Shown here: piece after piece, positions 1 through 50,508 of the stretch
How the letters are laid out: every line of letters begins with the position of its first letter
Numbering within the stretch: the stretch's first letter is position 1
Virus record (IMG/VR): IMGVR_UViG_3300013117_000343
Span: 1-50,508 of that record
DNA: 50,508 nt
From: a virus
Lineage: Duplodnaviria > Caudoviricetes
Direction: 5' to 3' (one strand)
Made by a program: the position numbers and the translations under genes
The notes under the pieces: model-generated
Database searches by the model: none
The model's input: the letters and a program-made list of their open reading frames with translations, nothing else
What the model was told of the DNA's origin: nothing

Positions 1-119
1 GGAGCAATTGGTAAAGTTCTTGTAAGTGTTATTCACGTCTGGAAGCCTAGTCAGGATAACTGGGTGGATAAGGTTGAAGAGTGGACTGAGAAGATACAGA
101 AGGGGCTCTTCAAGGCAAG
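1..119. repeat. Exact terminal direct repeat, left copy (circular assembly overlap)
   Basis: 1-119 is identical to 50390-50508, and an ORF reads through the junction. Confidence 0.97.
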
Positions 120-246
120 TGAAATATTAAAAAAGTTCAGCGGTGCGTGAGGGTTGGGAAAGTAATATACTTTGTAGGGAAGCATACGAGAGTAGGACAT
201 TTAAAAACACCTTCAGGCACCTCATTCTTTGGTATTAAGGTTAGGT

Positions 247-1446
247 TTAGGTGGTAGAGGCTCTACGTGTTATCTTATACTTTCTCCCTCTACCATCTGC
301 AATTTCCTCTATTTCTCCACAATCTAATAGTGTTCTTATTATTATACTCATCTCTTGGCTGTCAGCCAGCCGCCAACACTTCCTAAGAAGTTCAGCATGA
401 TTGATTGGTCCACTCCTCTTAATCATTGAGTGCACTCTCTCTATCACCCCACCAATCTTAGTAGAAGTCACGCTATCAAGTATAGACATTAAATTATTCT
501 CATTAGACGCCATTAGGTTGAGGGCTTCATAAATATGTTCCTCTGATATTAGGAGGTCAGAACCCTCAGATACTGATAAAAGTGCTGATACTTTAAACAT
601 AGTATCATGCTTCCTCCCGTAATATCCATCTAGTTTCTCATCCCTAGTTACACTCATCTCCGTTTCATACCAGTCTATAGCTGCCTGCTTAGCTTTCTTG
701 GTAAATTTTACAGGTCCTCTAAGCTCAGACCTTATTATGTTTAGGTCATAAGTTAAGTCTTTCCTCATTTCCACTTCATCTGGGCTCTCCTCTATCTCCC
801 TCCCATCTGATGCCTCTTCATTAAATAGGTGGTCTTTTGAAGGTCTCTCTTGGTAGACGAAAACTACTCGGGATGTGAAGCCTCCTCCTACTGCTACGTC
901 TGGGATACTTTCGGCTAAGCTTGATTTTGTTGTTGCGGCTAGCATTCCTAAAGTGGGGTTTTTGAGGATTTCCTTACCACCACCTTTTGTATGGTATATC
1001 CACTCGCCTTTGGGACTGTCATAGAGGTCGTTTAGGAGGGAGGTAATGCCCCTATTTATTGCATCCTTACTTAGTAAAACCTGAAGCTCAGTTGAGAACA
1101 GCATACCATAGCAGGAGGTTCCAGTGGTTGACTTTAGGAGAGCACCTATAAGTGCTTCAGGGGTTACTTTTTGGGCAAACACTGTGGGGGGTTTAACCAT
1201 TTGTTCTATCATACCTCTGCCAATATTGAGAGCAGACGACTTCCTGCACTTAGCACTCTCGGCTACCAGTATTACAAACAAGTTGGGATATATTGTATAT
1301 TTAATTCTCGGTATCCAAACTGACCTTCCTATTGCAGCGCTTAATACTGTGAGCCCAGTCCACTGATGAAACGCTTTGGGACTTTCTTGATTGTAAGTGT
1401 AGTCTAAGTAAGTTTCTAACCATGGCTTCTTACAATGTCTTAACAT
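247..1446 (-). CDS. DUF3987/YfjI-like P-loop ATPase with probable C-terminal winged helix; candidate replicative helicase or origin-binding protein
   Basis: ESPxxFHxW...YPNLFVILVAESAKCRKSS (variant Walker A), TPEALI, LYDSP, GGGFTSRVVFV; stop/start overlap with the polymerase gene. Confidence 0.7.
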   Translation of the reverse strand: MLRHCKKPWLETYLDYTYNQESPKAFHQWTGLTVLSAAIGRSVWIPRIKYTIYPNLFVILVAESAKCRKSSALNIGRGMIEQMVKPPTVFAQKVTPEALIGALLKSTTGTSCYGMLFSTELQVLLSKDAINRGITSLLNDLYDSPKGEWIYHTKGGGKEILKNPTLGMLAATTKSSLAESIPDVAVGGGFTSRVVFVYQERPSKDHLFNEEASDGREIEESPDEVEMRKDLTYDLNIIRSELRGPVKFTKKAKQAAIDWYETEMSVTRDEKLDGYYGRKHDTMFKVSALLSVSEGSDLLISEEHIYEALNLMASNENNLMSILDSVTSTKIGGVIERVHSMIKRSGPINHAELLRKCWRLADSQEMSIIIRTLLDCGEIEEIADGRGRKYKITRRASTT

Positions 1447-3734
1447 TATAGTTTGAGCTCTTTCATATCACTCCAAACTTTTCCTGTCTTTATTTCTACT
1501 GGGATGACTAAGGCTTCCCCCACTGATACATCAAATGGGAATTCAAAGTAGTGTTTGATGAACCTAAATATATGCATTGGGTCAGTCTCGTCTGGGACTT
1601 GCATAAGGACGCTATCATGGACTTGCAACATCATCTCCCAGTCTTGAGGGAGGGCATTATACGCATTGACCAAGCCCATGTTTAAAACATCACTTACAGT
1701 TGACTGAGGGACATATGCGATAGCATCCCTAAGTAAGTCTTGGCTCCACCTCCCAAAGAACATCCTTTTTCTATTAAAGGGGGTTACTAACACTCGGGAC
1801 TTTCTTAGCATATCCTCTACTTGTTTGTGCCAAAGCTTAATACGAGGGTAATGGGCATAATACTGATTAAGAAGTTCTCTAGCACGAACTTCCGATTGTC
1901 CAATGAGTCTTGAGAAAGTCCTCGCTCCAATTCCATAATTAGACGCATGGATAAGTGTTTTAGCAAGTTGTCTTTCGTCTGAGGTGACATTGTTAAGTGT
2001 CTTCCCAAATATGTCCGAAGCGTTTTTCTTGTGGATATCGCCTCCTTGCTCAAATAGAATTTGTAAACGGGTTTCTTTTGCCAGAAACGCCACCACTCTC
2101 GCCTCTGCCTGGGATAAATCAGCGTTGACGAATGTTTTCCCAGGGTCTGACACAAATATACTTCGAACCAACCCCTTTCTATCAATGTTTTGAAGATTGG
2201 TGCCACTTCCGTAGACACTTTTTCTACTGGATAACCTGCCAGTTTCTGTTCCTGTGATGACATAATTACACCTTATCCTTCCATCGGGATCTAGAGGAGC
2301 CCTAATATAGTTGGAGAGCATATGCCTAACCTTCCTAATATCCAGGATTAGGTCAAATACTGGGTTTGGGAATTTTTTAGATAGAGCTTGGATTGCCTCT
2401 TCGTCGGCTGTGAGAGACTTGGTCTTCCTGTTTCGTTGAGGAGGGAGGCCCATCTCGGTATAGAGAAACTCTACCATTTGCTTGGAGCTTGAAGGGTTGA
2501 GGGGATGACCCACAGCCTTCTCTAACTTTACCTCCATATCAGTAAGGTCCTTGGAGAGGTTCTCATCTATTTGAGCCCTCTTCTTCAGGTCTATTTTAAC
2601 ACCTGTTCTCTGCATACCGATTAGAGGTTTTATTAGTTTGTGTGAGTGCTTCCTGTAAAAGTCCCAAGTCTTGAACTCTTTAAGTTCCTTTACTATTTCC
2701 ATTGCACATTCCCAGGTAACTACAGTATCGAGACAGTTGTATTTCCAGAGGACGTCTGGCCCACCAGTCCCTGGCATATCTTTGTAGAAAGGGCGTGTGG
2801 TATAAATAGAACAGAGGAAGTCCAAACCCTTACGAAGTTCGGGGTATATACAGTGAAAGCCTACCATTGTGTCTAGCCAAAGGTTTGGGACTTCTACTCC
2901 CCATTTGTCTCTTAACCAAATCATATCATACTGAGCGTTCTGAGCAATAAACTTAATAGTTGGAGATTGGAAGAGTTTTCTAACTCTACCTATTATTGCT
3001 ATCTCCTCTTCACTAGTCCACCAAGAGTTACCAGAGTAGAAGATAGGGATGCAGATAGAGTTCTCTTTAGACCAGCCTAAACCTAGACAGAGGATTTGGT
3101 TTTCACTGTCAGTCTCAATATCAAAGGCTATGTATTTCTCCCTCTCAAGTGAGGCCAGAGTCTTCATAATGGTTTCAAATGAGGGATTTATTATGAAGAT
3201 ATCTTTGTAATCAGCGGGAGGGTAGGGAGTTTTAACCTCTTCTCTAATACGGTTAAAGTCCATTACTACTATGGGCTTAAACTCATACTGACGCATTACA
3301 GAGTCTGGGTGGATGGTGGGAATTACCTTTATCCCATTGAAGTTTAGAATACTCCCTCTACGTTTAATAACTGTTTTGAGACCTGTGAGTGCGTAGAGGG
3401 GTTCGTTGCCTAGAGCTACTATTACGTTTGGTCTATACTTTAGGATTTCTTCTTGGAGTCTTTTATGAGATTGAGTAAGATATTCTGTTGGCTTCCATCT
3501 TTTCTTGTCTGTGTAATATACACTAAAATCATTTTTGGGAGGTCTCTCTTGAACTACATTATCTATATAGCACTCACTTCTCTTAATACCAGTTTCACTT
3601 AGTATCTGGTCTAATACTCTTCCTGCACCACCAACAAATGGGCGTCCTATCTTTTCTTCTTGTGCTCCTGGGCACTCACCTACTAACCATAGTTTTGCAC
3701 TTTTATCACCCTCTCCATACACCTTCTTCTCCAT
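1446..3734 (-). CDS. polA: Family A DNA polymerase with N-terminal family-4 uracil-DNA-glycosylase-like domain and 3'-5' exonuclease (SPO1-type architecture)
   Basis: UDG motifs GECPG, PFVGGAG, TIHP; exonuclease motifs FDIET, QNAQYD, YNCLD; TGRLSS, NLQNI, motif A DLSQAEAR, motif B RQLAKTLIHASNYG, motif C VHDS. Confidence 0.95.
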   Translation of the reverse strand: MEKKVYGEGDKSAKLWLVGECPGAQEEKIGRPFVGGAGRVLDQILSETGIKRSECYIDNVVQERPPKNDFSVYYTDKKRWKPTEYLTQSHKRLQEEILKYRPNVIVALGNEPLYALTGLKTVIKRRGSILNFNGIKVIPTIHPDSVMRQYEFKPIVVMDFNRIREEVKTPYPPADYKDIFIINPSFETIMKTLASLEREKYIAFDIETDSENQILCLGLGWSKENSICIPIFYSGNSWWTSEEEIAIIGRVRKLFQSPTIKFIAQNAQYDMIWLRDKWGVEVPNLWLDTMVGFHCIYPELRKGLDFLCSIYTTRPFYKDMPGTGGPDVLWKYNCLDTVVTWECAMEIVKELKEFKTWDFYRKHSHKLIKPLIGMQRTGVKIDLKKRAQIDENLSKDLTDMEVKLEKAVGHPLNPSSSKQMVEFLYTEMGLPPQRNRKTKSLTADEEAIQALSKKFPNPVFDLILDIRKVRHMLSNYIRAPLDPDGRIRCNYVITGTETGRLSSRKSVYGSGTNLQNIDRKGLVRSIFVSDPGKTFVNADLSQAEARVVAFLAKETRLQILFEQGGDIHKKNASDIFGKTLNNVTSDERQLAKTLIHASNYGIGARTFSRLIGQSEVRARELLNQYYAHYPRIKLWHKQVEDMLRKSRVLVTPFNRKRMFFGRWSQDLLRDAIAYVPQSTVSDVLNMGLVNAYNALPQDWEMMLQVHDSVLMQVPDETDPMHIFRFIKHYFEFPFDVSVGEALVIPVEIKTGKVWSDMKELKL

Positions 3735-4029
3735 GTTTTACAAACCTCCCCTCTTTGTCCCTTCCTCTAGTGTGCTCTGCATTAACCCAACCAGAGTTAT
3801 GGCACACCACACAAAGAATTTTTAGATTGTCTATATTATTGTTCATTTTATTACCATCTTTATGGTGAGTGTTTAGGTTATGTGGAAAGCGTTTTCCGCA
3901 ATTTTGACACAGTTTTTGGTCAACTCCATTTTCTTGAAGTATTTTTTTAACAGTTCTATAAATGGTTGACCTGCACGTTCCACCTTTCCATTGATGATTT
4001 TTGTTCCCTAATTGACCTTCTTTGGTCAT
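3706..4029 (-). CDS. HNH endonuclease (free-standing, possibly homing)
   Basis: CQNCG...HHKDGNKMNNNIDNLKILCVVCH and N-terminal GNKNHQWKGG; start taken at ATG 4029 after GGAGG. Confidence 0.9.
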   Translation of the reverse strand: MTKEGQLGNKNHQWKGGTCRSTIYRTVKKILQENGVDQKLCQNCGKRFPHNLNTHHKDGNKMNNNIDNLKILCVVCHNSGWVNAEHTRGRDKEGRFVKHGEEGVWRG

Positions 4030-4037
4030 AATACCTC

Positions 4038-4223
4038 CTACTTGTTTGGTCTCCCACACTCAGGACAAAAGTTTGAGCTCGGCCATATTATTGTTTTACA
4101 ATGTTTGCACCTGGGCATATCAACTGCCTTCATTCCACACACCACACAGAATTTGCCAGAATATATAGCCATTCCGTATTGTTGACATTGTTTGTTTGAA
4201 CACATTTTTATTCCAATTTCCAT
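4038..4223 (-). CDS. Double zinc-ribbon small protein
   Basis: Four Cys pairs including KFCVVCG, RCKHCK, NFCPECG. Confidence 0.8.
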   Translation of the reverse strand: MEIGIKMCSNKQCQQYGMAIYSGKFCVVCGMKAVDMPRCKHCKTIIWPSSNFCPECGRPNK

Positions 4224-4224
4224 A

Positions 4225-5493
4225 CTATTCCTCCAATCTTTTAACTATGTTGTTGTAGTAGGTGTTATCTAACTCTATCCCTATCCCTATTCTACTAAGT
4301 TCCTTAGCCGCAACAATGGTGCTTCCGCTTCCTGCAAAGGGGTCTAATACTTTTTCACCAGGAAGGCTAGATAAACCAATAAGACCTCGCAAGAACTCTG
4401 TTGGCTTTTCCGTTGGGTGGATTTTCTTATTAGAGGGGACCCTCTTAATTGAGAAGATATCTCTAGGTGTTCCATTAAGTTTCCTCCCTCCTTTCCTACA
4501 ATAGAAGAATGGTTCGTAAGAGGAGGTAAAGTTAACAGACTGACTTGGAAAACCTCCACTGAGTTTGTCCCAGATTAGTGGGATGTGGTGGACCTGGAAG
4601 CCTACTTTTTCCAGTAGCTCTTTAATTTTGTTGTAATGTTGACATCCGAAGAAGATGTAAGCGTGCCTGTCATCCTTTAAAATGCGGAACATTTGAGCGA
4701 AGGCCTTATCCAACATGTCAAGGATGGTGAATTCATCATCTGGGCAGGGATATACCTTGTTGTGGGTCTTTTTAAAGGACTCGGCTTCGCCTAGGTTTAT
4801 CCCAAAGGGTGGGTCGGCTATGATAAGGTCAATTGACCCAGTTTCCATCTTTCCCATCTCCTTCACACAGTTGCCATGGATGATGTTGGGTGTTGCTATT
4901 ATCTTGCTGGTTTTAAGCCTCTTAGCTAGTTCAGCGTTTAGGATGTCTTCCTGCTTTTGCTTTAACTTTTTAAAAGCTACACTTTTGGACTTCTCTTTTT
5001 TGAGTTCGGGGAAGGCTTTCATTCCCCTAGCTAAAGCTATATCCATGGAGACTGTTCCCATACTTTCACCAAGGGCTTCAGCAGTGTCTCTCAACTTCCA
5101 ACCATCAGAGTCGTGTCCTTTAACTGCACTTCCATAAATCTTCTGTTTAAGTTTGTGAAGCTCAGCTTTTGCATTAACTTCCTCTTGCCAAGTGAAGGCT
5201 TCCCGCTGGATATTCTCCTCTAACTCAAGCTCTTTCTTCTCAAGTTCGTTCAGGTCCTTTCGAAACTTAACCTCAATTGAGCCCCACCTCTCCTCATTTT
5301 TAGTCCGTTTGAGTATTGAGAGGCAGGCTCGGAGCCTTCTCTCACCAGCTATTAACCTGTTCTTGTCATCTATTACAATTGGGTGGATTAAACCATAGGT
5401 CATAATAGATTGGGCAAGTTTGTCTACTCCCTCAAACTTCTTTCTAAACCTACTTCCTACTTGGATTTCGGTTATTTTAATTTTGGGCATCAC
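4225..5493 (-). CDS. ParB/Srx N-terminal domain fused to a beta-class N6A/N4C DNA methyltransferase
   Basis: GLIHPIVI..LIAGERRLRA..ELEENIQRE (ParB); ADPPF, HPTEKP, VLDPFAGSGST (MTase motif IV before motif I). Confidence 0.93.
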   Translation of the reverse strand: MMPKIKITEIQVGSRFRKKFEGVDKLAQSIMTYGLIHPIVIDDKNRLIAGERRLRACLSILKRTKNEERWGSIEVKFRKDLNELEKKELELEENIQREAFTWQEEVNAKAELHKLKQKIYGSAVKGHDSDGWKLRDTAEALGESMGTVSMDIALARGMKAFPELKKEKSKSVAFKKLKQKQEDILNAELAKRLKTSKIIATPNIIHGNCVKEMGKMETGSIDLIIADPPFGINLGEAESFKKTHNKVYPCPDDEFTILDMLDKAFAQMFRILKDDRHAYIFFGCQHYNKIKELLEKVGFQVHHIPLIWDKLSGGFPSQSVNFTSSYEPFFYCRKGGRKLNGTPRDIFSIKRVPSNKKIHPTEKPTEFLRGLIGLSSLPGEKVLDPFAGSGSTIVAAKELSRIGIGIELDNTYYNNIVKRLEE

Positions 5494-5870
5494 TCCTCCA
5501 ATATTTTAATTTTGGTGAATTTGAGTCCTATTGCTTCTTTGTGAGTCATTGTCTTTCCGTCTACTACTACTATTCGTGAGCTAGGTAGACCCTTTATTGG
5601 GTTTAGTTTCTTATCTTTATCTACTGATATCATAAAGGGCGGCTGGTCTGGTTTAAGCTCTGGTTGGATTACTACGGGTTTAGTTGGCTCTGGTTTAATC
5701 TTATCATCTTTTCCACAGAGGTGCGTAATGTCAATTGTGTCCTTTCCCTCAAGTCCACTGATTATCTCATCAAGCATGAGCTTAGCACAGTCTGCTTTAA
5801 TCTCAAGCTCGTGTATGTCCTTGGTGGTGTTAAGCATCTTACTTACTGCTCTAAGCATGTTTATTATCAT
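5490..5870 (-). CDS. Hypothetical protein
   Basis: ORF in the operon; GGAGG precedes ATG 5870. Confidence 0.7.
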   Translation of the reverse strand: MIINMLRAVSKMLNTTKDIHELEIKADCAKLMLDEIISGLEGKDTIDITHLCGKDDKIKPEPTKPVVIQPELKPDQPPFMISVDKDKKLNPIKGLPSSRIVVVDGKTMTHKEAIGLKFTKIKILEE

Positions 5871-5882
5871 AAGTCCTCCTTG

Positions 5883-5903
5883 TAATTTCAATTATTGAAC
5901 TTA
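5883..5903. promoter_or_regulatory. 21-bp palindromic operator, copy 1
   Basis: Minus strand TAAGTTCAATAATTGAAATTA, directly upstream of an RBS. Confidence 0.75.
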
Positions 5904-5913
5904 TCAGATAAGG

Positions 5914-5993
5914 TAGAGGAGGGCTGCCTTGGTAGGAGTGAAAAATGTAAAGAACCCCCTTAGCATTTAACCAGGAGTGGGCACCCCCCTCTA
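5914..5993 (-). other. Long irregular RNA hairpin (processing site, terminator or ncRNA)
   Basis: Nested pairings UAGAGGGGGG/CCCUCCUCUA, UGCC/GGCA, UGGU/ACCA, AAAUG/CAUUU. Confidence 0.55.
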
Positions 5994-5999
5994 TGTAGA

Positions 6000-6377
6000 C
6001 TACCTTACTATCTTCTTTATGTCGTTTGAGAAAACTCCCTCATACTCTTTAACACTAAGAGCTGCATCCAGCTCCAGCCCTTTTGTGTCTTCAGTGTCGA
6101 AGTCTCCCCAGGTTAGACCTAATCCCTCACAAATCTCCCTCAACCTGAATTGAGCATTACCTTCAGGTTTTAGGGTAGTGTTCTCGAATACATGCCCTGG
6201 TTTCAACTTGTCGTCAGTTGCTTTCACGTTAGGGTCTGCAAACTCGAACTCCCACTTTACATAAGGGTAGTTCTTACCTTCTGCTATTGAGCAATTTACT
6301 ACTCTCAACCTGTAACTACCAGCTTCGGCATAACCAAAGCCGCCAGTCTCAGCATTAGGATTTACCGTGACTTTCAT
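6000..6377 (-). CDS. DUF669-like OB-fold single-stranded DNA-binding protein
   Basis: AEAGSYRLRVVNC...YVKWEFE...FRLREICEGLG...KEYEGVFSNDIK; lies next to the AAA_24 ATPase and exonuclease; GGAGG precedes ATG 6377. Confidence 0.75.
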   Translation of the reverse strand: MKVTVNPNAETGGFGYAEAGSYRLRVVNCSIAEGKNYPYVKWEFEFADPNVKATDDKLKPGHVFENTTLKPEGNAQFRLREICEGLGLTWGDFDTEDTKGLELDAALSVKEYEGVFSNDIKKIVR

Positions 6378-6579
6378 CAGCTTTACCTCCTTTCTTTTGG
6401 ATTTTGTGTTCTTTAAGCCAAGCATCACGCTTAGCCTTTTTGTGCTGCTTTTGAAGAACCTCCATTGTCATTTCGATGTCAGTGAGACCTGGTGTGTATC
6501 TTTTACTCTTCTTCATCACTTTCCCCTTCTACCTCTACATAAGATATTGTTGATATACTATAGGTATATGTGTCTTCCA

Positions 6580-7341
6580 TTACCTCCCTCCATAAAGTTT
6601 ACTGAAGTCAGATGGAACTATCATGGGTATGTCTCTTGATGTTCTACAAGACCTCATACTGTCACCAACAGTTAACATCTCATAAGTAACCTTATCTCCT
6701 CTTACAGTTTTACGGAGCCAATACACCTCCTCAAACCCAACCCCTATCTTATCCTTCATTTGACCATCAATTAAGGGAAGGTAAGAAATCCTCCCAGTCA
6801 ACTCATCTTTATCTGCTCTCTCATGACAGATGAAGATTACGTTACACTTAAGTCTAAGGAGTGTATTATTAACTGTTTCATAGTTGGTAAGGGCTACACC
6901 ATAGAGAGGGAGGGTCATAGTAGATGTTGAATTAGCCGCCATTAAGAGTCTTTTAAGATGCTCATTCATGGAGGTATAGCTGTCTAATACCACGGTTTTA
7001 ATCTTTATCTTCTTGCCCTCCCTTTCAATAGTGCAATCATTATCAACAAGAGTTTGTATCATCTCAGCCAATCTCATATAACCCTTAGGTTTAGCCATGG
7101 TTACACGAGACCCTGGCTTAGGGTCTAATCCCGCTAACCTAACAAGAGTTAGTTCTGAAAGAGGGTCATCAATAGCCCATTGGATAATATCCCCCTTCTC
7201 TAACTTCCCTGAGATATTGTGCATCTTGTGAAGCTTGTTATCCACGTCTAAAAATAGAACGGGACCAGGTGCAGTTGAAGCGGCTGTGGTTTTACCACTC
7301 CCTGGTGGTCCTATCAGTAGACAACTGAAGATTTTCTCCAT
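6580..7341 (-). CDS. AAA_24/Sak4-like ATPase (recombination, ssDNA annealing)
   Basis: GPPGSGKTT, LFLDVD, TVVLDSYT, NVIFICHE, PLIDGQ. Confidence 0.85.
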   Translation of the reverse strand: MEKIFSCLLIGPPGSGKTTAASTAPGPVLFLDVDNKLHKMHNISGKLEKGDIIQWAIDDPLSELTLVRLAGLDPKPGSRVTMAKPKGYMRLAEMIQTLVDNDCTIEREGKKIKIKTVVLDSYTSMNEHLKRLLMAANSTSTMTLPLYGVALTNYETVNNTLLRLKCNVIFICHERADKDELTGRISYLPLIDGQMKDKIGVGFEEVYWLRKTVRGDKVTYEMLTVGDSMRSCRTSRDIPMIVPSDFSKLYGGR

Positions 7342-7604
7342 TATTTACCCTCCAATTTGTCTTTAGTTAACCAAAGGTGTATTTTACCATCTATCCTTGC
7401 TCTTCTAACATAACCAACGCCTAGTTGTCCAGCAAACTTTCTTAATAAGTATACGTTCCCTTGCTTAATCTCATCCTCATCAAAAACTATAGACTTGGTT
7501 GAGTCCAACACTTTTAAGGCGTTTAATACAGTCTCGTAAGGGAACTTACAACTTCTAGTAATAGATGGTCTGTCAGCTGTCTTAAAGTTAATCATGTTTT
7601 TCAT
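7341..7604 (-). CDS. Small basic hypothetical protein, possibly DNA-binding; resembles 20976-21236
   Basis: KFPY...LDSTKSIVF...RRARIDGKIHLW pattern. Confidence 0.55.
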   Translation of the reverse strand: MKNMINFKTADRPSITRSCKFPYETVLNALKVLDSTKSIVFDEDEIKQGNVYLLRKFAGQLGVGYVRRARIDGKIHLWLTKDKLEGK

Positions 7605-8455
7605 TTCTTCACCTCCTCTACCTCTTTAAACGGTTCCCATTTTTCCACTTTATACTCCCTCTCAATAACCCGATGGTCCTCCCCATACATGCAGAGTGTC
7701 TTAAAAGGGCATTCAGAGTTGTAACTATAACATTGGTCCTTTCTTTCACACTCATAGAACTCATTCTCTTTCTCACACCAAAGAATATCCCTAATATACC
7801 TCTGAACATTAAGCTTAAACCTCTCCCTGAGTTGGGTAGTCCTGGTCTTAGGGTCTCGGTAGAAGTGTTCCTCAGCCTTCTTGGTCTTCTCAGTTACCCT
7901 CTTAGTTTCCTTCCAGGGTTGAAGAGCATTAACTACGCAGCCAAAGCATTTCTCCCCGAAGTAAGCTTCTGCGCACAGGATATACCCAGTTATTTGGAAG
8001 TCAAGGTCAAACTGTTTGAAGTAGTTGAAGTTAAGGACAGATGCTGTTTTATGCTCAACTATCCAAAGCTCCTTTCCCCATCTAACTGGTAAGTCTATCC
8101 TCCCTGCATAGAGTATATCTCCTATAGGATAAACGAAGCCTATCTCGGGCTTAGCCGCCAGTGTAAAAGGCTCCTTAGCATACACCTTTGCATACCATCT
8201 TAAAAGCTTCTCCCCATTTTCCTGAGTTCTAAGGCTATCACCTTCCCTATCTTTGTAGGTTTCCCTGAAAATCGCAATAGCTTTATCCATGCTATTGGAA
8301 TTATACCACATCTCTAGGGCTTTGTGAATAGCCCCTCCAAATTCTAACGGAGCACTGGTCACCTTAGGGGTTAGGTGCCTAACCATCCTATAATAGTACT
8401 TCTTCCGACATTCGAGAAAAGTACTAAGCATTGTGTAATCCCAGACTCTCTCCAT
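7601..8455 (-). CDS. PD-(D/E)XK exonuclease, Cas4/AddB-like with probable Fe-S cysteines
   Basis: FLECRKKYYY, FGGAIHKALE, GRIDL...IVEHKT, QITGY, C-terminal CYSYNSECPFKTLC. Confidence 0.9.
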   Translation of the reverse strand: MERVWDYTMLSTFLECRKKYYYRMVRHLTPKVTSAPLEFGGAIHKALEMWYNSNSMDKAIAIFRETYKDREGDSLRTQENGEKLLRWYAKVYAKEPFTLAAKPEIGFVYPIGDILYAGRIDLPVRWGKELWIVEHKTASVLNFNYFKQFDLDFQITGYILCAEAYFGEKCFGCVVNALQPWKETKRVTEKTKKAEEHFYRDPKTRTTQLRERFKLNVQRYIRDILWCEKENEFYECERKDQCYSYNSECPFKTLCMYGEDHRVIEREYKVEKWEPFKEVEEVKK

Positions 8456-8467
8456 CGCTTCTCCTTT

Positions 8468-8695
8468 CTACATTTTTACTAGTTTAAATACTACGATGTT
8501 CCTTACATCTTTCCTAGCCTTTAGCTTCTTAACTATAGCTAAAGCCTTCTCCTTAGTGTTAGCAAAATATACTGGGTCTGATTCTACTTCGTAGAATATT
8601 GCATACTTTGCTTTTTTAGGGTTACCACGTATTACATCAATGCTCATTTTTGCCCGTGCCCGTGTGTCATTACCCCAATAACCGAAACATGCCAT
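8468..8695 (-). CDS. Hypothetical protein
   Basis: Tightly packed ORF on the coding strand. Confidence 0.6.
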   Translation of the reverse strand: MACFGYWGNDTRARAKMSIDVIRGNPKKAKYAIFYEVESDPVYFANTKEKALAIVKKLKARKDVRNIVVFKLVKM

Positions 8696-8696
8696 C

Positions 8697-9548
8697 TCAA
8701 TTCACCCCCTTCCCCTTAATCTCAACTGAACAGTGCCCCCACTCTTGAAACCTATTAAACTTCACCTTTACATCACATGGGTTGCACACCCCATATTCTT
8801 CACATCTTCTAAACCCTCTAATTAACTTAACCTTATCATTTAATATGTGACCCATTGGGTTAATATCATTGTAGAGGTCATGATGACATCTAAAAATAAA
8901 ACCAGAGGGGTTTATCAAGAGCTCAGAAGGCTTACACTTAACAGTTAGTTTTCTAAGTTTAGTGCAAGCATTTTGATATTTGTAAGTGTTCTTCTCCCAA
9001 CCAGTGCTTAAAAACCTTTTAGTTCTAAAGTCTATGCCCCTCTCCTTACACATCCTAATCATAGACCTGTTAGTGTTCATAAACATAATATTATCAAATC
9101 CCCAGATGCCCACCTTATACCCCATCTTTTGAAGGGTGTGAACCTTGCTAACCATCTCAGCTTGATTGGTTTTTTTGTGTAGGCTAAACCTAATACTGGC
9201 ATATTTAGCTCTTCTTTTAAATACGTAAGGGTCAACTCTACTTACGAACTCATCCAGGTTAAACATACCATTAGTTACTAGGTCTAACCCTATCCCCTTA
9301 CGATATAAACCATCTACTATGGTATAAAATTGTGGGTGGATAGTCGGCTCTCCTCCTTGGAGAGTAAGAGGTAGGTCTGCTCTGTTCTGTATGCGAGCCA
9401 AACCATCTATCCACCCCGTAGCTCCTAACTCCTCCGTCTTAACGAGCCTGTCGAACCTATTGATACAGTAGGTGCAAGCCATGTTACACCGAAAAGTTAA
9501 GAAAACTCCTACGTAGTTATAAGTTTTGGGTAGTGTGATTGGTCTCAT
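8697..9548 (-). CDS. Radical SAM enzyme with C-terminal twitch/SPASM-like cysteines
   Basis: CNMACTYC, GGEPTIHP, VTNG, C...GFIFRCH...CEEYGVCNPCD. Confidence 0.92.
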   Translation of the reverse strand: MRPITLPKTYNYVGVFLTFRCNMACTYCINRFDRLVKTEELGATGWIDGLARIQNRADLPLTLQGGEPTIHPQFYTIVDGLYRKGIGLDLVTNGMFNLDEFVSRVDPYVFKRRAKYASIRFSLHKKTNQAEMVSKVHTLQKMGYKVGIWGFDNIMFMNTNRSMIRMCKERGIDFRTKRFLSTGWEKNTYKYQNACTKLRKLTVKCKPSELLINPSGFIFRCHHDLYNDINPMGHILNDKVKLIRGFRRCEEYGVCNPCDVKVKFNRFQEWGHCSVEIKGKGVN

Positions 9549-10056
9549 ATAAGTCCTTTTCTTCTATTACCAAAGTTGGTAATGGTGAGATAAACATACT
9601 GTTGTAGAGGCTTTGTATTCTCTCAGGTTTTACTAATCGGACGGTTGTGATGTGGGGCTCAAACACGTTGGTGAAGTCATGGTTGTGTTGAAGACCTACA
9701 TCAAATTTGCCATCCTGGGAACCAATTATCGCTCTGATTAGGATTGGAAGAGTGAATTGCCCACCACTCATCTTCGGCACTAGAGCCATGTGGTTTATAA
9801 TTGCATCGGCGGCTATTAGCATGAAGTCCATTCTTTGGAACACCACTATAGGTTTGTAGCCTTGCATCGCAAGACCTATTGCAGCCCCTGCAATTAAGTT
9901 TTCGCAGATGGGCATCTCTAAGCATTTTTTCGCATTTACTTTGGTCATGGTGCCATATATATCTCCTGCGTTTTTTAACCCTTCTCCGAGGAACACGGTC
10001 TTTGGTTGTTCTCCTAGCCATGTCATCACCTCCGTTAGTTCTTGTTTATAGGTCAT
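9517..10056 (-). CDS. TPP-dependent E1-beta/transketolase pyrimidine-binding domain only (no C-terminal domain)
   Basis: VFLGE, EMPICENLIAGAAIGLAMQGYKPIV, DAIINH, GLQH; 179 aa. Confidence 0.9.
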   Translation of the reverse strand: MTYKQELTEVMTWLGEQPKTVFLGEGLKNAGDIYGTMTKVNAKKCLEMPICENLIAGAAIGLAMQGYKPIVVFQRMDFMLIAADAIINHMALVPKMSGGQFTLPILIRAIIGSQDGKFDVGLQHNHDFTNVFEPHITTVRLVKPERIQSLYNSMFISPLPTLVIEEKDLYETNHTTQNL

Positions 10057-10199
10057 ATTATCTCCTTTATTTTCTCTTTTTTATATTCATAGCCGCACAA
10101 AGGGCATTTTTCGTGTTGAATGCCAAACTCTGCATGGCAGTTACCACATGTTACTTCAACTTTTACAATCCCTAATCTAATTAGGTCTTTAAGTTTCAT
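10053..10199 (-). CDS. 48-aa zinc-ribbon protein (not in ORF track)
   Basis: Hand translation MKLKDLIRLGIVKVEVTCGNCHAEFGIQHEKCPLCGYEYKKEKIKEII; ATGA overlap with E1-beta. Confidence 0.65.
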   Translation of the reverse strand: MKLKDLIRLGIVKVEVTCGNCHAEFGIQHEKCPLCGYEYKKEKIKEII

Positions 10200-10377
10200 T
10201 AGTTTGTTTTTGCCTTATGCTGTCAAGCACCTCCCATGTAGTGGGTTTATCAAGCCGCTTTAGAAATCGTATTTACCTTTCCAAAGGATAAAACCCTTGG
10301 TGCCATAGAAATAACAATTTCCATAAGAAACCATATTCCTTTACTTTCATAACTACCTCCTTTTTCTAACTACAATT

Positions 10378-10572
10378 TTAACACCCCATCCCTTCTACTG
10401 TTGCCTGTTTTATTATATCTTCTTGGGGGACACTTACATAGTGATGTTTACAAATCCAGACCTTCTTCCCATTGTGTTCTACCACCTGAAAATCTTTGGT
10501 AATGGGTTTCTTGCAGATAGGGCACTGACCCTTATCTACTCTACTAGATACAATGTTATTACATTGAGACAT
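10378..10572 (-). CDS. Small zinc-finger protein
   Basis: CPICKK...WICKHH. Confidence 0.6.
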   Translation of the reverse strand: MSQCNNIVSSRVDKGQCPICKKPITKDFQVVEHNGKKVWICKHHYVSVPQEDIIKQATVEGMGC

Positions 10573-11197
10573 GTGCACCTACCCCCACGTGAGGCCACCT
10601 TCTCACATAGTTATACCTTATTATATTCCTCGCAACCATTGGTGTAAAGTTATGCCATCTCTCTTCTTTGGTGCTCTCCACCGCAAGGTCATTATCCTCT
10701 ATTATGAAGGTGAGAGGTAGACTGCGGGAGTTGCCAAACCTCACTGCCTCCATAAAATGCCCAGTGTCTTCTCCACCATCTCCCACGAAGCACCAGACAT
10801 GACCTTTAGACCTCTTCTTTTTTAATCCAAGGGCTAGACCTACAGCAATAGCACACCCTCCACCCACTATCGCTGAGGTTAGGAAGTTAATTGACTTATC
10901 GTAGATGTGCATGCTCCTTCCCTCTCCTTTGCAGATGCCACTCTTCCTACCTAAGATTTCATCATGGAGCTTTTGGGCATCTCCTCCTTTTAAGAGATAG
11001 TGGTAATGGTTTCTATGAGAACTAACTACCCAATCTTTAGGTTTAATTGAACTAAAGAGTGAGATTAGCTGCTCCTCATTTCCTCCTGATAAGTGGATGG
11101 GGCAGGAAATCTTACCTTGTTTAAATAAAGTCTTAATGTTCTCCTCAAACCCTATGAGCTCTTCCTTTGTCCATCTCTTATTAGGTATACTCTTCAT
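10559..11197 (-). CDS. TPP-dependent dehydrogenase E1-alpha-like subunit, short form
   Basis: HLSGGNE, SSHRNHYH, GRSMH, AIVGGG, TPP motif GDG..EDN; 212 aa. Confidence 0.92.
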   Translation of the reverse strand: MKSIPNKRWTKEELIGFEENIKTLFKQGKISCPIHLSGGNEEQLISLFSSIKPKDWVVSSHRNHYHYLLKGGDAQKLHDEILGRKSGICKGEGRSMHIYDKSINFLTSAIVGGGCAIAVGLALGLKKKRSKGHVWCFVGDGGEDTGHFMEAVRFGNSRSLPLTFIIEDNDLAVESTKEERWHNFTPMVARNIIRYNYVRRWPHVGVGAHVSM

Positions 11198-11409
11198 CTT
11201 AATATCTTTGATACCTCCATCATCGCCTCTATTTTACCGTTTATGAGCAATGGGTGATAAATACCCTGTTGACTTTTAATTACATCAAGGTATTTATTCA
11301 TGCTCTTTAATATCCTTATGCTCTCCCTTATCTTACCTATTTCAAACCAGACCTTCGCTGTTATTATAAGACATAAAATGTGGAATAAAGTAACTATCAA
11401 AGTCCCCAT
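11194..11409 (-). CDS. Small protein with N-terminal transmembrane helix
   Basis: LIVTLFHILCLIITAKVW. Confidence 0.55.
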   Translation of the reverse strand: MGTLIVTLFHILCLIITAKVWFEIGKIRESIRILKSMNKYLDVIKSQQGIYHPLLINGKIEAMMEVSKILR

Positions 11410-12755
11410 ACTCTCCTCCTTGTCTCTAATCTAATCCGATTTAGCTCTTCCAGGGAAACTCCCATCATCCCTGCTATCTTTTTAGCCTTAAGAGTTGAGC
11501 TAAAGTTAATCCTATCCCACTCATAGGCTCTAATCATAGTTATCTCCTTAGAGGTGAACTCTGAGGTCTCTATTTGACCCTCTCTCCAGCTATCTCCCTC
11601 TTTTAGGCACTTCCCTTTGACGCACATGTCCCACAGGCGAGTATGTTTAAGAGGGGTGGCTGTAAAGACCTTAGTATAATCGGCGTCTATATACTCGGCT
11701 ACTTTAAGGGTCTTTCTAATCTCAGTCCAGGTCTCCCCTGGGAAACCTATGATGAAATTAGCCGCCACAAAGATACCATACTCTTTAGCATCTTGTATAA
11801 CACATTTGGCGTCTTCTAAGTCTATCCTTTTACCTATGATTTCCCTTTGAACTCTCCTGCTTCCACTCTCAATGGCTACATCGATATACTTACAGCCGCT
11901 CTTAGCCATAAGTCCAATCATCTCATCATCCATTTTGATTACTGAGGTAGCTATCATAGACCAAGGCATAGTGAGACCTCTCCTAATCATCTCTTGGAAA
12001 AGACTCTTAGCCCTCTTCTCATTATATAGTAGGTTATCGTCGTCAAAAATAAGAGACTTAATCTTATAATCCTTCTTAAGCCAGCTAATCTCTTCAATAA
12101 CATTTTCTACACTCCTTCCTCTCCAGCGTTTGCCCATTATCTCCTCTACTTGACAGAAACAACACCCATACGGACAGCCCCTAGACGTTATAATGCGTCC
12201 ATAAGGATACGAACACGGAGCGTCTACACTTTTCCGTATGGGTGGTTTATTTATATATGATTTTAAATCAATTAAGTCGTATGCGGGTAGGGGGAGTTCA
12301 TTTAACTTTTGGATTGGGAGGGCTTGGTGAATACCATGCCAACTATAGCCAAGGGTTATTTGGTTCATTAGGTATTCTCCCTCTCCCTTGACTATTATAT
12401 CTATCTCTGGAGCTTTTATTAAGATGTCAGCGTTCATACTGGGAGATACTCCTCCAACTACTACTTGTATTTTTTTAGATACAGCTTTAACTGCTTTGGC
12501 GGCTCTAAGAGTGGCTCCAAGTTGAGAGTCTATCATAGTAGTTATACCTACCATGTCTGGTTTCTCTTTCTCTACACGTTTTGCAAATACTGATGTTTCT
12601 AAGTCCTCTTTATAAGCATCTATTATATTTACCATAGTCCCATTCTTTCTAACTTTGGCGGCAAGGAGGCATAGATTGTAAGGTATGTAATCCCAGAGGA
12701 AATCCTTGTTTGTCTCACTCCATCTAAAGTTGGGGACTACAAGGGTTAGGTTCAC
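11397..12755 (-). CDS. Cobalamin-binding (class B) radical SAM enzyme, putative methyltransferase
   Basis: PDMVGIT, VVVGG, KGEGE, TSRGCPYGCCFC, FDDDN, IESGS, FIIGFPGET. Confidence 0.95.
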   Translation of the reverse strand: MNLTLVVPNFRWSETNKDFLWDYIPYNLCLLAAKVRKNGTMVNIIDAYKEDLETSVFAKRVEKEKPDMVGITTMIDSQLGATLRAAKAVKAVSKKIQVVVGGVSPSMNADILIKAPEIDIIVKGEGEYLMNQITLGYSWHGIHQALPIQKLNELPLPAYDLIDLKSYINKPPIRKSVDAPCSYPYGRIITSRGCPYGCCFCQVEEIMGKRWRGRSVENVIEEISWLKKDYKIKSLIFDDDNLLYNEKRAKSLFQEMIRRGLTMPWSMIATSVIKMDDEMIGLMAKSGCKYIDVAIESGSRRVQREIIGKRIDLEDAKCVIQDAKEYGIFVAANFIIGFPGETWTEIRKTLKVAEYIDADYTKVFTATPLKHTRLWDMCVKGKCLKEGDSWREGQIETSEFTSKEITMIRAYEWDRINFSSTLKAKKIAGMMGVSLEELNRIRLETRRRVWGL

Positions 12756-13297
12756 AAGTCCTCCCTATTATCCCTCATCATGTTTAATGTCTCTTTGTTA
12801 AGTATCCTAAATGAGTGTAATTGCCTTCTAAACTCAAACTCTACCATCTCCTCCTCATAGAATACATACTCTATTACGGCCTTTCTGCCTGCTATTGAGA
12901 TAGGTAGACATACTCTTATATGACGAGAATGATTATGTATTGTCATTTCTTCTGGGTAATACTTAATAAAGTTAAATATCCTGCCCCTGATATAATTAGC
13001 AAGCCTTGTCCTAATCTTCTTCTGGCTCCATTTGTAATTAAGGCGTTCTTGTAACCAATTTCCTATAGCGTGTATTTCTTCTCTCCTTTTAGGAGCATTC
13101 TTAATAAACCTGTGTATAGTATTGTTAATCCTCCTATCAGGATTGTTTTGGGACACCAGCTGGGGTCTTAATCCCGTGGTGAGTGGAAGTGTCATTATAA
13201 GTAACATTAAACATACCCTATCCATATCCACAGTCAGGTTCCCCCTCACTATCCTCAACTGCCCACTCACATATGTGTGGAATTTGACTCTCACCAC
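12752..13297 (-). CDS. Hypothetical protein with hydrophobic segment (start uncertain)
   Basis: ORF on coding strand; VCLMLLIMTLPLTTG may be a signal or TM segment. Confidence 0.55.
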   Translation of the reverse strand: MVRVKFHTYVSGQLRIVRGNLTVDMDRVCLMLLIMTLPLTTGLRPQLVSQNNPDRRINNTIHRFIKNAPKRREEIHAIGNWLQERLNYKWSQKKIRTRLANYIRGRIFNFIKYYPEEMTIHNHSRHIRVCLPISIAGRKAVIEYVFYEEEMVEFEFRRQLHSFRILNKETLNMMRDNREDL

Positions 13298-13326
13298 TCA
13301 TAATACACTTTGTGAAAGGGCAAAGT

Positions 13327-13704
13327 TTACTGCGACTGATGCCTAATTTTAACCTCTCTAAACCCCTTCTTAGTAGTCCTGTTAATCTCATTTTTATACT
13401 CCACTCTCTTCCTGTTAAGGTTTCTAATAGCTATTGCCCTTCTCCCTATCTCAGAGAGAGTAAACTTCTTCTCGCCGCCTTTCCTAATTTCATTCTCCAG
13501 GTTCCAAATGTCTATATTTGCCATAGTAAGTCTAATAGTTGCTGTTATTAAGTGAGAATTTATTCCTGAAGCATTGAGTCCCTTGATTATACTTTGGTAT
13601 TCAGGATATGCTGCTTCCTCACCAAAATATATTTTACGAATGAGAATTGAAAGCTTGTCTATTACATCACCAAGAGAGTATTGAGGTAGTTTAGACTTTT
13701 TCAC
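13327..13704 (-). CDS. DUF6165-like helical protein
   Basis: SLGDVIDKLSIL...NIDIWNLENEIR...AIAIRNLNRKRVEYKNEIN...EVK. Confidence 0.75.
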   Translation of the reverse strand: MKKSKLPQYSLGDVIDKLSILIRKIYFGEEAAYPEYQSIIKGLNASGINSHLITATIRLTMANIDIWNLENEIRKGGEKKFTLSEIGRRAIAIRNLNRKRVEYKNEINRTTKKGFREVKIRHQSQ

Positions 13705-13886
13705 AATTTTTATCCTTTCTATGAATTGTCATGTGCTCACTAAATGTGACAACTGCACTACTACCGCAGTATACGTATTTTGTTATTTGACAGTATACTC
13801 TGTTTATATGCCTTTTTTTATGGGTGTATTCAACGTATGGTCTACCATTTTTATATTTTACTTTGTTAATATTTATAGGTGTTCCA

Positions 13887-14105
13887 TTATAACTCCATAA
13901 CTTTCAATAATATACTAAAACATCTCTTGCAAACGTGCATCTTCTTAACAAATTCTATTCTATTAGGGGGAGATAATAGAATACCTCCAAACTCTTCAAG
14001 TCTTTCTTTACAAAAATAGCAGATAGGTTTTATGCCTATTCCCTCTTTTCTCCTTCTTCTCCTAGCATCGCTATACTTATGCTTCCCCATAAATCCTCCC
14101 ATCAT
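13887..14105 (-). CDS. Small zinc-finger protein
   Basis: CYFCKE...GGILLSPP...HVCKRC. Confidence 0.65.
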   Translation of the reverse strand: MMGGFMGKHKYSDARRRRRKEGIGIKPICYFCKERLEEFGGILLSPPNRIEFVKKMHVCKRCFSILLKVMEL

Positions 14106-14153
14106 TTATCATCTTACACACTTCCATTAGGTCTTTGTCTACTTTCTCTCTCA

Positions 14154-14174
14154 TAATTTCAATTTTTGAACTTA
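14154..14174. promoter_or_regulatory. 21-bp palindromic operator, copy 2
   Basis: Minus strand TAAGTTCAAAAATTGAAATTA; the final A begins an ATG. Confidence 0.75.
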
Positions 14175-14395
14175 CTACTTCCAAAGTAATGCACACACCA
14201 CATAAGCAATCCCATTAACTATTAGTGTTATCCCTATCAGCATCATCGTTGGGTTTTTAACCTCTATCATTGTTTGCCCCCGCCTCCTTTTCCTTCTGCC
14301 ATTAAATTATCCATTATTCTTAACATTTCCTTTTCACTTACAACATCCCCTAATTTATATGTCATATTAGTCCTCTCCTTCCCCTAAATCTTCTT

Positions 14396-15079
14396 TTACC
14401 CTTCATTCTCTTTTATTACATCCTCGATTTTTAAATCATCACCCCATTGGGATATATAAAATAAATCTTTACAATCTTTCACCATGCCAAAAACTATCGG
14501 GTCGGGAACATTTTGCACATGTGCAACAACAAACTCCGAAAAACAATCTAATTTTTTTGCTTTAACTACATTGTCCAGCACATATTCAGGGGGTGTTGTG
14601 TCCCATTCTCTTAATGGTGTTAACTTTACCTCCTTTTGCTTGTTAACCCTTTCGGATACTTTACCACCATAATGCAATAAACAGATAAAGCCAGCTAGGC
14701 AGACTCCAGAAATAATGGACGGCCACAATAAGACATTGTTTTCTTTGACCAAGTAAGACAAGCTAGTAATTGACACAAATAAACTTAATAAAGCACCCAA
14801 AAAAGTTAGGTTAGCTAATAGCTGTAGTCTCTTACGGTTGTTTAAACTTTTCTCAAAATCGTCCAAATTTTTAGGTGTTACATATTTATAATGTTCATAT
14901 GCTACTGCTCTTCCCTTTGATACAACAACCTTAGATTTAATGCATTCTAACACTTTAACTAGCCCACACATTTCCAGCTTCGCTAAATAATCTTCAATGT
15001 GTGGATTAAGCTCAACTGCTTCTCTTTTTTTAGCTTTCTCAGCTAACTTAAGTAATGCCCATTTGTCTCCCATTTTCAT
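14396..15079 (-). CDS. Hypothetical protein with two central TM helices and C-terminal PDPIVFG...ISQW motif
   Basis: Two hydrophobic stretches at about aa 85-137; GGAG RBS. Confidence 0.75.
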   Translation of the reverse strand: MKMGDKWALLKLAEKAKKREAVELNPHIEDYLAKLEMCGLVKVLECIKSKVVVSKGRAVAYEHYKYVTPKNLDDFEKSLNNRKRLQLLANLTFLGALLSLFVSITSLSYLVKENNVLLWPSIISGVCLAGFICLLHYGGKVSERVNKQKEVKLTPLREWDTTPPEYVLDNVVKAKKLDCFSEFVVAHVQNVPDPIVFGMVKDCKDLFYISQWGDDLKIEDVIKENEG

Positions 15080-15146
15080 CTCTCCTCCTTATCTATTAAC
15101 CCCTCCTCAATATCACAGGTTCTTTAACTAAACATTCATTACAAAA

Positions 15147-15254
15147 CTAAGCCTTAACTTTTTTATTAGGCGCAAAATCAAATACAGGCCTCCACTTACC
15201 ATTACCCTTAGTAATCTCAAAGTATTTATTGCAATGATAGCAGTTGTTACTCAT
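15147..15254 (-). CDS. 35-aa hypothetical protein (CxxC)
   Basis: MSNNCYHCNKYF...; GAGGAG RBS. Confidence 0.45.
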   Translation of the reverse strand: MSNNCYHCNKYFEITKGNGKWRPVFDFAPNKKVKA

Positions 15255-15270
15255 TGGCTTCTCCTCTATT

Positions 15271-17304
15271 CTAAATAAAGTTAATATGCTCAGGTGGATT
15301 AAGGTAGTTCCATATGAATGCATTTGTGAAATCATGGCGGCACGAGCCAGCACACATAGTATGCACATCAAAATCTTCCCTCATATACTTAATTATATGC
15401 CAATACCTATCACTATCAATAATCTCTTTTAGAGTATTTTTCTTAAGGTCACCATAACAATAATCACTATTATTGAATAGATAACCACAAGGGTAGCATT
15501 TAGAATTCCCACTAATTTGAAAAATAAGGGGACAATCTACACATCTATCATAAGGTCTCCTACCCTTACTCGCTATCATCCCCCATTTAGGGACAATTTT
15601 AGTCTTATCATTAGATAGCTTCTGAGCTTGTTTCAACACCTCTAACACTCTCTTATTATCATACCAGTTTAAATTAAAGTGGGACATACCCTTACACCCT
15701 GGGTCAGAGAACTGTTTAATTACGAAATAGTCAACTCCCTCTCTTACTGCCCACTTAGCCTCTGGTATTACTTGCTCAAGACAGTCAGGTATAAACACCA
15801 TCTGAAGTCCAATGGTGCACTTATACCCTTTAGTTTTCTTAATATAGATTGCAGAACGGATAGCGGCCTGCACACGCTCCCACTGAGGAACACCATGAAT
15901 GGTTTTATATCCTCCTGAGTCAACGGCAGATAGGTTGAAGCGAAGCCATGTGCAGGTGGAGAGAAGAATTCTTAACTTAGTCTCATCTAAAAAGATACCA
16001 TTTGTTGCAAATCCTATGTCTAACCCCCACTTCTTACCCTCAATACAAGCATCATAGACGGCTGGGTTAAGTGTAGGCTCCCCATCTCCCGTGAGGGTAA
16101 GAGACTTAACTCCCAAGTATGGGGCATCTATAAAAAGTTTAATGAGTATATCTCTTGGTATAACATCCATTGACATCTTTTGATGTATACCATAACAATT
16201 GTGAACACAAAGTCCTTTTGCAATAAATGTATGACTTTCGGTTGTTAGGTCATACACTTCAGTAACTCTTCCGATTGACACAAAATTAACTCTTAATACG
16301 CCCTCAATTTTACAATCAAAAGCTTTTTCAAACTTTCTTGTTATAGCGGGAGTTGTTACTTGCATAAATCTAATACGATTTTCATAACCTTTTGTAACTC
16401 TTACCACTTTTACACTTTTACCATAATCCTCTAACGTGTTTGGAATGTGGAGCTTGTTCAATGACAATGTTATCATATGCAATACAGAAGTGTCGCTATT
16501 AGATATTCTCAAATTGTTTCCGCTTATACTTCCTTCAGCGTCAAAAATACCTCCAAGGTATCCTCTGTAGAAGCTTTGACTTTGCCCCAACAATAAGTCT
16601 TTGTAACTTATAAATTTTTTAAGAAGATGTGTGTGCTCTTTTCCTATTACATAAAGCTTATGCTTACTTCTTTTATAAGAAACAATGAAACCTATATCAA
16701 TTAGGTATTGATAGGCTCTATCAAGGGCTTCTATGTCAATCATGTCCAATCTCATATGATAGGTAGAGTATCTAGGTGATATATTAAATGTGCCATCACC
16801 ATCTATTATTCCTTTTACATAACCTATTTTGTAATCTCTATCTATTAACTGTATAGGTATTTGCTTTCCTATGTAATGAACATCATTATTATTCGTTAGT
16901 TTTCCAGCATCTTTCCATCCTCTATGTTTGACAAGGACTTGGTGGTCTGGAGTAATCTCTAATGTTTCTCCATTTGTAAAGTGCACTACATTGGTGATAG
17001 CCATTCTTTTGTGGATATCTGTAACAGTGGTATATTTTAATCTTCTTTGCTTATGTATATTTCCAATCTCATCAAAACCTATAACAGTGTCCCCAACCTT
17101 GACATCTTTTATTGGCTTTGTGCCCAAAGGTGTGGTTATTGGTGTATCTCCTGTTACACAATAAATACATTTAGCATTACACCTCTTAGTAGCACCAATA
17201 TCTATATGGAGGGGATATATTTTCCAACTGTTTCGGTAGTGGTTATTAACCCTGTCCAGGTGCCATAAGAGTTTACACCCATCAAAAAGGTAGGGGTTAT
17301 CCAC
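15271..17304 (-). CDS. Radical SAM/SPASM-twitch enzyme interrupted by an intein
   Basis: Spliced motif CNAKCIY/CYG; TGDGEPTLNP, ATNG, CYPCG...YCYGDL, CAGSCRH. Confidence 0.93.
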   Translation of the reverse strand: MDNPYLFDGCKLLWHLDRVNNHYRNSWKIYPLHIDIGATKRCNAKCIYCVTGDTPITTPLGTKPIKDVKVGDTVIGFDEIGNIHKQRRLKYTTVTDIHKRMAITNVVHFTNGETLEITPDHQVLVKHRGWKDAGKLTNNNDVHYIGKQIPIQLIDRDYKIGYVKGIIDGDGTFNISPRYSTYHMRLDMIDIEALDRAYQYLIDIGFIVSYKRSKHKLYVIGKEHTHLLKKFISYKDLLLGQSQSFYRGYLGGIFDAEGSISGNNLRISNSDTSVLHMITLSLNKLHIPNTLEDYGKSVKVVRVTKGYENRIRFMQVTTPAITRKFEKAFDCKIEGVLRVNFVSIGRVTEVYDLTTESHTFIAKGLCVHNCYGIHQKMSMDVIPRDILIKLFIDAPYLGVKSLTLTGDGEPTLNPAVYDACIEGKKWGLDIGFATNGIFLDETKLRILLSTCTWLRFNLSAVDSGGYKTIHGVPQWERVQAAIRSAIYIKKTKGYKCTIGLQMVFIPDCLEQVIPEAKWAVREGVDYFVIKQFSDPGCKGMSHFNLNWYDNKRVLEVLKQAQKLSNDKTKIVPKWGMIASKGRRPYDRCVDCPLIFQISGNSKCYPCGYLFNNSDYCYGDLKKNTLKEIIDSDRYWHIIKYMREDFDVHTMCAGSCRHDFTNAFIWNYLNPPEHINFI
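16198..17160 (-). mobile_element. 321-aa intein with LAGLIDADG homing endonuclease
   Basis: Block A CVTGDTPI, block B ITPDHQV, YVKGIIDGDG and YLGGIFDAEG, blocks F/G VYDLTTESHTFIAKGLCVHN followed by +1 Cys. Confidence 0.96.
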
Positions 17305-17608
17305 TTTTCAAATCCTCCATTGCAGCCTTTACAAACTCTTCTGCTATTACATGGATTTGTTTAACTAGTGCTTCCCCCATTTGCATTACATCGGGAGCAC
17401 TAACTATAGAGCCTACAACTTGGCTCATAGACTTATTATCTCCAACTGGTGCTATAGTGAAAAGGATGAAACTCCTAGCTTTTCCAAGAGCACTCACTGC
17501 TTCCTTCATATTCTTATCAAGTGCTATCTTTCTGAGCTCAGGATTATTGTTTGTTATCACTATCCTCTCATCTCTATTCTTATCCATCTTCCCCTCCTCA
17601 TTTGACAT
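17297..17608 (-). CDS. Hypothetical protein
   Basis: ORF on coding strand, overlaps neighbours. Confidence 0.65.
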   Translation of the reverse strand: MSNEEGKMDKNRDERIVITNNNPELRKIALDKNMKEAVSALGKARSFILFTIAPVGDNKSMSQVVGSIVSAPDVMQMGEALVKQIHVIAEEFVKAAMEDLKSG

Positions 17609-17765
17609 ACTTAATCTCCCTCGTGGGAAACCTAAGAACTAGGTCTTTATTAGCTTCCTCAATTGAGTCAAACTCTTTGCCTGCGGCATCTTGAGAGTTC
17701 TTAGCCACCCACCAAAAGGTTCTGTAAGCATCAACTATCTCCACTATCAGTTTAGTTTGGGTCAT
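17598..17765 (-). CDS. Hypothetical protein
   Basis: AGGAG RBS precedes ATG 17765. Confidence 0.55.
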   Translation of the reverse strand: MTQTKLIVEIVDAYRTFWWVAKNSQDAAGKEFDSIEEANKDLVLRFPTREIKYVK

Positions 17766-17991
17766 GGTTCTTCTCCTTAAGATAAATGTTTCCAAATTTA
17801 TCCATCATGACTTCGTCTTCGTCTATGCTGTAGCGAGGGAAGCCATACTCACATTGCCAGACGCCTTTACTTAACCTAACTAGAGGTCTCCCACAACTAC
17901 ATTTGGCGTTCCCATCAAAGATTGCGAACCACTGCCCTCCACTTAGCATCTCACTTTTATAATCCCCTTCAAACGGGACTCTCTCACTCAC
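17752..17991 (-). CDS. Small zinc-ribbon-like protein
   Basis: KCSCGRPL...GVWQCEYG. Confidence 0.6.
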   Translation of the reverse strand: MSERVPFEGDYKSEMLSGGQWFAIFDGNAKCSCGRPLVRLSKGVWQCEYGFPRYSIDEDEVMMDKFGNIYLKEKNHDPN

Positions 17992-19081
17992 TCTTCCCCT
18001 CTTTCCTAACCTTCTCTATAACCTTTTCAAAGTCATTACCCATACCAATATCCTGCACAACATTATCCCCCACTATTTTAAAATGCTTTCTCCTATTAAA
18101 TGCATCTTTTCCTTGAAGCTCAGTCTCAACTCCCTTATTAAAGTCATTTAACTCAATAGCCTTCTTCTTACCATAGGCTGCCTTCCTAGCTCCCAACAGG
18201 ATTGCATTTTTAATCTGACCTCCAGTGAGGTCATGGGTAGATAAAATCTCAAAGCAGACACATTTAGCTAACGGTGCCTCTTTAGGGATTAGGTTTCTCC
18301 AGATTTTTGCTCGGGACGCCTTGTCTGGTTTAGTGAACTCAAGCTTAAGACATATCCTTCTTTCAAGTGCGGGGTCTAACTCATGGCTTCTATTAGTGGT
18401 GAGGATACAGGTCCCCTCAAACCGCTCAATCTCGGTGAGGAGGGTATTTATCTCAGCGGCTAGGATAGCTCCCACCTTATTCCTGCTGTATACTAGACTA
18501 TCGCACTCATCTAATATTACTACTGCATCTTTAGAATGGGCAGAGGAAAATGCCTTGGCTATATTCCTCTCTGCCTGTCCTGGGACTGAGCTCTGGATAT
18601 TTTTGGTGCTTAACATTAAATAATCTTTACCAAGAGCCTCCGCAATAGCTTCAGCACACATAGTCTTCCCAGTTCCTGGAGGTCCCCAGAAGAGGAGGAT
18701 AGCACCCTTCCCCTTCTCAATAGTAGAGGCAAACCCCCACTCCTGAAATATCTTCTCACTTATCTCAGCGTTAGATTGGGAGATTGTCTCTAAGATTAAC
18801 TGCTTAACCTTCTCAGGGAGGACTAATATATTCATCATACTATTAACCTTCTTCCTCTTCTTAATCTCCTGTCTCCCTATTACCCTGAACTCGGCTTGGG
18901 TGATATAACTTCGCCCAACATCTAATATGTAATGCTTACCTTGACAATAGCCAGTAATAGTATACTCCTTACCTATGGTGTAACTATGACTACAAGTATT
19001 ACTCATAACCACCACCTTAGTTCCAAGAGGCAGTAACTTAACTGGCAGCTCTGGTCTTCTCAGCCAATCCTCTGAAGTCAT
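17984..19081 (-). CDS. Classical AAA+ ATPase with short N-terminal beta domain
   Basis: GPPGTGKT, VILDECD, second region of homology TTNR..LDPALERR, LTGGQIKN. Confidence 0.92.
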   Translation of the reverse strand: MTSEDWLRRPELPVKLLPLGTKVVVMSNTCSHSYTIGKEYTITGYCQGKHYILDVGRSYITQAEFRVIGRQEIKKRKKVNSMMNILVLPEKVKQLILETISQSNAEISEKIFQEWGFASTIEKGKGAILLFWGPPGTGKTMCAEAIAEALGKDYLMLSTKNIQSSVPGQAERNIAKAFSSAHSKDAVVILDECDSLVYSRNKVGAILAAEINTLLTEIERFEGTCILTTNRSHELDPALERRICLKLEFTKPDKASRAKIWRNLIPKEAPLAKCVCFEILSTHDLTGGQIKNAILLGARKAAYGKKKAIELNDFNKGVETELQGKDAFNRRKHFKIVGDNVVQDIGMGNDFEKVIEKVRKEGKSE

Positions 19082-19126
19082 CTTTCCCTCCTTTCATTTT
19101 TTCCTCCTTTTTTTAAGTTAAAGCCA

Positions 19127-19147
19127 TAATTTCAATTTTTGAAAATA
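19127..19147. promoter_or_regulatory. 21-bp palindromic operator, copy 3 (degenerate)
   Basis: Minus strand TATTTTCAAAAATTGAAATTA; contains the upstream TGA stop and the final A begins an ATG. Confidence 0.65.
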
Positions 19148-19485
19148 TAACTGAAGAGTGAGTTCCACCTACCCCACTTCCTCACCATCTTGATATGCCC
19201 ATTTCTTGCTTCAGCTAACCCACTATAACTAACTTGGTCAACATATTCATGCCCTCTCCCAAACACCATAGTCTCAAAGATAAGTGGAGGTCCCGAAGGG
19301 GAGAAGTTATGGTTTAACTCTAACCCTAACCAGACAGTGGATACCCATCCTCCCCACCAAAGTTTAGTCTGCTCAATAATCTTATACTCACTATTATCCT
19401 CCAAGAGCTTAGCCCACTCCGTCATAGTAAGAGGTCTAAGATACTTATCATAATAACGAGGTCCTAAATTTAAAAAGTTATCCAT
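19132..19485 (-). CDS. Phage hypothetical protein (VSTVWLG...PLIFETMVF type)
   Basis: Motif I recall from other phage early regions; stop/start overlap at 19485. Confidence 0.7.
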   Translation of the reverse strand: MDNFLNLGPRYYDKYLRPLTMTEWAKLLEDNSEYKIIEQTKLWWGGWVSTVWLGLELNHNFSPSGPPLIFETMVFGRGHEYVDQVSYSGLAEARNGHIKMVRKWGRWNSLFSYIFKN

Positions 19486-19838
19486 TATACCTTCCTATAT
19501 AACTGCTTTCCTTTAAGAGTGAGGAAGACCATTTCCCTAATATCATCTACCAACTCTTTCATTTGTGTAGCACTGTTAACATTACACCCATCGTAATCAT
19601 AACAGATGCTGTGAATATTCCTAAGCTGGTCTCTATAATACTCTTTAGAGAAGGGCTTGTAAATATTACAAGGCTTCCCAAACATCTTCTCATCTTTCTT
19701 TTTAGTTAAATACCACTTTTTCTTATGCTGTAATATTCTGTTTGTGTTAGCATTATAGTAAAGCCTAACCTTATTTAAAACTTTCTTTTTGTTCCTCTTA
19801 TAATATTTTCTATCAATTTCTTTTCTGTTCTTAGCCAT
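19485..19838 (-). CDS. Basic hypothetical protein
   Basis: Lys/Arg/Tyr-rich helical N-terminus. Confidence 0.65.
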   Translation of the reverse strand: MAKNRKEIDRKYYKRNKKKVLNKVRLYYNANTNRILQHKKKWYLTKKKDEKMFGKPCNIYKPFSKEYYRDQLRNIHSICYDYDGCNVNSATQMKELVDDIREMVFLTLKGKQLYRKV

Positions 19839-19856
19839 TATATACTTTCATCTACT

Positions 19857-19959
19857 TGAGTGGGTGACTGGCTACCCTTCCCAGTTCTTATCGTGCTTTT
19901 TGTCAGATACGAAAGGAGTTTACCTTTAAACAACTGACTTGGCGTGCAGAACCCACTCA
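19857..19959. other. Inverted-repeat-bounded structured element (candidate ncRNA or cis-regulatory RNA)
   Basis: TGAGTGGGT/ACCCACTCA outer stem; inner stems GTCAG/CTGAC, AAAGG/CCTTT, ACTGG/CCAGT. Confidence 0.45.
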
Positions 19960-20098
19960 TTATTTACTTATGGTTATGGTAGCTTCCAAAAATTGCGGCA
20001 ATTATAATAATAGTCCAAGCTGGATGTAACCACACAAACTCAAATAATCTCTCTATCACCTTATTTGTCCAATGCCAATTCACTTAACAAACCTCCAA

Positions 20099-20491
20099 TT
20101 AATCCACCATTCCCAATCTTTTCATCAATGCCTCTCTCTTCTCTGGAGGCAAATTCTTAAACGCTTTAGTAATAGGGTCATCCTTAGCCCTCACTCCCCT
20201 AACCTTAGTCTTAACTTTAGGCAGATGTGTCCTCCCCTTCCTCAACTTCCCAATACTCTCCCTCAACTCATCCTCACTCATACTTGCAACAGTAGACTGA
20301 TAGCTTGGTGCACTCTCCTGTATAACCTTCCACTCCTTATCCTCTCCCAAGTCAATCAGAGTAGAACCCCCTTTATAAGTCTCAGGCTTCATATAAGTAA
20401 TTCCCATCTCACTCTCCACTACCCAGTTAACAAGAGCCTCAAACACTTCTCCCTCAACTGTCTTACTTATAATATCACCCTTCTTCATCAA
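20099..20491 (-). CDS. Hypothetical early protein
   Basis: Purine-rich coding strand, tightly packed operon. Confidence 0.7.
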   Translation of the reverse strand: MMKKGDIISKTVEGEVFEALVNWVVESEMGITYMKPETYKGGSTLIDLGEDKEWKVIQESAPSYQSTVASMSEDELRESIGKLRKGRTHLPKVKTKVRGVRAKDDPITKAFKNLPPEKREALMKRLGMVD

Positions 20492-20675
20492 ACCAACCCT
20501 TCACCAAATCATAAAACTTTTTATCAAAACTCAACACCATTGCTATCTCTTCTACACTCTCGGGCTCAACCTTATCCCCTATAAGTTTGACCAGCATCCC
20601 TCTATACCCACTATCACTCTCATAAACCTTCACCCTCTTATCCTTCAAAGTTACTCTATACATTACTTTCCGCAT
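20475..20675 (-). CDS. Hypothetical early protein
   Basis: GAGGTG RBS, tightly packed operon. Confidence 0.65.
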   Translation of the reverse strand: MRKVMYRVTLKDKRVKVYESDSGYRGMLVKLIGDKVEPESVEEIAMVLSFDKKFYDLVKGWFDEEG

Positions 20676-20973
20676 GCTTCACCTCCCTCTTAACCACCTC
20701 TCCACAATCTATACACTTAACCAGATGGTGAAGAACCCCTTCTAAAAACTCCATCTCAATTTGGAGCTGGGGATGTTTACAATTCCTCTCCTGTAGGTAG
20801 ACCACATCACAATTATCTCTCTCACTCACCCTAACCACTCTTACCCTATCTAACACCTGACTCTTAAATATATCTCTCGCATAGTTAATTGCGTTCATCT
20901 CTCTCCAAAGCTCTCCCACCACCTCATCGTGGTCTGAGTGTGCTTTTCTTCTTAATACTACGAATGCTGGCAT
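20656..20973 (-). CDS. Hypothetical protein with C-terminal zinc ribbon
   Basis: CKH...VKCIDCG; GGAGG precedes ATG 20973. Confidence 0.65.
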   Translation of the reverse strand: MPAFVVLRRKAHSDHDEVVGELWREMNAINYARDIFKSQVLDRVRVVRVSERDNCDVVYLQERNCKHPQLQIEMEFLEGVLHHLVKCIDCGEVVKREVKHAESNV

Positions 20974-20975
20974 GT

Positions 20976-21236
20976 TTACCTCCTTATCTTCTGTATTGCC
21001 CAAACTTGTCCTACTCTGTCTAACTTCTTTGTTCTAATCTTGAAATCCGCTTTAACGGCTCTGAAGTTTTGCAAAGCTACTGTTCCAAAAAGTCGGTTTG
21101 GCTCTTCTAAAGTTATCTTAATAGCTTCGCCTACCTTCAAACCTCTAATAACCTCCCATTGAGCGTAGTATTTCCATTTTGCTCTGCCTCCCCAAAGAAC
21201 ATCATCAGCTTTGATTTTCTCCATCTTAATGGTCAT
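20976..21236 (-). CDS. Small basic hypothetical protein, possibly DNA-binding; resembles 7341-7604
   Basis: KWKYY...LKVGEAIKI...RTKKLDRVGQVW. Confidence 0.6.
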   Translation of the reverse strand: MTIKMEKIKADDVLWGGRAKWKYYAQWEVIRGLKVGEAIKITLEEPNRLFGTVALQNFRAVKADFKIRTKKLDRVGQVWAIQKIRR

Positions 21237-21561
21237 CTCTTCTTCCTTTATGTTTAGTTCTACCCTTAGGTATCTTTACCTTCTTAAACACGGCATCTAA
21301 TAACTTAACATCAGGCACTTCCAATCCCATATACTCAATATAGTATGATAGCTTCTTAATAACCTTCTTATAATAAAATGCCTGATTTCTCCACTTTAGA
21401 GATGTCTTAGAATGCCGAACCATCTTCCTGTGTCGTAGACTTTGGAGCTCATTTAGTATCAAAGGTAGGTTTACCCCTATACATTCATTTAGATTGGGAT
21501 AACTACAATCATAACTATCCTCAATTATACACATATAATTATTGTTATATTTGCATCTCAT
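21226..21561 (-). CDS. Hypothetical Cys-containing protein
   Basis: ATGA overlap with the upstream ORF. Confidence 0.55.
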   Translation of the reverse strand: MRCKYNNNYMCIIEDSYDCSYPNLNECIGVNLPLILNELQSLRHRKMVRHSKTSLKWRNQAFYYKKVIKKLSYYIEYMGLEVPDVKLLDAVFKKVKIPKGRTKHKGRRDDH

Positions 21562-21740
21562 CTGAAATCCCTTAATTCGGCTGGTGTCATATCCTTTATC
21601 CAACCCATCACCTTTGGCATACACTCTCTACACCTTGCTTTGAATACCCCTTTCTTAACCTCAATATAGTAGTAATCATTTACTCTCACCTTATGCCCAC
21701 AATAAACTCTACCTCTACCCCCTTTAACCCTGATTACCAT
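21558..21740 (-). CDS. Small zinc-finger-like protein
   Basis: YCGH...CREC. Confidence 0.55.
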   Translation of the reverse strand: MVIRVKGGRGRVYCGHKVRVNDYYYIEVKKGVFKARCRECMPKVMGWIKDMTPAELRDFR

Positions 21741-22006
21741 TATCCTCTTCCTCTTCTCCTATTACCTCTTTCACCTTATGCACCTTAACCTGCACAAGTC
21801 CCTCTTCATCGGTCTCTACCCTCAATATTACCTCAAATAAACCTTTCATCTCCCTATCCTCCTTATATACCACTCATCCATTATGTCAGATAAAGTAACA
21901 TTATGAGTTTCCATTAAATCTACTATCTGTGTAACATTATCTATCTTTCTAGGTTCCCTTATAAACTTATCCTTAATATCTGTCTTAGCCATTATAACCT
22001 CCTTTG

Positions 22007-22027
22007 TAAGTTCAATAATTGAACTTA
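22007..22027. promoter_or_regulatory. 21-bp palindromic operator, copy 4 (most symmetric)
   Basis: TAAGTTCAA-TAA-TTGAACTTA with perfect arms; followed on the minus strand by AAAGGAGG RBS. Confidence 0.8.
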
Positions 22028-22031
22028 CTCC

Positions 22032-22283
22032 CTAATTATTATTCAACTTAGCAAGCGTAGTATCTACAAAATTTAAGTGTCCCTTACTTATCAACATACA
22101 TATCACCCCACTCGCATATGATAACACATTCAGTGGGTTATCCCCTTTATCACTCGCAAGGGCAATCAACGCCTCCATAACCCCTTTCTTCGCCATCAAC
22201 TTCATAACCTTATTAGCAAGCTTCTTTTGGTCTTTCGTGAGACCACTCCTATTTCCCTCATCCCCAAACTTCAAAGGCTCCAT
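22032..22283 (-). CDS. Hypothetical early protein
   Basis: GGAGGAG RBS. Confidence 0.65.
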   Translation of the reverse strand: MEPLKFGDEGNRSGLTKDQKKLANKVMKLMAKKGVMEALIALASDKGDNPLNVLSYASGVICMLISKGHLNFVDTTLAKLNNN

Positions 22284-22690
22284 CTCAACTCCTCCTGGTC
22301 TTCACCCAATGGTCTTATCTCCACCCTCTGAGCGCCATTTACTTCCATACTCATCCCCAAACTATCCAATGGTTCCACATAGCTCTCCGCAAACAACCAT
22401 CTCATTATATCATCAGGCACCTTCTACCCCCTCTCTACCAAATACATCAATCATTACCCTATTTGTCCACTTCAACTTCCCATTCGGTTTAATCTTATCA
22501 ACAGGTGGTTTATTTTGATATGCTAAATATTTATCCAACTTATCCATTTTATCTCACCCCTTCTCCTTTACTTATTTTTGTTACAATGTGTGTTTTGAAT
22601 ATTATGTTCGTAAGTTCAAACTTTTAAAAAGTAGTATTTTTAGTTTAGGTCTTGAAAAAGCAATTACCTATGGTTCAAGTATATATAAGA

Positions 22691-22719
22691 AGTATATCAC
22701 GAGGTAAGGGCTTTGTCAA
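22691..22719 (-). promoter_or_regulatory. Leftward sigma70-type early promoter
   Basis: TTGACA-17 bp-TATACT with extended TG and upstream A-tract. Confidence 0.88.
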
Positions 22720-22979
22720 GTTATTTTTTTTGTTGTAACCTATTGGGATTATTAGGGTTGTGAGAAGTCAAAAAAAATAAATTTTGAGGGTATTTCAAAA
22801 ATTGAGAGGGCGACCTCAAAGGGTGAAATTGCGTTTTTGGGGTTTGGTGAGCCAGTAGAGGCAAAGTAATAGCGAGGGTATAGGGGAGTATAGGGTTGGA
22901 AAAGATGAGGGCTTATATTGGAGATTTGAGTAGAGGCGGGGTTGAGGGTGTAAGTTCAATAAAGAGATTTTAAATTACC

Positions 22980-23320
22980 TTAAAACACGGAGTTCATTGG
23001 AGTTATGTAAATCCGTGTAACTCTGTGTAACTTTGAAATTACGCTAAGCTGTTGGGATTATTGGGGTTATAGAAAAAGAACCAAAGTTACACAGTTACAC
23101 AGGGGGTTGCTGGGTGCTTTTAAATGTTTTTAAGAAGTATGTTTATATATATATTTTATATATATTATAAATATATTTATAAAGTAAAATAGGATACCCG
23201 TGTAACTGTGTAACTTTCGCCAGATTTCTATAAGTCCTTCTAATTATTGGGGTTCGGAGAAAATGAGGGTTACACAGAGTTACACAAAACGCTGTAAGTC
23301 TAATAAACTCCGTGTTTTAA
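22980..23320. repeat. Nested in-register inverted repeat around an AT-rich core; probable replication origin
   Basis: Perfect arm pairs 22980-22994/23306-23320, 23015-23031/23269-23285, 23067-23075/23225-23233 and 23083-23100/23200-23217 are all centred on 23150; eight GTTACAC units. Confidence 0.85.
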
Positions 23321-23495
23321 AGAGATTTAAAAAGTCCTGTAATTTCAATAAATCACTTATGATGTCAATACAATACTAACCTGTTAATACAATGTTAGTT
23401 TATGGGAGTAATTTTCAAAAATGGTGGGATAAAACTAATATATCGGCGTGTTATCTATGTGATGTTTTATAAAAATGTTAGAGTTAATGTTAGAG

Positions 23496-23846
23496 TTAGA
23501 GTGTTATACCTAACTCTGCGAGTTTATCTGCTGATAAACCTTGCAAAACTTTTATTGCTTGTTGATTTTTGCGTCGTGTTGCTTTCAAACGTTCTTTGAC
23601 TTCTGGTGAAAGTTCACGAGATACGATGTGTCCATTGTCAGTTTTTAACTTTAACCTTGCTGTATTACATTGATTGATTTTATGCTTATCATTGATGAGT
23701 TTCAAAACTTCTTTCTCTGATAAGTTATCCGTTGCGTCGGCAACGCTATCAAATAATGTAATCTCACAAGTTCCCGTAATTTCTGTTCCTGCGTCGTCAA
23801 AGTCATCAGGGACATTGTATTTTATACCTACTTCAAGTTTACGCAT
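23496..23846 (-). CDS. Isolated hypothetical protein with its own promoter
   Basis: GGAGG precedes ATG 23846; 116 aa. Confidence 0.75.
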   Translation of the reverse strand: MRKLEVGIKYNVPDDFDDAGTEITGTCEITLFDSVADATDNLSEKEVLKLINDKHKINQCNTARLKLKTDNGHIVSRELSPEVKERLKATRRKNQQAIKVLQGLSADKLAELGITL

Positions 23847-23926
23847 AGACCTCCGAGCATAGCATAAACACGCCGACATATTTAGTTTTTAAAGAGCAAT
23901 ATGATTATACTAATGGTTGTATTATA

Positions 23927-23954
23927 AGTATAGCATATATAACTATAATGTCAA
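23927..23954 (-). promoter_or_regulatory. Leftward sigma70-type promoter
   Basis: TTGACA-16 bp-TATACT with extended TG. Confidence 0.7.
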
Positions 23955-24263
23955 GGGAAATCTACATAAATCGTATCAGGGCTAATGTTGTAAGTGATTG
24001 CCTCCATTAGAGTTAGAGAAACGCCCCGAGCCGTCGGCTCTGCGTGTATGTATAATATAGGTAATGCCCCTATATGTATGCTATGTAATCAAGGTATGTT
24101 ATGTTATTTAATATAACCTACCCACCACACCCCCCAGAGTGTTTAGTTTTATTAGTTTACCCCCAAATTTACGCTACCAAAATTTGAGGCTCAAAAGTTA
24201 TAAGTTCAATGATTTCAAAGGGTTAGAGCAAATAAAAAAATCCGTAATTTCAACACTTTTCCC

Positions 24264-24292
24264 TTGACAAAACCTACCTTGTGTGATATACT
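24264..24292 (+). promoter_or_regulatory. Rightward sigma70-type promoter for the morphogenesis arm
   Basis: TTGACA-17 bp-TATACT with extended TG. Confidence 0.88.
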
Positions 24293-24412
24293 ATACAATG
24301 GAAATATAGTATGTTTGGGGTATAGATTTTAAAAGTTGAACAAAGCCGATTTGGATTTTTTGAAATTACACGCCTCGTCTTGACGAAGACTGGGGTGATA
24401 GTTACTAAGCTT

Positions 24413-24466
24413 AGCGACACATTACATTGACTTAAATGTTGATGCCTTTGTGTCGCTTTTTTGTTT
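24413..24466 (+). terminator. Terminator/attenuator-like stem in the late leader
   Basis: AGCGACACA (24413-24421) pairs with TGTGTCGCT (24449-24457), followed by TTTTTGTTT. Confidence 0.6.
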
Positions 24467-24483
24467 AGTAGAGGGAGGTGGAA

Positions 24484-25017
24484 ATGGGACAGGTAAAACC
24501 ACATAATATGAAGGCTATATCTACTCTTGCAAATGAACCTGTTAATATGAGTTCTAGAATTCAACTGATGATTGCTATGGATATTGCGGGTTCGAGTGGT
24601 AAGGATATGGAGAGTGCGCTGGGTATGTCAGGGACTAGGATATCTGCTATTAGGAATAGTCCTCTTTTTATGTCAAGAAGGAAGAGGAAGTGGAGAGAGC
24701 TTCAGGATAGGGTAATTGATAATAAGGTTGATGGGATAGTTAGTGGAGACCCTGTAGAGAGTAAAATTAAGGCACTTGCTATTAAGGCTATAGAGGCTCA
24801 AGAGAAGATGTTGGATGGTGCTGGGAGTGAGTTTGTAAGGAACTCTATTTCTAACTCCATACTTGATAGGGCGGGGTATAAAGCTCATACTGAGAAGACT
24901 AAGATTACGGTGGAAGTTACGGATAAGATGGCTGATAGGTTTGAGCGAGTTATGAAAATGGCGCAAAGTGGTGATAGTAGCAGTAAGGTATCTATTACAA
25001 CAGAACGAGAAGAATAA
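24484..25017 (+). CDS. Putative terminase small subunit
   Basis: Directly upstream of TerL; HTH-like N-terminus (ISAIRNSPLF) and C-terminal SILDRAG. Confidence 0.7.
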   Translation: MGQVKPHNMKAISTLANEPVNMSSRIQLMIAMDIAGSSGKDMESALGMSGTRISAIRNSPLFMSRRKRKWRELQDRVIDNKVDGIVSGDPVESKIKALAIKAIEAQEKMLDGAGSEFVRNSISNSILDRAGYKAHTEKTKITVEVTDKMADRFERVMKMAQSGDSSSKVSITTEREE

Positions 25018-25065
25018 TGATAGATGACATAGATGCTATGCGTCTTGTTAATAGAGGTGAAAGTA

Positions 25066-26754
25066 ATGGACTTAGTAAGGATGTCAGAAAAACAGAGGTT
25101 AGTTTTAAGGAAACAATGTCTTCGTAGTCTTTACGCATTTTGTGTTGGTGTGATGGGCTACGACGATATTACGGAAGACCTCCATGGAGAGTATTGTAGG
25201 TTTTTAGAGGGGGATAGTAGAAGGAAACAAGCTACTATGCCCCGTTCTTTTGTTAAGACTTGGATTGGGTCGATAGCTTACCCGATTTGGGCGACCTTGA
25301 TTAGACGAGCGGCTGATGAGTTCCCAGAAGGGACTGACCCAACTGATAAGTTTTGGAAATTGGGACCTGATATGAGGATACTTGTTGCAAGTTATGTAAT
25401 TAGTAATGCTGAGAAGATGATTTCCCTTATTAGGAAGACTTATGAGAGTAATCCTGTGATGCAGATGCTGTTTCCAGAAGTAATACCGAGGAATTTTAAT
25501 AAGATTAGGTGGAGTAATCAGAGTGCTTGTATAAATAGAGCTAATAATTATACTGAAAGTACTTTTGAGGCAGCTGGAGTAGGTGGTGCCTCTATCTCTC
25601 GGCATTATGATTTGGTAGTAGAGGATGACCTTGTATATGCCAAGAAAGATGACCTCACTGGGAAGGAGTTACATCCAAGTCAGGAAGATATAGATAAGGC
25701 TATTGGGTGGCATAAGCTCACTCACTCACTATTGGTTCCTGGTAGACATACTAGGATTTATAATATTGGGACTAGATGGGCTAAGAGAGACCTTATTAAG
25801 TATATCTGGGATAATGAGCCAAGTTATGAGAGGTTTATGAGGGCTGCTGTTAAGCTTGAGCAACTAAACGCTGGTTTAAATTGGGAGGAGTGTGACCCAG
25901 AGTGGCCTGAGTGTTATGACAAGAAACAGTTAAGAGGGATAAGAGATGCCCAAGGCACCTACATATTCTCCACGCAATACCTCCTCTTTCCACGCTCGCC
26001 TGAAGAGATGTTATTCAAAAAGCCATGGCTTCAGCTTTACACTAGTCCAGGAGAGGTTCCTGAGACCATTAGGAAGTTTACCACTGTAGACCTTGCTGAA
26101 TGGGGAAGCTCTAAACGCAAGAGGGGGGACTGTAATGCAGTTGTCCTTACTTGTGGTTGGGACCACCTTAATCACGTATGGTTAGTCCACTATGATACTG
26201 GTAGGTTTGACCCGAGTGAGGTAATTAAACTAATGGGGAAGCATTGGAACTTATTTCACCCTGAGAGTATCAGTGTGGAGAGTGTATATTATCAGAAGTC
26301 ACTTGCCCACTTTGCCCGCATTTACATGGAAGATGGTAAGGTGCCTTGGATGCGTATTCATAATATTAAACCTGAGGGGAATGAGAGTAAGGAACTTAGG
26401 ATTAGAGCTATTGAGCCAATTGCTTCAAACCTTGCTGTTCATTGTAAAGATAGTCATAAAGAGTTTATAGATGAGTTTTGTGATTATGTCCCTAATGACC
26501 ATACTTGTAAGAAGGATATATTGGATGCCCTTGCTTATCAAATTCAGGTGGCTAGACCTGGTGTCGCTAAAAGGGATGTTAGTGTGAGGAATAGGAATGA
26601 TTTCCTCCCTTTAGGGAATATTGATGACTTTTTAAAGGAGGCCTGGGGAAAGGGGAGAGGGAAAGGTATCTTTGGAGACCAACTTCCTAAAACTGACCCC
26701 TTTACTGAGCAAGAGGTTGAGGTTATACTGGAAGACCCGTTGGTTGGTTTATAA
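25066..26754 (+). CDS. terL: Terminase large subunit
   Basis: Walker A MPRSFVKT, Walker B DLVVEDD, IGTRW, FSTQY, nuclease acidic residues TVDLA..GD..KDILDALAY. Confidence 0.93.
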   Translation: MDLVRMSEKQRLVLRKQCLRSLYAFCVGVMGYDDITEDLHGEYCRFLEGDSRRKQATMPRSFVKTWIGSIAYPIWATLIRRAADEFPEGTDPTDKFWKLGPDMRILVASYVISNAEKMISLIRKTYESNPVMQMLFPEVIPRNFNKIRWSNQSACINRANNYTESTFEAAGVGGASISRHYDLVVEDDLVYAKKDDLTGKELHPSQEDIDKAIGWHKLTHSLLVPGRHTRIYNIGTRWAKRDLIKYIWDNEPSYERFMRAAVKLEQLNAGLNWEECDPEWPECYDKKQLRGIRDAQGTYIFSTQYLLFPRSPEEMLFKKPWLQLYTSPGEVPETIRKFTTVDLAEWGSSKRKRGDCNAVVLTCGWDHLNHVWLVHYDTGRFDPSEVIKLMGKHWNLFHPESISVESVYYQKSLAHFARIYMEDGKVPWMRIHNIKPEGNESKELRIRAIEPIASNLAVHCKDSHKEFIDEFCDYVPNDHTCKKDILDALAYQIQVARPGVAKRDVSVRNRNDFLPLGNIDDFLKEAWGKGRGKGIFGDQLPKTDPFTEQEVEVILEDPLVGL

Positions 26755-26772
26755 GTTCAAAAATTGAAATTA
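26752..26772. promoter_or_regulatory. 21-bp palindromic operator, copy 5
   Basis: TAAGTTCAAAAATTGAAATTA; begins with the terL stop codon and the final A begins the next ATG. Confidence 0.75.
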
Positions 26773-26903
26773 TGCCCTTCACTTCACACGCTCAAGAGTC
26801 TTGGATGAGACATAATAAACCCAGCATGTGGAGAAAATGGATAAGGAAGTATGGGCACTATAGAGGTAAAAACAAGTATTCTAAAGCTTTAGCTGGAGGG
26901 TAA
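26772..26903 (+). CDS. 43-aa basic micro-protein (not in ORF track)
   Basis: MPFTSHAQESWMRHNKPSMWRKWIRKYGHYRGKNKYSKALAGG. Confidence 0.7.
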   Translation: MPFTSHAQESWMRHNKPSMWRKWIRKYGHYRGKNKYSKALAGG

Positions 26904-26904
26904 A

Positions 26905-27060
26905 ATGTGGGATGGTAAAAGGAGAAGAGGACATCCAAGAACAGAGGCTCAAAGAAGAGCAAGACATAGAAGACTCTATGGGAAGAAGAGTAAACTCCCT
27001 AAAAGGGGAACTGGACTTAAGAAGAGAGGGAATAAGTATACAGAGGCCCTAAGCAAATGA
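26905..27060 (+). CDS. 51-aa protamine-like micro-protein (not in ORF track)
   Basis: MWDGKRRRGHPRTEAQRRARHRRLYGKKSKLPKRGTGLKKRGNKYTEALSK; GGAGG RBS. Confidence 0.7.
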   Translation: MWDGKRRRGHPRTEAQRRARHRRLYGKKSKLPKRGTGLKKRGNKYTEALSK

Positions 27061-27173
27061 ATAAGAAGAGCTACCTGGATAAAAAGTGGAAGAGTTTAGA
27101 GAAGAGAGGTATTAAACGCCCAAAGAGTGAGAAAGAGAACAAAGAGAGGTTAAAAGCAGCCCATGGTTATTGA
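27057..27173 (+). CDS. 38-aa basic micro-protein (not in ORF track)
   Basis: MNKKSYLDKKWKSLEKRGIKRPKSEKENKERLKAAHGY; ATGA overlap. Confidence 0.55.
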   Translation: MNKKSYLDKKWKSLEKRGIKRPKSEKENKERLKAAHGY

Positions 27174-28887
27174 TGGACTTGAGGGTAAAAAACCTAAACG
27201 CTTAGACTATTGGAAGACTCAAATTAGGATGGGAGTAAGGTATCGCACCCAATATGGGAGGTCTAATGAGTGGAGGCGCTACAAGACCATGCTTAGAGGC
27301 TTCTGGGGAGAGAGTATAGTCCCAGTAAATATAATACACGCCGTGGCTCGCTCAATCATTCCCCAAGTCTACTTTCGAAACCCCCGAGTAGCTGTTCTTC
27401 CGATGAAGCCAGGATACACGATGCATGCCAGAGTTTTAGAGAGAGTAGATAACTACCTTTTAAGGGAACTTGGTATCAAAAAACAACTCAAATCCATGAT
27501 ACTTGACTGTTACACTTGTGGTAGAGGTCCAGGCATCTTCGGTTATGATACGGAATTTGGCTTCAACCCCTCCTTCTCATCAGAAGAGTTTGAAGATAGT
27601 TCCCTCACTACCTTTAATAAAAAAGGTGAAAGAATAGAGTATAATATAGACGTAAAACCTGGTATGCCCTGGTTCCTTCGATGTAATCCAGCAGACTTTA
27701 TAGTCCCCTGGGGAACCCACGAGTGGGGGGAGAACCAATGGTATGGATTTAGGAAGATGAGACCTTTAAAAGACATAAAAGAGGACCCTAAATATAAGAA
27801 TAAAGCTAAACTTAAAGCCCCCTACAAAACCAGACTAGGGGGAAGCCCAGAAGGGATACCTGGTGGTATTAACCAGACCCTTGAAGAAGATTGGCAGAGT
27901 GAATGGGTAGAGCTTTGGGAAATACATGACCTAAGAAGCGGAAGGTTGATGGTAATATCTCTTGACCACAATAAGTTTCTTAGAGATGATTATGATTATC
28001 TTCAAATTGAGGGATTAAATGCTAGAGTTCTTGGCTTCAACGAAGACCCAGACTACTTCTGGTGGGCTCCAGACGCTCGTATGATAGAAAAGCAGCAATT
28101 AGAGCTAAATGATGTAAGAACTATGGCTAAGATGCACCGAAGAGTAGCACTTCTCAAGATATTATATGATAAAGGCCTCCTTAAAAAGGATGAGTTAACT
28201 AAACTACTCGATGCTGACCCCAAAGCAGCCGTTGGAGTAGAGGTAGGCCCTCAAGGAGACATTAGAAAGGTAGTGAGCCTCCTCCAATCCCATGTCCCAC
28301 CCGATTTCAACATAGCCGCTCGAGAGATTAGAGAAGATGTAAGAGAAATTGTAGGCTTCTCCCGAAATCAAATGGGTTCCTTCGAGGCTCCCAGTGGTAG
28401 AAGGACAGCCCACGAGGCGGAAATTGTAAGAGCAGCCAGTATGATTAGAATAGATGAAAGAAGAGATGGTGTGGCTGACCTCCTATCCTCAATTCTTAGA
28501 GGTATGAACCAGATAATCTTTGACAATTGGACAGCAGAGCGTCTAATAGATATAGTAGGCAACGATGGAGCAAAATACTGGATACGCTTTACAGGTCGTG
28601 AAATTAAAGGTGAGTTTAACTATAAGATAAACCCAGAAGAGGCAATTCCAACAGACCAAAGAGTTCGTCAAGCCCAAGCTGAGAAGTTTATAGAGCTCTC
28701 GTTAAAGATACCAGGCCTCGATACCAAATATCTACTTGAAAGTTACGCTTCCCAATTTGATTGGATAGACCCAAAGCTCCTATTCCCAGGAGAAGGTCCT
28801 GGTAGAAGCCCAGAGAAAGCTATGATGTTCAACGACTTCATGAGAATGGGTGGGGGTAGGGGTAGCTTCCCAGGATTAGGAGGATAG
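27163..28887 (+). CDS. Portal protein (podovirus type)
   Basis: Follows TerL, 574 aa; VNIIHAVARSIIPQVYFRNP, VELWEIHD, QQLELN, RRTAHEAEI. Confidence 0.88.
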   Translation: MVIDGLEGKKPKRLDYWKTQIRMGVRYRTQYGRSNEWRRYKTMLRGFWGESIVPVNIIHAVARSIIPQVYFRNPRVAVLPMKPGYTMHARVLERVDNYLLRELGIKKQLKSMILDCYTCGRGPGIFGYDTEFGFNPSFSSEEFEDSSLTTFNKKGERIEYNIDVKPGMPWFLRCNPADFIVPWGTHEWGENQWYGFRKMRPLKDIKEDPKYKNKAKLKAPYKTRLGGSPEGIPGGINQTLEEDWQSEWVELWEIHDLRSGRLMVISLDHNKFLRDDYDYLQIEGLNARVLGFNEDPDYFWWAPDARMIEKQQLELNDVRTMAKMHRRVALLKILYDKGLLKKDELTKLLDADPKAAVGVEVGPQGDIRKVVSLLQSHVPPDFNIAAREIREDVREIVGFSRNQMGSFEAPSGRRTAHEAEIVRAASMIRIDERRDGVADLLSSILRGMNQIIFDNWTAERLIDIVGNDGAKYWIRFTGREIKGEFNYKINPEEAIPTDQRVRQAQAEKFIELSLKIPGLDTKYLLESYASQFDWIDPKLLFPGEGPGRSPEKAMMFNDFMRMGGGRGSFPGLGG

Positions 28888-28998
28888 TTGAAGGTATTGA
28901 CTATATGTCCTAAGTGTAACAAGTGCTTCAAAGGAGAGCGTTGTTCCAATTGTGAAAAGGAGTTAAAAGATGCCGAGAGGAAAAACAGACCTAACTAG
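28888..28998 (+). CDS. 36-aa zinc-ribbon micro-protein
   Basis: TTG start after GGAGG; ICPKCNKCFKGERCSNC. Confidence 0.5.
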   Translation: MKVLTICPKCNKCFKGERCSNCEKELKDAERKNRPN

Positions 28999-29206
28999 TA
29001 ATGAGTATGACTCTTACCTTGCAAGTAAGGGTAAACATAGAGAGTTAGCCAAGCGAAACGCTGAGAGGAAGAGTAAGGGCTATAAAGGTTGGCACTTTGG
29101 ACTTGGAGACAAACCAGTGTTTACAAGAAATAAAGAAGAGTTTAAACGGGAACTTAACCGACGAGGACTGGTTATGAAAGATGATGTAGCTAGGGACCTC
29201 AGATAG
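28970..29206 (+). CDS. Hypothetical head-region protein
   Basis: AGGAG RBS; between portal and scaffold. Confidence 0.7.
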   Translation: MPRGKTDLTSNEYDSYLASKGKHRELAKRNAERKSKGYKGWHFGLGDKPVFTRNKEEFKRELNRRGLVMKDDVARDLR

Positions 29207-29214
29207 GAGGAACT

Positions 29215-29502
29215 ATGGACCCCGAAAAGAGATTAACTTCTAAAGCATTAGCATCAGCTCTTAGTGGCACTCCCCAGGAAAGGATGGAAGAGGAGAAGAC
29301 AATCTTCCTAAAATACACTCCAGGGAAAAGACCAGAAGTAACCTTTACTGGTTTCTGGTCAGGGAAATTTATAAAAGCTGCAATGGATAGTATAAGTAGA
29401 AGTTATAGATTAAGAAGGCGAGACATAACACGACCTGTAAGGGCTAACCCTGAGGTCGAACCCAAACCCGATGAGGGAAAGAAGGAGGTAGCAAATGTTT
29501 AG
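29215..29502 (+). CDS. Hypothetical head-region protein
   Basis: GGAGG RBS. Confidence 0.7.
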   Translation: MDPEKRLTSKALASALSGTPQERMEEEKTIFLKYTPGKRPEVTFTGFWSGKFIKAAMDSISRSYRLRRRDITRPVRANPEVEPKPDEGKKEVANV

Positions 29503-30250
29503 GCATATGAATTACATCTACCCAAACCTACTTCAGTTAAGTGGGAGAAGATGGTTTGCTGATGGAGATGGAGGCGATGGAGACAAAGGCGACAAAGGCG
29601 ACAAAAGTGGCGGAGATAGTGTATCCAAAGCTGACCACGACGCAATAGTAGCGGAACTTGAAAAAAGCAAAGGGGAATTGGAAGATTTAAGGTTAGAGGT
29701 TCTCTCTCCTGAATACCTTGACTGGTTAAATAGTAGTAAAGATGACAAGGGTGATAAAGGGGACAAGAAAGAGGACAAAGGGGAAAAGAAGGATGAACTC
29801 TCGGACGAAGCTCTGGAGAAGTTAACTCCAAAGCAAATCTTAGACCTCGCAACTAAAAGAGCTGAGGATAAGTTTAGAGGAGAGATGGACGACCTTAAGA
29901 AGTCGAGTAAAGCAGACCGAGATGCGGACACCAAGAGAGAAATAGATGCCTTCTCCCGTCAACACGAGGATTTCAAAACCTACCGACCCATAATGTATGG
30001 TCTATCCCTTGACCCTAAGAATGCAAACCTAACCCTTGGTGAGCTTTATGCTAAAGCTAAAGACCACGTAAAGGGCATCCACACCGAGACTTCAGAAGCT
30101 GATAAGAAGAAGCAACAGAAGTCTAAGAGTGAAAAACCTGGAGGAGCTTCTGAAAGTTACGATGAACTTAAAAAGCTCAGTCCAGATGAAGCCGCTAAGA
30201 AGTCATTAGAAGAAGTAAAAGGTAAGCTTGGAGAAATCCCCGCTGCATAA
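29495..30250 (+). CDS. Capsid scaffolding protein
   Basis: Acidic coiled-coil protein with GDK repeats, immediately before the major capsid gene. Confidence 0.8.
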   Translation: MFRHMNYIYPNLLQLSGRRWFADGDGGDGDKGDKGDKSGGDSVSKADHDAIVAELEKSKGELEDLRLEVLSPEYLDWLNSSKDDKGDKGDKKEDKGEKKDELSDEALEKLTPKQILDLATKRAEDKFRGEMDDLKKSSKADRDADTKREIDAFSRQHEDFKTYRPIMYGLSLDPKNANLTLGELYAKAKDHVKGIHTETSEADKKKQQKSKSEKPGGASESYDELKKLSPDEAAKKSLEEVKGKLGEIPAA

Positions 30251-30270
30251 CATAGAAGAGGGGAGTTACA

Positions 30271-31254
30271 ATGGCAACATTAACTGAATATCTAAACACG
30301 TTGTATACTACCACCTGGGCTAAAAGGAGACCTGGTATTGTAGACCAAGTTTTCGAGGAGAACAGGTTAGTTGCATTGTGGAAGTCCAAGGGGATGTTCA
30401 AATCAGAGGATACCTCTGGTAGAAGACTTGAAATACCTCTTAGGATTAAAAAGACCACTACCGCTAAGTTCTTTGCAAAGGGTGGAACTTTCACAATCAG
30501 TGACTTCGACCCACTAACTGTTGCTTATGACACTTGGAGGAACTTGGGTGACCAGATAGTAAGGTATTGGGTAGATGACAAAGTAAATGGTGGAAGTGAA
30601 GCAGCTCACATTAAGCTGATGAATGCAAAGATTAACACTGTAAGAGACACCCTACAAGAGGAGCTTGAAACTGCGATTTGGGCGGATACTGGTGGTAGCT
30701 CAGTAGATGATTACAATGGGATGCAATATCTCATTGATGATGTTCCATCTACTAGTGCAACAATCCACGGTATCAACCAGTCCACAGCCGTTGATGAGGC
30801 TGGCAACTACTACTGGAGAAACCAGACGAAAACAGCAACTGGTGCATTCTCGGTCTATGGTGAGTCTGACATGACCAACTTAATGAACACCTGCCAAAGG
30901 TGGGGTAAGATAGATTGCTTAGTTAGCGACCAGACAACCTATGAACTTGGTGAGTCTGAGGCACTTGAGAGAGTAAGTGTAGTAAATAAAGAAGCAGTAA
31001 GTTTGGGACTAGACCATATTACATTTAAGGGTCGTCCTTGGATATGGTCTCCAAAGTGCACCACTGGTTACACTTACATGTTAGATAGAAGACACATTGG
31101 GTTTAGTTATGACCCAGCGGTCAACTTCGTCATGGGTCCTTGGAAGGAAATACCAAACCAGTTCAAAGATGTAGTTTGTCAGGTAGTTCAGAGAGGTCAA
31201 ACCTGGGTAGACAAAAGAAGGTGCCACGGGGTTATAATCTCACAAGCTGCATAG
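30271..31254 (+). CDS. Major capsid protein (HK97 fold)
   Basis: 327 aa after scaffold; IVDQVF, SGRRLEIPL, YNGMQYLI, IHGINQS..YWRNQ, FKGRPWIWSP, RRCHGV. Confidence 0.88.
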   Translation: MATLTEYLNTLYTTTWAKRRPGIVDQVFEENRLVALWKSKGMFKSEDTSGRRLEIPLRIKKTTTAKFFAKGGTFTISDFDPLTVAYDTWRNLGDQIVRYWVDDKVNGGSEAAHIKLMNAKINTVRDTLQEELETAIWADTGGSSVDDYNGMQYLIDDVPSTSATIHGINQSTAVDEAGNYYWRNQTKTATGAFSVYGESDMTNLMNTCQRWGKIDCLVSDQTTYELGESEALERVSVVNKEAVSLGLDHITFKGRPWIWSPKCTTGYTYMLDRRHIGFSYDPAVNFVMGPWKEIPNQFKDVVCQVVQRGQTWVDKRRCHGVIISQAA

Positions 31255-31265
31255 AACTAAACTTC

Positions 31266-31287
31266 GGGGTGGGAGCCAACTCACCCT
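31266..31287 (+). other. Short hairpin after the capsid gene
   Basis: GGGGTGGG-agccaa-CTCACCCT; no U-tract. Confidence 0.4.
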
Positions 31288-31322
31288 TAGAGGTAGCCCA
31301 TAAACCTAAGAAGGAGGAATAG

Positions 31323-32117
31323 ATGGGAACAGATAAGATTACGATTAGAAATCAGGGTGAAACTGAGGACTCTGGTTTAGTAAACTGGAGGGGTGACCAG
31401 GTAACATTACCTCAAGGGGGTCAGGGAGTATACCAAGCTTCCCAAATTCAAATGGCTCGGTTAGGTTCAAGGAAGGTAGTTGGGGATAGGGTCTTTAGGT
31501 ATGCTAGGGCAGGTGCAGGGGGAACAATAGCCGCTGGTAATCTAATGCAATCCCCTGATGTAAATGCTGGCGAGGTAAGCGTAGTCCAGACTACCGCTGG
31601 TCAACACAACATAGGGGATAGAACTCTTAACCTTTACTCCTCTGGGAGTGTAGGTTCTGGTGAGTATAACGAAGGCTATGTCTTTGTAGCTGAGGGCACA
31701 AGCCCTGGCCCAATGTATCGAATTAAGAACCACGGTGACATTGCAGCAACAGCAACAGGGACGCTGGAACTCTACGATGTCCTCGTAACCACCCACACAG
31801 CCGCTGACCAAGTTACTGTTCTTAGGAACATGTATAATAAAGTGGTTGAAGCAGGAGCTACTGGTGATGTTCCTGTAGGTGTAGCCCCAATTACAGTAAC
31901 CACTAACGACTATTTTTGGCTTCAGACCTGGGGTCCATGTGCTTTGATGAACTCCACTGGAACTGGTATTATAGCTAAAGGTGGTATGGCATTTGTTGGT
32001 GGGACTGGTGCTGCTCAGGCAGCTACAGCCGCAGGAACAAGCTGTAGTATTGGTTACGCTATGGCTCTTGGGACTGATAGTGAGTATAGTCCAATTTTCT
32101 TGCAGATAGCACCTTAA
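31323..32117 (+). CDS. Probable capsid decoration/cement protein
   Basis: Follows the capsid gene; Gly/Ala/Thr-rich; GDRVFRYARAG and YFWLQTWGP. Confidence 0.7.
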   Translation: MGTDKITIRNQGETEDSGLVNWRGDQVTLPQGGQGVYQASQIQMARLGSRKVVGDRVFRYARAGAGGTIAAGNLMQSPDVNAGEVSVVQTTAGQHNIGDRTLNLYSSGSVGSGEYNEGYVFVAEGTSPGPMYRIKNHGDIAATATGTLELYDVLVTTHTAADQVTVLRNMYNKVVEAGATGDVPVGVAPITVTTNDYFWLQTWGPCALMNSTGTGIIAKGGMAFVGGTGAAQAATAAGTSCSIGYAMALGTDSEYSPIFLQIAP

Positions 32118-32132
32118 CATAAAGGTAAACTA

Positions 32133-32167
32133 CGGAAAGGGGGGAGATTAACCCTCTCTCCTTTCTG
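32133..32167 (+). terminator. 14-bp stem-loop after the capsid/decoration genes
   Basis: CGGAAAGGGGGGAG pairs with CTCTCTCCTTTCTG using G-U pairs; U-tract weak or absent. Confidence 0.55.
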
Positions 32168-32194
32168 AACTTAAAGAAAGGAAGGGTTAAAATC

Positions 32195-33124
32195 ATGGCG
32201 AAGAAGAAAGTAAAAGAGGAGAAAATAGTTCCAAAGATACTGATAGGGGTTCCCATCCTAAGTTGGTCTCACGAGTTCGCTGAGAGCTTCCTTAGGTTTT
32301 GGACAGAGCTTATGACTTATAGGCATAAGGGAACTAAGTTTCATGTTGCGTATAAGTTTATGCACAGAATGCCCGTTCACATGGCTGAAGAGAGGCTCGT
32401 GGACCTAGCAATCGAAAGTGGTTGCACTCATCTTTTACTAATGGATGATGATGTTTACGACGTAACAGCAGATATGTTTCTTAAACTGTTGAGTGACGAT
32501 AAGGATATAGTTGGGGGTGTAATGCACGCTTCAGGCTTTCCTTATGCGATGTGTGCTTTTAGAAGATATGATACCAAGCAGAAGGTGGCTAATATGCCAA
32601 TTCTTAAAGGTCCAGCTCGTCTTTATGAGGTGCCTCCAGACCAAAGGAAGGGTCTTCAAAAGGTAGACCTTATGGCTTACTGTTTTACCCTATTTAAAGT
32701 TGATGTCTTCAAGAAGCTTAAAAAACCTTGGTTTAAATGTAATACCCAGGCACCCACCGACAGTTGGTTTAGTGATAGTGTGTTGGATGCAGGCCTCGAA
32801 TACTATGTTGACTTCAGCATTTGGGTCAATCATAGGGGAGTAACTATACAGAACGTAGCACTCTGGCGTCAAATGGGGAGTCTTAAAATTCAAAATGATG
32901 CAGCTAGGATGATAGTGCTATCCCCAGAAGAGATGAGAAGACATGAGGCTTACATGACACTTAGACTTGAGACCGCTGAGAAAGCGTTAAAGTCTGAGGC
33001 TAAGGAGAAACTAACTTTCTTTCAAAAGAAGAGGGGGAAGAACCCAATAGGAACTGTTGTTGTAAAGGATGGGAAGGATGAGAAGGGAACTTTAGGTAAA
33101 CGGGAAGTCAACAAACGACACTAA
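32195..33124 (+). CDS. GT-A fold (GT2-like) glycosyltransferase
   Basis: KILIGVP, CTHLLLMDDD (DxD), DKDIVGG, FTLFKVDVFKKLKKPWF, TDSWF, VNH. Confidence 0.85.
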   Translation: MAKKKVKEEKIVPKILIGVPILSWSHEFAESFLRFWTELMTYRHKGTKFHVAYKFMHRMPVHMAEERLVDLAIESGCTHLLLMDDDVYDVTADMFLKLLSDDKDIVGGVMHASGFPYAMCAFRRYDTKQKVANMPILKGPARLYEVPPDQRKGLQKVDLMAYCFTLFKVDVFKKLKKPWFKCNTQAPTDSWFSDSVLDAGLEYYVDFSIWVNHRGVTIQNVALWRQMGSLKIQNDAARMIVLSPEEMRRHEAYMTLRLETAEKALKSEAKEKLTFFQKKRGKNPIGTVVVKDGKDEKGTLGKREVNKRH

Positions 33125-33137
33125 AGAGGGGGAAGTC

Positions 33138-33632
33138 ATGGCTTATACAGTAACAGTAACAAGTCCAATGAAGCACGCAGAGAGGATTAGTAGGAGCTTG
33201 GGTGTATATGCTGGAAAGTGTGACATTTCAGCTTACGCCACTGCAGACCTTGCAGAGATAACAGCAATTACTAAGTATTTTGTAGACGTAGCACACACGG
33301 GTGCAGTTAATGCTAAGGTAGCTAAGGGTGTTCTTTCCTGTGTAGCAAATGGTCCAAGTGATAATGGACACATTTTTGAATGGAATGCAACTGGTGGTTA
33401 CTTTGAGTGCTTCAAACCTAGTGGTGTTCCTGTGGCATCTGGTGGAATAACAATAAATGCAGGAACTACTGGAACATCAGTGTTCTTTGACCCTGCTAAT
33501 AGTAAATTTTATTCTACTACTGGAGGAACTGTAACTGAGTTCGTTGGAACAACCTGTGCCGCAGTAGTTGCTACCCAGATGGCTGGGGATGCTGGGGAGA
33601 TAACCTTTACAGCGATAGGGTTTATAAGGTAA
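33138..33632 (+). CDS. Putative virion structural protein
   Basis: Small beta-rich protein in the head block. Confidence 0.6.
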   Translation: MAYTVTVTSPMKHAERISRSLGVYAGKCDISAYATADLAEITAITKYFVDVAHTGAVNAKVAKGVLSCVANGPSDNGHIFEWNATGGYFECFKPSGVPVASGGITINAGTTGTSVFFDPANSKFYSTTGGTVTEFVGTTCAAVVATQMAGDAGEITFTAIGFIR

Positions 33633-34060
33633 TGGATGAAATACTTGACTTAATCTATGAAGCAGAGAGTTCAAGTGGAAGGGATAAGAAAGCTTATGTT
33701 CCTCATCCCGAGTCTGGTGCTCTTGGAGGCTATCAAATAAAACGCTCAGCCTTTAGGAGCATTCAGAAAATGTTTCCAGACAAGTGGAAGGATAAGACCT
33801 TTAAAAGTGTAGCGTTGGATGATAAGCAAGCAAGGGAAGCTGCACGAGACATATTTAGATTTAACACAGTGTCTTTCCCTAATGATTATAAGGTAGTATT
33901 CACGTCCAAAGAAGATGTTATGGATGCTCTTGTAATGGCATATAAAGAGGGAGTAGGTGGAGTTTTAAGCACAGACCCAGAGGTGGTAAAAAGAAGGAAG
34001 GACTACTTGAATAAAATCAAAAGTATAAGGTCAAGGTATACAGAACAAATAATGAGGTAA
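33632..34060 (+). CDS. Lysozyme/transglycosylase-fold protein
   Basis: IYEAESSSG (catalytic Glu), GALGGYQI, LVMAYKEG, DYLNKI. Confidence 0.75.
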   Translation: MDEILDLIYEAESSSGRDKKAYVPHPESGALGGYQIKRSAFRSIQKMFPDKWKDKTFKSVALDDKQAREAARDIFRFNTVSFPNDYKVVFTSKEDVMDALVMAYKEGVGGVLSTDPEVVKRRKDYLNKIKSIRSRYTEQIMR

Positions 34061-34063
34061 ATT

Positions 34064-34819
34064 ATGGGATTAGGAACTCTGACGAGGGATGAATTTGTAA
34101 CAGAAATCTGCGACATCTGTGGAAAGTCTGAGACGGCCAGTGCTATCTCTGGAGCCGTTCTTCAAACCAGGGTAAGAACTTACCTCAACTGGGCTCAGAA
34201 AAGGGTAGCTCGTTTCTATAACTTTCATGAGCTTAATACTCTCCTTGAAACCGCTGCTACAGTTGCGGATGTTAAGACCTACCCAATGATTACTGGGACT
34301 AACAATTTAGGATTAACTAATCCAAAGGATATATCATCTATTAGACTAATAGATAGTGAGAATTCGAGGAAGTTGACCCGCTGGAGCTATCGAAAGTTTG
34401 ACAAGTACTTTCCCTACCCCACCAACTACTCCACTGGGAGGCCTCAAATATACGCACGTTGGGGGAGTAATCTTGAGTTCTTTAGAATACCTAACGCTGC
34501 ATACACTCTCTACATTAGATACCCTCAATGGGCTACAGACTTTTCAACTGGAGACCAGACATCAGATTATGAGAACAAAGACCAACTTATAATGACTGCT
34601 GGGATACTGGAGACCTACTTAGCTCTGGAGGAGTATAAGGATGCAGAGGTATACTACGCTCGTTTTCTTGGGCAGTTGAGAGATGCAGCTAGGGCAGAGG
34701 GGGATACAGATTGGGAGCCAGAGGCAGAACCCTTTGGAACTCTTATGTATAGAAGTGGGGAGCCTTGGAAAGACCCATTTGGGACTGTTGATGACCCACT
34801 ATACGGCTATTCAGAATAG
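34064..34819 (+). CDS. Head-tail adaptor (tail tubular protein A-like)
   Basis: YLNWAQKRV, TGRPQIY, FRIPNAAYTLYIRY; position. Confidence 0.75.
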   Translation: MGLGTLTRDEFVTEICDICGKSETASAISGAVLQTRVRTYLNWAQKRVARFYNFHELNTLLETAATVADVKTYPMITGTNNLGLTNPKDISSIRLIDSENSRKLTRWSYRKFDKYFPYPTNYSTGRPQIYARWGSNLEFFRIPNAAYTLYIRYPQWATDFSTGDQTSDYENKDQLIMTAGILETYLALEEYKDAEVYYARFLGQLRDAARAEGDTDWEPEAEPFGTLMYRSGEPWKDPFGTVDDPLYGYSE

Positions 34820-34833
34820 AAGGAGGTAATGTA

Positions 34834-35148
34834 ATGGCAAGAAGAAGAGCTAGTTTACACACGAACATAAGCACAGACACTACAATAGCAACTGCGCCTT
34901 CAGTTTACTATGGCTGTTTAGCTCAGTGCCTAACCACGGGGCCATCTCAGGTTTTCGTGTATGATGCTACTGCTACAGCTACTGGCACAGTTATTGGTGG
35001 AGCTTATGCCACTGGTAGTGTGGCTGGACAGTTGTCTATTAACATGGCACCGCCAGGTGGTGTAGTATGTGACTTAGGTATCCATGCTAATGTTACCTGC
35101 ACAACTGCGGTTGATAATATTACAATATTTTGGGGACCTATTCAGTAG
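34834..35148 (+). CDS. Small beta-rich virion protein; paralog of 42953-43285
   Basis: YYGC...VFVYDATATATG..GI. Confidence 0.65.
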   Translation: MARRRASLHTNISTDTTIATAPSVYYGCLAQCLTTGPSQVFVYDATATATGTVIGGAYATGSVAGQLSINMAPPGGVVCDLGIHANVTCTTAVDNITIFWGPIQ

Positions 35149-35155
35149 AAGATTG

Positions 35156-35176
35156 TAAGTTCAATATTTGAAATTA
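35156..35176. promoter_or_regulatory. 21-bp palindromic operator, copy 6
   Basis: TAAGTTCAATATTTGAAATTA followed by TAGGAGG RBS. Confidence 0.75.
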
Positions 35177-35188
35177 TAGGAGGCGACG

Positions 35189-35572
35189 ATGGCAATAGGT
35201 AAGAGAGTAAAGGTAGGAGGTAGTTATTACAAAGGACACAAACTAACAGTTAGCTCAACTGTCGGAGACTATGTCCTTGCAATCATACCCTCCACTACAG
35301 GTTGCGCAGTAAACGGCCTGAGTATTACCCCAGCGTCCTATGGCTCTGGTGATTACTTCGGAGTCTACCATGTAGATAATACGGCAACTTCAGGTGGAAG
35401 TGTGTTGCAAACTCTAGCAGAGAACATATACAATATAGGTGGTGGTATAAGTGTAATGTTAGATTTCGCCTCCCTTGAGCTTCTAAATCAAGGGGAGTCT
35501 CTTCGCTTCATCTATACCAACGCTGCAACAGTTGCTACTGATGTTTTTGTAACCAGCGAGGTAATCAAATAG
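35189..35572 (+). CDS. Putative virion structural protein
   Basis: Beta-rich, GGAGG RBS. Confidence 0.6.
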   Translation: MAIGKRVKVGGSYYKGHKLTVSSTVGDYVLAIIPSTTGCAVNGLSITPASYGSGDYFGVYHVDNTATSGGSVLQTLAENIYNIGGGISVMLDFASLELLNQGESLRFIYTNAATVATDVFVTSEVIK

Positions 35573-35581
35573 GAGGGAATT

Positions 35582-36172
35582 ATGGGATACAGCGTAGGAG
35601 GAGGGGGTAGACCAGATACCCCAAGTTATAAAGCTAAAGGGGAGAAGTTGACTAAAGCAATAGTAATTGAGGAGGTAAAAATAATTGAGGTTCCTAAGAC
35701 TTATACTATACCTATCATTAAGAACGTAGAGACTGAGCAGGTAAAATACGTAACTAAAGAGGAAGAGCAGGTTAAGTATAAGACTAATGAGGTTGAGACA
35801 GTTAAGTTTAATGTTAAAGAGCAAACTACTACGAGGTATGAGCCTAAGGTAGAAGAAACAATTAAATTTGTCCCAGTAGAGGTAAAGGTAGAGAAACCAG
35901 TAGTGGTTGAGAAAGATTATGAAAAGCCTAAGATATTGGAGAAAGAGTATATAGTTGCAACAGTAAAGGATATGGCAAATGTTAGGGATTTAATGGCTTT
36001 AATCCCCAAGTTAATATTAGATATAGCAAGTGTGAAAAAGGAGTTGGAGGGGTTGAGGAACGTGAAGTTGGTTGAGAAAATAGTGGAGGTCCCTAAAATC
36101 CAATGGATACCTACACCCACTGAGAGGATAGTTTGGAAAGACGTGGAAAGGGAGAGACCGAGTGCCAGTTAA
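35582..36172 (+). CDS. V/E/K/P-rich repeat protein with 10-aa period
   Basis: VETEQVKYVT/KEEEQVKYKT/NEVETVKFNV/KEQTTTRYEP/KVEETIKFVP/VEVKVEKPVV/VEKDYEKPKI. Confidence 0.7.
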   Translation: MGYSVGGGGRPDTPSYKAKGEKLTKAIVIEEVKIIEVPKTYTIPIIKNVETEQVKYVTKEEEQVKYKTNEVETVKFNVKEQTTTRYEPKVEETIKFVPVEVKVEKPVVVEKDYEKPKILEKEYIVATVKDMANVRDLMALIPKLILDIASVKKELEGLRNVKLVEKIVEVPKIQWIPTPTERIVWKDVERERPSAS

Positions 36173-38156
36173 GGTTGATAATATAAGAACTGAAGATTGG
36201 TTGGATAGTTATTATCTAAGATTAGATGGGTCTACTACTATGACTGGGGACTTAGCCATGGGAGGTAATGAAATTTATGGAAATTCAACCTCAGGAGGTG
36301 ACCTCTATCTGCGTGGTACCTCTCACGGAGATAATAACGGGGATGTGATAGTAAATGATTTGGGGGGTAACATAACATTATGTTCATCTACCATACTTAA
36401 GGCTAATTTTACTAATGAGTATGTAAGAACTGATGATATTAGGATGGGGATAAATGTAGCATATAATAATGCTCGTATAAGATTGTATAAAGAAGTTGTT
36501 ACTAACTTAAATGAACATACAAATAATATTAAATCTTCAGTCCATCATGCACGTACTACAGATGGAAGTTATTGGGTGCAAAATTTAATGTTTGATAACA
36601 CTATGTCTGGTGGAGGGAGAGCATATACTGCTGGTGTTTGGGGAGATATTTATAATAGAAATACAGACCCTGACTCAATAGCTATTGCTAATTATGGAGT
36701 TGTAAGAGTATTAAATTCTGCAAGAGGAAAGAACACGTGTCAAGTGGCAGTAATAGAACACGATACAGATGCAGACGCAACAAGCTATACACTATTTTCT
36801 GGGAGTATAGTGGGTGCTGGAACAGGCACACCTGCAACAGCTAAAGGTTTAAGTTTAGGTAATATAGATGTAGCTACTGATAACTGGGCGATTTACACAA
36901 GATTAGGAACTGTATATTTTGGAGATGATTTAGGAGTTGGTATAACAGCTCCTACTGCTAATGCTCATGTCAAAGGTTTGCTAACAACTGCCCTCACAGG
37001 CACAGTAGCGGCAACCAATGGTTCTGACGCAATAGTAGGGACAGGAACTAACTTTGACAATGGAGAAATAGCAGTTGGTGATGCTATTAAAATAGAATCA
37101 GATGAAGCCGCAGGATACGAAATCTTCACAGTAGCTACTATTACAGATGATACTAACTTAACAGTAGACTCCAACTACGCAGGAACTACAGATAGTGGCT
37201 TAGACGCTTGGAGTGATAGTGATTTATTTAGGGTAGATGATGGTGATGGAAGTAATGCTATAACAGTTACAAAAAGTAGGTATGTGGGTCTTAGAATAGC
37301 AGCTCCAGCTCACCCATTACAGTTATCTCTGTCTGGAGATTATTTTTCTATAACAGATAGTGGAGATTCAGATGGTGATAGAGTAAGAATTGGAGATAGT
37401 AGCGGAAATGGGGGTTATATAAGTCTTTATGATGATAGCGAAACAAGCACAGCTTTAATAAGGTCTTATGCGATTTCAAGTGTTCAGGCATATTTTATAG
37501 CAGGCAACGTCGGCATTGGAGATACAGCACCAAATCAATTACTCGGTTTATTAGGAGCAAACGCCCAAATATCCGTAGAGGAAAGTGATACAGAGTTTAT
37601 AAGGATAGGTGTAGGTGAAACAGAGGGAAAAGCAATAATTGGTTGGGACGATGGAACTGATTTACAATTAGGATTATATACCTCACCTACAGATACAACA
37701 ATTGACCCAAAAATGACAATATCTTCAGCAGGTGTAGTAGATGTAGTAGGAGGTTTAACTGCTGGCTCATTTATAAGCGATACAACCATTGCTTCTGGGA
37801 CAAATTTAGCCGCAGGGACATCTCTTAAGGTAAGCACTTTTACTCAAGCTACTGTAGACGCACAGGATATAGTATTAGCTGTTGGCTATAACCTTACTCC
37901 AGCTACAAGTTATATCACTTTAAACAATGCCAACGCCGTAGGAACAGCTATAACTTTAGTAGAAGCCGCCGCAATATTAGACGGTATGGAATTTGAGATA
38001 CATAATATAGATGGTGCTAATAACATAACCTTTGCCAATATCGCAGGGGTTCAAGTAGTAAATGGCGGGGCAATAACTTTAGGACCTAATGATGTTGTAA
38101 AATTTAGATATGTTACTAACCAATATATACAGTCAACAGTAGTATCTAATAACTAA
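36162..38156 (+). CDS. Tail fibre / receptor-binding protein
   Basis: YLRLDGSTTMTGDL, repeated GNVGIG-like units (LGVGITAP, YVGLRIAAP, GNVGIGDTAP); G/T/D/A-rich. Confidence 0.8.
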   Translation: MPVKVDNIRTEDWLDSYYLRLDGSTTMTGDLAMGGNEIYGNSTSGGDLYLRGTSHGDNNGDVIVNDLGGNITLCSSTILKANFTNEYVRTDDIRMGINVAYNNARIRLYKEVVTNLNEHTNNIKSSVHHARTTDGSYWVQNLMFDNTMSGGGRAYTAGVWGDIYNRNTDPDSIAIANYGVVRVLNSARGKNTCQVAVIEHDTDADATSYTLFSGSIVGAGTGTPATAKGLSLGNIDVATDNWAIYTRLGTVYFGDDLGVGITAPTANAHVKGLLTTALTGTVAATNGSDAIVGTGTNFDNGEIAVGDAIKIESDEAAGYEIFTVATITDDTNLTVDSNYAGTTDSGLDAWSDSDLFRVDDGDGSNAITVTKSRYVGLRIAAPAHPLQLSLSGDYFSITDSGDSDGDRVRIGDSSGNGGYISLYDDSETSTALIRSYAISSVQAYFIAGNVGIGDTAPNQLLGLLGANAQISVEESDTEFIRIGVGETEGKAIIGWDDGTDLQLGLYTSPTDTTIDPKMTISSAGVVDVVGGLTAGSFISDTTIASGTNLAAGTSLKVSTFTQATVDAQDIVLAVGYNLTPATSYITLNNANAVGTAITLVEAAAILDGMEFEIHNIDGANNITFANIAGVQVVNGGAITLGPNDVVKFRYVTNQYIQSTVVSNN

Positions 38157-38166
38157 GGGGGGAATT

Positions 38167-38364
38167 ATGAGTGAAATAGCTCTTGATGCAGATACTATCC
38201 AGATAACTACAGAAGTAGTTACTATAAAAGTAAGGGGAGCCTTAATTGATAAAAGGGCTGTGTTGGTGGAAGAGAGAGATAATTATACAACAGAATATAA
38301 TGCAAAGATAGCAGTTATAGACAGACAGTTAGGAGTGTTAAATGCTGAACGAGATAGGGGGTAA
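38167..38364 (+). CDS. Small fibre-associated protein
   Basis: Follows the fibre gene; short coiled coil. Confidence 0.55.
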   Translation: MSEIALDADTIQITTEVVTIKVRGALIDKRAVLVEERDNYTTEYNAKIAVIDRQLGVLNAERDRG

Positions 38365-38365
38365 T

Positions 38366-38551
38366 ATGAGATACGAAATATCAGATAATCAAATTAGAAG
38401 TCTAAAGGGTATATTAGCTAACGCTAATATTAAAGGGGTGGAGGCCCCCATGATTATTGAACTTAATAATGTTCTTTCAAGACCAATAATAGAGAAGCCC
38501 AAAATTGAAAAGGAGGGTGGTGGTGAACGGAAAGACGAAGGAAAAGCTTAG
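38366..38551 (+). CDS. Small fibre-associated protein
   Basis: NANIKGVEAP; position. Confidence 0.55.
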   Translation: MRYEISDNQIRSLKGILANANIKGVEAPMIIELNNVLSRPIIEKPKIEKEGGGERKDEGKA

Positions 38552-38768
38552 TGACATTGGGAGAGTTTTAAGGTTCATTACCCCAATACTAATAGCACTT
38601 ATCTTATTTATATTAAATGGTTTTAGAAGTGATATTAGGGATGTGAGGGCTCAAATTTTCAAAATATCTAAAGATATAGTGTATAAGTGTGATTATACTG
38701 AAGACCAAAAGAGATTATGGGAAGTAATAGATAACATAACAAAAAGACTTGATAAACGTAGGAGGTGA
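38505..38768 (+). CDS. Single-TM protein with coiled coil (possible lysis accessory)
   Basis: FITPILIALILFILNG. Confidence 0.55.
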   Translation: MKRRVVVNGKTKEKLSDIGRVLRFITPILIALILFILNGFRSDIRDVRAQIFKISKDIVYKCDYTEDQKRLWEVIDNITKRLDKRRR

Positions 38769-38771
38769 GTC

Positions 38772-39530
38772 ATGGCTCTTGGAGATGGTAGTGGGTGGGA
38801 CAATACAACTCCCACAGACGCTACAGTAGCGACAAGTATTGATGATTATAATAGAGACCTTAGGATTGGGGTTCAGGGTAGGATGAACTTGGAACATGAG
38901 TGGCCTGCAAGTCAAAGTGCCACTAGTGAAGGTGGTAGGCATAAGTTTATCACTTTCATTGACGACACTAAACCCACTCTCTCTGGAACTCAGGTTGCTG
39001 GGATTTATTCCAAGACCGATAACCTCTTCTTTGAGAAGAGTGCTGGGACTGAGGTTCAGATAGTAGCGGGAACAGCTGTGGGTGATGGTAAGATACTGAT
39101 GAGTGCTACCGATACCAGTGCGGGATATTTAATAGATAAGGTTGACGGAGCCACTATCACTGCAAGCGGCACAAACCTACAGTCTATGGTAGTTAAAACC
39201 ACTGCCTATGACAGCGGCTGGTTTGCAGTAACTAAAGGGACTGCAGTTACTAAAACTCATGGTCTTGGGACTATCAAGTTGGTGACTTCTCTCTTCTACT
39301 CCCCAGACTCAAGTGGAACTACCTTTGTTGCGGTTGTGGGGCAGGTAGGTCAACATGAGGGTGCAACACAAGATAGTATGGGAGGTCTGGTAGACAATAT
39401 ATCAACGACTACTCTTAGAGCAGTCCCAGCCGATGCAAGTGTTGTCGTCGGTAGTCAAAGTGGAGCAGGTAGTTGGTTCTATAAAACCAATAATGGTTAT
39501 TATCGTGTGGTAGCATTAGCATTAGTATAA
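38772..39530 (+). CDS. Tail-associated fibre/spike protein
   Basis: WDNTTP...EHEW N-terminal anchor; YDSGWF..THGLG; YYRVVA C-terminus. Confidence 0.65.
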   Translation: MALGDGSGWDNTTPTDATVATSIDDYNRDLRIGVQGRMNLEHEWPASQSATSEGGRHKFITFIDDTKPTLSGTQVAGIYSKTDNLFFEKSAGTEVQIVAGTAVGDGKILMSATDTSAGYLIDKVDGATITASGTNLQSMVVKTTAYDSGWFAVTKGTAVTKTHGLGTIKLVTSLFYSPDSSGTTFVAVVGQVGQHEGATQDSMGGLVDNISTTTLRAVPADASVVVGSQSGAGSWFYKTNNGYYRVVALALV

Positions 39531-39539
39531 GGAGACATT

Positions 39540-41795
39540 ATGCCTTGGTCTCACGTTTACTCTCCAACTAAAGGAATGGTAACAAATATAGCCCCTACCC
39601 TCCTACCCAAAGAAGCCAGTCCCTATATTAAGGGTTGCTACCTCAAGCATGGAGAGGTAGTTAGTGACTTCGGCTATGTAGACTTTCCAATCCCCTCTGC
39701 TACCCAAACTAACCAACTTAATGGGACTGTTATGCTAATTGACCAGTTTTACAAAGAGGATGGAACCTCCTCTCTTTTAGCTTTCACCACGACTAACGTT
39801 TACAAATATAACACTACCACTGAGACTTGGGATGTGGTTACTCAAGGAATTGAGATAGATGACTGTGAGGCTGCTTGGGATGCTAAAGCTAATGTTACTT
39901 CCACTAGGGATAGTGCTGTTAAACTTAGGGACACCTATAGTGCTAAGCATGTGATTGCGGCTGGGTTCACCACAGGAATTGTTAGTAGTGAGGATGACCT
40001 CCAAAATACTGATATTAGTGCTGCTACTAACACTCACTTATCTTATTGGATTAGGGCAACTGCAGCTGTAGCGGCAGAGGTCTTCTCAATTAGACTTGAT
40101 GAACAGGCGGCGTGTGCAGCTGGTGCAACATACGCTGACTATTATGTTCCAGCTCTCGTAGCTGATGAGTGGCAGCATGTAGTAGTAGACATATCAGCTC
40201 CAGATGATGATGATGGGGGGACTTACCCTGATGACCTTGACGCCCTAGCGAGTGTAGGCTTAATAGCTAATAGTGACCCAGGGGCAGTAACAATCTATAT
40301 AGATGATATGAGAACAGTAAAGGCCTTCACTGGAGATGGGGATAATAAGTTTAGCACTACTGCTATGAGCAATACCTTTATGGTAACTAATGGGATAGAC
40401 CAACCTCAAAAATATACGGGTTCTGGGTTATTCGCAGACTTGACCACCACACTGGCGGCTGGAGCTATTACCACCTCCGAGGTAATATTAACTGCCAAAG
40501 ACCATGTGGTGCTCTTCAACAATACTGAGAATGGGGCGGATGCTCCCCTAAGGGCAACCTGGTCAAATATAGGCAGAATAGAGGATTACGTTGGAGGCAC
40601 TGCAGGCTACCAAGACCTAACCGATGATGAGAGCTGGGTAATAGCAGCAGAGCAATTAAGTGAGAATGCGTGGGCAATATATAAAGAGAGGTCTATAGTT
40701 TTGATGGTTTGGGTAGGTGGAGCTACCCCTTTTAGGTTTATGACAATGGTCACTGGGACTGGGGCTTTAAGTAAGGATGCAATAGTTGATGTTGGTGGAG
40801 AGCATATGGTCTTAGGCCCTGATGTTACATTTGCTTACAAGGGCACTGGGGAAATAGAAATATTAGATGACCCAGTTAAGAGAACTATGTATGATAGGCT
40901 GAGCAGGGAGTATGCTGGTAGGAGCTTCATAATATATGTCGAGGAAGATGATGAGCTTCAAGTTTGGATACCCACTATACCAACGTCTTCAAGCTCTGGT
41001 TCAATTACGGAGTTCGCTGACGGTGGTGGAGGTCAAGTTACTGTTACTTCGGCAGCCCACGGCCTCTCCAACGATGATAGGGTTATAATCACTGAAACTG
41101 TTAACTATAATGGGGAGTATACAATAGCGGGCGTAGCCACCAATACCTTTGAGATTACTGCAACCTGGGCAGTTGATGATGCCACTGGAACTTGGAGAGT
41201 AACTCAAGGCTACCCCAATGAAGTTTGGTGTTATGATGTAGTGAGGGAAGTTTGGTATAGGAAGAGTAGGAGCATGACAGGCTATGGCTTTTACCAAGCT
41301 GCCAGCTCCCTAACCATAGGGGAACTAACTGGGAACATTGGTGAGCAGGACTGGCGCTTTGGGGATATGTTGACTAAGGCTTATGCCCCAATTACTTTAG
41401 TTGGGGACAATGATGGTAAGGTTTATCAATTAAGTAAAACTACTCTCAACAACGATGGGACTGCTATAACTAATGAGTTTCAGACCCCTGACTTTGTTCT
41501 CCCTGGAACTGAAGATTATATGAACTATTATATGAGAGTTCCCCAACTAATATTTGAAGCTAAAGGTCAAAGTGTGACTACCACTTGGTCTGGGGATGGA
41601 GGGAACACTTGGCATGCTACTGAGGGTGGAGGAGGGAACACCTCTGCTCTAACCAGTGATTATAAGATTTACCAACAAGACTTTGATACAAGTGTTAGAA
41701 AGATTAGGTTTAAGTTCTTAAATAATACTGCGAGTAGTGGATTTTATTTAAGATATTATGGGTTTTATTGGAGAGAGAAGAGTGGGAGGTTATAA
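39540..41795 (+). CDS. Tail nozzle (tail tubular protein B / P22 gp10-like) with inserted domains
   Basis: [43 protein letters not shown]; 751 aa. Confidence 0.8.
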
Positions 41796-42241
41796 TGCCA
41801 GAGGTTGAACATGGTTCTGTAGACTTATCTGGTGGTGTAATTGGTAATTTGCCGGTTGGTAACCTAAATGGTGGAGCTAGTGCTTCATCTTCTACATATT
41901 GGAGGGGTGATGCTACTTGGGTTACTCCTACGGATACATCTGTAACATTGGGAGCATGGGTTGCAAGGAATAATGATACAGTTTACCAAGCTGCTACTGA
42001 TGGATTTGTATTAGCGTTTACTACAGATGATAGTGACAATGAATGGATAAGATGTTGGTCTGATGGTGATAATCCACCTACAACATTAAGGCATCAATCG
42101 GGAAGTAATACATTTGAGTCTGCTAATGGTGCAGGGTGTTGTGTGCCAGTTAAGAAAGATGATTATTATAAGGTTAGAGGAGCAGATTATGGTGATAATA
42201 ATCTTGGAACAACAACAGTTTATTGGATACCATTGAGTTAG
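41795..42241 (+). CDS. Small tail fibre/spike protein
   Basis: [39 protein letters not shown]. Confidence 0.65.
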
Positions 42242-42249
42242 GAGGTTTT

Positions 42250-42522
42250 ATGTTTGAAGTTAAAACAGGCTATGGTTATTTTAAGGATTTAAAAGAACAT
42301 ATAATAACTAAAGCTGAGCTTCCCTTAGGTAGACATCCAATTAAGGATGGTTACACCTATGTTGAAGTAGATGATAAAAATGCTTTGGCTAGTATAAAAG
42401 TTTATAAAAGGCCACTATCTGCAAAGGAAGTTAGGGAGCAAAAAATAGTGCGTGAAATGGGTAAGATTACAAGAGCTACTGCTATTCAGAGCTTATTAGA
42501 TAAGGGAGAAATAGATGCTTGA
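42250..42522 (+). CDS. Putative fibre assembly chaperone
   Basis: Follows the fibre gene; GGAGG RBS. Confidence 0.5.
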   Translation: MFEVKTGYGYFKDLKEHIITKAELPLGRHPIKDGYTYVEVDDKNALASIKVYKRPLSAKEVREQKIVREMGKITRATAIQSLLDKGEIDA

Positions 42523-42943
42523 TAAAGAACTAGCCTTAATCTTAATAGTAACAATCTCCACCCTCCTCTGGGCTCTTGGAGGAAAGTATTGGAAAGGGTT
42601 TAGGAGGATAGTCCTCCCAATCCTAATTAGTTTTGTTGGGTTAAGTTTGGGATTAGCGGTTGGGAAGTTAGTCCTCTATTCCCTAATCCATTGGGGGGTA
42701 ACATCTCTACCTTATGGTGAAAAAACCCCATACTGGGTGAAATCCCTTGTTGGGTGCTCCTATGTTGCCCCAAGTTTAATATTTGGTTTTACTCTTTGGC
42801 AAGTGATATTGCCTACAGCGTTCATAGTAACCTTTATTTTAAGTAACTGGAAGCCCACTTCCAAAGACTTCACTTGGAAGGCTTGTGAACTCTCAGTCGG
42901 CTTTCTTAAGGGTATGACAGATGGAATAGTAATGATATTTTAA
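42515..42943 (+). CDS. Multi-pass membrane protein
   Basis: About four hydrophobic segments; LWALGG..RRIVLP, SLPYG. Confidence 0.75.
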   Translation: MLDKELALILIVTISTLLWALGGKYWKGFRRIVLPILISFVGLSLGLAVGKLVLYSLIHWGVTSLPYGEKTPYWVKSLVGCSYVAPSLIFGFTLWQVILPTAFIVTFILSNWKPTSKDFTWKACELSVGFLKGMTDGIVMIF

Positions 42944-42952
42944 GGAGAAATT

Positions 42953-43285
42953 ATGCCAGAGTTTAAAAAGATTCAATCAGGGATGTTCGACGTCCCTTAT
43001 GGAGTAGCCAGTGCGGATATAACTACAGGTCTCACGGTGGTAGCCACCACTGGTGGTAACTACCATGGATGCTCCCTGATAGCGGGAGCAACAGCCAAGG
43101 CGACAATTTACATCTATGATAACGCCTCAACTACCAGTGGAAACAAACTGGACATGTTTGTGGTGAAAACTGGGGGAGATGTTTGGATAGATAGGTTTAT
43201 CCCAGTTATTGCTAAAAATGGGATTAGTGTGAGTTTAACGGGAGTTGGGAGTGAGGGGGTAGTTTTCTTTTCGCCTAAAGGATAG
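42953..43285 (+). CDS. Small beta-rich virion protein; paralog of 34834-35148
   Basis: NYHGC...IYIYDNASTTSG...NGI. Confidence 0.65.
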   Translation: MPEFKKIQSGMFDVPYGVASADITTGLTVVATTGGNYHGCSLIAGATAKATIYIYDNASTTSGNKLDMFVVKTGGDVWIDRFIPVIAKNGISVSLTGVGSEGVVFFSPKG

Positions 43286-43293
43286 GAGGAATT

Positions 43294-44082
43294 ATGATTA
43301 ACAAACTTAAATGGTTATGGAAGAATAGGGCTAGATGGGTGGGTAATGAAGGAGGCTTTTGGCAATTCTTAGCCAACCCAGCATTTTGGAAAGGTGTAAG
43401 TCAGGTTGGTAGCACCTACCTTGCTTATAAAAGTAGTAAAGATAAGGGGGGAGGTGGAGGTGGAGGAGAACAAATCGTAAGTAAGGAGTTTCAAGACCCT
43501 CTTAAACATCATGTGGCTACACCTATGGCTAGGTTTCTTGGTGAGGGTATAGGAAGAGGCCTTCCAAAATATGAGGGGGAGATGTATGAGCCTCTTGACC
43601 CTTATACTAAAAGTAGGTACTCAGAGTTTATGAAACTCGACCCTGGAGAATGGTTTGAGGAAGCTGTAGGGGGACCTGAGACTAAAAGGTTTAAAGAGGA
43701 GCTACTTCCTGAGATTAGGGAGGGTTACGCTGGAAGTCTTAGAGGAAGTGGAAGGTTTAGGGCGGAGGAAGCGGGGATAGGTAGGTTTAGTGAATATCTT
43801 GCTGGAGAGAGGGCTAGGCAAATTCCCGAGATTTCTAAAGCACAGTTTGGGATGGGAATGAGTAGGGCTGCTTATGAAAGTGTTGGAAAAGAAATTAAAT
43901 ATAAAAAGTGGTTGAGCGAACTTCCTGAGTATAATCCAATATTGGATAAGGCTATGGCTTTCCTTGCAGGACCAACTGGAAGAGATGTGGCTGTGGCAAC
44001 TGACCCAGGACAAAAATCACCTTGGGGGGATTTACTTAAGATGGGGATGGAAATATTTCAGCAGTGGCAGACCAAAAAGTAA
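43294..44082 (+). CDS. Putative ejection (internal virion/pilot) protein 1
   Basis: First of three helical genes after the nozzle; Gly-rich N-terminus. Confidence 0.6.
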   Translation: MINKLKWLWKNRARWVGNEGGFWQFLANPAFWKGVSQVGSTYLAYKSSKDKGGGGGGGEQIVSKEFQDPLKHHVATPMARFLGEGIGRGLPKYEGEMYEPLDPYTKSRYSEFMKLDPGEWFEEAVGGPETKRFKEELLPEIREGYAGSLRGSGRFRAEEAGIGRFSEYLAGERARQIPEISKAQFGMGMSRAAYESVGKEIKYKKWLSELPEYNPILDKAMAFLAGPTGRDVAVATDPGQKSPWGDLLKMGMEIFQQWQTKK

Positions 44083-44100
44083 ACTGTATAAGGAGGTTTT

Positions 44101-44673
44101 ATGGCTATAATAAACTTAGGTCAAATAGGAGAGCAGCGGGAAAGTTGGGCTAAACCTTTAGCTGATAGGGAGAGTAAGTATACTGATGCTCTTATTAAAG
44201 CCAAAGCAACAGAGGCTGAGGCTGAGAGTAAGAGGAAGGATGAGAGTAGAGCTTATATTAAACAAGCTTACAAGAACTACTGGAAGAAGAGTGAGACAGA
44301 GAGAGGTCTCTTTGATAATACTCCAGAGGGTAAGGAGTTTCATAAACTTGCTAAAAAACATATTGATGAGTGGTATGATAAAGAGGGGAAACCCATTAGG
44401 TATCCTATAGAGAATGAACCTACCCCTGAGGAGGAGAATGCAGCTAAACTTGCACTTGAGAGGGCTAAAAGAGGTCTAGACCCATCACCAGAAGGAGCAG
44501 CTGCTATTATCAAAGTTATTCAAAATGGTATAATGGACCAAACTATAGAAGAGGCTGAGGGTGCGCAGGCAATCAAATACTATATGCAATTCATCCAGAG
44601 CCGATTTACTGGCGGCTTGGGTGGGGGAGCAGGAGCAGACACTCAAGACCCACTAAACCTAATGGGAAGATAA
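44101..44673 (+). CDS. Putative ejection protein 2
   Basis: Position, helical and charged, C-terminal QDPLNLM. Confidence 0.55.
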   Translation: MAIINLGQIGEQRESWAKPLADRESKYTDALIKAKATEAEAESKRKDESRAYIKQAYKNYWKKSETERGLFDNTPEGKEFHKLAKKHIDEWYDKEGKPIRYPIENEPTPEEENAAKLALERAKRGLDPSPEGAAAIIKVIQNGIMDQTIEEAEGAQAIKYYMQFIQSRFTGGLGGGAGADTQDPLNLMGR

Positions 44674-47600
44674 TGGCAATAGCTGAAATGCAAAAACTGA
44701 AGGAGAAGTATCCTCAGTACAAAGATATACCTGATGAGAGGCTACTTCAACATGTGGTTAAGAGATACCCAGTTTATGCTCCAATTGCTGAGAGGGAGTT
44801 CGGTGCAATTAAGGAGAGGAAAGAGACTCTTCTTGAGAGGCATAAGAGGGGGAGAAGGATTATAGGGGAGAGGGCAAAGAAGTTTGGAGAGTTCATGGGT
44901 GAGAGAATAGAACCTCAGATTGAGGGTCAATTTGAAGCGGGGTATAAACCTCAGAGATGGGAGTATTGGGTTAAGAATGCCGCAACAGCGGCGGTGTTGA
45001 CTCATATGGGTATTGAGGCTGGGAAAATAATTCTCTCAGCTCCACAGACTCAGTTAGCTCTCTCAAGGTTAGCCTCTAAACCTGAATTGCAAAAAATTCC
45101 CAAAGATAAGATGTTTAGTGCTATGCAGAAGATTACCTCTGGGGTTGGGAAATTGACAGCGGAGGAGAGTGCTATTTGGGGTAGAGTTGAGAAGAGTATG
45201 GAGAGGTTGGCAGGGGCTTATAAGGTTGGGGGAATTAAGACAGCCACTCCCAGGTTTGGGTTTGGTTGGTTGGCTAAGGCTCTTAAAATGACAGCTACTA
45301 AGCCATTTACCTTACCTAGGGCTAGGATACCTAAGGAAGTGGGGAAGCCTATTGAGCCTGAGAGGATGCCTAAGACTGAGATTGGGAAGGCTTTGAGGAC
45401 TCAATTTTTAGCTAAGGAGAAAGTTCCCCTACATCCAGCGGCTGAGGGGAGGGCGGCTCTTGCTAAGATTAAAGCTATGGTTGAACCCCCAATTAAGGAT
45501 GTAAAAGCGTTGAAGGCAGTAAGAACACAGGAAATAGCTAAACTTAAAAAGACCAAGTTCCCTATCAAAGCTACCTTCATGGATGAGGAAGTTAAGGTAA
45601 TGGGAGCCGCTGATGACTTTGAGCCATACAAAACTGCGGCTAAGGGTAGGAGGGATGTAACTCAACTCATGGTTCAAAGACCTGATGGGACTAAATCTAT
45701 TATGATGGCATCCCATCTTAAAGTAAAGGGTAAACCCCTTATTACACCCACTCCCAAAGCTATATTGAAAAAGTTGCCTACTTTCAAGGATATGATAACT
45801 AAGAAGCCTCCCGTAATTTCAAAAGTTGAAGTTACAAAGCCTCCCAAGAAGGTATCTGATTATGTAAACATGTATTTGCAAAAACAAGGTGTCCCTAGTG
45901 TTTCTGATGTTAAGGATATGTCTTTGGAGCAACTAAGGTCAGAGAAGAAGCGATTGATGAAACTATCTTTTATGCCCCTTAGAGATGTAGGGGCAACTTG
46001 GTTGGCTAAAGCAATGGGTGGAGATATAGATAAAGCAGGTCAAGTAGATTTAGGGATAAGCAAAACTCTCAATAACATTACGAATTATATAGAAGCTAGG
46101 ATTGAGAAGCCCAAGCCGCCAGCTGAAATTAAGGTTAAGTTTAAACCAGGCACCCATAGCGTGGAATATCAGACACCAGCTGGTGCTCGTTCAACCCTTA
46201 TGTCAGCTGATGAGTTAGAGATTATTAAAACTCAATTAGCCGCTGGACAAGTTCCTAAAGACTTCTCAGGAATTCCCATAGTAAGAATACTAGATACCTT
46301 TGGGGTCAAAGGTGAAGCAGGTTTTGCTAGCGTGGAAGCCTTAGGAGAATTCGAAGACCTAATGACTAATATCACAGGTAAAGGTGAAGAAGTCTCCAGT
46401 AAATTTAAAAGCTTTGCTAAGAAGATAGGCACCCCTTTCTTTATAGGTCAAAAATACCCAGCATTCAAACCCGTATACTCCGCTGTCCAAAATGGTATAG
46501 ATTATAAGCATGAACTCTTCTACGGAGGCCAAGCTATAATTCAACTTAAGAAGTTGGCTAAACTCCCAGTAGAGTCTCAAGAGAAGGTAGTAAATATAAT
46601 CAAACTTGGTAATAGTGTGGCAGTTCGAAGATGGTATAATAAGGGTGAGTTAAAGGTTAAGTTTGGTTTTAATGATGCCGAGATAGATGCTTATGAAAGA
46701 GTTAGAAGACTTTACAAATACTCTACCAATATGGAAATTAAGACTCGTAAGATGTTTATGGAGTATGATAAGATGACTCCAGATAAACAAAGAATAGCAG
46801 ATGAGGCCTTAGCACTAGCAGTGAATAAGTTGGGAGGCTATGTTTCTCAAACTCGAGCAGGTGGGAATTGGGCTGTATTTGCTCCTCCATCTGAAGGGGA
46901 GAGTATAGCATCATTTTTCAACCTCTACAAGAATAAATCTGACGCTGTTAATGCGGCTAAGTTAATCCCAAACTCCAAGGTCTACCTAAGAGATGAGGCA
47001 GTTAAGAGAGGTATTTACAGGCATCTTACTCTTGCTGATTTAGAGAACTTAGTTGAGGCCTCTGACGTAGATGTCAGGTCCTCAGACATAGAAGCTCTCC
47101 GAAATGAACTTAGAAAGAGAACTTTCAGTGCTCACTGGATTAAAAGAAAGGATGTCCCAGGTTACGATTGGACTTGGGAGAATGTCCTCGAAAGCTCAGT
47201 TGACTACCTCGAAGGAGCCGCCAATAAGTTATCTAAAATAACTGGTCGTCAAGGAGCTGAAGCCGCATTTAGGGAGAACGTTGAGGGTATGAGCCCAGAA
47301 CTTAGAGCCTACGCCCGTGACTTTATAGACCTAGCCCACGACACGGGTCAGATAGGTTGGAAGTGGATAGCGAGGATGGCCTACACTTGGAGGTTAGCAT
47401 TTGATATGTCCTTCTTATCTCAAAACCTAACCCAACCAATCCCAACCACCCTACCTCTACTTGGTAAATACTTTCCAAAAGCTCAACCAGAGAAGGTTCT
47501 CACTGACTCTTACAAACAAGCTCAACGATACTTTTTCCACTTATGGAAGGGAGAGTCCCACGGTCTCTCTTCTGAACTCTTAGGTTACCTAAACAAACTC

Positions 47601-48782
47601 CACCGTCAAGGAGTTCTTGGTGACCAGATGACACGCTTCCAACTTGCAGTTAGAGGTTTAACTAAAGCTGAATGGGAGAAGTGGGTAGGCTCCTTTGGTA
47701 GAGCATCCGAGTTTGTGAACCGAACCACCACTGCCATAGCAGCTTATAGAGCTGGGACTGAGACCCAAGGTTTAAAGGGAAGGGAAGCTTTGGTAGAATT
47801 TGGTAAGAACTTTGTGGGACAAACTCAATTCTTTTATGGTAAGCATAACCTTCCTCAATTGGTTAGTGGGGCAGGCGGCTGGAGGCCTCTCGCTAAAACA
47901 ATGTATATATTTATGCATTATGGAACGAGTTTCCTTCAGAGACTCAACGCTTCTATGCCTTGGAGAGGAGCCCCAGCTAGAGAGAGTGTAAGGGGTTTGG
48001 GATACCTATTATCCCTCGCTGGGGTTAAGGGTCTCCCATTTGCAGCTCTCCTTATGTTAGGTTATAGAATGCTTAAGGGTAGAACAGCTGAGAGTGATGC
48101 CCGTGATATGATGGATAAAGCTAATGTTCCAAAGAAAGTGCAGAGGATGATATTGGGTGGAGCCCCTAGTCTAATGGGAATAGATAGTAGTATGCTCTTA
48201 GGCGTGGGAGACATAGTTAGGGAAGACCTCTTCCGAGACCCCACTGCTATACTTGGCGCAACCTCCAGTTTTTTTAAGCAGGGGAAGAGGGCAGTTCAGA
48301 GAGCTAAAGATGGTGATGTTAAGGGAGCCCTTGCAGAGGCTAGCCCAGACGTTATTAGGAATATGTATAAGGCGGCTAGACAAGCTAGAGAGGGTATTAG
48401 GAATATTAAGAATGTCCTAATAGCAACCCCTTCTAAACTGGATAATGTTCTTAAATCTATGGGTTTTACAACCATTACTGAGAGTGAGGCCTACGCAGCT
48501 AAGAGAGCTAAAACAACTATTAGAGCTAGAGGAGCAACTGTTAGTTCAGATTGGCACAGACGCTATGCCTGGGCAGTATATAAGAAAGATGGACTTAAGA
48601 TGCAAAGGTTAAGACAAGAAAGGATTGAGCATAATAGGGAGGCCTCCAGAGAGGATAAGATAGTATTTAGTAGGCAATCAATAAGAAGTTGGATGCAAAA
48701 GTTTAAGGGGAGAGATGTATCAGTCCCTCGTAAGCTTAGAAAGAAGTATAAGCGAATAGAGGAATTATACGAAAGAGAGTAG
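44673..48782 (+). CDS. Large ejection / internal virion protein
   Basis: 1369 aa, helical; LKEKYPQYKDIPD N-terminus; QNLTQP, SEFVNR, TQFFYG, AGVKGLPF in the C-terminal half. Confidence 0.75.
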   Translation: MAIAEMQKLKEKYPQYKDIPDERLLQHVVKRYPVYAPIAEREFGAIKERKETLLERHKRGRRIIGERAKKFGEFMGERIEPQIEGQFEAGYKPQRWEYWVKNAATAAVLTHMGIEAGKIILSAPQTQLALSRLASKPELQKIPKDKMFSAMQKITSGVGKLTAEESAIWGRVEKSMERLAGAYKVGGIKTATPRFGFGWLAKALKMTATKPFTLPRARIPKEVGKPIEPERMPKTEIGKALRTQFLAKEKVPLHPAAEGRAALAKIKAMVEPPIKDVKALKAVRTQEIAKLKKTKFPIKATFMDEEVKVMGAADDFEPYKTAAKGRRDVTQLMVQRPDGTKSIMMASHLKVKGKPLITPTPKAILKKLPTFKDMITKKPPVISKVEVTKPPKKVSDYVNMYLQKQGVPSVSDVKDMSLEQLRSEKKRLMKLSFMPLRDVGATWLAKAMGGDIDKAGQVDLGISKTLNNITNYIEARIEKPKPPAEIKVKFKPGTHSVEYQTPAGARSTLMSADELEIIKTQLAAGQVPKDFSGIPIVRILDTFGVKGEAGFASVEALGEFEDLMTNITGKGEEVSSKFKSFAKKIGTPFFIGQKYPAFKPVYSAVQNGIDYKHELFYGGQAIIQLKKLAKLPVESQEKVVNIIKLGNSVAVRRWYNKGELKVKFGFNDAEIDAYERVRRLYKYSTNMEIKTRKMFMEYDKMTPDKQRIADEALALAVNKLGGYVSQTRAGGNWAVFAPPSEGESIASFFNLYKNKSDAVNAAKLIPNSKVYLRDEAVKRGIYRHLTLADLENLVEASDVDVRSSDIEALRNELRKRTFSAHWIKRKDVPGYDWTWENVLESSVDYLEGAANKLSKITGRQGAEAAFRENVEGMSPELRAYARDFIDLAHDTGQIGWKWIARMAYTWRLAFDMSFLSQNLTQPIPTTLPLLGKYFPKAQPEKVLTDSYKQAQRYFFHLWKGESHGLSSELLGYLNKLHRQGVLGDQMTRFQLAVRGLTKAEWEKWVGSFGRASEFVNRTTTAIAAYRAGTETQGLKGREALVEFGKNFVGQTQFFYGKHNLPQLVSGAGGWRPLAKTMYIFMHYGTSFLQRLNASMPWRGAPARESVRGLGYLLSLAGVKGLPFAALLMLGYRMLKGRTAESDARDMMDKANVPKKVQRMILGGAPSLMGIDSSMLLGVGDIVREDLFRDPTAILGATSSFFKQGKRAVQRAKDGDVKGALAEASPDVIRNMYKAARQAREGIRNIKNVLIATPSKLDNVLKSMGFTTITESEAYAAKRAKTTIRARGATVSSDWHRRYAWAVYKKDGLKMQRLRQERIEHNREASREDKIVFSRQSIRSWMQKFKGRDVSVPRKLRKKYKRIEELYERE

Positions 48783-48785
48783 GCG

Positions 48786-48866
48786 ATGGATGTTGAGAGG
48801 ATAGTATTAGGTTTAATAGTAATAGCATGGATATGCTTGGCAATTAAAGCTTGGAGAAACTTATGA
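48786..48866 (+). CDS. 26-aa single-TM peptide (not in ORF track)
   Basis: MDVERIVLGLIVIAWICLAIKAWRNL; ATGA overlap with the next gene. Confidence 0.45.
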   Translation: MDVERIVLGLIVIAWICLAIKAWRNL

Positions 48867-50185
48867 GAGTCTTCTTATTTATAAGTAAAGCTGGAGACTC
48901 TCTTCCTATTGCCCAAAGGGTAATGGAAGAGGGACATAGGGTCATCTTCCACATAAATGAAAAGGATAAGAGGAGAGTAGGAGAGGGTCTCATTGAGAAG
49001 TCCCCAGTTAAGGAAGTTTTAATCTCTAAAGAGGGAGAACTTAATAAAGGTATACTTAAGTATATCTTATACCCTAAACCCGGCTGCATAGTCTTCGACA
49101 TGGTAGGTAAAGGGTATGGTAAGGCGGCTGACCTTCTTAGAAAGAAAGGCTTCCCAGTAATTGGTGGAAGTTATTGGGGAGACCAGGTAGAGCTTGATAG
49201 GCCTTATGGAAACAAAATTATGAAAATGGCTGGCATAAACACTCCCAAAACCTACACTTTTAATGATTATCCAACTGCTATTAAGTTTGTGGAGAGCACC
49301 AACTTACCCTACGTTTACAAACCTTCTGGTAATCAGCCCACTACCACAACCTATATAGCTCAAAAAGCTGACGACTTAGTTGGTATTCTTGAGTATTACT
49401 CTGATATAAAAGAGGAATTTGAACTCCAAGAGAAAGTGGAAGGTATAGAGATAAGCACCGAACTCTGGTTTAACGGAAGTTCTGTCCTGAGTGTTAATCA
49501 CACCATGGAAGAAAAAACGTTAATGGAAGGGGGGATAGGTCCTAAGACTGGTTGCATGGGGGATGTAGTATGGATTGGCACTCAGGATTCTAAACTTTAC
49601 AGGGAGGGTATTGGTAAGATGGTCTCTATTCTAAATAAGGTTAAGTATAGGGGCCCTATAGATTTAAACACAATAGTAACTAAAAGTAAACTCTATGGGT
49701 TGGAGTTTACTGCACGCTTTGGGTATAATGCACTCTTTAGTCTACTGGAGCTTTACTCTGGTAGGTTGGGAGACCTTTTGTATGGTGTGGCTTCAGGTTC
49801 CACTAAGAGTTTAAACTTTAAAAAGGGTTGGTCAATTAGTGTGACCTTCAACTTGGAACCATACCCAATGGATGTAGAACCCGATTATTCTAAAGATATA
49901 CTTGTGCAGGGGATTAGTAGACAGAATTTAAAGCACATTTGGTTTTATGATGTTTATAAAAAGGGAGATAGTTTTGCTTGCTCAGGTAATGGAGGGAATT
50001 TAGGTTGTGTAACAGCGAGAAGTCTCTCAGGTTCTACTGGAGATGAGAATACAGTTAGGGAGGCTAAGAGGAGGGCTTATAGAACCCTCTCTAATTTAAT
50101 TATCCCTGATGTGATGTATAGGAGAGATATAGGGCTTAGAGTTCCCTCTGAGTATGGGCAGTTAAAGGAGTGGGGTTGGCTATGA
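48863..50185 (+). CDS. PurD/GARS-like ATP-grasp ligase (divergent)
   Basis: VELDRPYG, GINTP, YVYKPSG, LQEKVEGIEIS, GPKTGCMG, YRGPIDLN, LEFTARFG, MYRRDIG. Confidence 0.88.
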   Translation: MRVFLFISKAGDSLPIAQRVMEEGHRVIFHINEKDKRRVGEGLIEKSPVKEVLISKEGELNKGILKYILYPKPGCIVFDMVGKGYGKAADLLRKKGFPVIGGSYWGDQVELDRPYGNKIMKMAGINTPKTYTFNDYPTAIKFVESTNLPYVYKPSGNQPTTTTYIAQKADDLVGILEYYSDIKEEFELQEKVEGIEISTELWFNGSSVLSVNHTMEEKTLMEGGIGPKTGCMGDVVWIGTQDSKLYREGIGKMVSILNKVKYRGPIDLNTIVTKSKLYGLEFTARFGYNALFSLLELYSGRLGDLLYGVASGSTKSLNFKKGWSISVTFNLEPYPMDVEPDYSKDILVQGISRQNLKHIWFYDVYKKGDSFACSGNGGNLGCVTARSLSGSTGDENTVREAKRRAYRTLSNLIIPDVMYRRDIGLRVPSEYGQLKEWGWL

Positions 50186-50340
50186 GTATAAGAGAGCATA
50201 ATGAGAAGATATTACATATTGTAAAGGAAATAACGGCAATTGAGAAGGAGCTTAACGAGGCAATAGACAGGTTGCTGGAAGCACTCGACCTAACAAGGAG
50301 GGGGGTATGTGGTGAGAAAGATAGTAGGGTTGATAACTAG
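50182..50340 (+). CDS. 52-aa coiled-coil hypothetical protein (not in ORF track)
   Basis: MSIREHNEKILHIVKEITAIEKELNEAIDRLLEALDLTRRGVCGEKDSRVDN; ATGA overlap. Confidence 0.55.
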   Translation: MSIREHNEKILHIVKEITAIEKELNEAIDRLLEALDLTRRGVCGEKDSRVDN

Positions 50341-50508
50341 CATCATAGCATGGTTTTTGAAGAATGTGAACATGCTAGTTGGTGTAGTGGGAGCAATTGG
50401 TAAAGTTCTTGTAAGTGTTATTCACGTCTGGAAGCCTAGTCAGGATAACTGGGTGGATAAGGTTGAAGAGTGGACTGAGAAGATACAGAAGGGGCTCTTC
50501 AAGGCAAG
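50312..50508 (+). CDS. Holin-like membrane protein crossing the circular junction (continues 120-150)
   Basis: MRKIVGLITSIIAWFLKNVNMLVGVVGAIGKVLVSVIHVWKPSQDNWVDKVEEW...KFSGA, stop at 148-150; GGAGG RBS. Confidence 0.55.
   Translation, partial: MRKIVGLITSIIAWFLKNVNMLVGVVGAIGKVLVSVIHVWKPSQDNWVDKVEEWTEKIQKGLFKA
50390..50508. repeat. Exact terminal direct repeat, right copy
   Basis: Identical to 1-119. Confidence 0.97.

Follow-up and report, generated by a model that had tools for sequence, protein, structure and literature searches.

A phage-encoded cassette of radical SAM enzymes and a minimal TPP-dependent E1 pair, probably a nucleotide-sugar tailoring module

The segment at positions 8697-17304 of the virus genome analyzed here is a genuine biosynthetic cassette, with a conserved core of two radical SAM enzymes, one twitch/SPASM and one compact SPASM-type, a minimal TPP-dependent E1 pair and a four-helix DUF4254-like protein. 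Its arrangement goes beyond chance, because the same genes recur jointly in many unrelated genomes. Its most likely function, in our view, is to remodel an activated sugar along a route that has yet to be characterised, and we estimate a probability of about 0.6 that it serves to tailor nucleotide sugars, first by radical oxidation or rearrangement, then by TPP-dependent addition of a C2 unit and, optionally, by B12-dependent methylation. Of the interpretation given in the initial annotation, the functional unit and the tailoring of a nucleotide sugar were upheld, but not the use of a phage glycosyltransferase or the notion of six genes as a fixed set.

The window, by which we mean the whole stretch of 50,508 bp, is the record of a complete virus with terminal repeats. 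The ORF list has open reading frames exactly at the two ends first proposed for the cassette, all on the minus strand, and the three radical SAM genes as well as the pair of E1-alpha-like (212 aa) and E1-beta-like (179 aa) genes were confirmed. The features of the interval are as follows.

8697-9548, minus strand: rSAM283, SPASM-type radical SAM enzyme, 283 aa (Radical_SAM PF04055, 33.1 bits, cut-off 29.5); core
9517-10056, minus strand: E1-beta-like subunit, 179 aa (Transket_pyr PF02779, 42.2 bits, cut-off 27)
10053-10578, minus strand: spacer of about 0.5 kb between E1-alpha and E1-beta, with small non-conserved ORFs; outside the conserved system
10053-10199, minus strand: 48-aa CxxC...CxxC ORF in the spacer, its stop overlapping the E1-beta start (ATGA)
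10378-10578, minus strand: 66-aa ORF in the spacer (ORF list)
10559-11197, minus strand: E1-alpha-like subunit, 212 aa (E1_dh PF00676, 75.9 bits, cut-off 22)
11194-11409, minus strand: 71-aa ORF, non-conserved, no family match
11397-12755, minus strand: B12-binding (class B) radical SAM enzyme, 452 aa (PF02310, 61.7 bits; PF04055, 90.8 bits)
12752-13297, minus strand: 181-aa ORFan, no family match
13327-13704, minus strand: four-helix DUF4254/DUF6165-like protein, 125 aa; core in this phage clade
13887-14105, minus strand: 72-aa ORF, non-conserved, no family match
14396-15079, minus strand: 227-aa ORF with two hydrophobic stretches, non-conserved, no family match
15271-17304, minus strand: twitch/SPASM radical SAM enzyme, 677-aa precursor (PF04055, 36.0 bits; SPASM PF13186, 21.7 bits, cut-off 21.5); core
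16198-17160, minus strand: LAGLIDADG intein, precursor residues 49-369 (Intein_splicing, LAGLIDADG_3, Hint and intein N- and C-terminal models)

Both subunits of the E1 pair are reduced to a single domain. E1-alpha, matching only positions 9-177 of the 300 in PF00676, is the TPP diphosphate-binding (PP) domain alone, and with TIGR03182 it scored 128 bits, below the cut-off of 394; the GDG...E-x-N TPP/Mg motif was invariant across its homologues, which numbered 1017 at E<=1e-10. E1-beta is the TPP pyrimidine-binding (PYR) domain alone, its residues 14-170 aligning to positions 17-172 of 174 in PF02779, with no Transketolase_C domain; it also matches positions 237-405 of the 405 in phrog_34187, and among the positions conserved without exception are E47, P49 and E52, numbered as in L013, the homologue in the top row of the alignment. 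Judged from the sequences, catalytic motifs are retained throughout, namely GDG...E-x-N in E1-alpha, the invariant Glu in E1-beta and the cluster cysteines of the radical SAM enzymes. A point against sugar tailoring is that the two subunits are much shorter than Pau11 (325 aa) and Pau12 (345 aa) as given in a table of PMC4425429. Passages in PMC4753412 and PMC4425429 propose that the E1-alpha/beta pairs AviB1/B2 and Pau11/12 install a pyruvate-derived C2 branch (C-4 acetyl), and the precedent of AviB1/B2-type C2 addition invoked in the initial annotation is accordingly in print, as a proposal. An intron was also considered for the spacer between the two genes, a reading left unsupported by Rfam, which gave no match across the whole window.

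Sources label homologues of E1-alpha as 'pyruvate dehydrogenase E1 alpha', and two Acinetobacter phage contigs carry an acoA annotation, as would be expected if the genes were unlinked auxiliary metabolic genes, with the pair left over from the E1 of a pyruvate or acetoin dehydrogenase and adjacent to unrelated radical SAM genes by chance. This is exceedingly improbable, since six-frame searches of the complete 50.5-kb record found neither an E2 catalytic domain nor a lipoyl domain, in line with the lack of a PDH partner, since the C-terminal parts of a true E1 are missing from both subunits, and since co-occurrence and fusions far above chance contradict it.

Evidence for a functional unit came from the relatives of E1-alpha, found on 450 IMG/VR contigs and at 39 cellular loci, the latter mostly of DPANN archaea and anaerobic bacteria. 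The viral loci analyzed were the best 80 of the 450, many of them near-copies of one another. Across IMG/VR and cellular loci, the E1-alpha, E1-beta and radical SAM genes do co-occur: within 5 kb of E1-alpha, E1-beta was present in 75 of the best 80 of 450 viral loci and in 37/39 cellular loci, and a SPASM-type radical SAM gene in 43/80 and 23/39, or in 23/46 and 20/28 when the locus extended at least 5 kb on both sides. With the more sensitive blastp on called ORFs, 71 of 107 distinct E1-alpha sequences had a radical SAM neighbour. On the E1-alpha tree (FastTree, with local support values only) the radical SAM label changed 3 times, against a mean of 30.4 upon shuffling, and none of 500 shuffles came as low.

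The gene orders in these relatives differed. L018 has E1a, E1b, rSAM283, rSAM, B12; L056 has rSAM ... E1a, E1b, B12, rSAM283; and the order E1b, rSAM, E1a occurs in a 735-kb phage and about 37 IMG/VR loci. All five parts are present in L090, L100 and L124, with a B12 enzyme 43-47% identical to that of the cassette. E1-beta is fused to a radical SAM enzyme in L100 (546 aa), and in L116 a DegT NDP-sugar aminotransferase is fused to E1-alpha and E1-beta (788 aa; DegT E=4e-90). Recurrent co-occurrence, differing orders and fusions together support the genes as a functional unit.

The compact enzyme, rSAM283, has its CxxxCxxC motif at C21/C25/C28 and a cysteine tail of CX10GX4C plus CX5CX2C, with C205, C221, C249, C255 and C258 invariant among 20 homologues. 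Its AF2 model (pLDDT 88.5) resembles SuiB, SkfB, PqqE, MoaA, anSME, SpeY, DesII and BtrN at TM 0.34-0.57, and in 12 of the best 80 of 450 viral loci and 12/39 cellular loci a homologue is encoded no more than 5 kb from E1-alpha. As read from its sequence, the 677-aa gene encodes an intein-split precursor, from which a mature enzyme of about 356 aa would be released. The intein, overlooked in the initial annotation, is inserted at the third Cys of CxxxCxxC (CNAKCIY/CVTGDT...VHN/C, junctions shown as slashes), and the sequences on either side of it align over their full length with homologues that have no intein; eight of these, of 354-379 aa, share 58-70% identity over the C-terminal part. C43, C47, C50, C268, C286 and C331 are invariant in the family, the profile of which matches SuiB, MoaA, SkfB, anSME, DesII and BtrN.

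Among the nearest solved radical SAM structures are peptide maturases (SuiB, SkfB and PqqE) and also sugar enzymes, a point against sugar tailoring, and neither sequence nor fold separates the two functions for these proteins. If they instead acted on a precursor peptide or a virion protein, with the TPP enzyme processing a side chain, one could account for the RiPP maturases being the best solved matches (SuiB at 1.4e-11 with the family profile of the 677-aa gene; SkfB at 2.4e-10 and PqqE with that of rSAM283), for the small ORFs in the cassette and for the position of the module after a coat gene in about 37 loci. However, the small ORFs (75, 66, 71 and 72 aa) have no relatives in 124 loci, the conserved neighbours are sugar enzymes and the DegT-E1 fusion suggests NDP-ketosugars, and we find such maturation quite improbable.

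The B12 enzyme is an accessory module of the cassette. It was absent from all 12 close-clade loci (L006-L017), contrary to the initial view of all six genes as one fixed set, although it adjoins E1 genes in L018, L056, L020, L078 and L023 and lies within 5 kb of E1-alpha in 14/39 cellular loci, with identities of up to 47%. Its setting, likewise passed over initially, is a low-GC stretch that also contains ORFs without relatives and the intein. All NCBIfam equivalogs scored far under their cut-offs with this enzyme (best 159 bits against 575). The top matches were P-methyltransferase families (Sden_1168, 159 bits; PhpK, 121 bits), and Zn-ADH and cytidylyltransferase-like genes adjoin E1 in relatives, in keeping with a phosphonate-type or other small-molecule pathway, resembling fosfomycin-like routes, in which a TPP decarboxylase works together with a B12 radical SAM methyltransferase. 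That pathway is nonetheless highly improbable, as the two scores are far under the cut-offs of 575 and 600, with BchE and HpnJ scoring about equally, and as PEP mutase was found in none of four cluster-bearing DPANN genomes; the fifth genome searched, of a Pelagibacteraceae member, does have PEP mutase, on contigs C10 and C12, either of which may or may not be that of the E1 locus. The TPP subunits, moreover, belong to the E1_dh and Transket_pyr families, and phosphonopyruvate decarboxylases presumably sit in another family.

The 125-aa protein had been called DUF6165-like. Pfam gave only a sub-threshold match to DUF4254 (21.4 bits against 27), and in its nearest Atlas clusters DUF6165 was found in 16-33% of the members and DUF4254 in 32%. 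There were 535 homologues at E<=0.001, several close ones having a precomputed PF14063 assignment, and the AF2 model (pLDDT 85) shows four helices. In 10 of the best 80 of 450 viral loci the protein is encoded at most 5 kb from E1-alpha, and in L005 the gene immediately before E1-alpha encodes a true DUF4254 protein. Five ORFs within the interval had no relatives in any of the fetched loci. The 66-, 71-, 72- and 227-aa ORFs gave no tblastn match in 124 loci, and the only match of the 181-aa ORFan among 1.84 billion representatives was itself; the latter probably lies outside the system.

That the cassette belongs to nucleotide-sugar tailoring, as initially suggested, is supported by the DegT fusion in L116 and by relatives of the E1 pair within NDP-sugar or heptose clusters, as in cyanophages S-SM2 and P-TIM68, the 735-kb phage, IMG/VR contigs and DPANN archaea. 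In tblastn searches for which the queries were 14 proteins encoded by neighbouring genes in the loci, 11 of them sugar markers, at least one sugar marker was found in 4/5 first loci, 64 of the best 80 of 450 IMG/VR loci and 32/39 cellular loci, and a heptose-type marker (GmhA, PfkB or HldE-like kinase, GHMP kinase or GT9-like) in 3/5, 24/80 and 26/39, respectively. L009 and L017, which are sister phages, each have a GT9-like gene between a radical SAM gene and E1-alpha, with 43-44% identity to its DPANN counterpart. Weighing against sugar tailoring, the window itself was matched at E<=0.01 by none of the 14 context proteins. The phage glycosyltransferase assumed in the initial annotation was undetectable, a point that annotation had missed, with no GT2, GT2_4, GT1, GT2_3 or GT9 match in the whole genome; nor was one found among ten structural-arm ORFs. 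Epimerase (the NDP-sugar SDR family) gave no match in the whole genome, and GT2 was present in none of three complete or nearly complete (96-100%) relatives.

As a further point against sugar tailoring, the cassette is located in the replication arm, with structural and surface genes elsewhere, and is flanked by a PD-(D/E)XK nuclease, AAA_24, a DNA methylase and PolA on one side and by an AAA ATPase on the other. Radical SAM enzymes participate in known phage base modifications, and with such replication genes as neighbours the enzymes could conceivably furnish a nucleotide or the phage DNA with an unusual substituent. We regard such hypermodification as unlikely, since the genome has no thymidylate-synthase-like gene, TGT/DpdA-like entry enzyme or glycosyltransferase, and since the same genes are elsewhere found in structural modules or cellular glycan clusters, and fused to DegT.

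For the tailoring of a nucleotide sugar, we envisage as substrate a host-made nucleotide-activated sugar, which the neighbours in relatives suggest could be an NDP-heptose or NDP-hexose. The radical SAM enzymes would abstract hydrogen, whereby the sugar may be oxidised, epimerised or rearranged to a keto intermediate. The minimal E1 pair would then decarboxylate a 2-oxo acid, such as pyruvate, and add the TPP-bound C2 unit to the keto carbonyl; the unit cannot pass to a lipoyl-E2, because lipoyl-E2 is absent. Where present, the B12 enzyme could methylate an unactivated carbon. Because the phage has no sugar-activating enzyme or recognisable glycosyltransferase, the product would have to be taken over by a transferase of the host or by a phage protein that escapes recognition. 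The probable outcome would be a change in a surface glycan or in a glycosylated protein.

The virus record was complete at 50,508 bp, with an exact 119-bp direct repeat at the ends of the window (positions 1-119 and 50390-50508) and a unique length of 50,389 bp, and the phage genome is probably circularly permuted or terminally redundant. Its minus-strand genes up to ~22 kb formed a replication arm (DUF3987 protein, PolA, HNH, ParB-DNA methylase, AAA_24, PD-(D/E)XK nuclease and AAA ATPase) and its plus-strand half was structural, with one ORF matching the SU10 adaptor family. The end of the structural arm also held a PurD-like ATP-grasp protein (GARS_A, GARS_C; 48851-50185, plus strand). The cassette was placed between the PD-(D/E)XK nuclease and the AAA ATPase, and the genes that the initial annotation had called there were all recovered on the minus strand with exactly the same coordinates.

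Genes of the replication arm and of the cassette
1446-3734, minus strand: family A DNA polymerase with an N-terminal uracil-DNA-glycosylase-superfamily domain and a 3'-5' exonuclease domain
3706-4059, minus strand: HNH endonuclease ORF, overlapping the start of the family A DNA polymerase
4225-5493, minus strand: ParB N-terminal domain fused to an N6/N4 DNA methyltransferase
8697-9548, minus strand: radical SAM enzyme, 283 aa (rSAM283)
9517-10056, minus strand: E1-beta-like subunit, 179 aa (Transket_pyr)
10559-11197, minus strand: E1-alpha-like subunit, 212 aa (E1_dh)
11397-12755, minus strand: B12-binding and radical SAM enzyme, 452 aa
13327-13704, minus strand: 125-aa protein with a sub-threshold DUF4254 match
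15271-17304, minus strand: radical SAM/SPASM enzyme, 677 aa

No tRNA genes were found, and the counts of promoter-like sites (35 versus 32.0 ± 5.5 in shuffles) and terminator-like sites (7 versus 7.6) were uninformative with regards to operon structure. Megablast of positions 8000-18000 revealed no near-identical phages in GenBank, nor did tblastn of GenBank with rSAM283 as query give any match. Among the GenBank phages searched, no cultured one had the form of the cassette linked to radical SAM, S-SM2 and P-TIM68 being of the ADH type.

The E1 subunits were as reduced as first proposed, both being shorter than real E1 (212 and 179 aa) with E2 absent from the whole genome, as could be concluded from their truncation, from failed PDH cut-offs and from the lack of E2 and lipoyl domains. 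The E1_dh profile was matched by E1-alpha only over positions 9-177 of 300, E1-beta had no Transketolase_C domain, the PDH equivalog scores reached 128 bits against a cut-off of 394 (TIGR03182) and 72 bits against 321 (PRK09212), and the E2 catalytic domain PF00198 and the lipoyl domain PF00364 gave 0 matches each in the complete genome. The pair carried the signature of a TPP enzyme, with a GDG-X(24-27)-N motif in the PP domain and a candidate catalytic Glu in the PYR domain. Residues G139-D140-G141, E167, D168 and N169 of E1-alpha (window numbering) were invariant in the 25 sequences of one family alignment, G, D, G, E and N being so also in the 17 sequences of another, and E47 and E52 of E1-beta (numbering of the protein from L013, a locus of the window's close clade) were invariant in 17 sequences; which of the E1-beta glutamates is the catalytic one we presume from E1 structures.

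The two E1 genes of the window were set 0.5 kb apart, and since PHROG 34187 (405 positions) represents a fused form, matched by E1-alpha over 5-198 and by E1-beta over 237-405, an intron could be imagined between them. A group I intron was ruled out, with 0 Rfam matches in the window and the gap filled by small ORFs. These ORFs (10053-10578, minus strand) had CxxC pairs and were conserved in no relative; one, of 48 aa with a CxxC...CxxC pattern, has a stop codon that overlaps the E1-beta start codon.

All three radical SAM genes could be confirmed, each having a CxxxCxxC motif and a PF04055 score (33.1, 90.8 and 36.0 bits) above the gathering cut-off of 29.5. The 677-aa protein also matched PF13186 (SPASM) at 21.7 bits against a cut-off of 21.5, and among the C-terminal cysteines of this larger radical SAM family C268, C286 and C331 were invariant and C335 nearly so. 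The compact rSAM283 had no Pfam SPASM match; it contained CX10GX4C and five invariant cysteines, and its predicted model (pLDDT 88.5) had a fold resembling SPASM and twitch enzymes. Both the radical SAM and the auxiliary-cluster cysteines were kept across homologues. The profile of the larger family matched anSME (1.5e-8, full length), DesII (4e-8) and BtrN (6.5e-7, auxiliary domain), as well as SuiB, MoaA and SkfB, and the rSAM283 model resembled these same enzymes plus SpeY at TM values of 0.34-0.57. The sugar and cyclitol enzymes BtrN, DesII and SpeY and the dehydrogenase anSME share the CxxxCxxC core and a C-terminal auxiliary-cluster domain with the cassette enzymes; however, this likeness is at the superfamily level, with 12-17% identity and with peptide maturases scoring equally well or better, and no NCBIfam equivalog cut-off was reached by the cassette twitch/SPASM enzymes. 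Maturation of a peptide substrate would fit the best structural matches, but none of the small ORFs was conserved and we hold such a function to be quite unlikely.

The 677-aa gene was found to encode an intein-bearing precursor, the intein spanning residues 49-369 (window positions 16198-17160, minus strand). It begins at C49 VTGDT, ends in VHN369 and is followed by C370, so that an N-terminal Cys, a C-terminal His-Asn and a +1 Cys were all present, together with two LAGLIDADG blocks (GIIDGDG and GGIFDAEG) and domain matches. The intein had no counterpart in any of eight close homologues (354-379 aa), which align to residues 2-49 and 359/370-677. It interrupts the radical SAM motif CxxxCxxC at the third Cys, and only after splicing is the motif whole and the enzyme able to bind its cluster. 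It appears to have entered recently by homing, at the site where the enzyme is most conserved.

For analysis of the distribution of the cassette we used E1-alpha, for which 1017 homologues at E<=1e-10 were found among 1270 candidates, the best of them being 58-73% identical, ~210 aa long and often encoded on contigs of 45-51 kb. Scanning IMG/VR with the single E1-alpha protein gave one locus only, and an alignment-based scan was needed; using an alignment of 25 homologues resulted in 450 contigs, from which the best 80 were fetched. With one genome per prokaryotic species, 39 cellular loci were obtained, mostly from Woese-, Pace- and Nanoarchaeota, with others including Desulfobacterales, Omnitrophota, Planctomycetota and Pelagibacterales, and some of these lay on contigs of 0.86 and 2.7 Mb. 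Neighbours within 5 kb of E1-alpha were counted by tblastn at E<=1e-5 in the best 80 of the 450 IMG/VR loci and in the 39 cellular ones. E1-beta was near E1-alpha in 75/80 IMG/VR and 37/39 cellular loci, and a SPASM-type radical SAM enzyme in 43/80 and 23/39 (23/46 and 20/28, respectively, when 5 kb was available on both sides). The corresponding counts were 12/80 and 12/39 for rSAM283, 4/80 and 14/39 for the B12 enzyme, and 10/80 and 2/39 for the 125-aa protein. With blastp on called ORFs, which is more sensitive, a radical SAM neighbour was seen for 71 of 107 distinct E1-alpha sequences, the remainder having either a Zn-ADH neighbour instead (19) or neither (17). When mapped onto a tree made with FastTree, the label for radical SAM required 3 changes, compared with a mean of 30.4 upon shuffling and with 0/500 shuffles as low; many rows of this tree are near-copies and its support values are local only.

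The gene order varied between lineages. In the close clade of the window (12 loci, L006-L017, E1-alpha 56-65% identical) the order, where the locus was long enough, was radical SAM, 125-aa protein, E1-alpha, E1-beta, rSAM283, nuclease, AAA_24, methylase and PolA, with neither the B12 gene nor the intein found in these loci. In one of them, L009, the ORF following E1-alpha was considered as an E1-beta, an identity that was ruled out. The 735-kb phage LR756501 and ~37 IMG/VR loci had E1-beta, radical SAM and E1-alpha in that order, and two further viral loci had E1-alpha, E1-beta, rSAM283, radical SAM and B12 (L018) or radical SAM, then E1-alpha, E1-beta, B12 and rSAM283 (L056). All five parts were carried by the archaeal loci L090, L100 and L124, with the B12 enzyme 43-47% identical and with as many as four SPASM-type and three B12 paralogues. 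In four DPANN loci (L090, L124, L086 and L100; ~5-18 kb) three to six SPASM-type enzymes and one to three B12 paralogues surrounded the E1 pair. GT9-like, NUDIX, DegT and SDR genes were also seen among these four, which makes for glycan loci unusually rich in radical SAM enzymes. Natural fusions were found as well: E1-beta with a radical SAM/SPASM enzyme (L100:10606-12246, 546 aa) and a DegT/DnrJ/EryC1 aminotransferase (E=4e-90) with both E1-alpha and E1-beta (L116:6308-8674, 788 aa), each in a DPANN metagenome-assembled genome, in addition to 28 fusions of E1-alpha with E1-beta of ~400 aa. From the L100 fusion one would predict that the E1 pair and the radical SAM enzyme form a complex.

Because the parts recur in differing orders and as fusions, the cassette genes are a functional unit. 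That they came together by chance is hardly conceivable, being excluded by the co-occurrence and the fusions. The proposal that six genes form one set was upheld by the neighbourhood data with regards to the functional unit, but the B12 enzyme, absent from the close clade, is a recurrent accessory outside the core.

We evaluated the genomic context of the relatives using 14 neighbour proteins from the loci, of which 11 were sugar markers. At least one sugar marker, in keeping with an AviB-type E1 pair inside a sugar cluster, was seen in 4/5 of the first loci fetched, in 64/80 IMG/VR loci and in 32/39 cellular loci, and heptose-type markers were found in 3/5, 24/80 and 26/39, respectively; the window itself had no sugar marker. 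In the cyanophages S-SM2 and P-TIM68 a fused E1 had a Zn alcohol dehydrogenase on one side and a carbohydrate kinase on the other, and was surrounded by nucleotidyltransferases, epimerases, phosphoheptose isomerase (GmhA) and glycosyltransferases. In the 735-kb phage, two sugar C-methyltransferases (Methyltransf_14), one FkbM methyltransferase and one 4,6-dehydratase-type SDR flanked the E1-beta, radical SAM and E1-alpha triad, along with four glycosyltransferase domains. Locus L005 had three SDRs, RmlC, a PfkB kinase and two DegT enzymes, and immediately ahead of its E1-alpha came a true DUF4254 protein. The archaeal clusters contained a GT9 heptosyltransferase-family protein in nine loci and NUDIX in seven, and also an HldE-like protein (PfkB kinase with a cytidylyltransferase-like domain), a GHMP kinase, a Wzx-type flippase, GT2 and GT4.

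In ~37 viral loci (such as L040 and L064; 4.7-11 kb) the module was found inside the structural operon, in the order portal ... P22-like coat, 99-aa ORF, 562-aa GT2, 254-aa protein, E1-beta, radical SAM and E1-alpha, and such a post-coat module with GT2 hints at virion glycosylation. In MW202801 a related radical SAM gene lay one ORF downstream of the capsid gene, followed by two glycosyltransferases. The 254-aa protein of these structural modules had neither a Pfam match nor a PDB profile match, and comparison with the GT9-like protein using hhalign gave a probability of 0.7%, i.e. no similarity. Sixteen IMG/VR loci were free of markers, and ten of these belonged to the window's clade (L006-L008 and L010-L016), the other six being L018, L031, L032, L045, L047 and L056. 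The two remaining members of the clade had a GT9-like (heptosyltransferase-family) gene between radical SAM and E1-alpha (L009:8809-9738 and L017:9132-10022), in the slot held elsewhere by a DUF4254-like gene, with its product 43-44% identical to the archaeal protein over ~300 residues; the L009 protein had no direct sequence match in PDB.

The initial annotation had let a phage glycosyltransferase transfer the finished sugar. This enzyme was not found: neither an NDP-sugar SDR nor any of the five glycosyltransferase families GT2, GT2_4, GT1, GT2_3 and GT9 was matched in a six-frame search across the entire genome, and no transferase was seen among ten structural-arm ORFs examined. GT2 occurred in 2/12 relatives, both more distant (L018 and L019), and in 0/3 of those at least 90% complete. 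Cassettes of this type are spread widely among phages and DPANN archaea, and the one studied here comes without any recognised transferase. The same six-frame search revealed no thymidylate-synthase-like or TGT-like gene. Hypermodification of DNA would agree with the genomic position of the cassette, but an entry enzyme is lacking in the genome and the contexts in other lineages speak against it, making it an improbable function.

The B12 enzyme displayed the features of class B, with PF02310 at 61.7 bits against 32.1 and PF04055 at 90.8 bits. It fell outside the curated methyltransferase equivalogs (best NCBIfam 159 bits against a cut-off of 575), with all of the 25 listed NCBIfam matches, of 32 found, below their own cut-offs, and methyl transfer cannot be told apart from other chemistries of this enzyme at the level of sequence. 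Its top NCBIfam names would fit a phosphonate-type route, but at scores that were a quarter of the cut-offs, and PEP mutase was absent in 4/4 cluster-bearing DPANN genomes, though present in a Pelagibacteraceae genome; we give this route very little probability. AprD4 is a dehydratase, and GenK and Fom3 are methyltransferases. The cassette enzyme is like GenK, Fom3 and AprD4 in having both B12-binding and radical SAM domains, with matches to AprD4 (6fd2, 7.6e-18) and to a 450-aa enzyme (9ccb, 7.4e-22), but it belongs to no curated family.

The 125-aa protein scored 21.4 bits for DUF4254 against the gathering cut-off of 27, and a precomputed assignment to PF14063 exists for homologues that are 55-59% identical to it; DUF6165 made up only 16-33% of its neighbouring Atlas clusters. 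Foldseek against PDB gave no match at E<=0.001 for its fold, and a wide VIA-align search found generic helical hairpins only (Z 8.5-9.6, below the level that is meaningful for helical bundles). In 2-kb windows over 12001-18000 the G+C content was 0.365-0.377, compared with 0.40-0.42 over 1-12 kb and 0.398 at 18-20 kb. This low-GC stretch holds most of the B12 gene, a 181-aa ORFan (its sole match among 1.84 billion representatives being itself), two ORFs of 72 and 227 aa that have no relatives, and the intein. That these features coincide suggests an older core which received insertions later on.

Stand-alone E1-alpha and E1-beta pairs, with no E2/E3, are common to the cassette, AviB1/AviB2 of avilamycin and Pau11/Pau12 of paulomycin, the latter two pairs being proposed, in excerpts of PMC4753412 and PMC4425429, to add a pyruvate-derived C2 branch to a 4-keto sugar. 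The relatives of the cassette also resemble AviB and Pau, as far as these are described in print, in having the pair among NDP-sugar dehydratases, aminotransferases and transferases. Pau11 and Pau12 are of full length, with 325 and 345 aa according to a table in PMC4425429, whereas the cassette subunits have only 212 and 179 aa and consist of the PP and PYR domains alone. Furthermore, the cassette pair is partnered by a dedicated radical SAM enzyme and not by a non-haem iron enzyme or a route through a 4,6-dehydratase. One archaeal locus, L091, had an acetolactate-synthase-family TPP enzyme (L091:481-2244; 5ahk, 7e-107) ~8 kb from its E1 pair and near a homologue of the 125-aa protein; this TPP enzyme may be YerE-type or simply IlvB. 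YerE consists of one polypeptide and is of the acetolactate-synthase type, unlike the cassette subunits of the E1_dh and Transket_pyr families. The chemistry of YerE, a TPP-dependent flavoprotein of yersiniose biosynthesis, adding a C2 branch onto a keto sugar (PMC4753412, in part), is the same as that proposed for the cassette E1 pair. Finally, 'LPS clusters' and radical SAM cassettes of cyanophages and pelagiphages (T4-like, pelagimyophage) were recorded without an assigned function in the portions of PMC3037559 and PMC7029224 that describe them. Those of S-SM2 and P-TIM68 have the fused form of E1 beside Zn-ADH, kinase, nucleotidyltransferase and GmhA; in contrast, the phage studied here has a 50 kb genome with tailoring enzymes only, placed in the replication arm, and lacks both transferase and activation genes. 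Full-text searches of the literature, limited to main texts, found no sugar module described that combines E1 with radical SAM.

Taken together, the gene families and their contexts lead us to infer that the cassette probably serves nucleotide-sugar tailoring by a minimal E1 with dedicated radical SAM partners. The radical SAM enzymes, going by family chemistry, would oxidise or rearrange a sugar nucleotide into a keto intermediate, to which the minimal E1 would add a TPP-bound C2 carbanion derived from a 2-oxo acid, a step modelled on the proposal for AviB1/B2 and Pau11/12 (PMC4753412 and PMC4425429, in part), and the B12 enzyme may methylate an unactivated carbon. Of all single observations, it is the DegT fusion that points most strongly to NDP-ketosugars as probable substrates of E1. 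An activated heptose would be our leading guess among these, since heptose-type genes are found as neighbours and sister phages have the GT9-like gene. With the tailoring enzymes standing alone in the phage, the sugar must come from the host, and a host transferase, or one that went unrecognised, must take up the product.

In its boldest form, to which we give roughly one chance in five, this reading makes the E1 heterodimer and the dedicated twitch/SPASM radical SAM enzyme an undescribed two-enzyme machine that forms C-C bonds on activated heptoses or hexoses. A reactive keto or radical intermediate, beyond the reach of ordinary dehydratases, would then come from the radical SAM enzyme, the TPP enzyme would add C2, and extension or methylation by B12 radical SAM paralogues would follow, giving branched higher-carbon sugars. 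Lineages having the post-coat module with GT2 would decorate their virions, and the window's clade, because it has the tailoring enzymes alone, would rewrite the nucleotide-sugar pool of the host such that host transferases build an altered surface, which, if true, could exclude rival phages.

Two-carbon branched and other unusual sugars occur in antibiotics and O-antigens, and the branch-installing step is for E1-type enzymes still only a proposal. The module defined here, a compact and stripped-down E1 with radical SAM partners, is found on 450 viral contigs, in DPANN archaea and in anaerobic bacteria and is tied to NDP-sugar chemistry by two natural fusions, and its small genes are tractable for studying TPP and radical chemistry combined on sugars. 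It also provides the radical SAM cassettes and 'LPS clusters' long known from marine phages with a function that can be tested. The question raised is why a 50-kb phage should carry the tailoring steps only, which implies that it hijacks the sugar pool and the transferases of its host.

Follow-up and report, generated by a model that had tools for sequence, protein, structure and literature searches.

A nested dyad around the A/T core upstream of the terminase genes of a 50-kb phage: a probable replication origin of the SaPI type

The window, meaning the whole stretch of DNA that was analysed, is the complete IMG/VR virus record IMGVR_UViG_3300013117_000343 of 50,508 bp. Its ends overlap by 119 bp, and as this overlap has an assembler k-mer-like size and falls within a small ORF (50309-50539 in circular numbering), the map was taken to be circular. 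Four sequencing runs, present as contigs and labelled marine metagenome, were matched with shares of 0.29, 0.07, 0.07 and 0.05, which gives no evidence of habitat. There are two gene arms. The one on the minus strand extends from 22547 down to 247 and encodes a Cdc48-type AAA ATPase, several radical-SAM proteins, a PD-(D/E)XK exonuclease, a Sak4-like protein, a ParB_N-methylase, a UDG-exo-PolA polymerase (1446-3734) and, as the last gene, a DUF3987 protein, while the plus-strand arm carries terS and terL followed by head and tail genes. The features that matter for the region between the arms are as follows.

247 to 1446, minus strand: DUF3987 protein (PF13148, E 4.8e-18)
22691 to 22719, minus strand: sigma-70-like promoter of the early/replication arm (TTGACA-17-TATACT, 11/12 consensus)
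23496 to 23846, minus strand: small conserved gene between the dyad element and terS
23927 to 23954, minus strand: sigma-70-like promoter (11/12 consensus), reading through the small gene toward the element
24264 to 24292, plus strand: sigma-70-like promoter of the packaging and structural arm (11/12 consensus)
24478 to 25017, plus strand: small terminase subunit, TerS (phrog_2538, E 1.2e-5; probable ATG at 24485)
25033 to 26754, plus strand: large terminase subunit, TerL (phrog_38, E 3.3e-60)

The gene content was read from a Pfam and/or PHROGs scan of 40 ORFs, which took in part of the short ORFs. Within the minus-strand arm, the gene at 15271-17304 (minus strand) encodes a radical-SAM/SPASM protein with an intein (Hint/Intein_splicing and LAGLIDADG domains), and the product of 1446-3734 (minus strand) is a family A DNA polymerase with N-terminal uracil-DNA-glycosylase-like and 3'-5' exonuclease domains, an architecture shared by the relative G005 (L124:16315-18603). 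Three auxiliary-metabolism-like genes (9517-10056, 10559-11197 and 11397-12755) comprise a split TPP-dependent E1 dehydrogenase/transketolase pair and a B12-binding radical-SAM enzyme.

Two short sequences recur across the genome. A 21-bp palindrome, TAA(G/T)TTCAA-N3-TTGAA(C/A/G)TTA, is present at 5883-5903, 14154-14174, 22007-22027, 26752-26772, 35156-35176 and 45814-45834, with half-sites elsewhere (for example 22611, 22951 and 24201). It lies directly 5' of a ribosome binding site or start codon at four of the six sites (5883, 22007, 26752 and 35156), on both arms, and the copy at 45814 falls within the large gene 44673-48782. The palindrome may serve as an operator, a phage-specific promoter or an RNA hairpin. 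With up to 1 mismatch allowed, the 9-mer TTGAACTTA is found 39 times where 23.9 occurrences are expected, and in the relatives L062, L066, L075, L078 and L081 it adjoins gene starts.

The dyad element sits between two leftward transcription units. An earlier note, made from the letters of the window, had placed its A/T tract at the point where the coding strand switches; the exact switch turned out to be about 0.8-1 kb to the right of the A/T core, because the minus-strand gene 23496-23846 and the divergent promoters 23954-23927 (minus) and 24264-24292 (plus) come in between. The small gene is kept in 23 related loci besides the window, and its strand varies among them while its position is always between the A/T core and terS. 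Its protein is modelled as a beta-hairpin with long helices (pLDDT 90.3) and gave no Foldseek match at E <= 0.001, no Pfam family above the cut-off and no sequence match in the PDB. As a reader of the repeats described below the small protein was rejected by eye, since its sequence does not track the repeat word. Just before terS, at about 24416-24470 and downstream of promoter 24264-24292, a long GC-ended hairpin with a T-run was noticed by eye; it has a large loop and was not listed by the terminator scan, and together with the promoter it may form a leader or antitermination arrangement for the late arm. A further motif, TTGTTGTAACCTATTG (core AACCTATTG), is kept across relatives, being found at 22729-22745 in the window, at about 795 in L003, 240 in L084 and 165 in L086, and in G011. 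It lies about 10-30 bp upstream of the TTGACA -35 hexamer in the window, L003 and L084, and in G011 there is one copy per dyad arm. Rfam returned a single match for 22300-24600, a miRNA at chance level (E 0.31), and blastn of 22000-25000 against named phages gave no match.

The element itself is a set of inverted blocks on a common centre, with these parts.

22968 to 23332, no strand: whole in-register dyad, 365 bp, centre 23150 (i+j = 46300)
22980 to 22994, no strand: outermost 15-bp perfect arm, partner 23306-23320
23015 to 23031, minus strand: outer left iteron doublet (23015, 23025; spacing 10), 17-bp perfect partner 23269-23285
23057 to 23068, plus strand: ATTATTGGGGTT, with a direct second copy at 23243-23254, one per arm
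23067 to 23075, no strand: 9-bp perfect arm TTATAGAAA, partner 23225-23233
23086 to 23100, plus strand: inner left iteron doublet (23086, 23094; spacing 8), reading toward the A/T core
23118 to 23190, no strand: A/T-rich core, candidate unwinding element
23200 to 23214, minus strand: inner right iteron doublet (23200, 23208; spacing 8), reading toward the A/T core
23269 to 23285, plus strand: outer right iteron doublet (23269, 23279; spacing 10)

Perfect complementary runs with i+j = 46300 have their left halves at 22968-22975 (8 bp), 22980-22994 (15 bp), 23015-23031 (17 bp), 23067-23075 (9 bp) and 23083-23100 (18 bp), which bears out the four pairs of 15, 17, 9 and 18 bp around 23150 that the note had described and adds an 8-bp pair. 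Over the two arms 110 of 182 positions are complementary, making this centre an outlier among the 100,216 centres scanned (110 against a mean of 45.8, sd 6.2; z about 10); the next unrelated centre in the 50.5-kb genome scores 73. The spacers have the same length in both arms and are non-complementary, as the note had also said, with 43 of 115 positions outside the perfect blocks paired (37%) against a composition expectation of 28%.

Much of the dyad is built from one word, GTTACAC, which has 20 copies in the genome against 4.7 expected (sd 2.35), a number that none of 100 shuffles reached. Eight of the 20 fall within 23015-23285 as four doublets in alternating orientation, with spacings of 10, 8 / 8, 10, and the other 12 form no doublets; the four alternating doublets of the note are confirmed. 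The flank of the inner right doublet, GGATACC(C)GTGTAACT, is common to the window and L005. The outermost 15-bp arm contains ACACGG, which by eye resembles the iteron flank and may mark a degenerate fifth site. With four words on each side, the tract 23142-23190 is A/T at 48 of 49 bases, so that its description as almost pure A/T holds, and 23142-23191 is the most AT-rich 50-mer of the genome (98%; the next reaches 82%).

To see how much of this is kept, relatives were taken from a TerL alignment, which comprised 47 related viral contigs, and the homologous region was read in 14 distinct TerL relatives. An inverted short word flanks an AT core in nine of them (L005, L062, L065, L068, L078, L070, L071, L082 and L106). 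The L003 contig begins within the AT core, so that the right-hand array alone is visible, and the remaining four are without the design: in L081 the copies are mostly direct, the L074 contig contains no core, and in L072 and L089 no word is clear. Closer relatives use GTTACAC or a near variant, and elsewhere the word is TCACAC, TTTACCAAT, CTACAC or ATTCTCA. The outer tier of the window is not kept, as the extra arrays of L062 are one-sided and the outer sites of L078 are oriented like its inner ones. The pattern GGATACC-N0-1-GTGTAACT matched 56 stretches in viral contigs, of which the L005/L020 contig is the sole true relative.

Ten further genomes were picked through their DUF3987 protein and scanned with the window, G001, G004, G005 and G007. 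In 11 of the 13 genomes with a located terL (G010 and G012 being counted across contig ends on the assumption of a circular map), the 40-mer richest in A/T is found 0.9-2.7 kb upstream of that gene, the exceptions being G015 and G017. The most clustered 7-mer, chosen without bias, coincides with the AT core in 7 genomes out of 15 (8 if a tie in G010 is counted). The words of G010, G011, G012 and G013 are of the TTATGG type, and four of the ten helicase-selected genomes (G009, G014, G015 and G017) have no clear word array. An ungapped dyad scan of 20 sequences found a long exact register at the AT core in three: the window (108/180, z 10.1), G011 (103/180, z 9.4), where the word is GTTATGG, and L078 (106/180, z 9.6); the remaining sequences had z values of 3.8-6.5. 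The conserved design is therefore opposed arrays around the easiest-to-melt DNA, and exact long register is a recurrent elaboration rather than a family constant. For the earlier note this means that the geometry it suggested looking for in related phages is found as inner opposed arrays with an AT core (9/14) and mostly not as a long register (3/20). Its proposal of conserved spacing rather than pairing holds in the window, and a long register is kept in two other lineages, not in the family at large.

The candidate reader of the words, the DUF3987 protein, was modelled with AF2 (pLDDT 90.5, pTM 0.86). Residues 1-321 of the model match MCM AAA+ cores (Foldseek E 3.5e-11; structural Z 17-19.8), the best MCM match being 3f8t with a VIA Z of 19.8 and an rmsd of 3.2 over 251 residues, and also SCCmec Cch (5dgk, Z 11.0) and SaPI5 PriRep5 (7ola, Z 9.9); residues 328-397 match winged-helix domains (Z about 10). 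The model is thus that of an MCM-like AAA+ helicase that ends in a winged helix. Searching the PDB with its sequence gave nothing significant, and the fold comparison alone worked. The family's PHROGs label is 'DNA primase', but the model consists of AAA+ and winged helix only, and the 40 ORFs scanned gave no recognisable primase domain. The available text of PMC5862659 predicts DUF3987 to be a helicase of mobile genetic elements, in proteins whose C-terminal winged helix might recognise origins, and that of PMC11724360 reports 5'-3' helicase activity for a PriCT-DUF3987 protein, calls DUF3987 a member of superfamily 6 and does not mention iterons. In the literature on DUF3987 in connection with helicases or replication origins no origin was described for the family in the texts available, and supplements may hold more.

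The wing domain and the word appear to change together. Genomes with GTT[AC]CAC-type words (the window, G001, G007 and G008) carry the wing motif KCWRxA, and those with TTATGG-type words (G010-G013) carry SYCxNxK, in both cases at the turn and the start of the domain's third helix, the putative recognition helix. As the G007 contig is without the element, its word was taken from L066, which is 100% identical over 7,029 bp. The wing domain was less conserved than the AAA+ core in 12 of 12 comparisons. G004 and G005 have the same terminase family as the window and are without DUF3987. G005 encodes an AAA_25 helicase with a C-terminal wHTH (L124:9442-10488) and has the word ATTCTCA; G004 encodes an AAA_25 protein and a tyrosine integrase (L121:9573-10451 and L121:10999-12051), is without a word array and has a perfect DnaA box adjoining its AT-rich stretch (L089:4050-4200). 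AAA_25 in place of DUF3987 looks like a replicon swap within one phage group. These sequence comparisons suggest that the word changes with the replication module and not with the packaging module. The association of word and wing runs along clades, and common ancestry could yield it without binding. The note's choice of the DUF3987 protein as reader is plausible, given the fold model and a wing motif that tracks the word, but the gene is 22 kb away from the element.

A packaging signal or genome terminus, the alternative that the note had named first, is the strongest competitor, and we consider it unlikely. The word arrays would then be docking sites for TerS and the AT core the cut or junction region. 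The element lies 1-2.7 kb upstream of terS/terL in all relatives, a synteny that would be equally expected of a packaging signal. TerL is distantly related (about 22% identity) to that of T7-like cyanopodoviruses such as cyanophage PP, whose record has both ends at the divergent junction and its right end about 2.3 kb upstream of terL, and several metagenome contigs terminate at or near the AT core (L003, L063, L064 and L070). The contig ends were nevertheless rejected as physical genome ends, because the two G001 ends share about 140 bp across the AT core, where the homopolymer varies in length between L063 and L065, which is a sign of an assembly break. The complete assemblies are all circular, and the overlaps between their ends (119 bp in the window, 127 bp in G004 and 121 bp in G005) were likewise rejected as direct terminal repeats, being all inside ORFs and of k-mer-like sizes.

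The repeat clusters of the P1 pac site lie on both sides of its cleavage region, near the packaging genes, and are read by the terminase. The window element resembles pac in having flanking repeat clusters near packaging genes and differs in that its TerS helix does not track the word. If the putative HTH helix is taken as the DNA reader of TerS, which is an assumption made from sequence, the agreement between TerS and repeats expected of a terminase site was not seen: the helix is nearly identical in L078 (GTTACAC), L071 (TCACAC) and L070 (TTTACCAAT), the words of L070 and L071 being taken from short contigs that have one or two sites per side; L094 has a different helix, though its word is GTTACAC. 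This weakens the packaging alternative, and in addition one gene and two promoters separate the element from terS, and no reason is known why a packaging signal should be the genome's most AT-rich DNA.

The words could also be operators of a phage regulator for the early/late switch at the divergent junction, perhaps by looping between the two 90-bp units, a reading to which we give a little less weight than to packaging. Three near-consensus promoters lie within 1.1 kb, other conserved motifs (GTAAGTTCAA and AACCTATTG) crowd the same ORF-poor 1.9-kb stretch, and transcription from 23954 would cross the element, no terminator-like site having been found between them. However, no promoter of at least 10/12 is inside the block, and the -35 hexamer nearest to the dyad is that of promoter 22691-22719, 261 bp to the left of 22980. 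The genome has no second array of this word, the word varies with the wing domain and the type of the helicase, and no repressor-like protein was recognised among the 40 ORFs scanned.

It is improbable that the unwound strand acts by folding into a long interrupted hairpin or cruciform, as a priming signal or as a nicking or resolution site. Single-stranded 22968-23332 does fold to -65.8 kcal/mol against -27.9 for shuffles (sd 4.0; z -9.45), and the equal spacers yield symmetric internal loops; but such stability is automatic from inverted binding words, and most relatives keep the inner arrays alone, with 40-90 nt of AT core between them, the extras of L062 being one-sided, so that they would be unable to fold such a hairpin. 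The 40 ORFs scanned yielded neither an HUH nuclease nor a resolvase, a protelomerase or an integrase, which leaves the resolution site proposed in the note without its enzyme there. A protelomerase tel site and an attP were rejected, the required enzyme likewise not being found among these ORFs. Least probable of all is a partition or attachment site of a plasmid-like or temperate lifestyle, to which the ParB_N-methylase fusion at 4225-5493 and the tyrosine integrase of G004 could point, as none of the 40 scanned ORFs of the window was recognised as a ParA, an integrase or a protelomerase and the integrase-bearing G004 is the relative without a word array.

Taking the readings together, we consider a replication origin probable; a packaging signal comes next as unlikely, a regulator's operators after that, and all other readings combined last. 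The origin reading, which was also that of the note, is thus the best supported, on comparative evidence and on analogy with SaPIs. The cumulative GC skew has its minimum at 22571, but skew was rejected as an origin test because gene orientation changes nearby, which confounds it with transcription.

If 22968-23332 is the bidirectional origin of this phage, of the SaPI type, as seems probable from the sequence and by analogy, the winged-helix domains of the DUF3987 helicase (247-1446) would read the GTTACAC words, and each of the two opposed arrays, left and right of the A/T core, would receive one helicase ring. Melting of the core 23142-23190 would follow and the rings would move apart, and the UDG-exo-PolA polymerase, encoded beside the helicase, could copy both arms, whose genes point away from the element. 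We infer each of these steps, namely binding of the words by the helicase, melting of the core, the loading of two rings and their orientation, and the start of replication at this place. The exact scaffold found with two different words in three lineages (the window, L078 and G011) could further be a template for symmetric self-loading of two DUF3987 rings without a loader of the ORC/Cdc6 type, each ring being held by an inner and an outer tier, a more speculative idea that we regard as doubtful. If true, it would give bacterial viruses a minimal counterpart of MCM double-hexamer loading, with a recognition code readable from word/wing-domain pairs across hundreds of uncultured phages.

As a type of origin the element would be ordinary. 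Its interest would be that an origin and an initiator are assigned for a large group of uncultured 40-50 kb phages, and that the DUF3987 helicase family gains a cognate DNA site; a relative of this helicase is encoded by 405 viral contigs (244 protein clusters at E <= 1e-10). The natural pairs of word and wing (GTTACAC/KCWRxA and TTATGG/SYCxNxK) are ready material for specificity swaps, and the dyad element could serve as a minimal replicon.

Among known systems, an origin of the DnaA or lambda-O type was rejected: no DnaA box TTATCCACA (up to 1 mismatch) is present between 22504 and 26826, and the words of the window flank both sides of the core. In archaeal oriC, inverted ORB boxes surround the DUE and MCM is loaded between them, and the origins of SV40, papillomavirus and HSV (oriS/oriL) are symmetric. 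The window element is like these in the two-fold symmetry of putative initiator sites about an AT-rich candidate unwinding element, with a helicase predicted to have the MCM fold, and unlike archaeal oriC in that the helicase itself is proposed to read the sites. No Orc1/Cdc6 initiator was found among the 40 ORFs scanned, and the one further AAA+ protein, at 17984-19081, considered as an Orc/Cdc6-like initiator, was rejected as being of the Cdc48/p97 type (E 3e-36). The alpha protein of phage P4, a fused primase and SF3-type helicase acting at ori/crr, is a helicase-type initiator whose C-terminal winged helix reads octamer iterons in both orientations. The window shares with it the helicase-type candidate initiator with a winged helix and short iterons running both ways, and differs in that its DUF3987 protein is without a primase domain.

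The closest likeness is to the origins of SaPIs. According to the available text of PMC9371898, these contain six to twelve iterons of 5-6 nt with an AT-rich centre, at least two iterons being placed to either side of the AT-rich stretch in opposite directions; a self-loading Rep helicase, SF3 or MCM-like, reads them with its C-terminal winged helix, a pair of hexamers is proposed, one for each side, the ori is immediately downstream of rep, and SaPI Reps move 3'-5'. The window has eight perfect words and a possible degenerate outermost pair, an AT-rich centre with about half of the iterons on each side, and inner doublets that provide at least two opposed iterons per side, as do nine of the 14 relatives; its helicase, on the predicted model, is MCM-like with a C-terminal winged helix. 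In contrast to SaPIs, the helicase gene is 22 kb away rather than directly upstream of the ori, the words have 7-8 bp instead of 5-6, an additional, outer tier of oppositely oriented doublets is present, and an exact register extends over 365 bp. The helicase belongs to Pfam DUF3987, and the carrier is a 50-kb phage with its own polymerase whereas a SaPI is a satellite. The published DUF3987 helicase moves 5'-3' and SaPI Reps 3'-5', so the loading geometry of SaPIs is not transferable to the window. We therefore propose, by analogy, that the window element works like a SaPI-type origin, and do not file it as a homologue of any SaPI ori.
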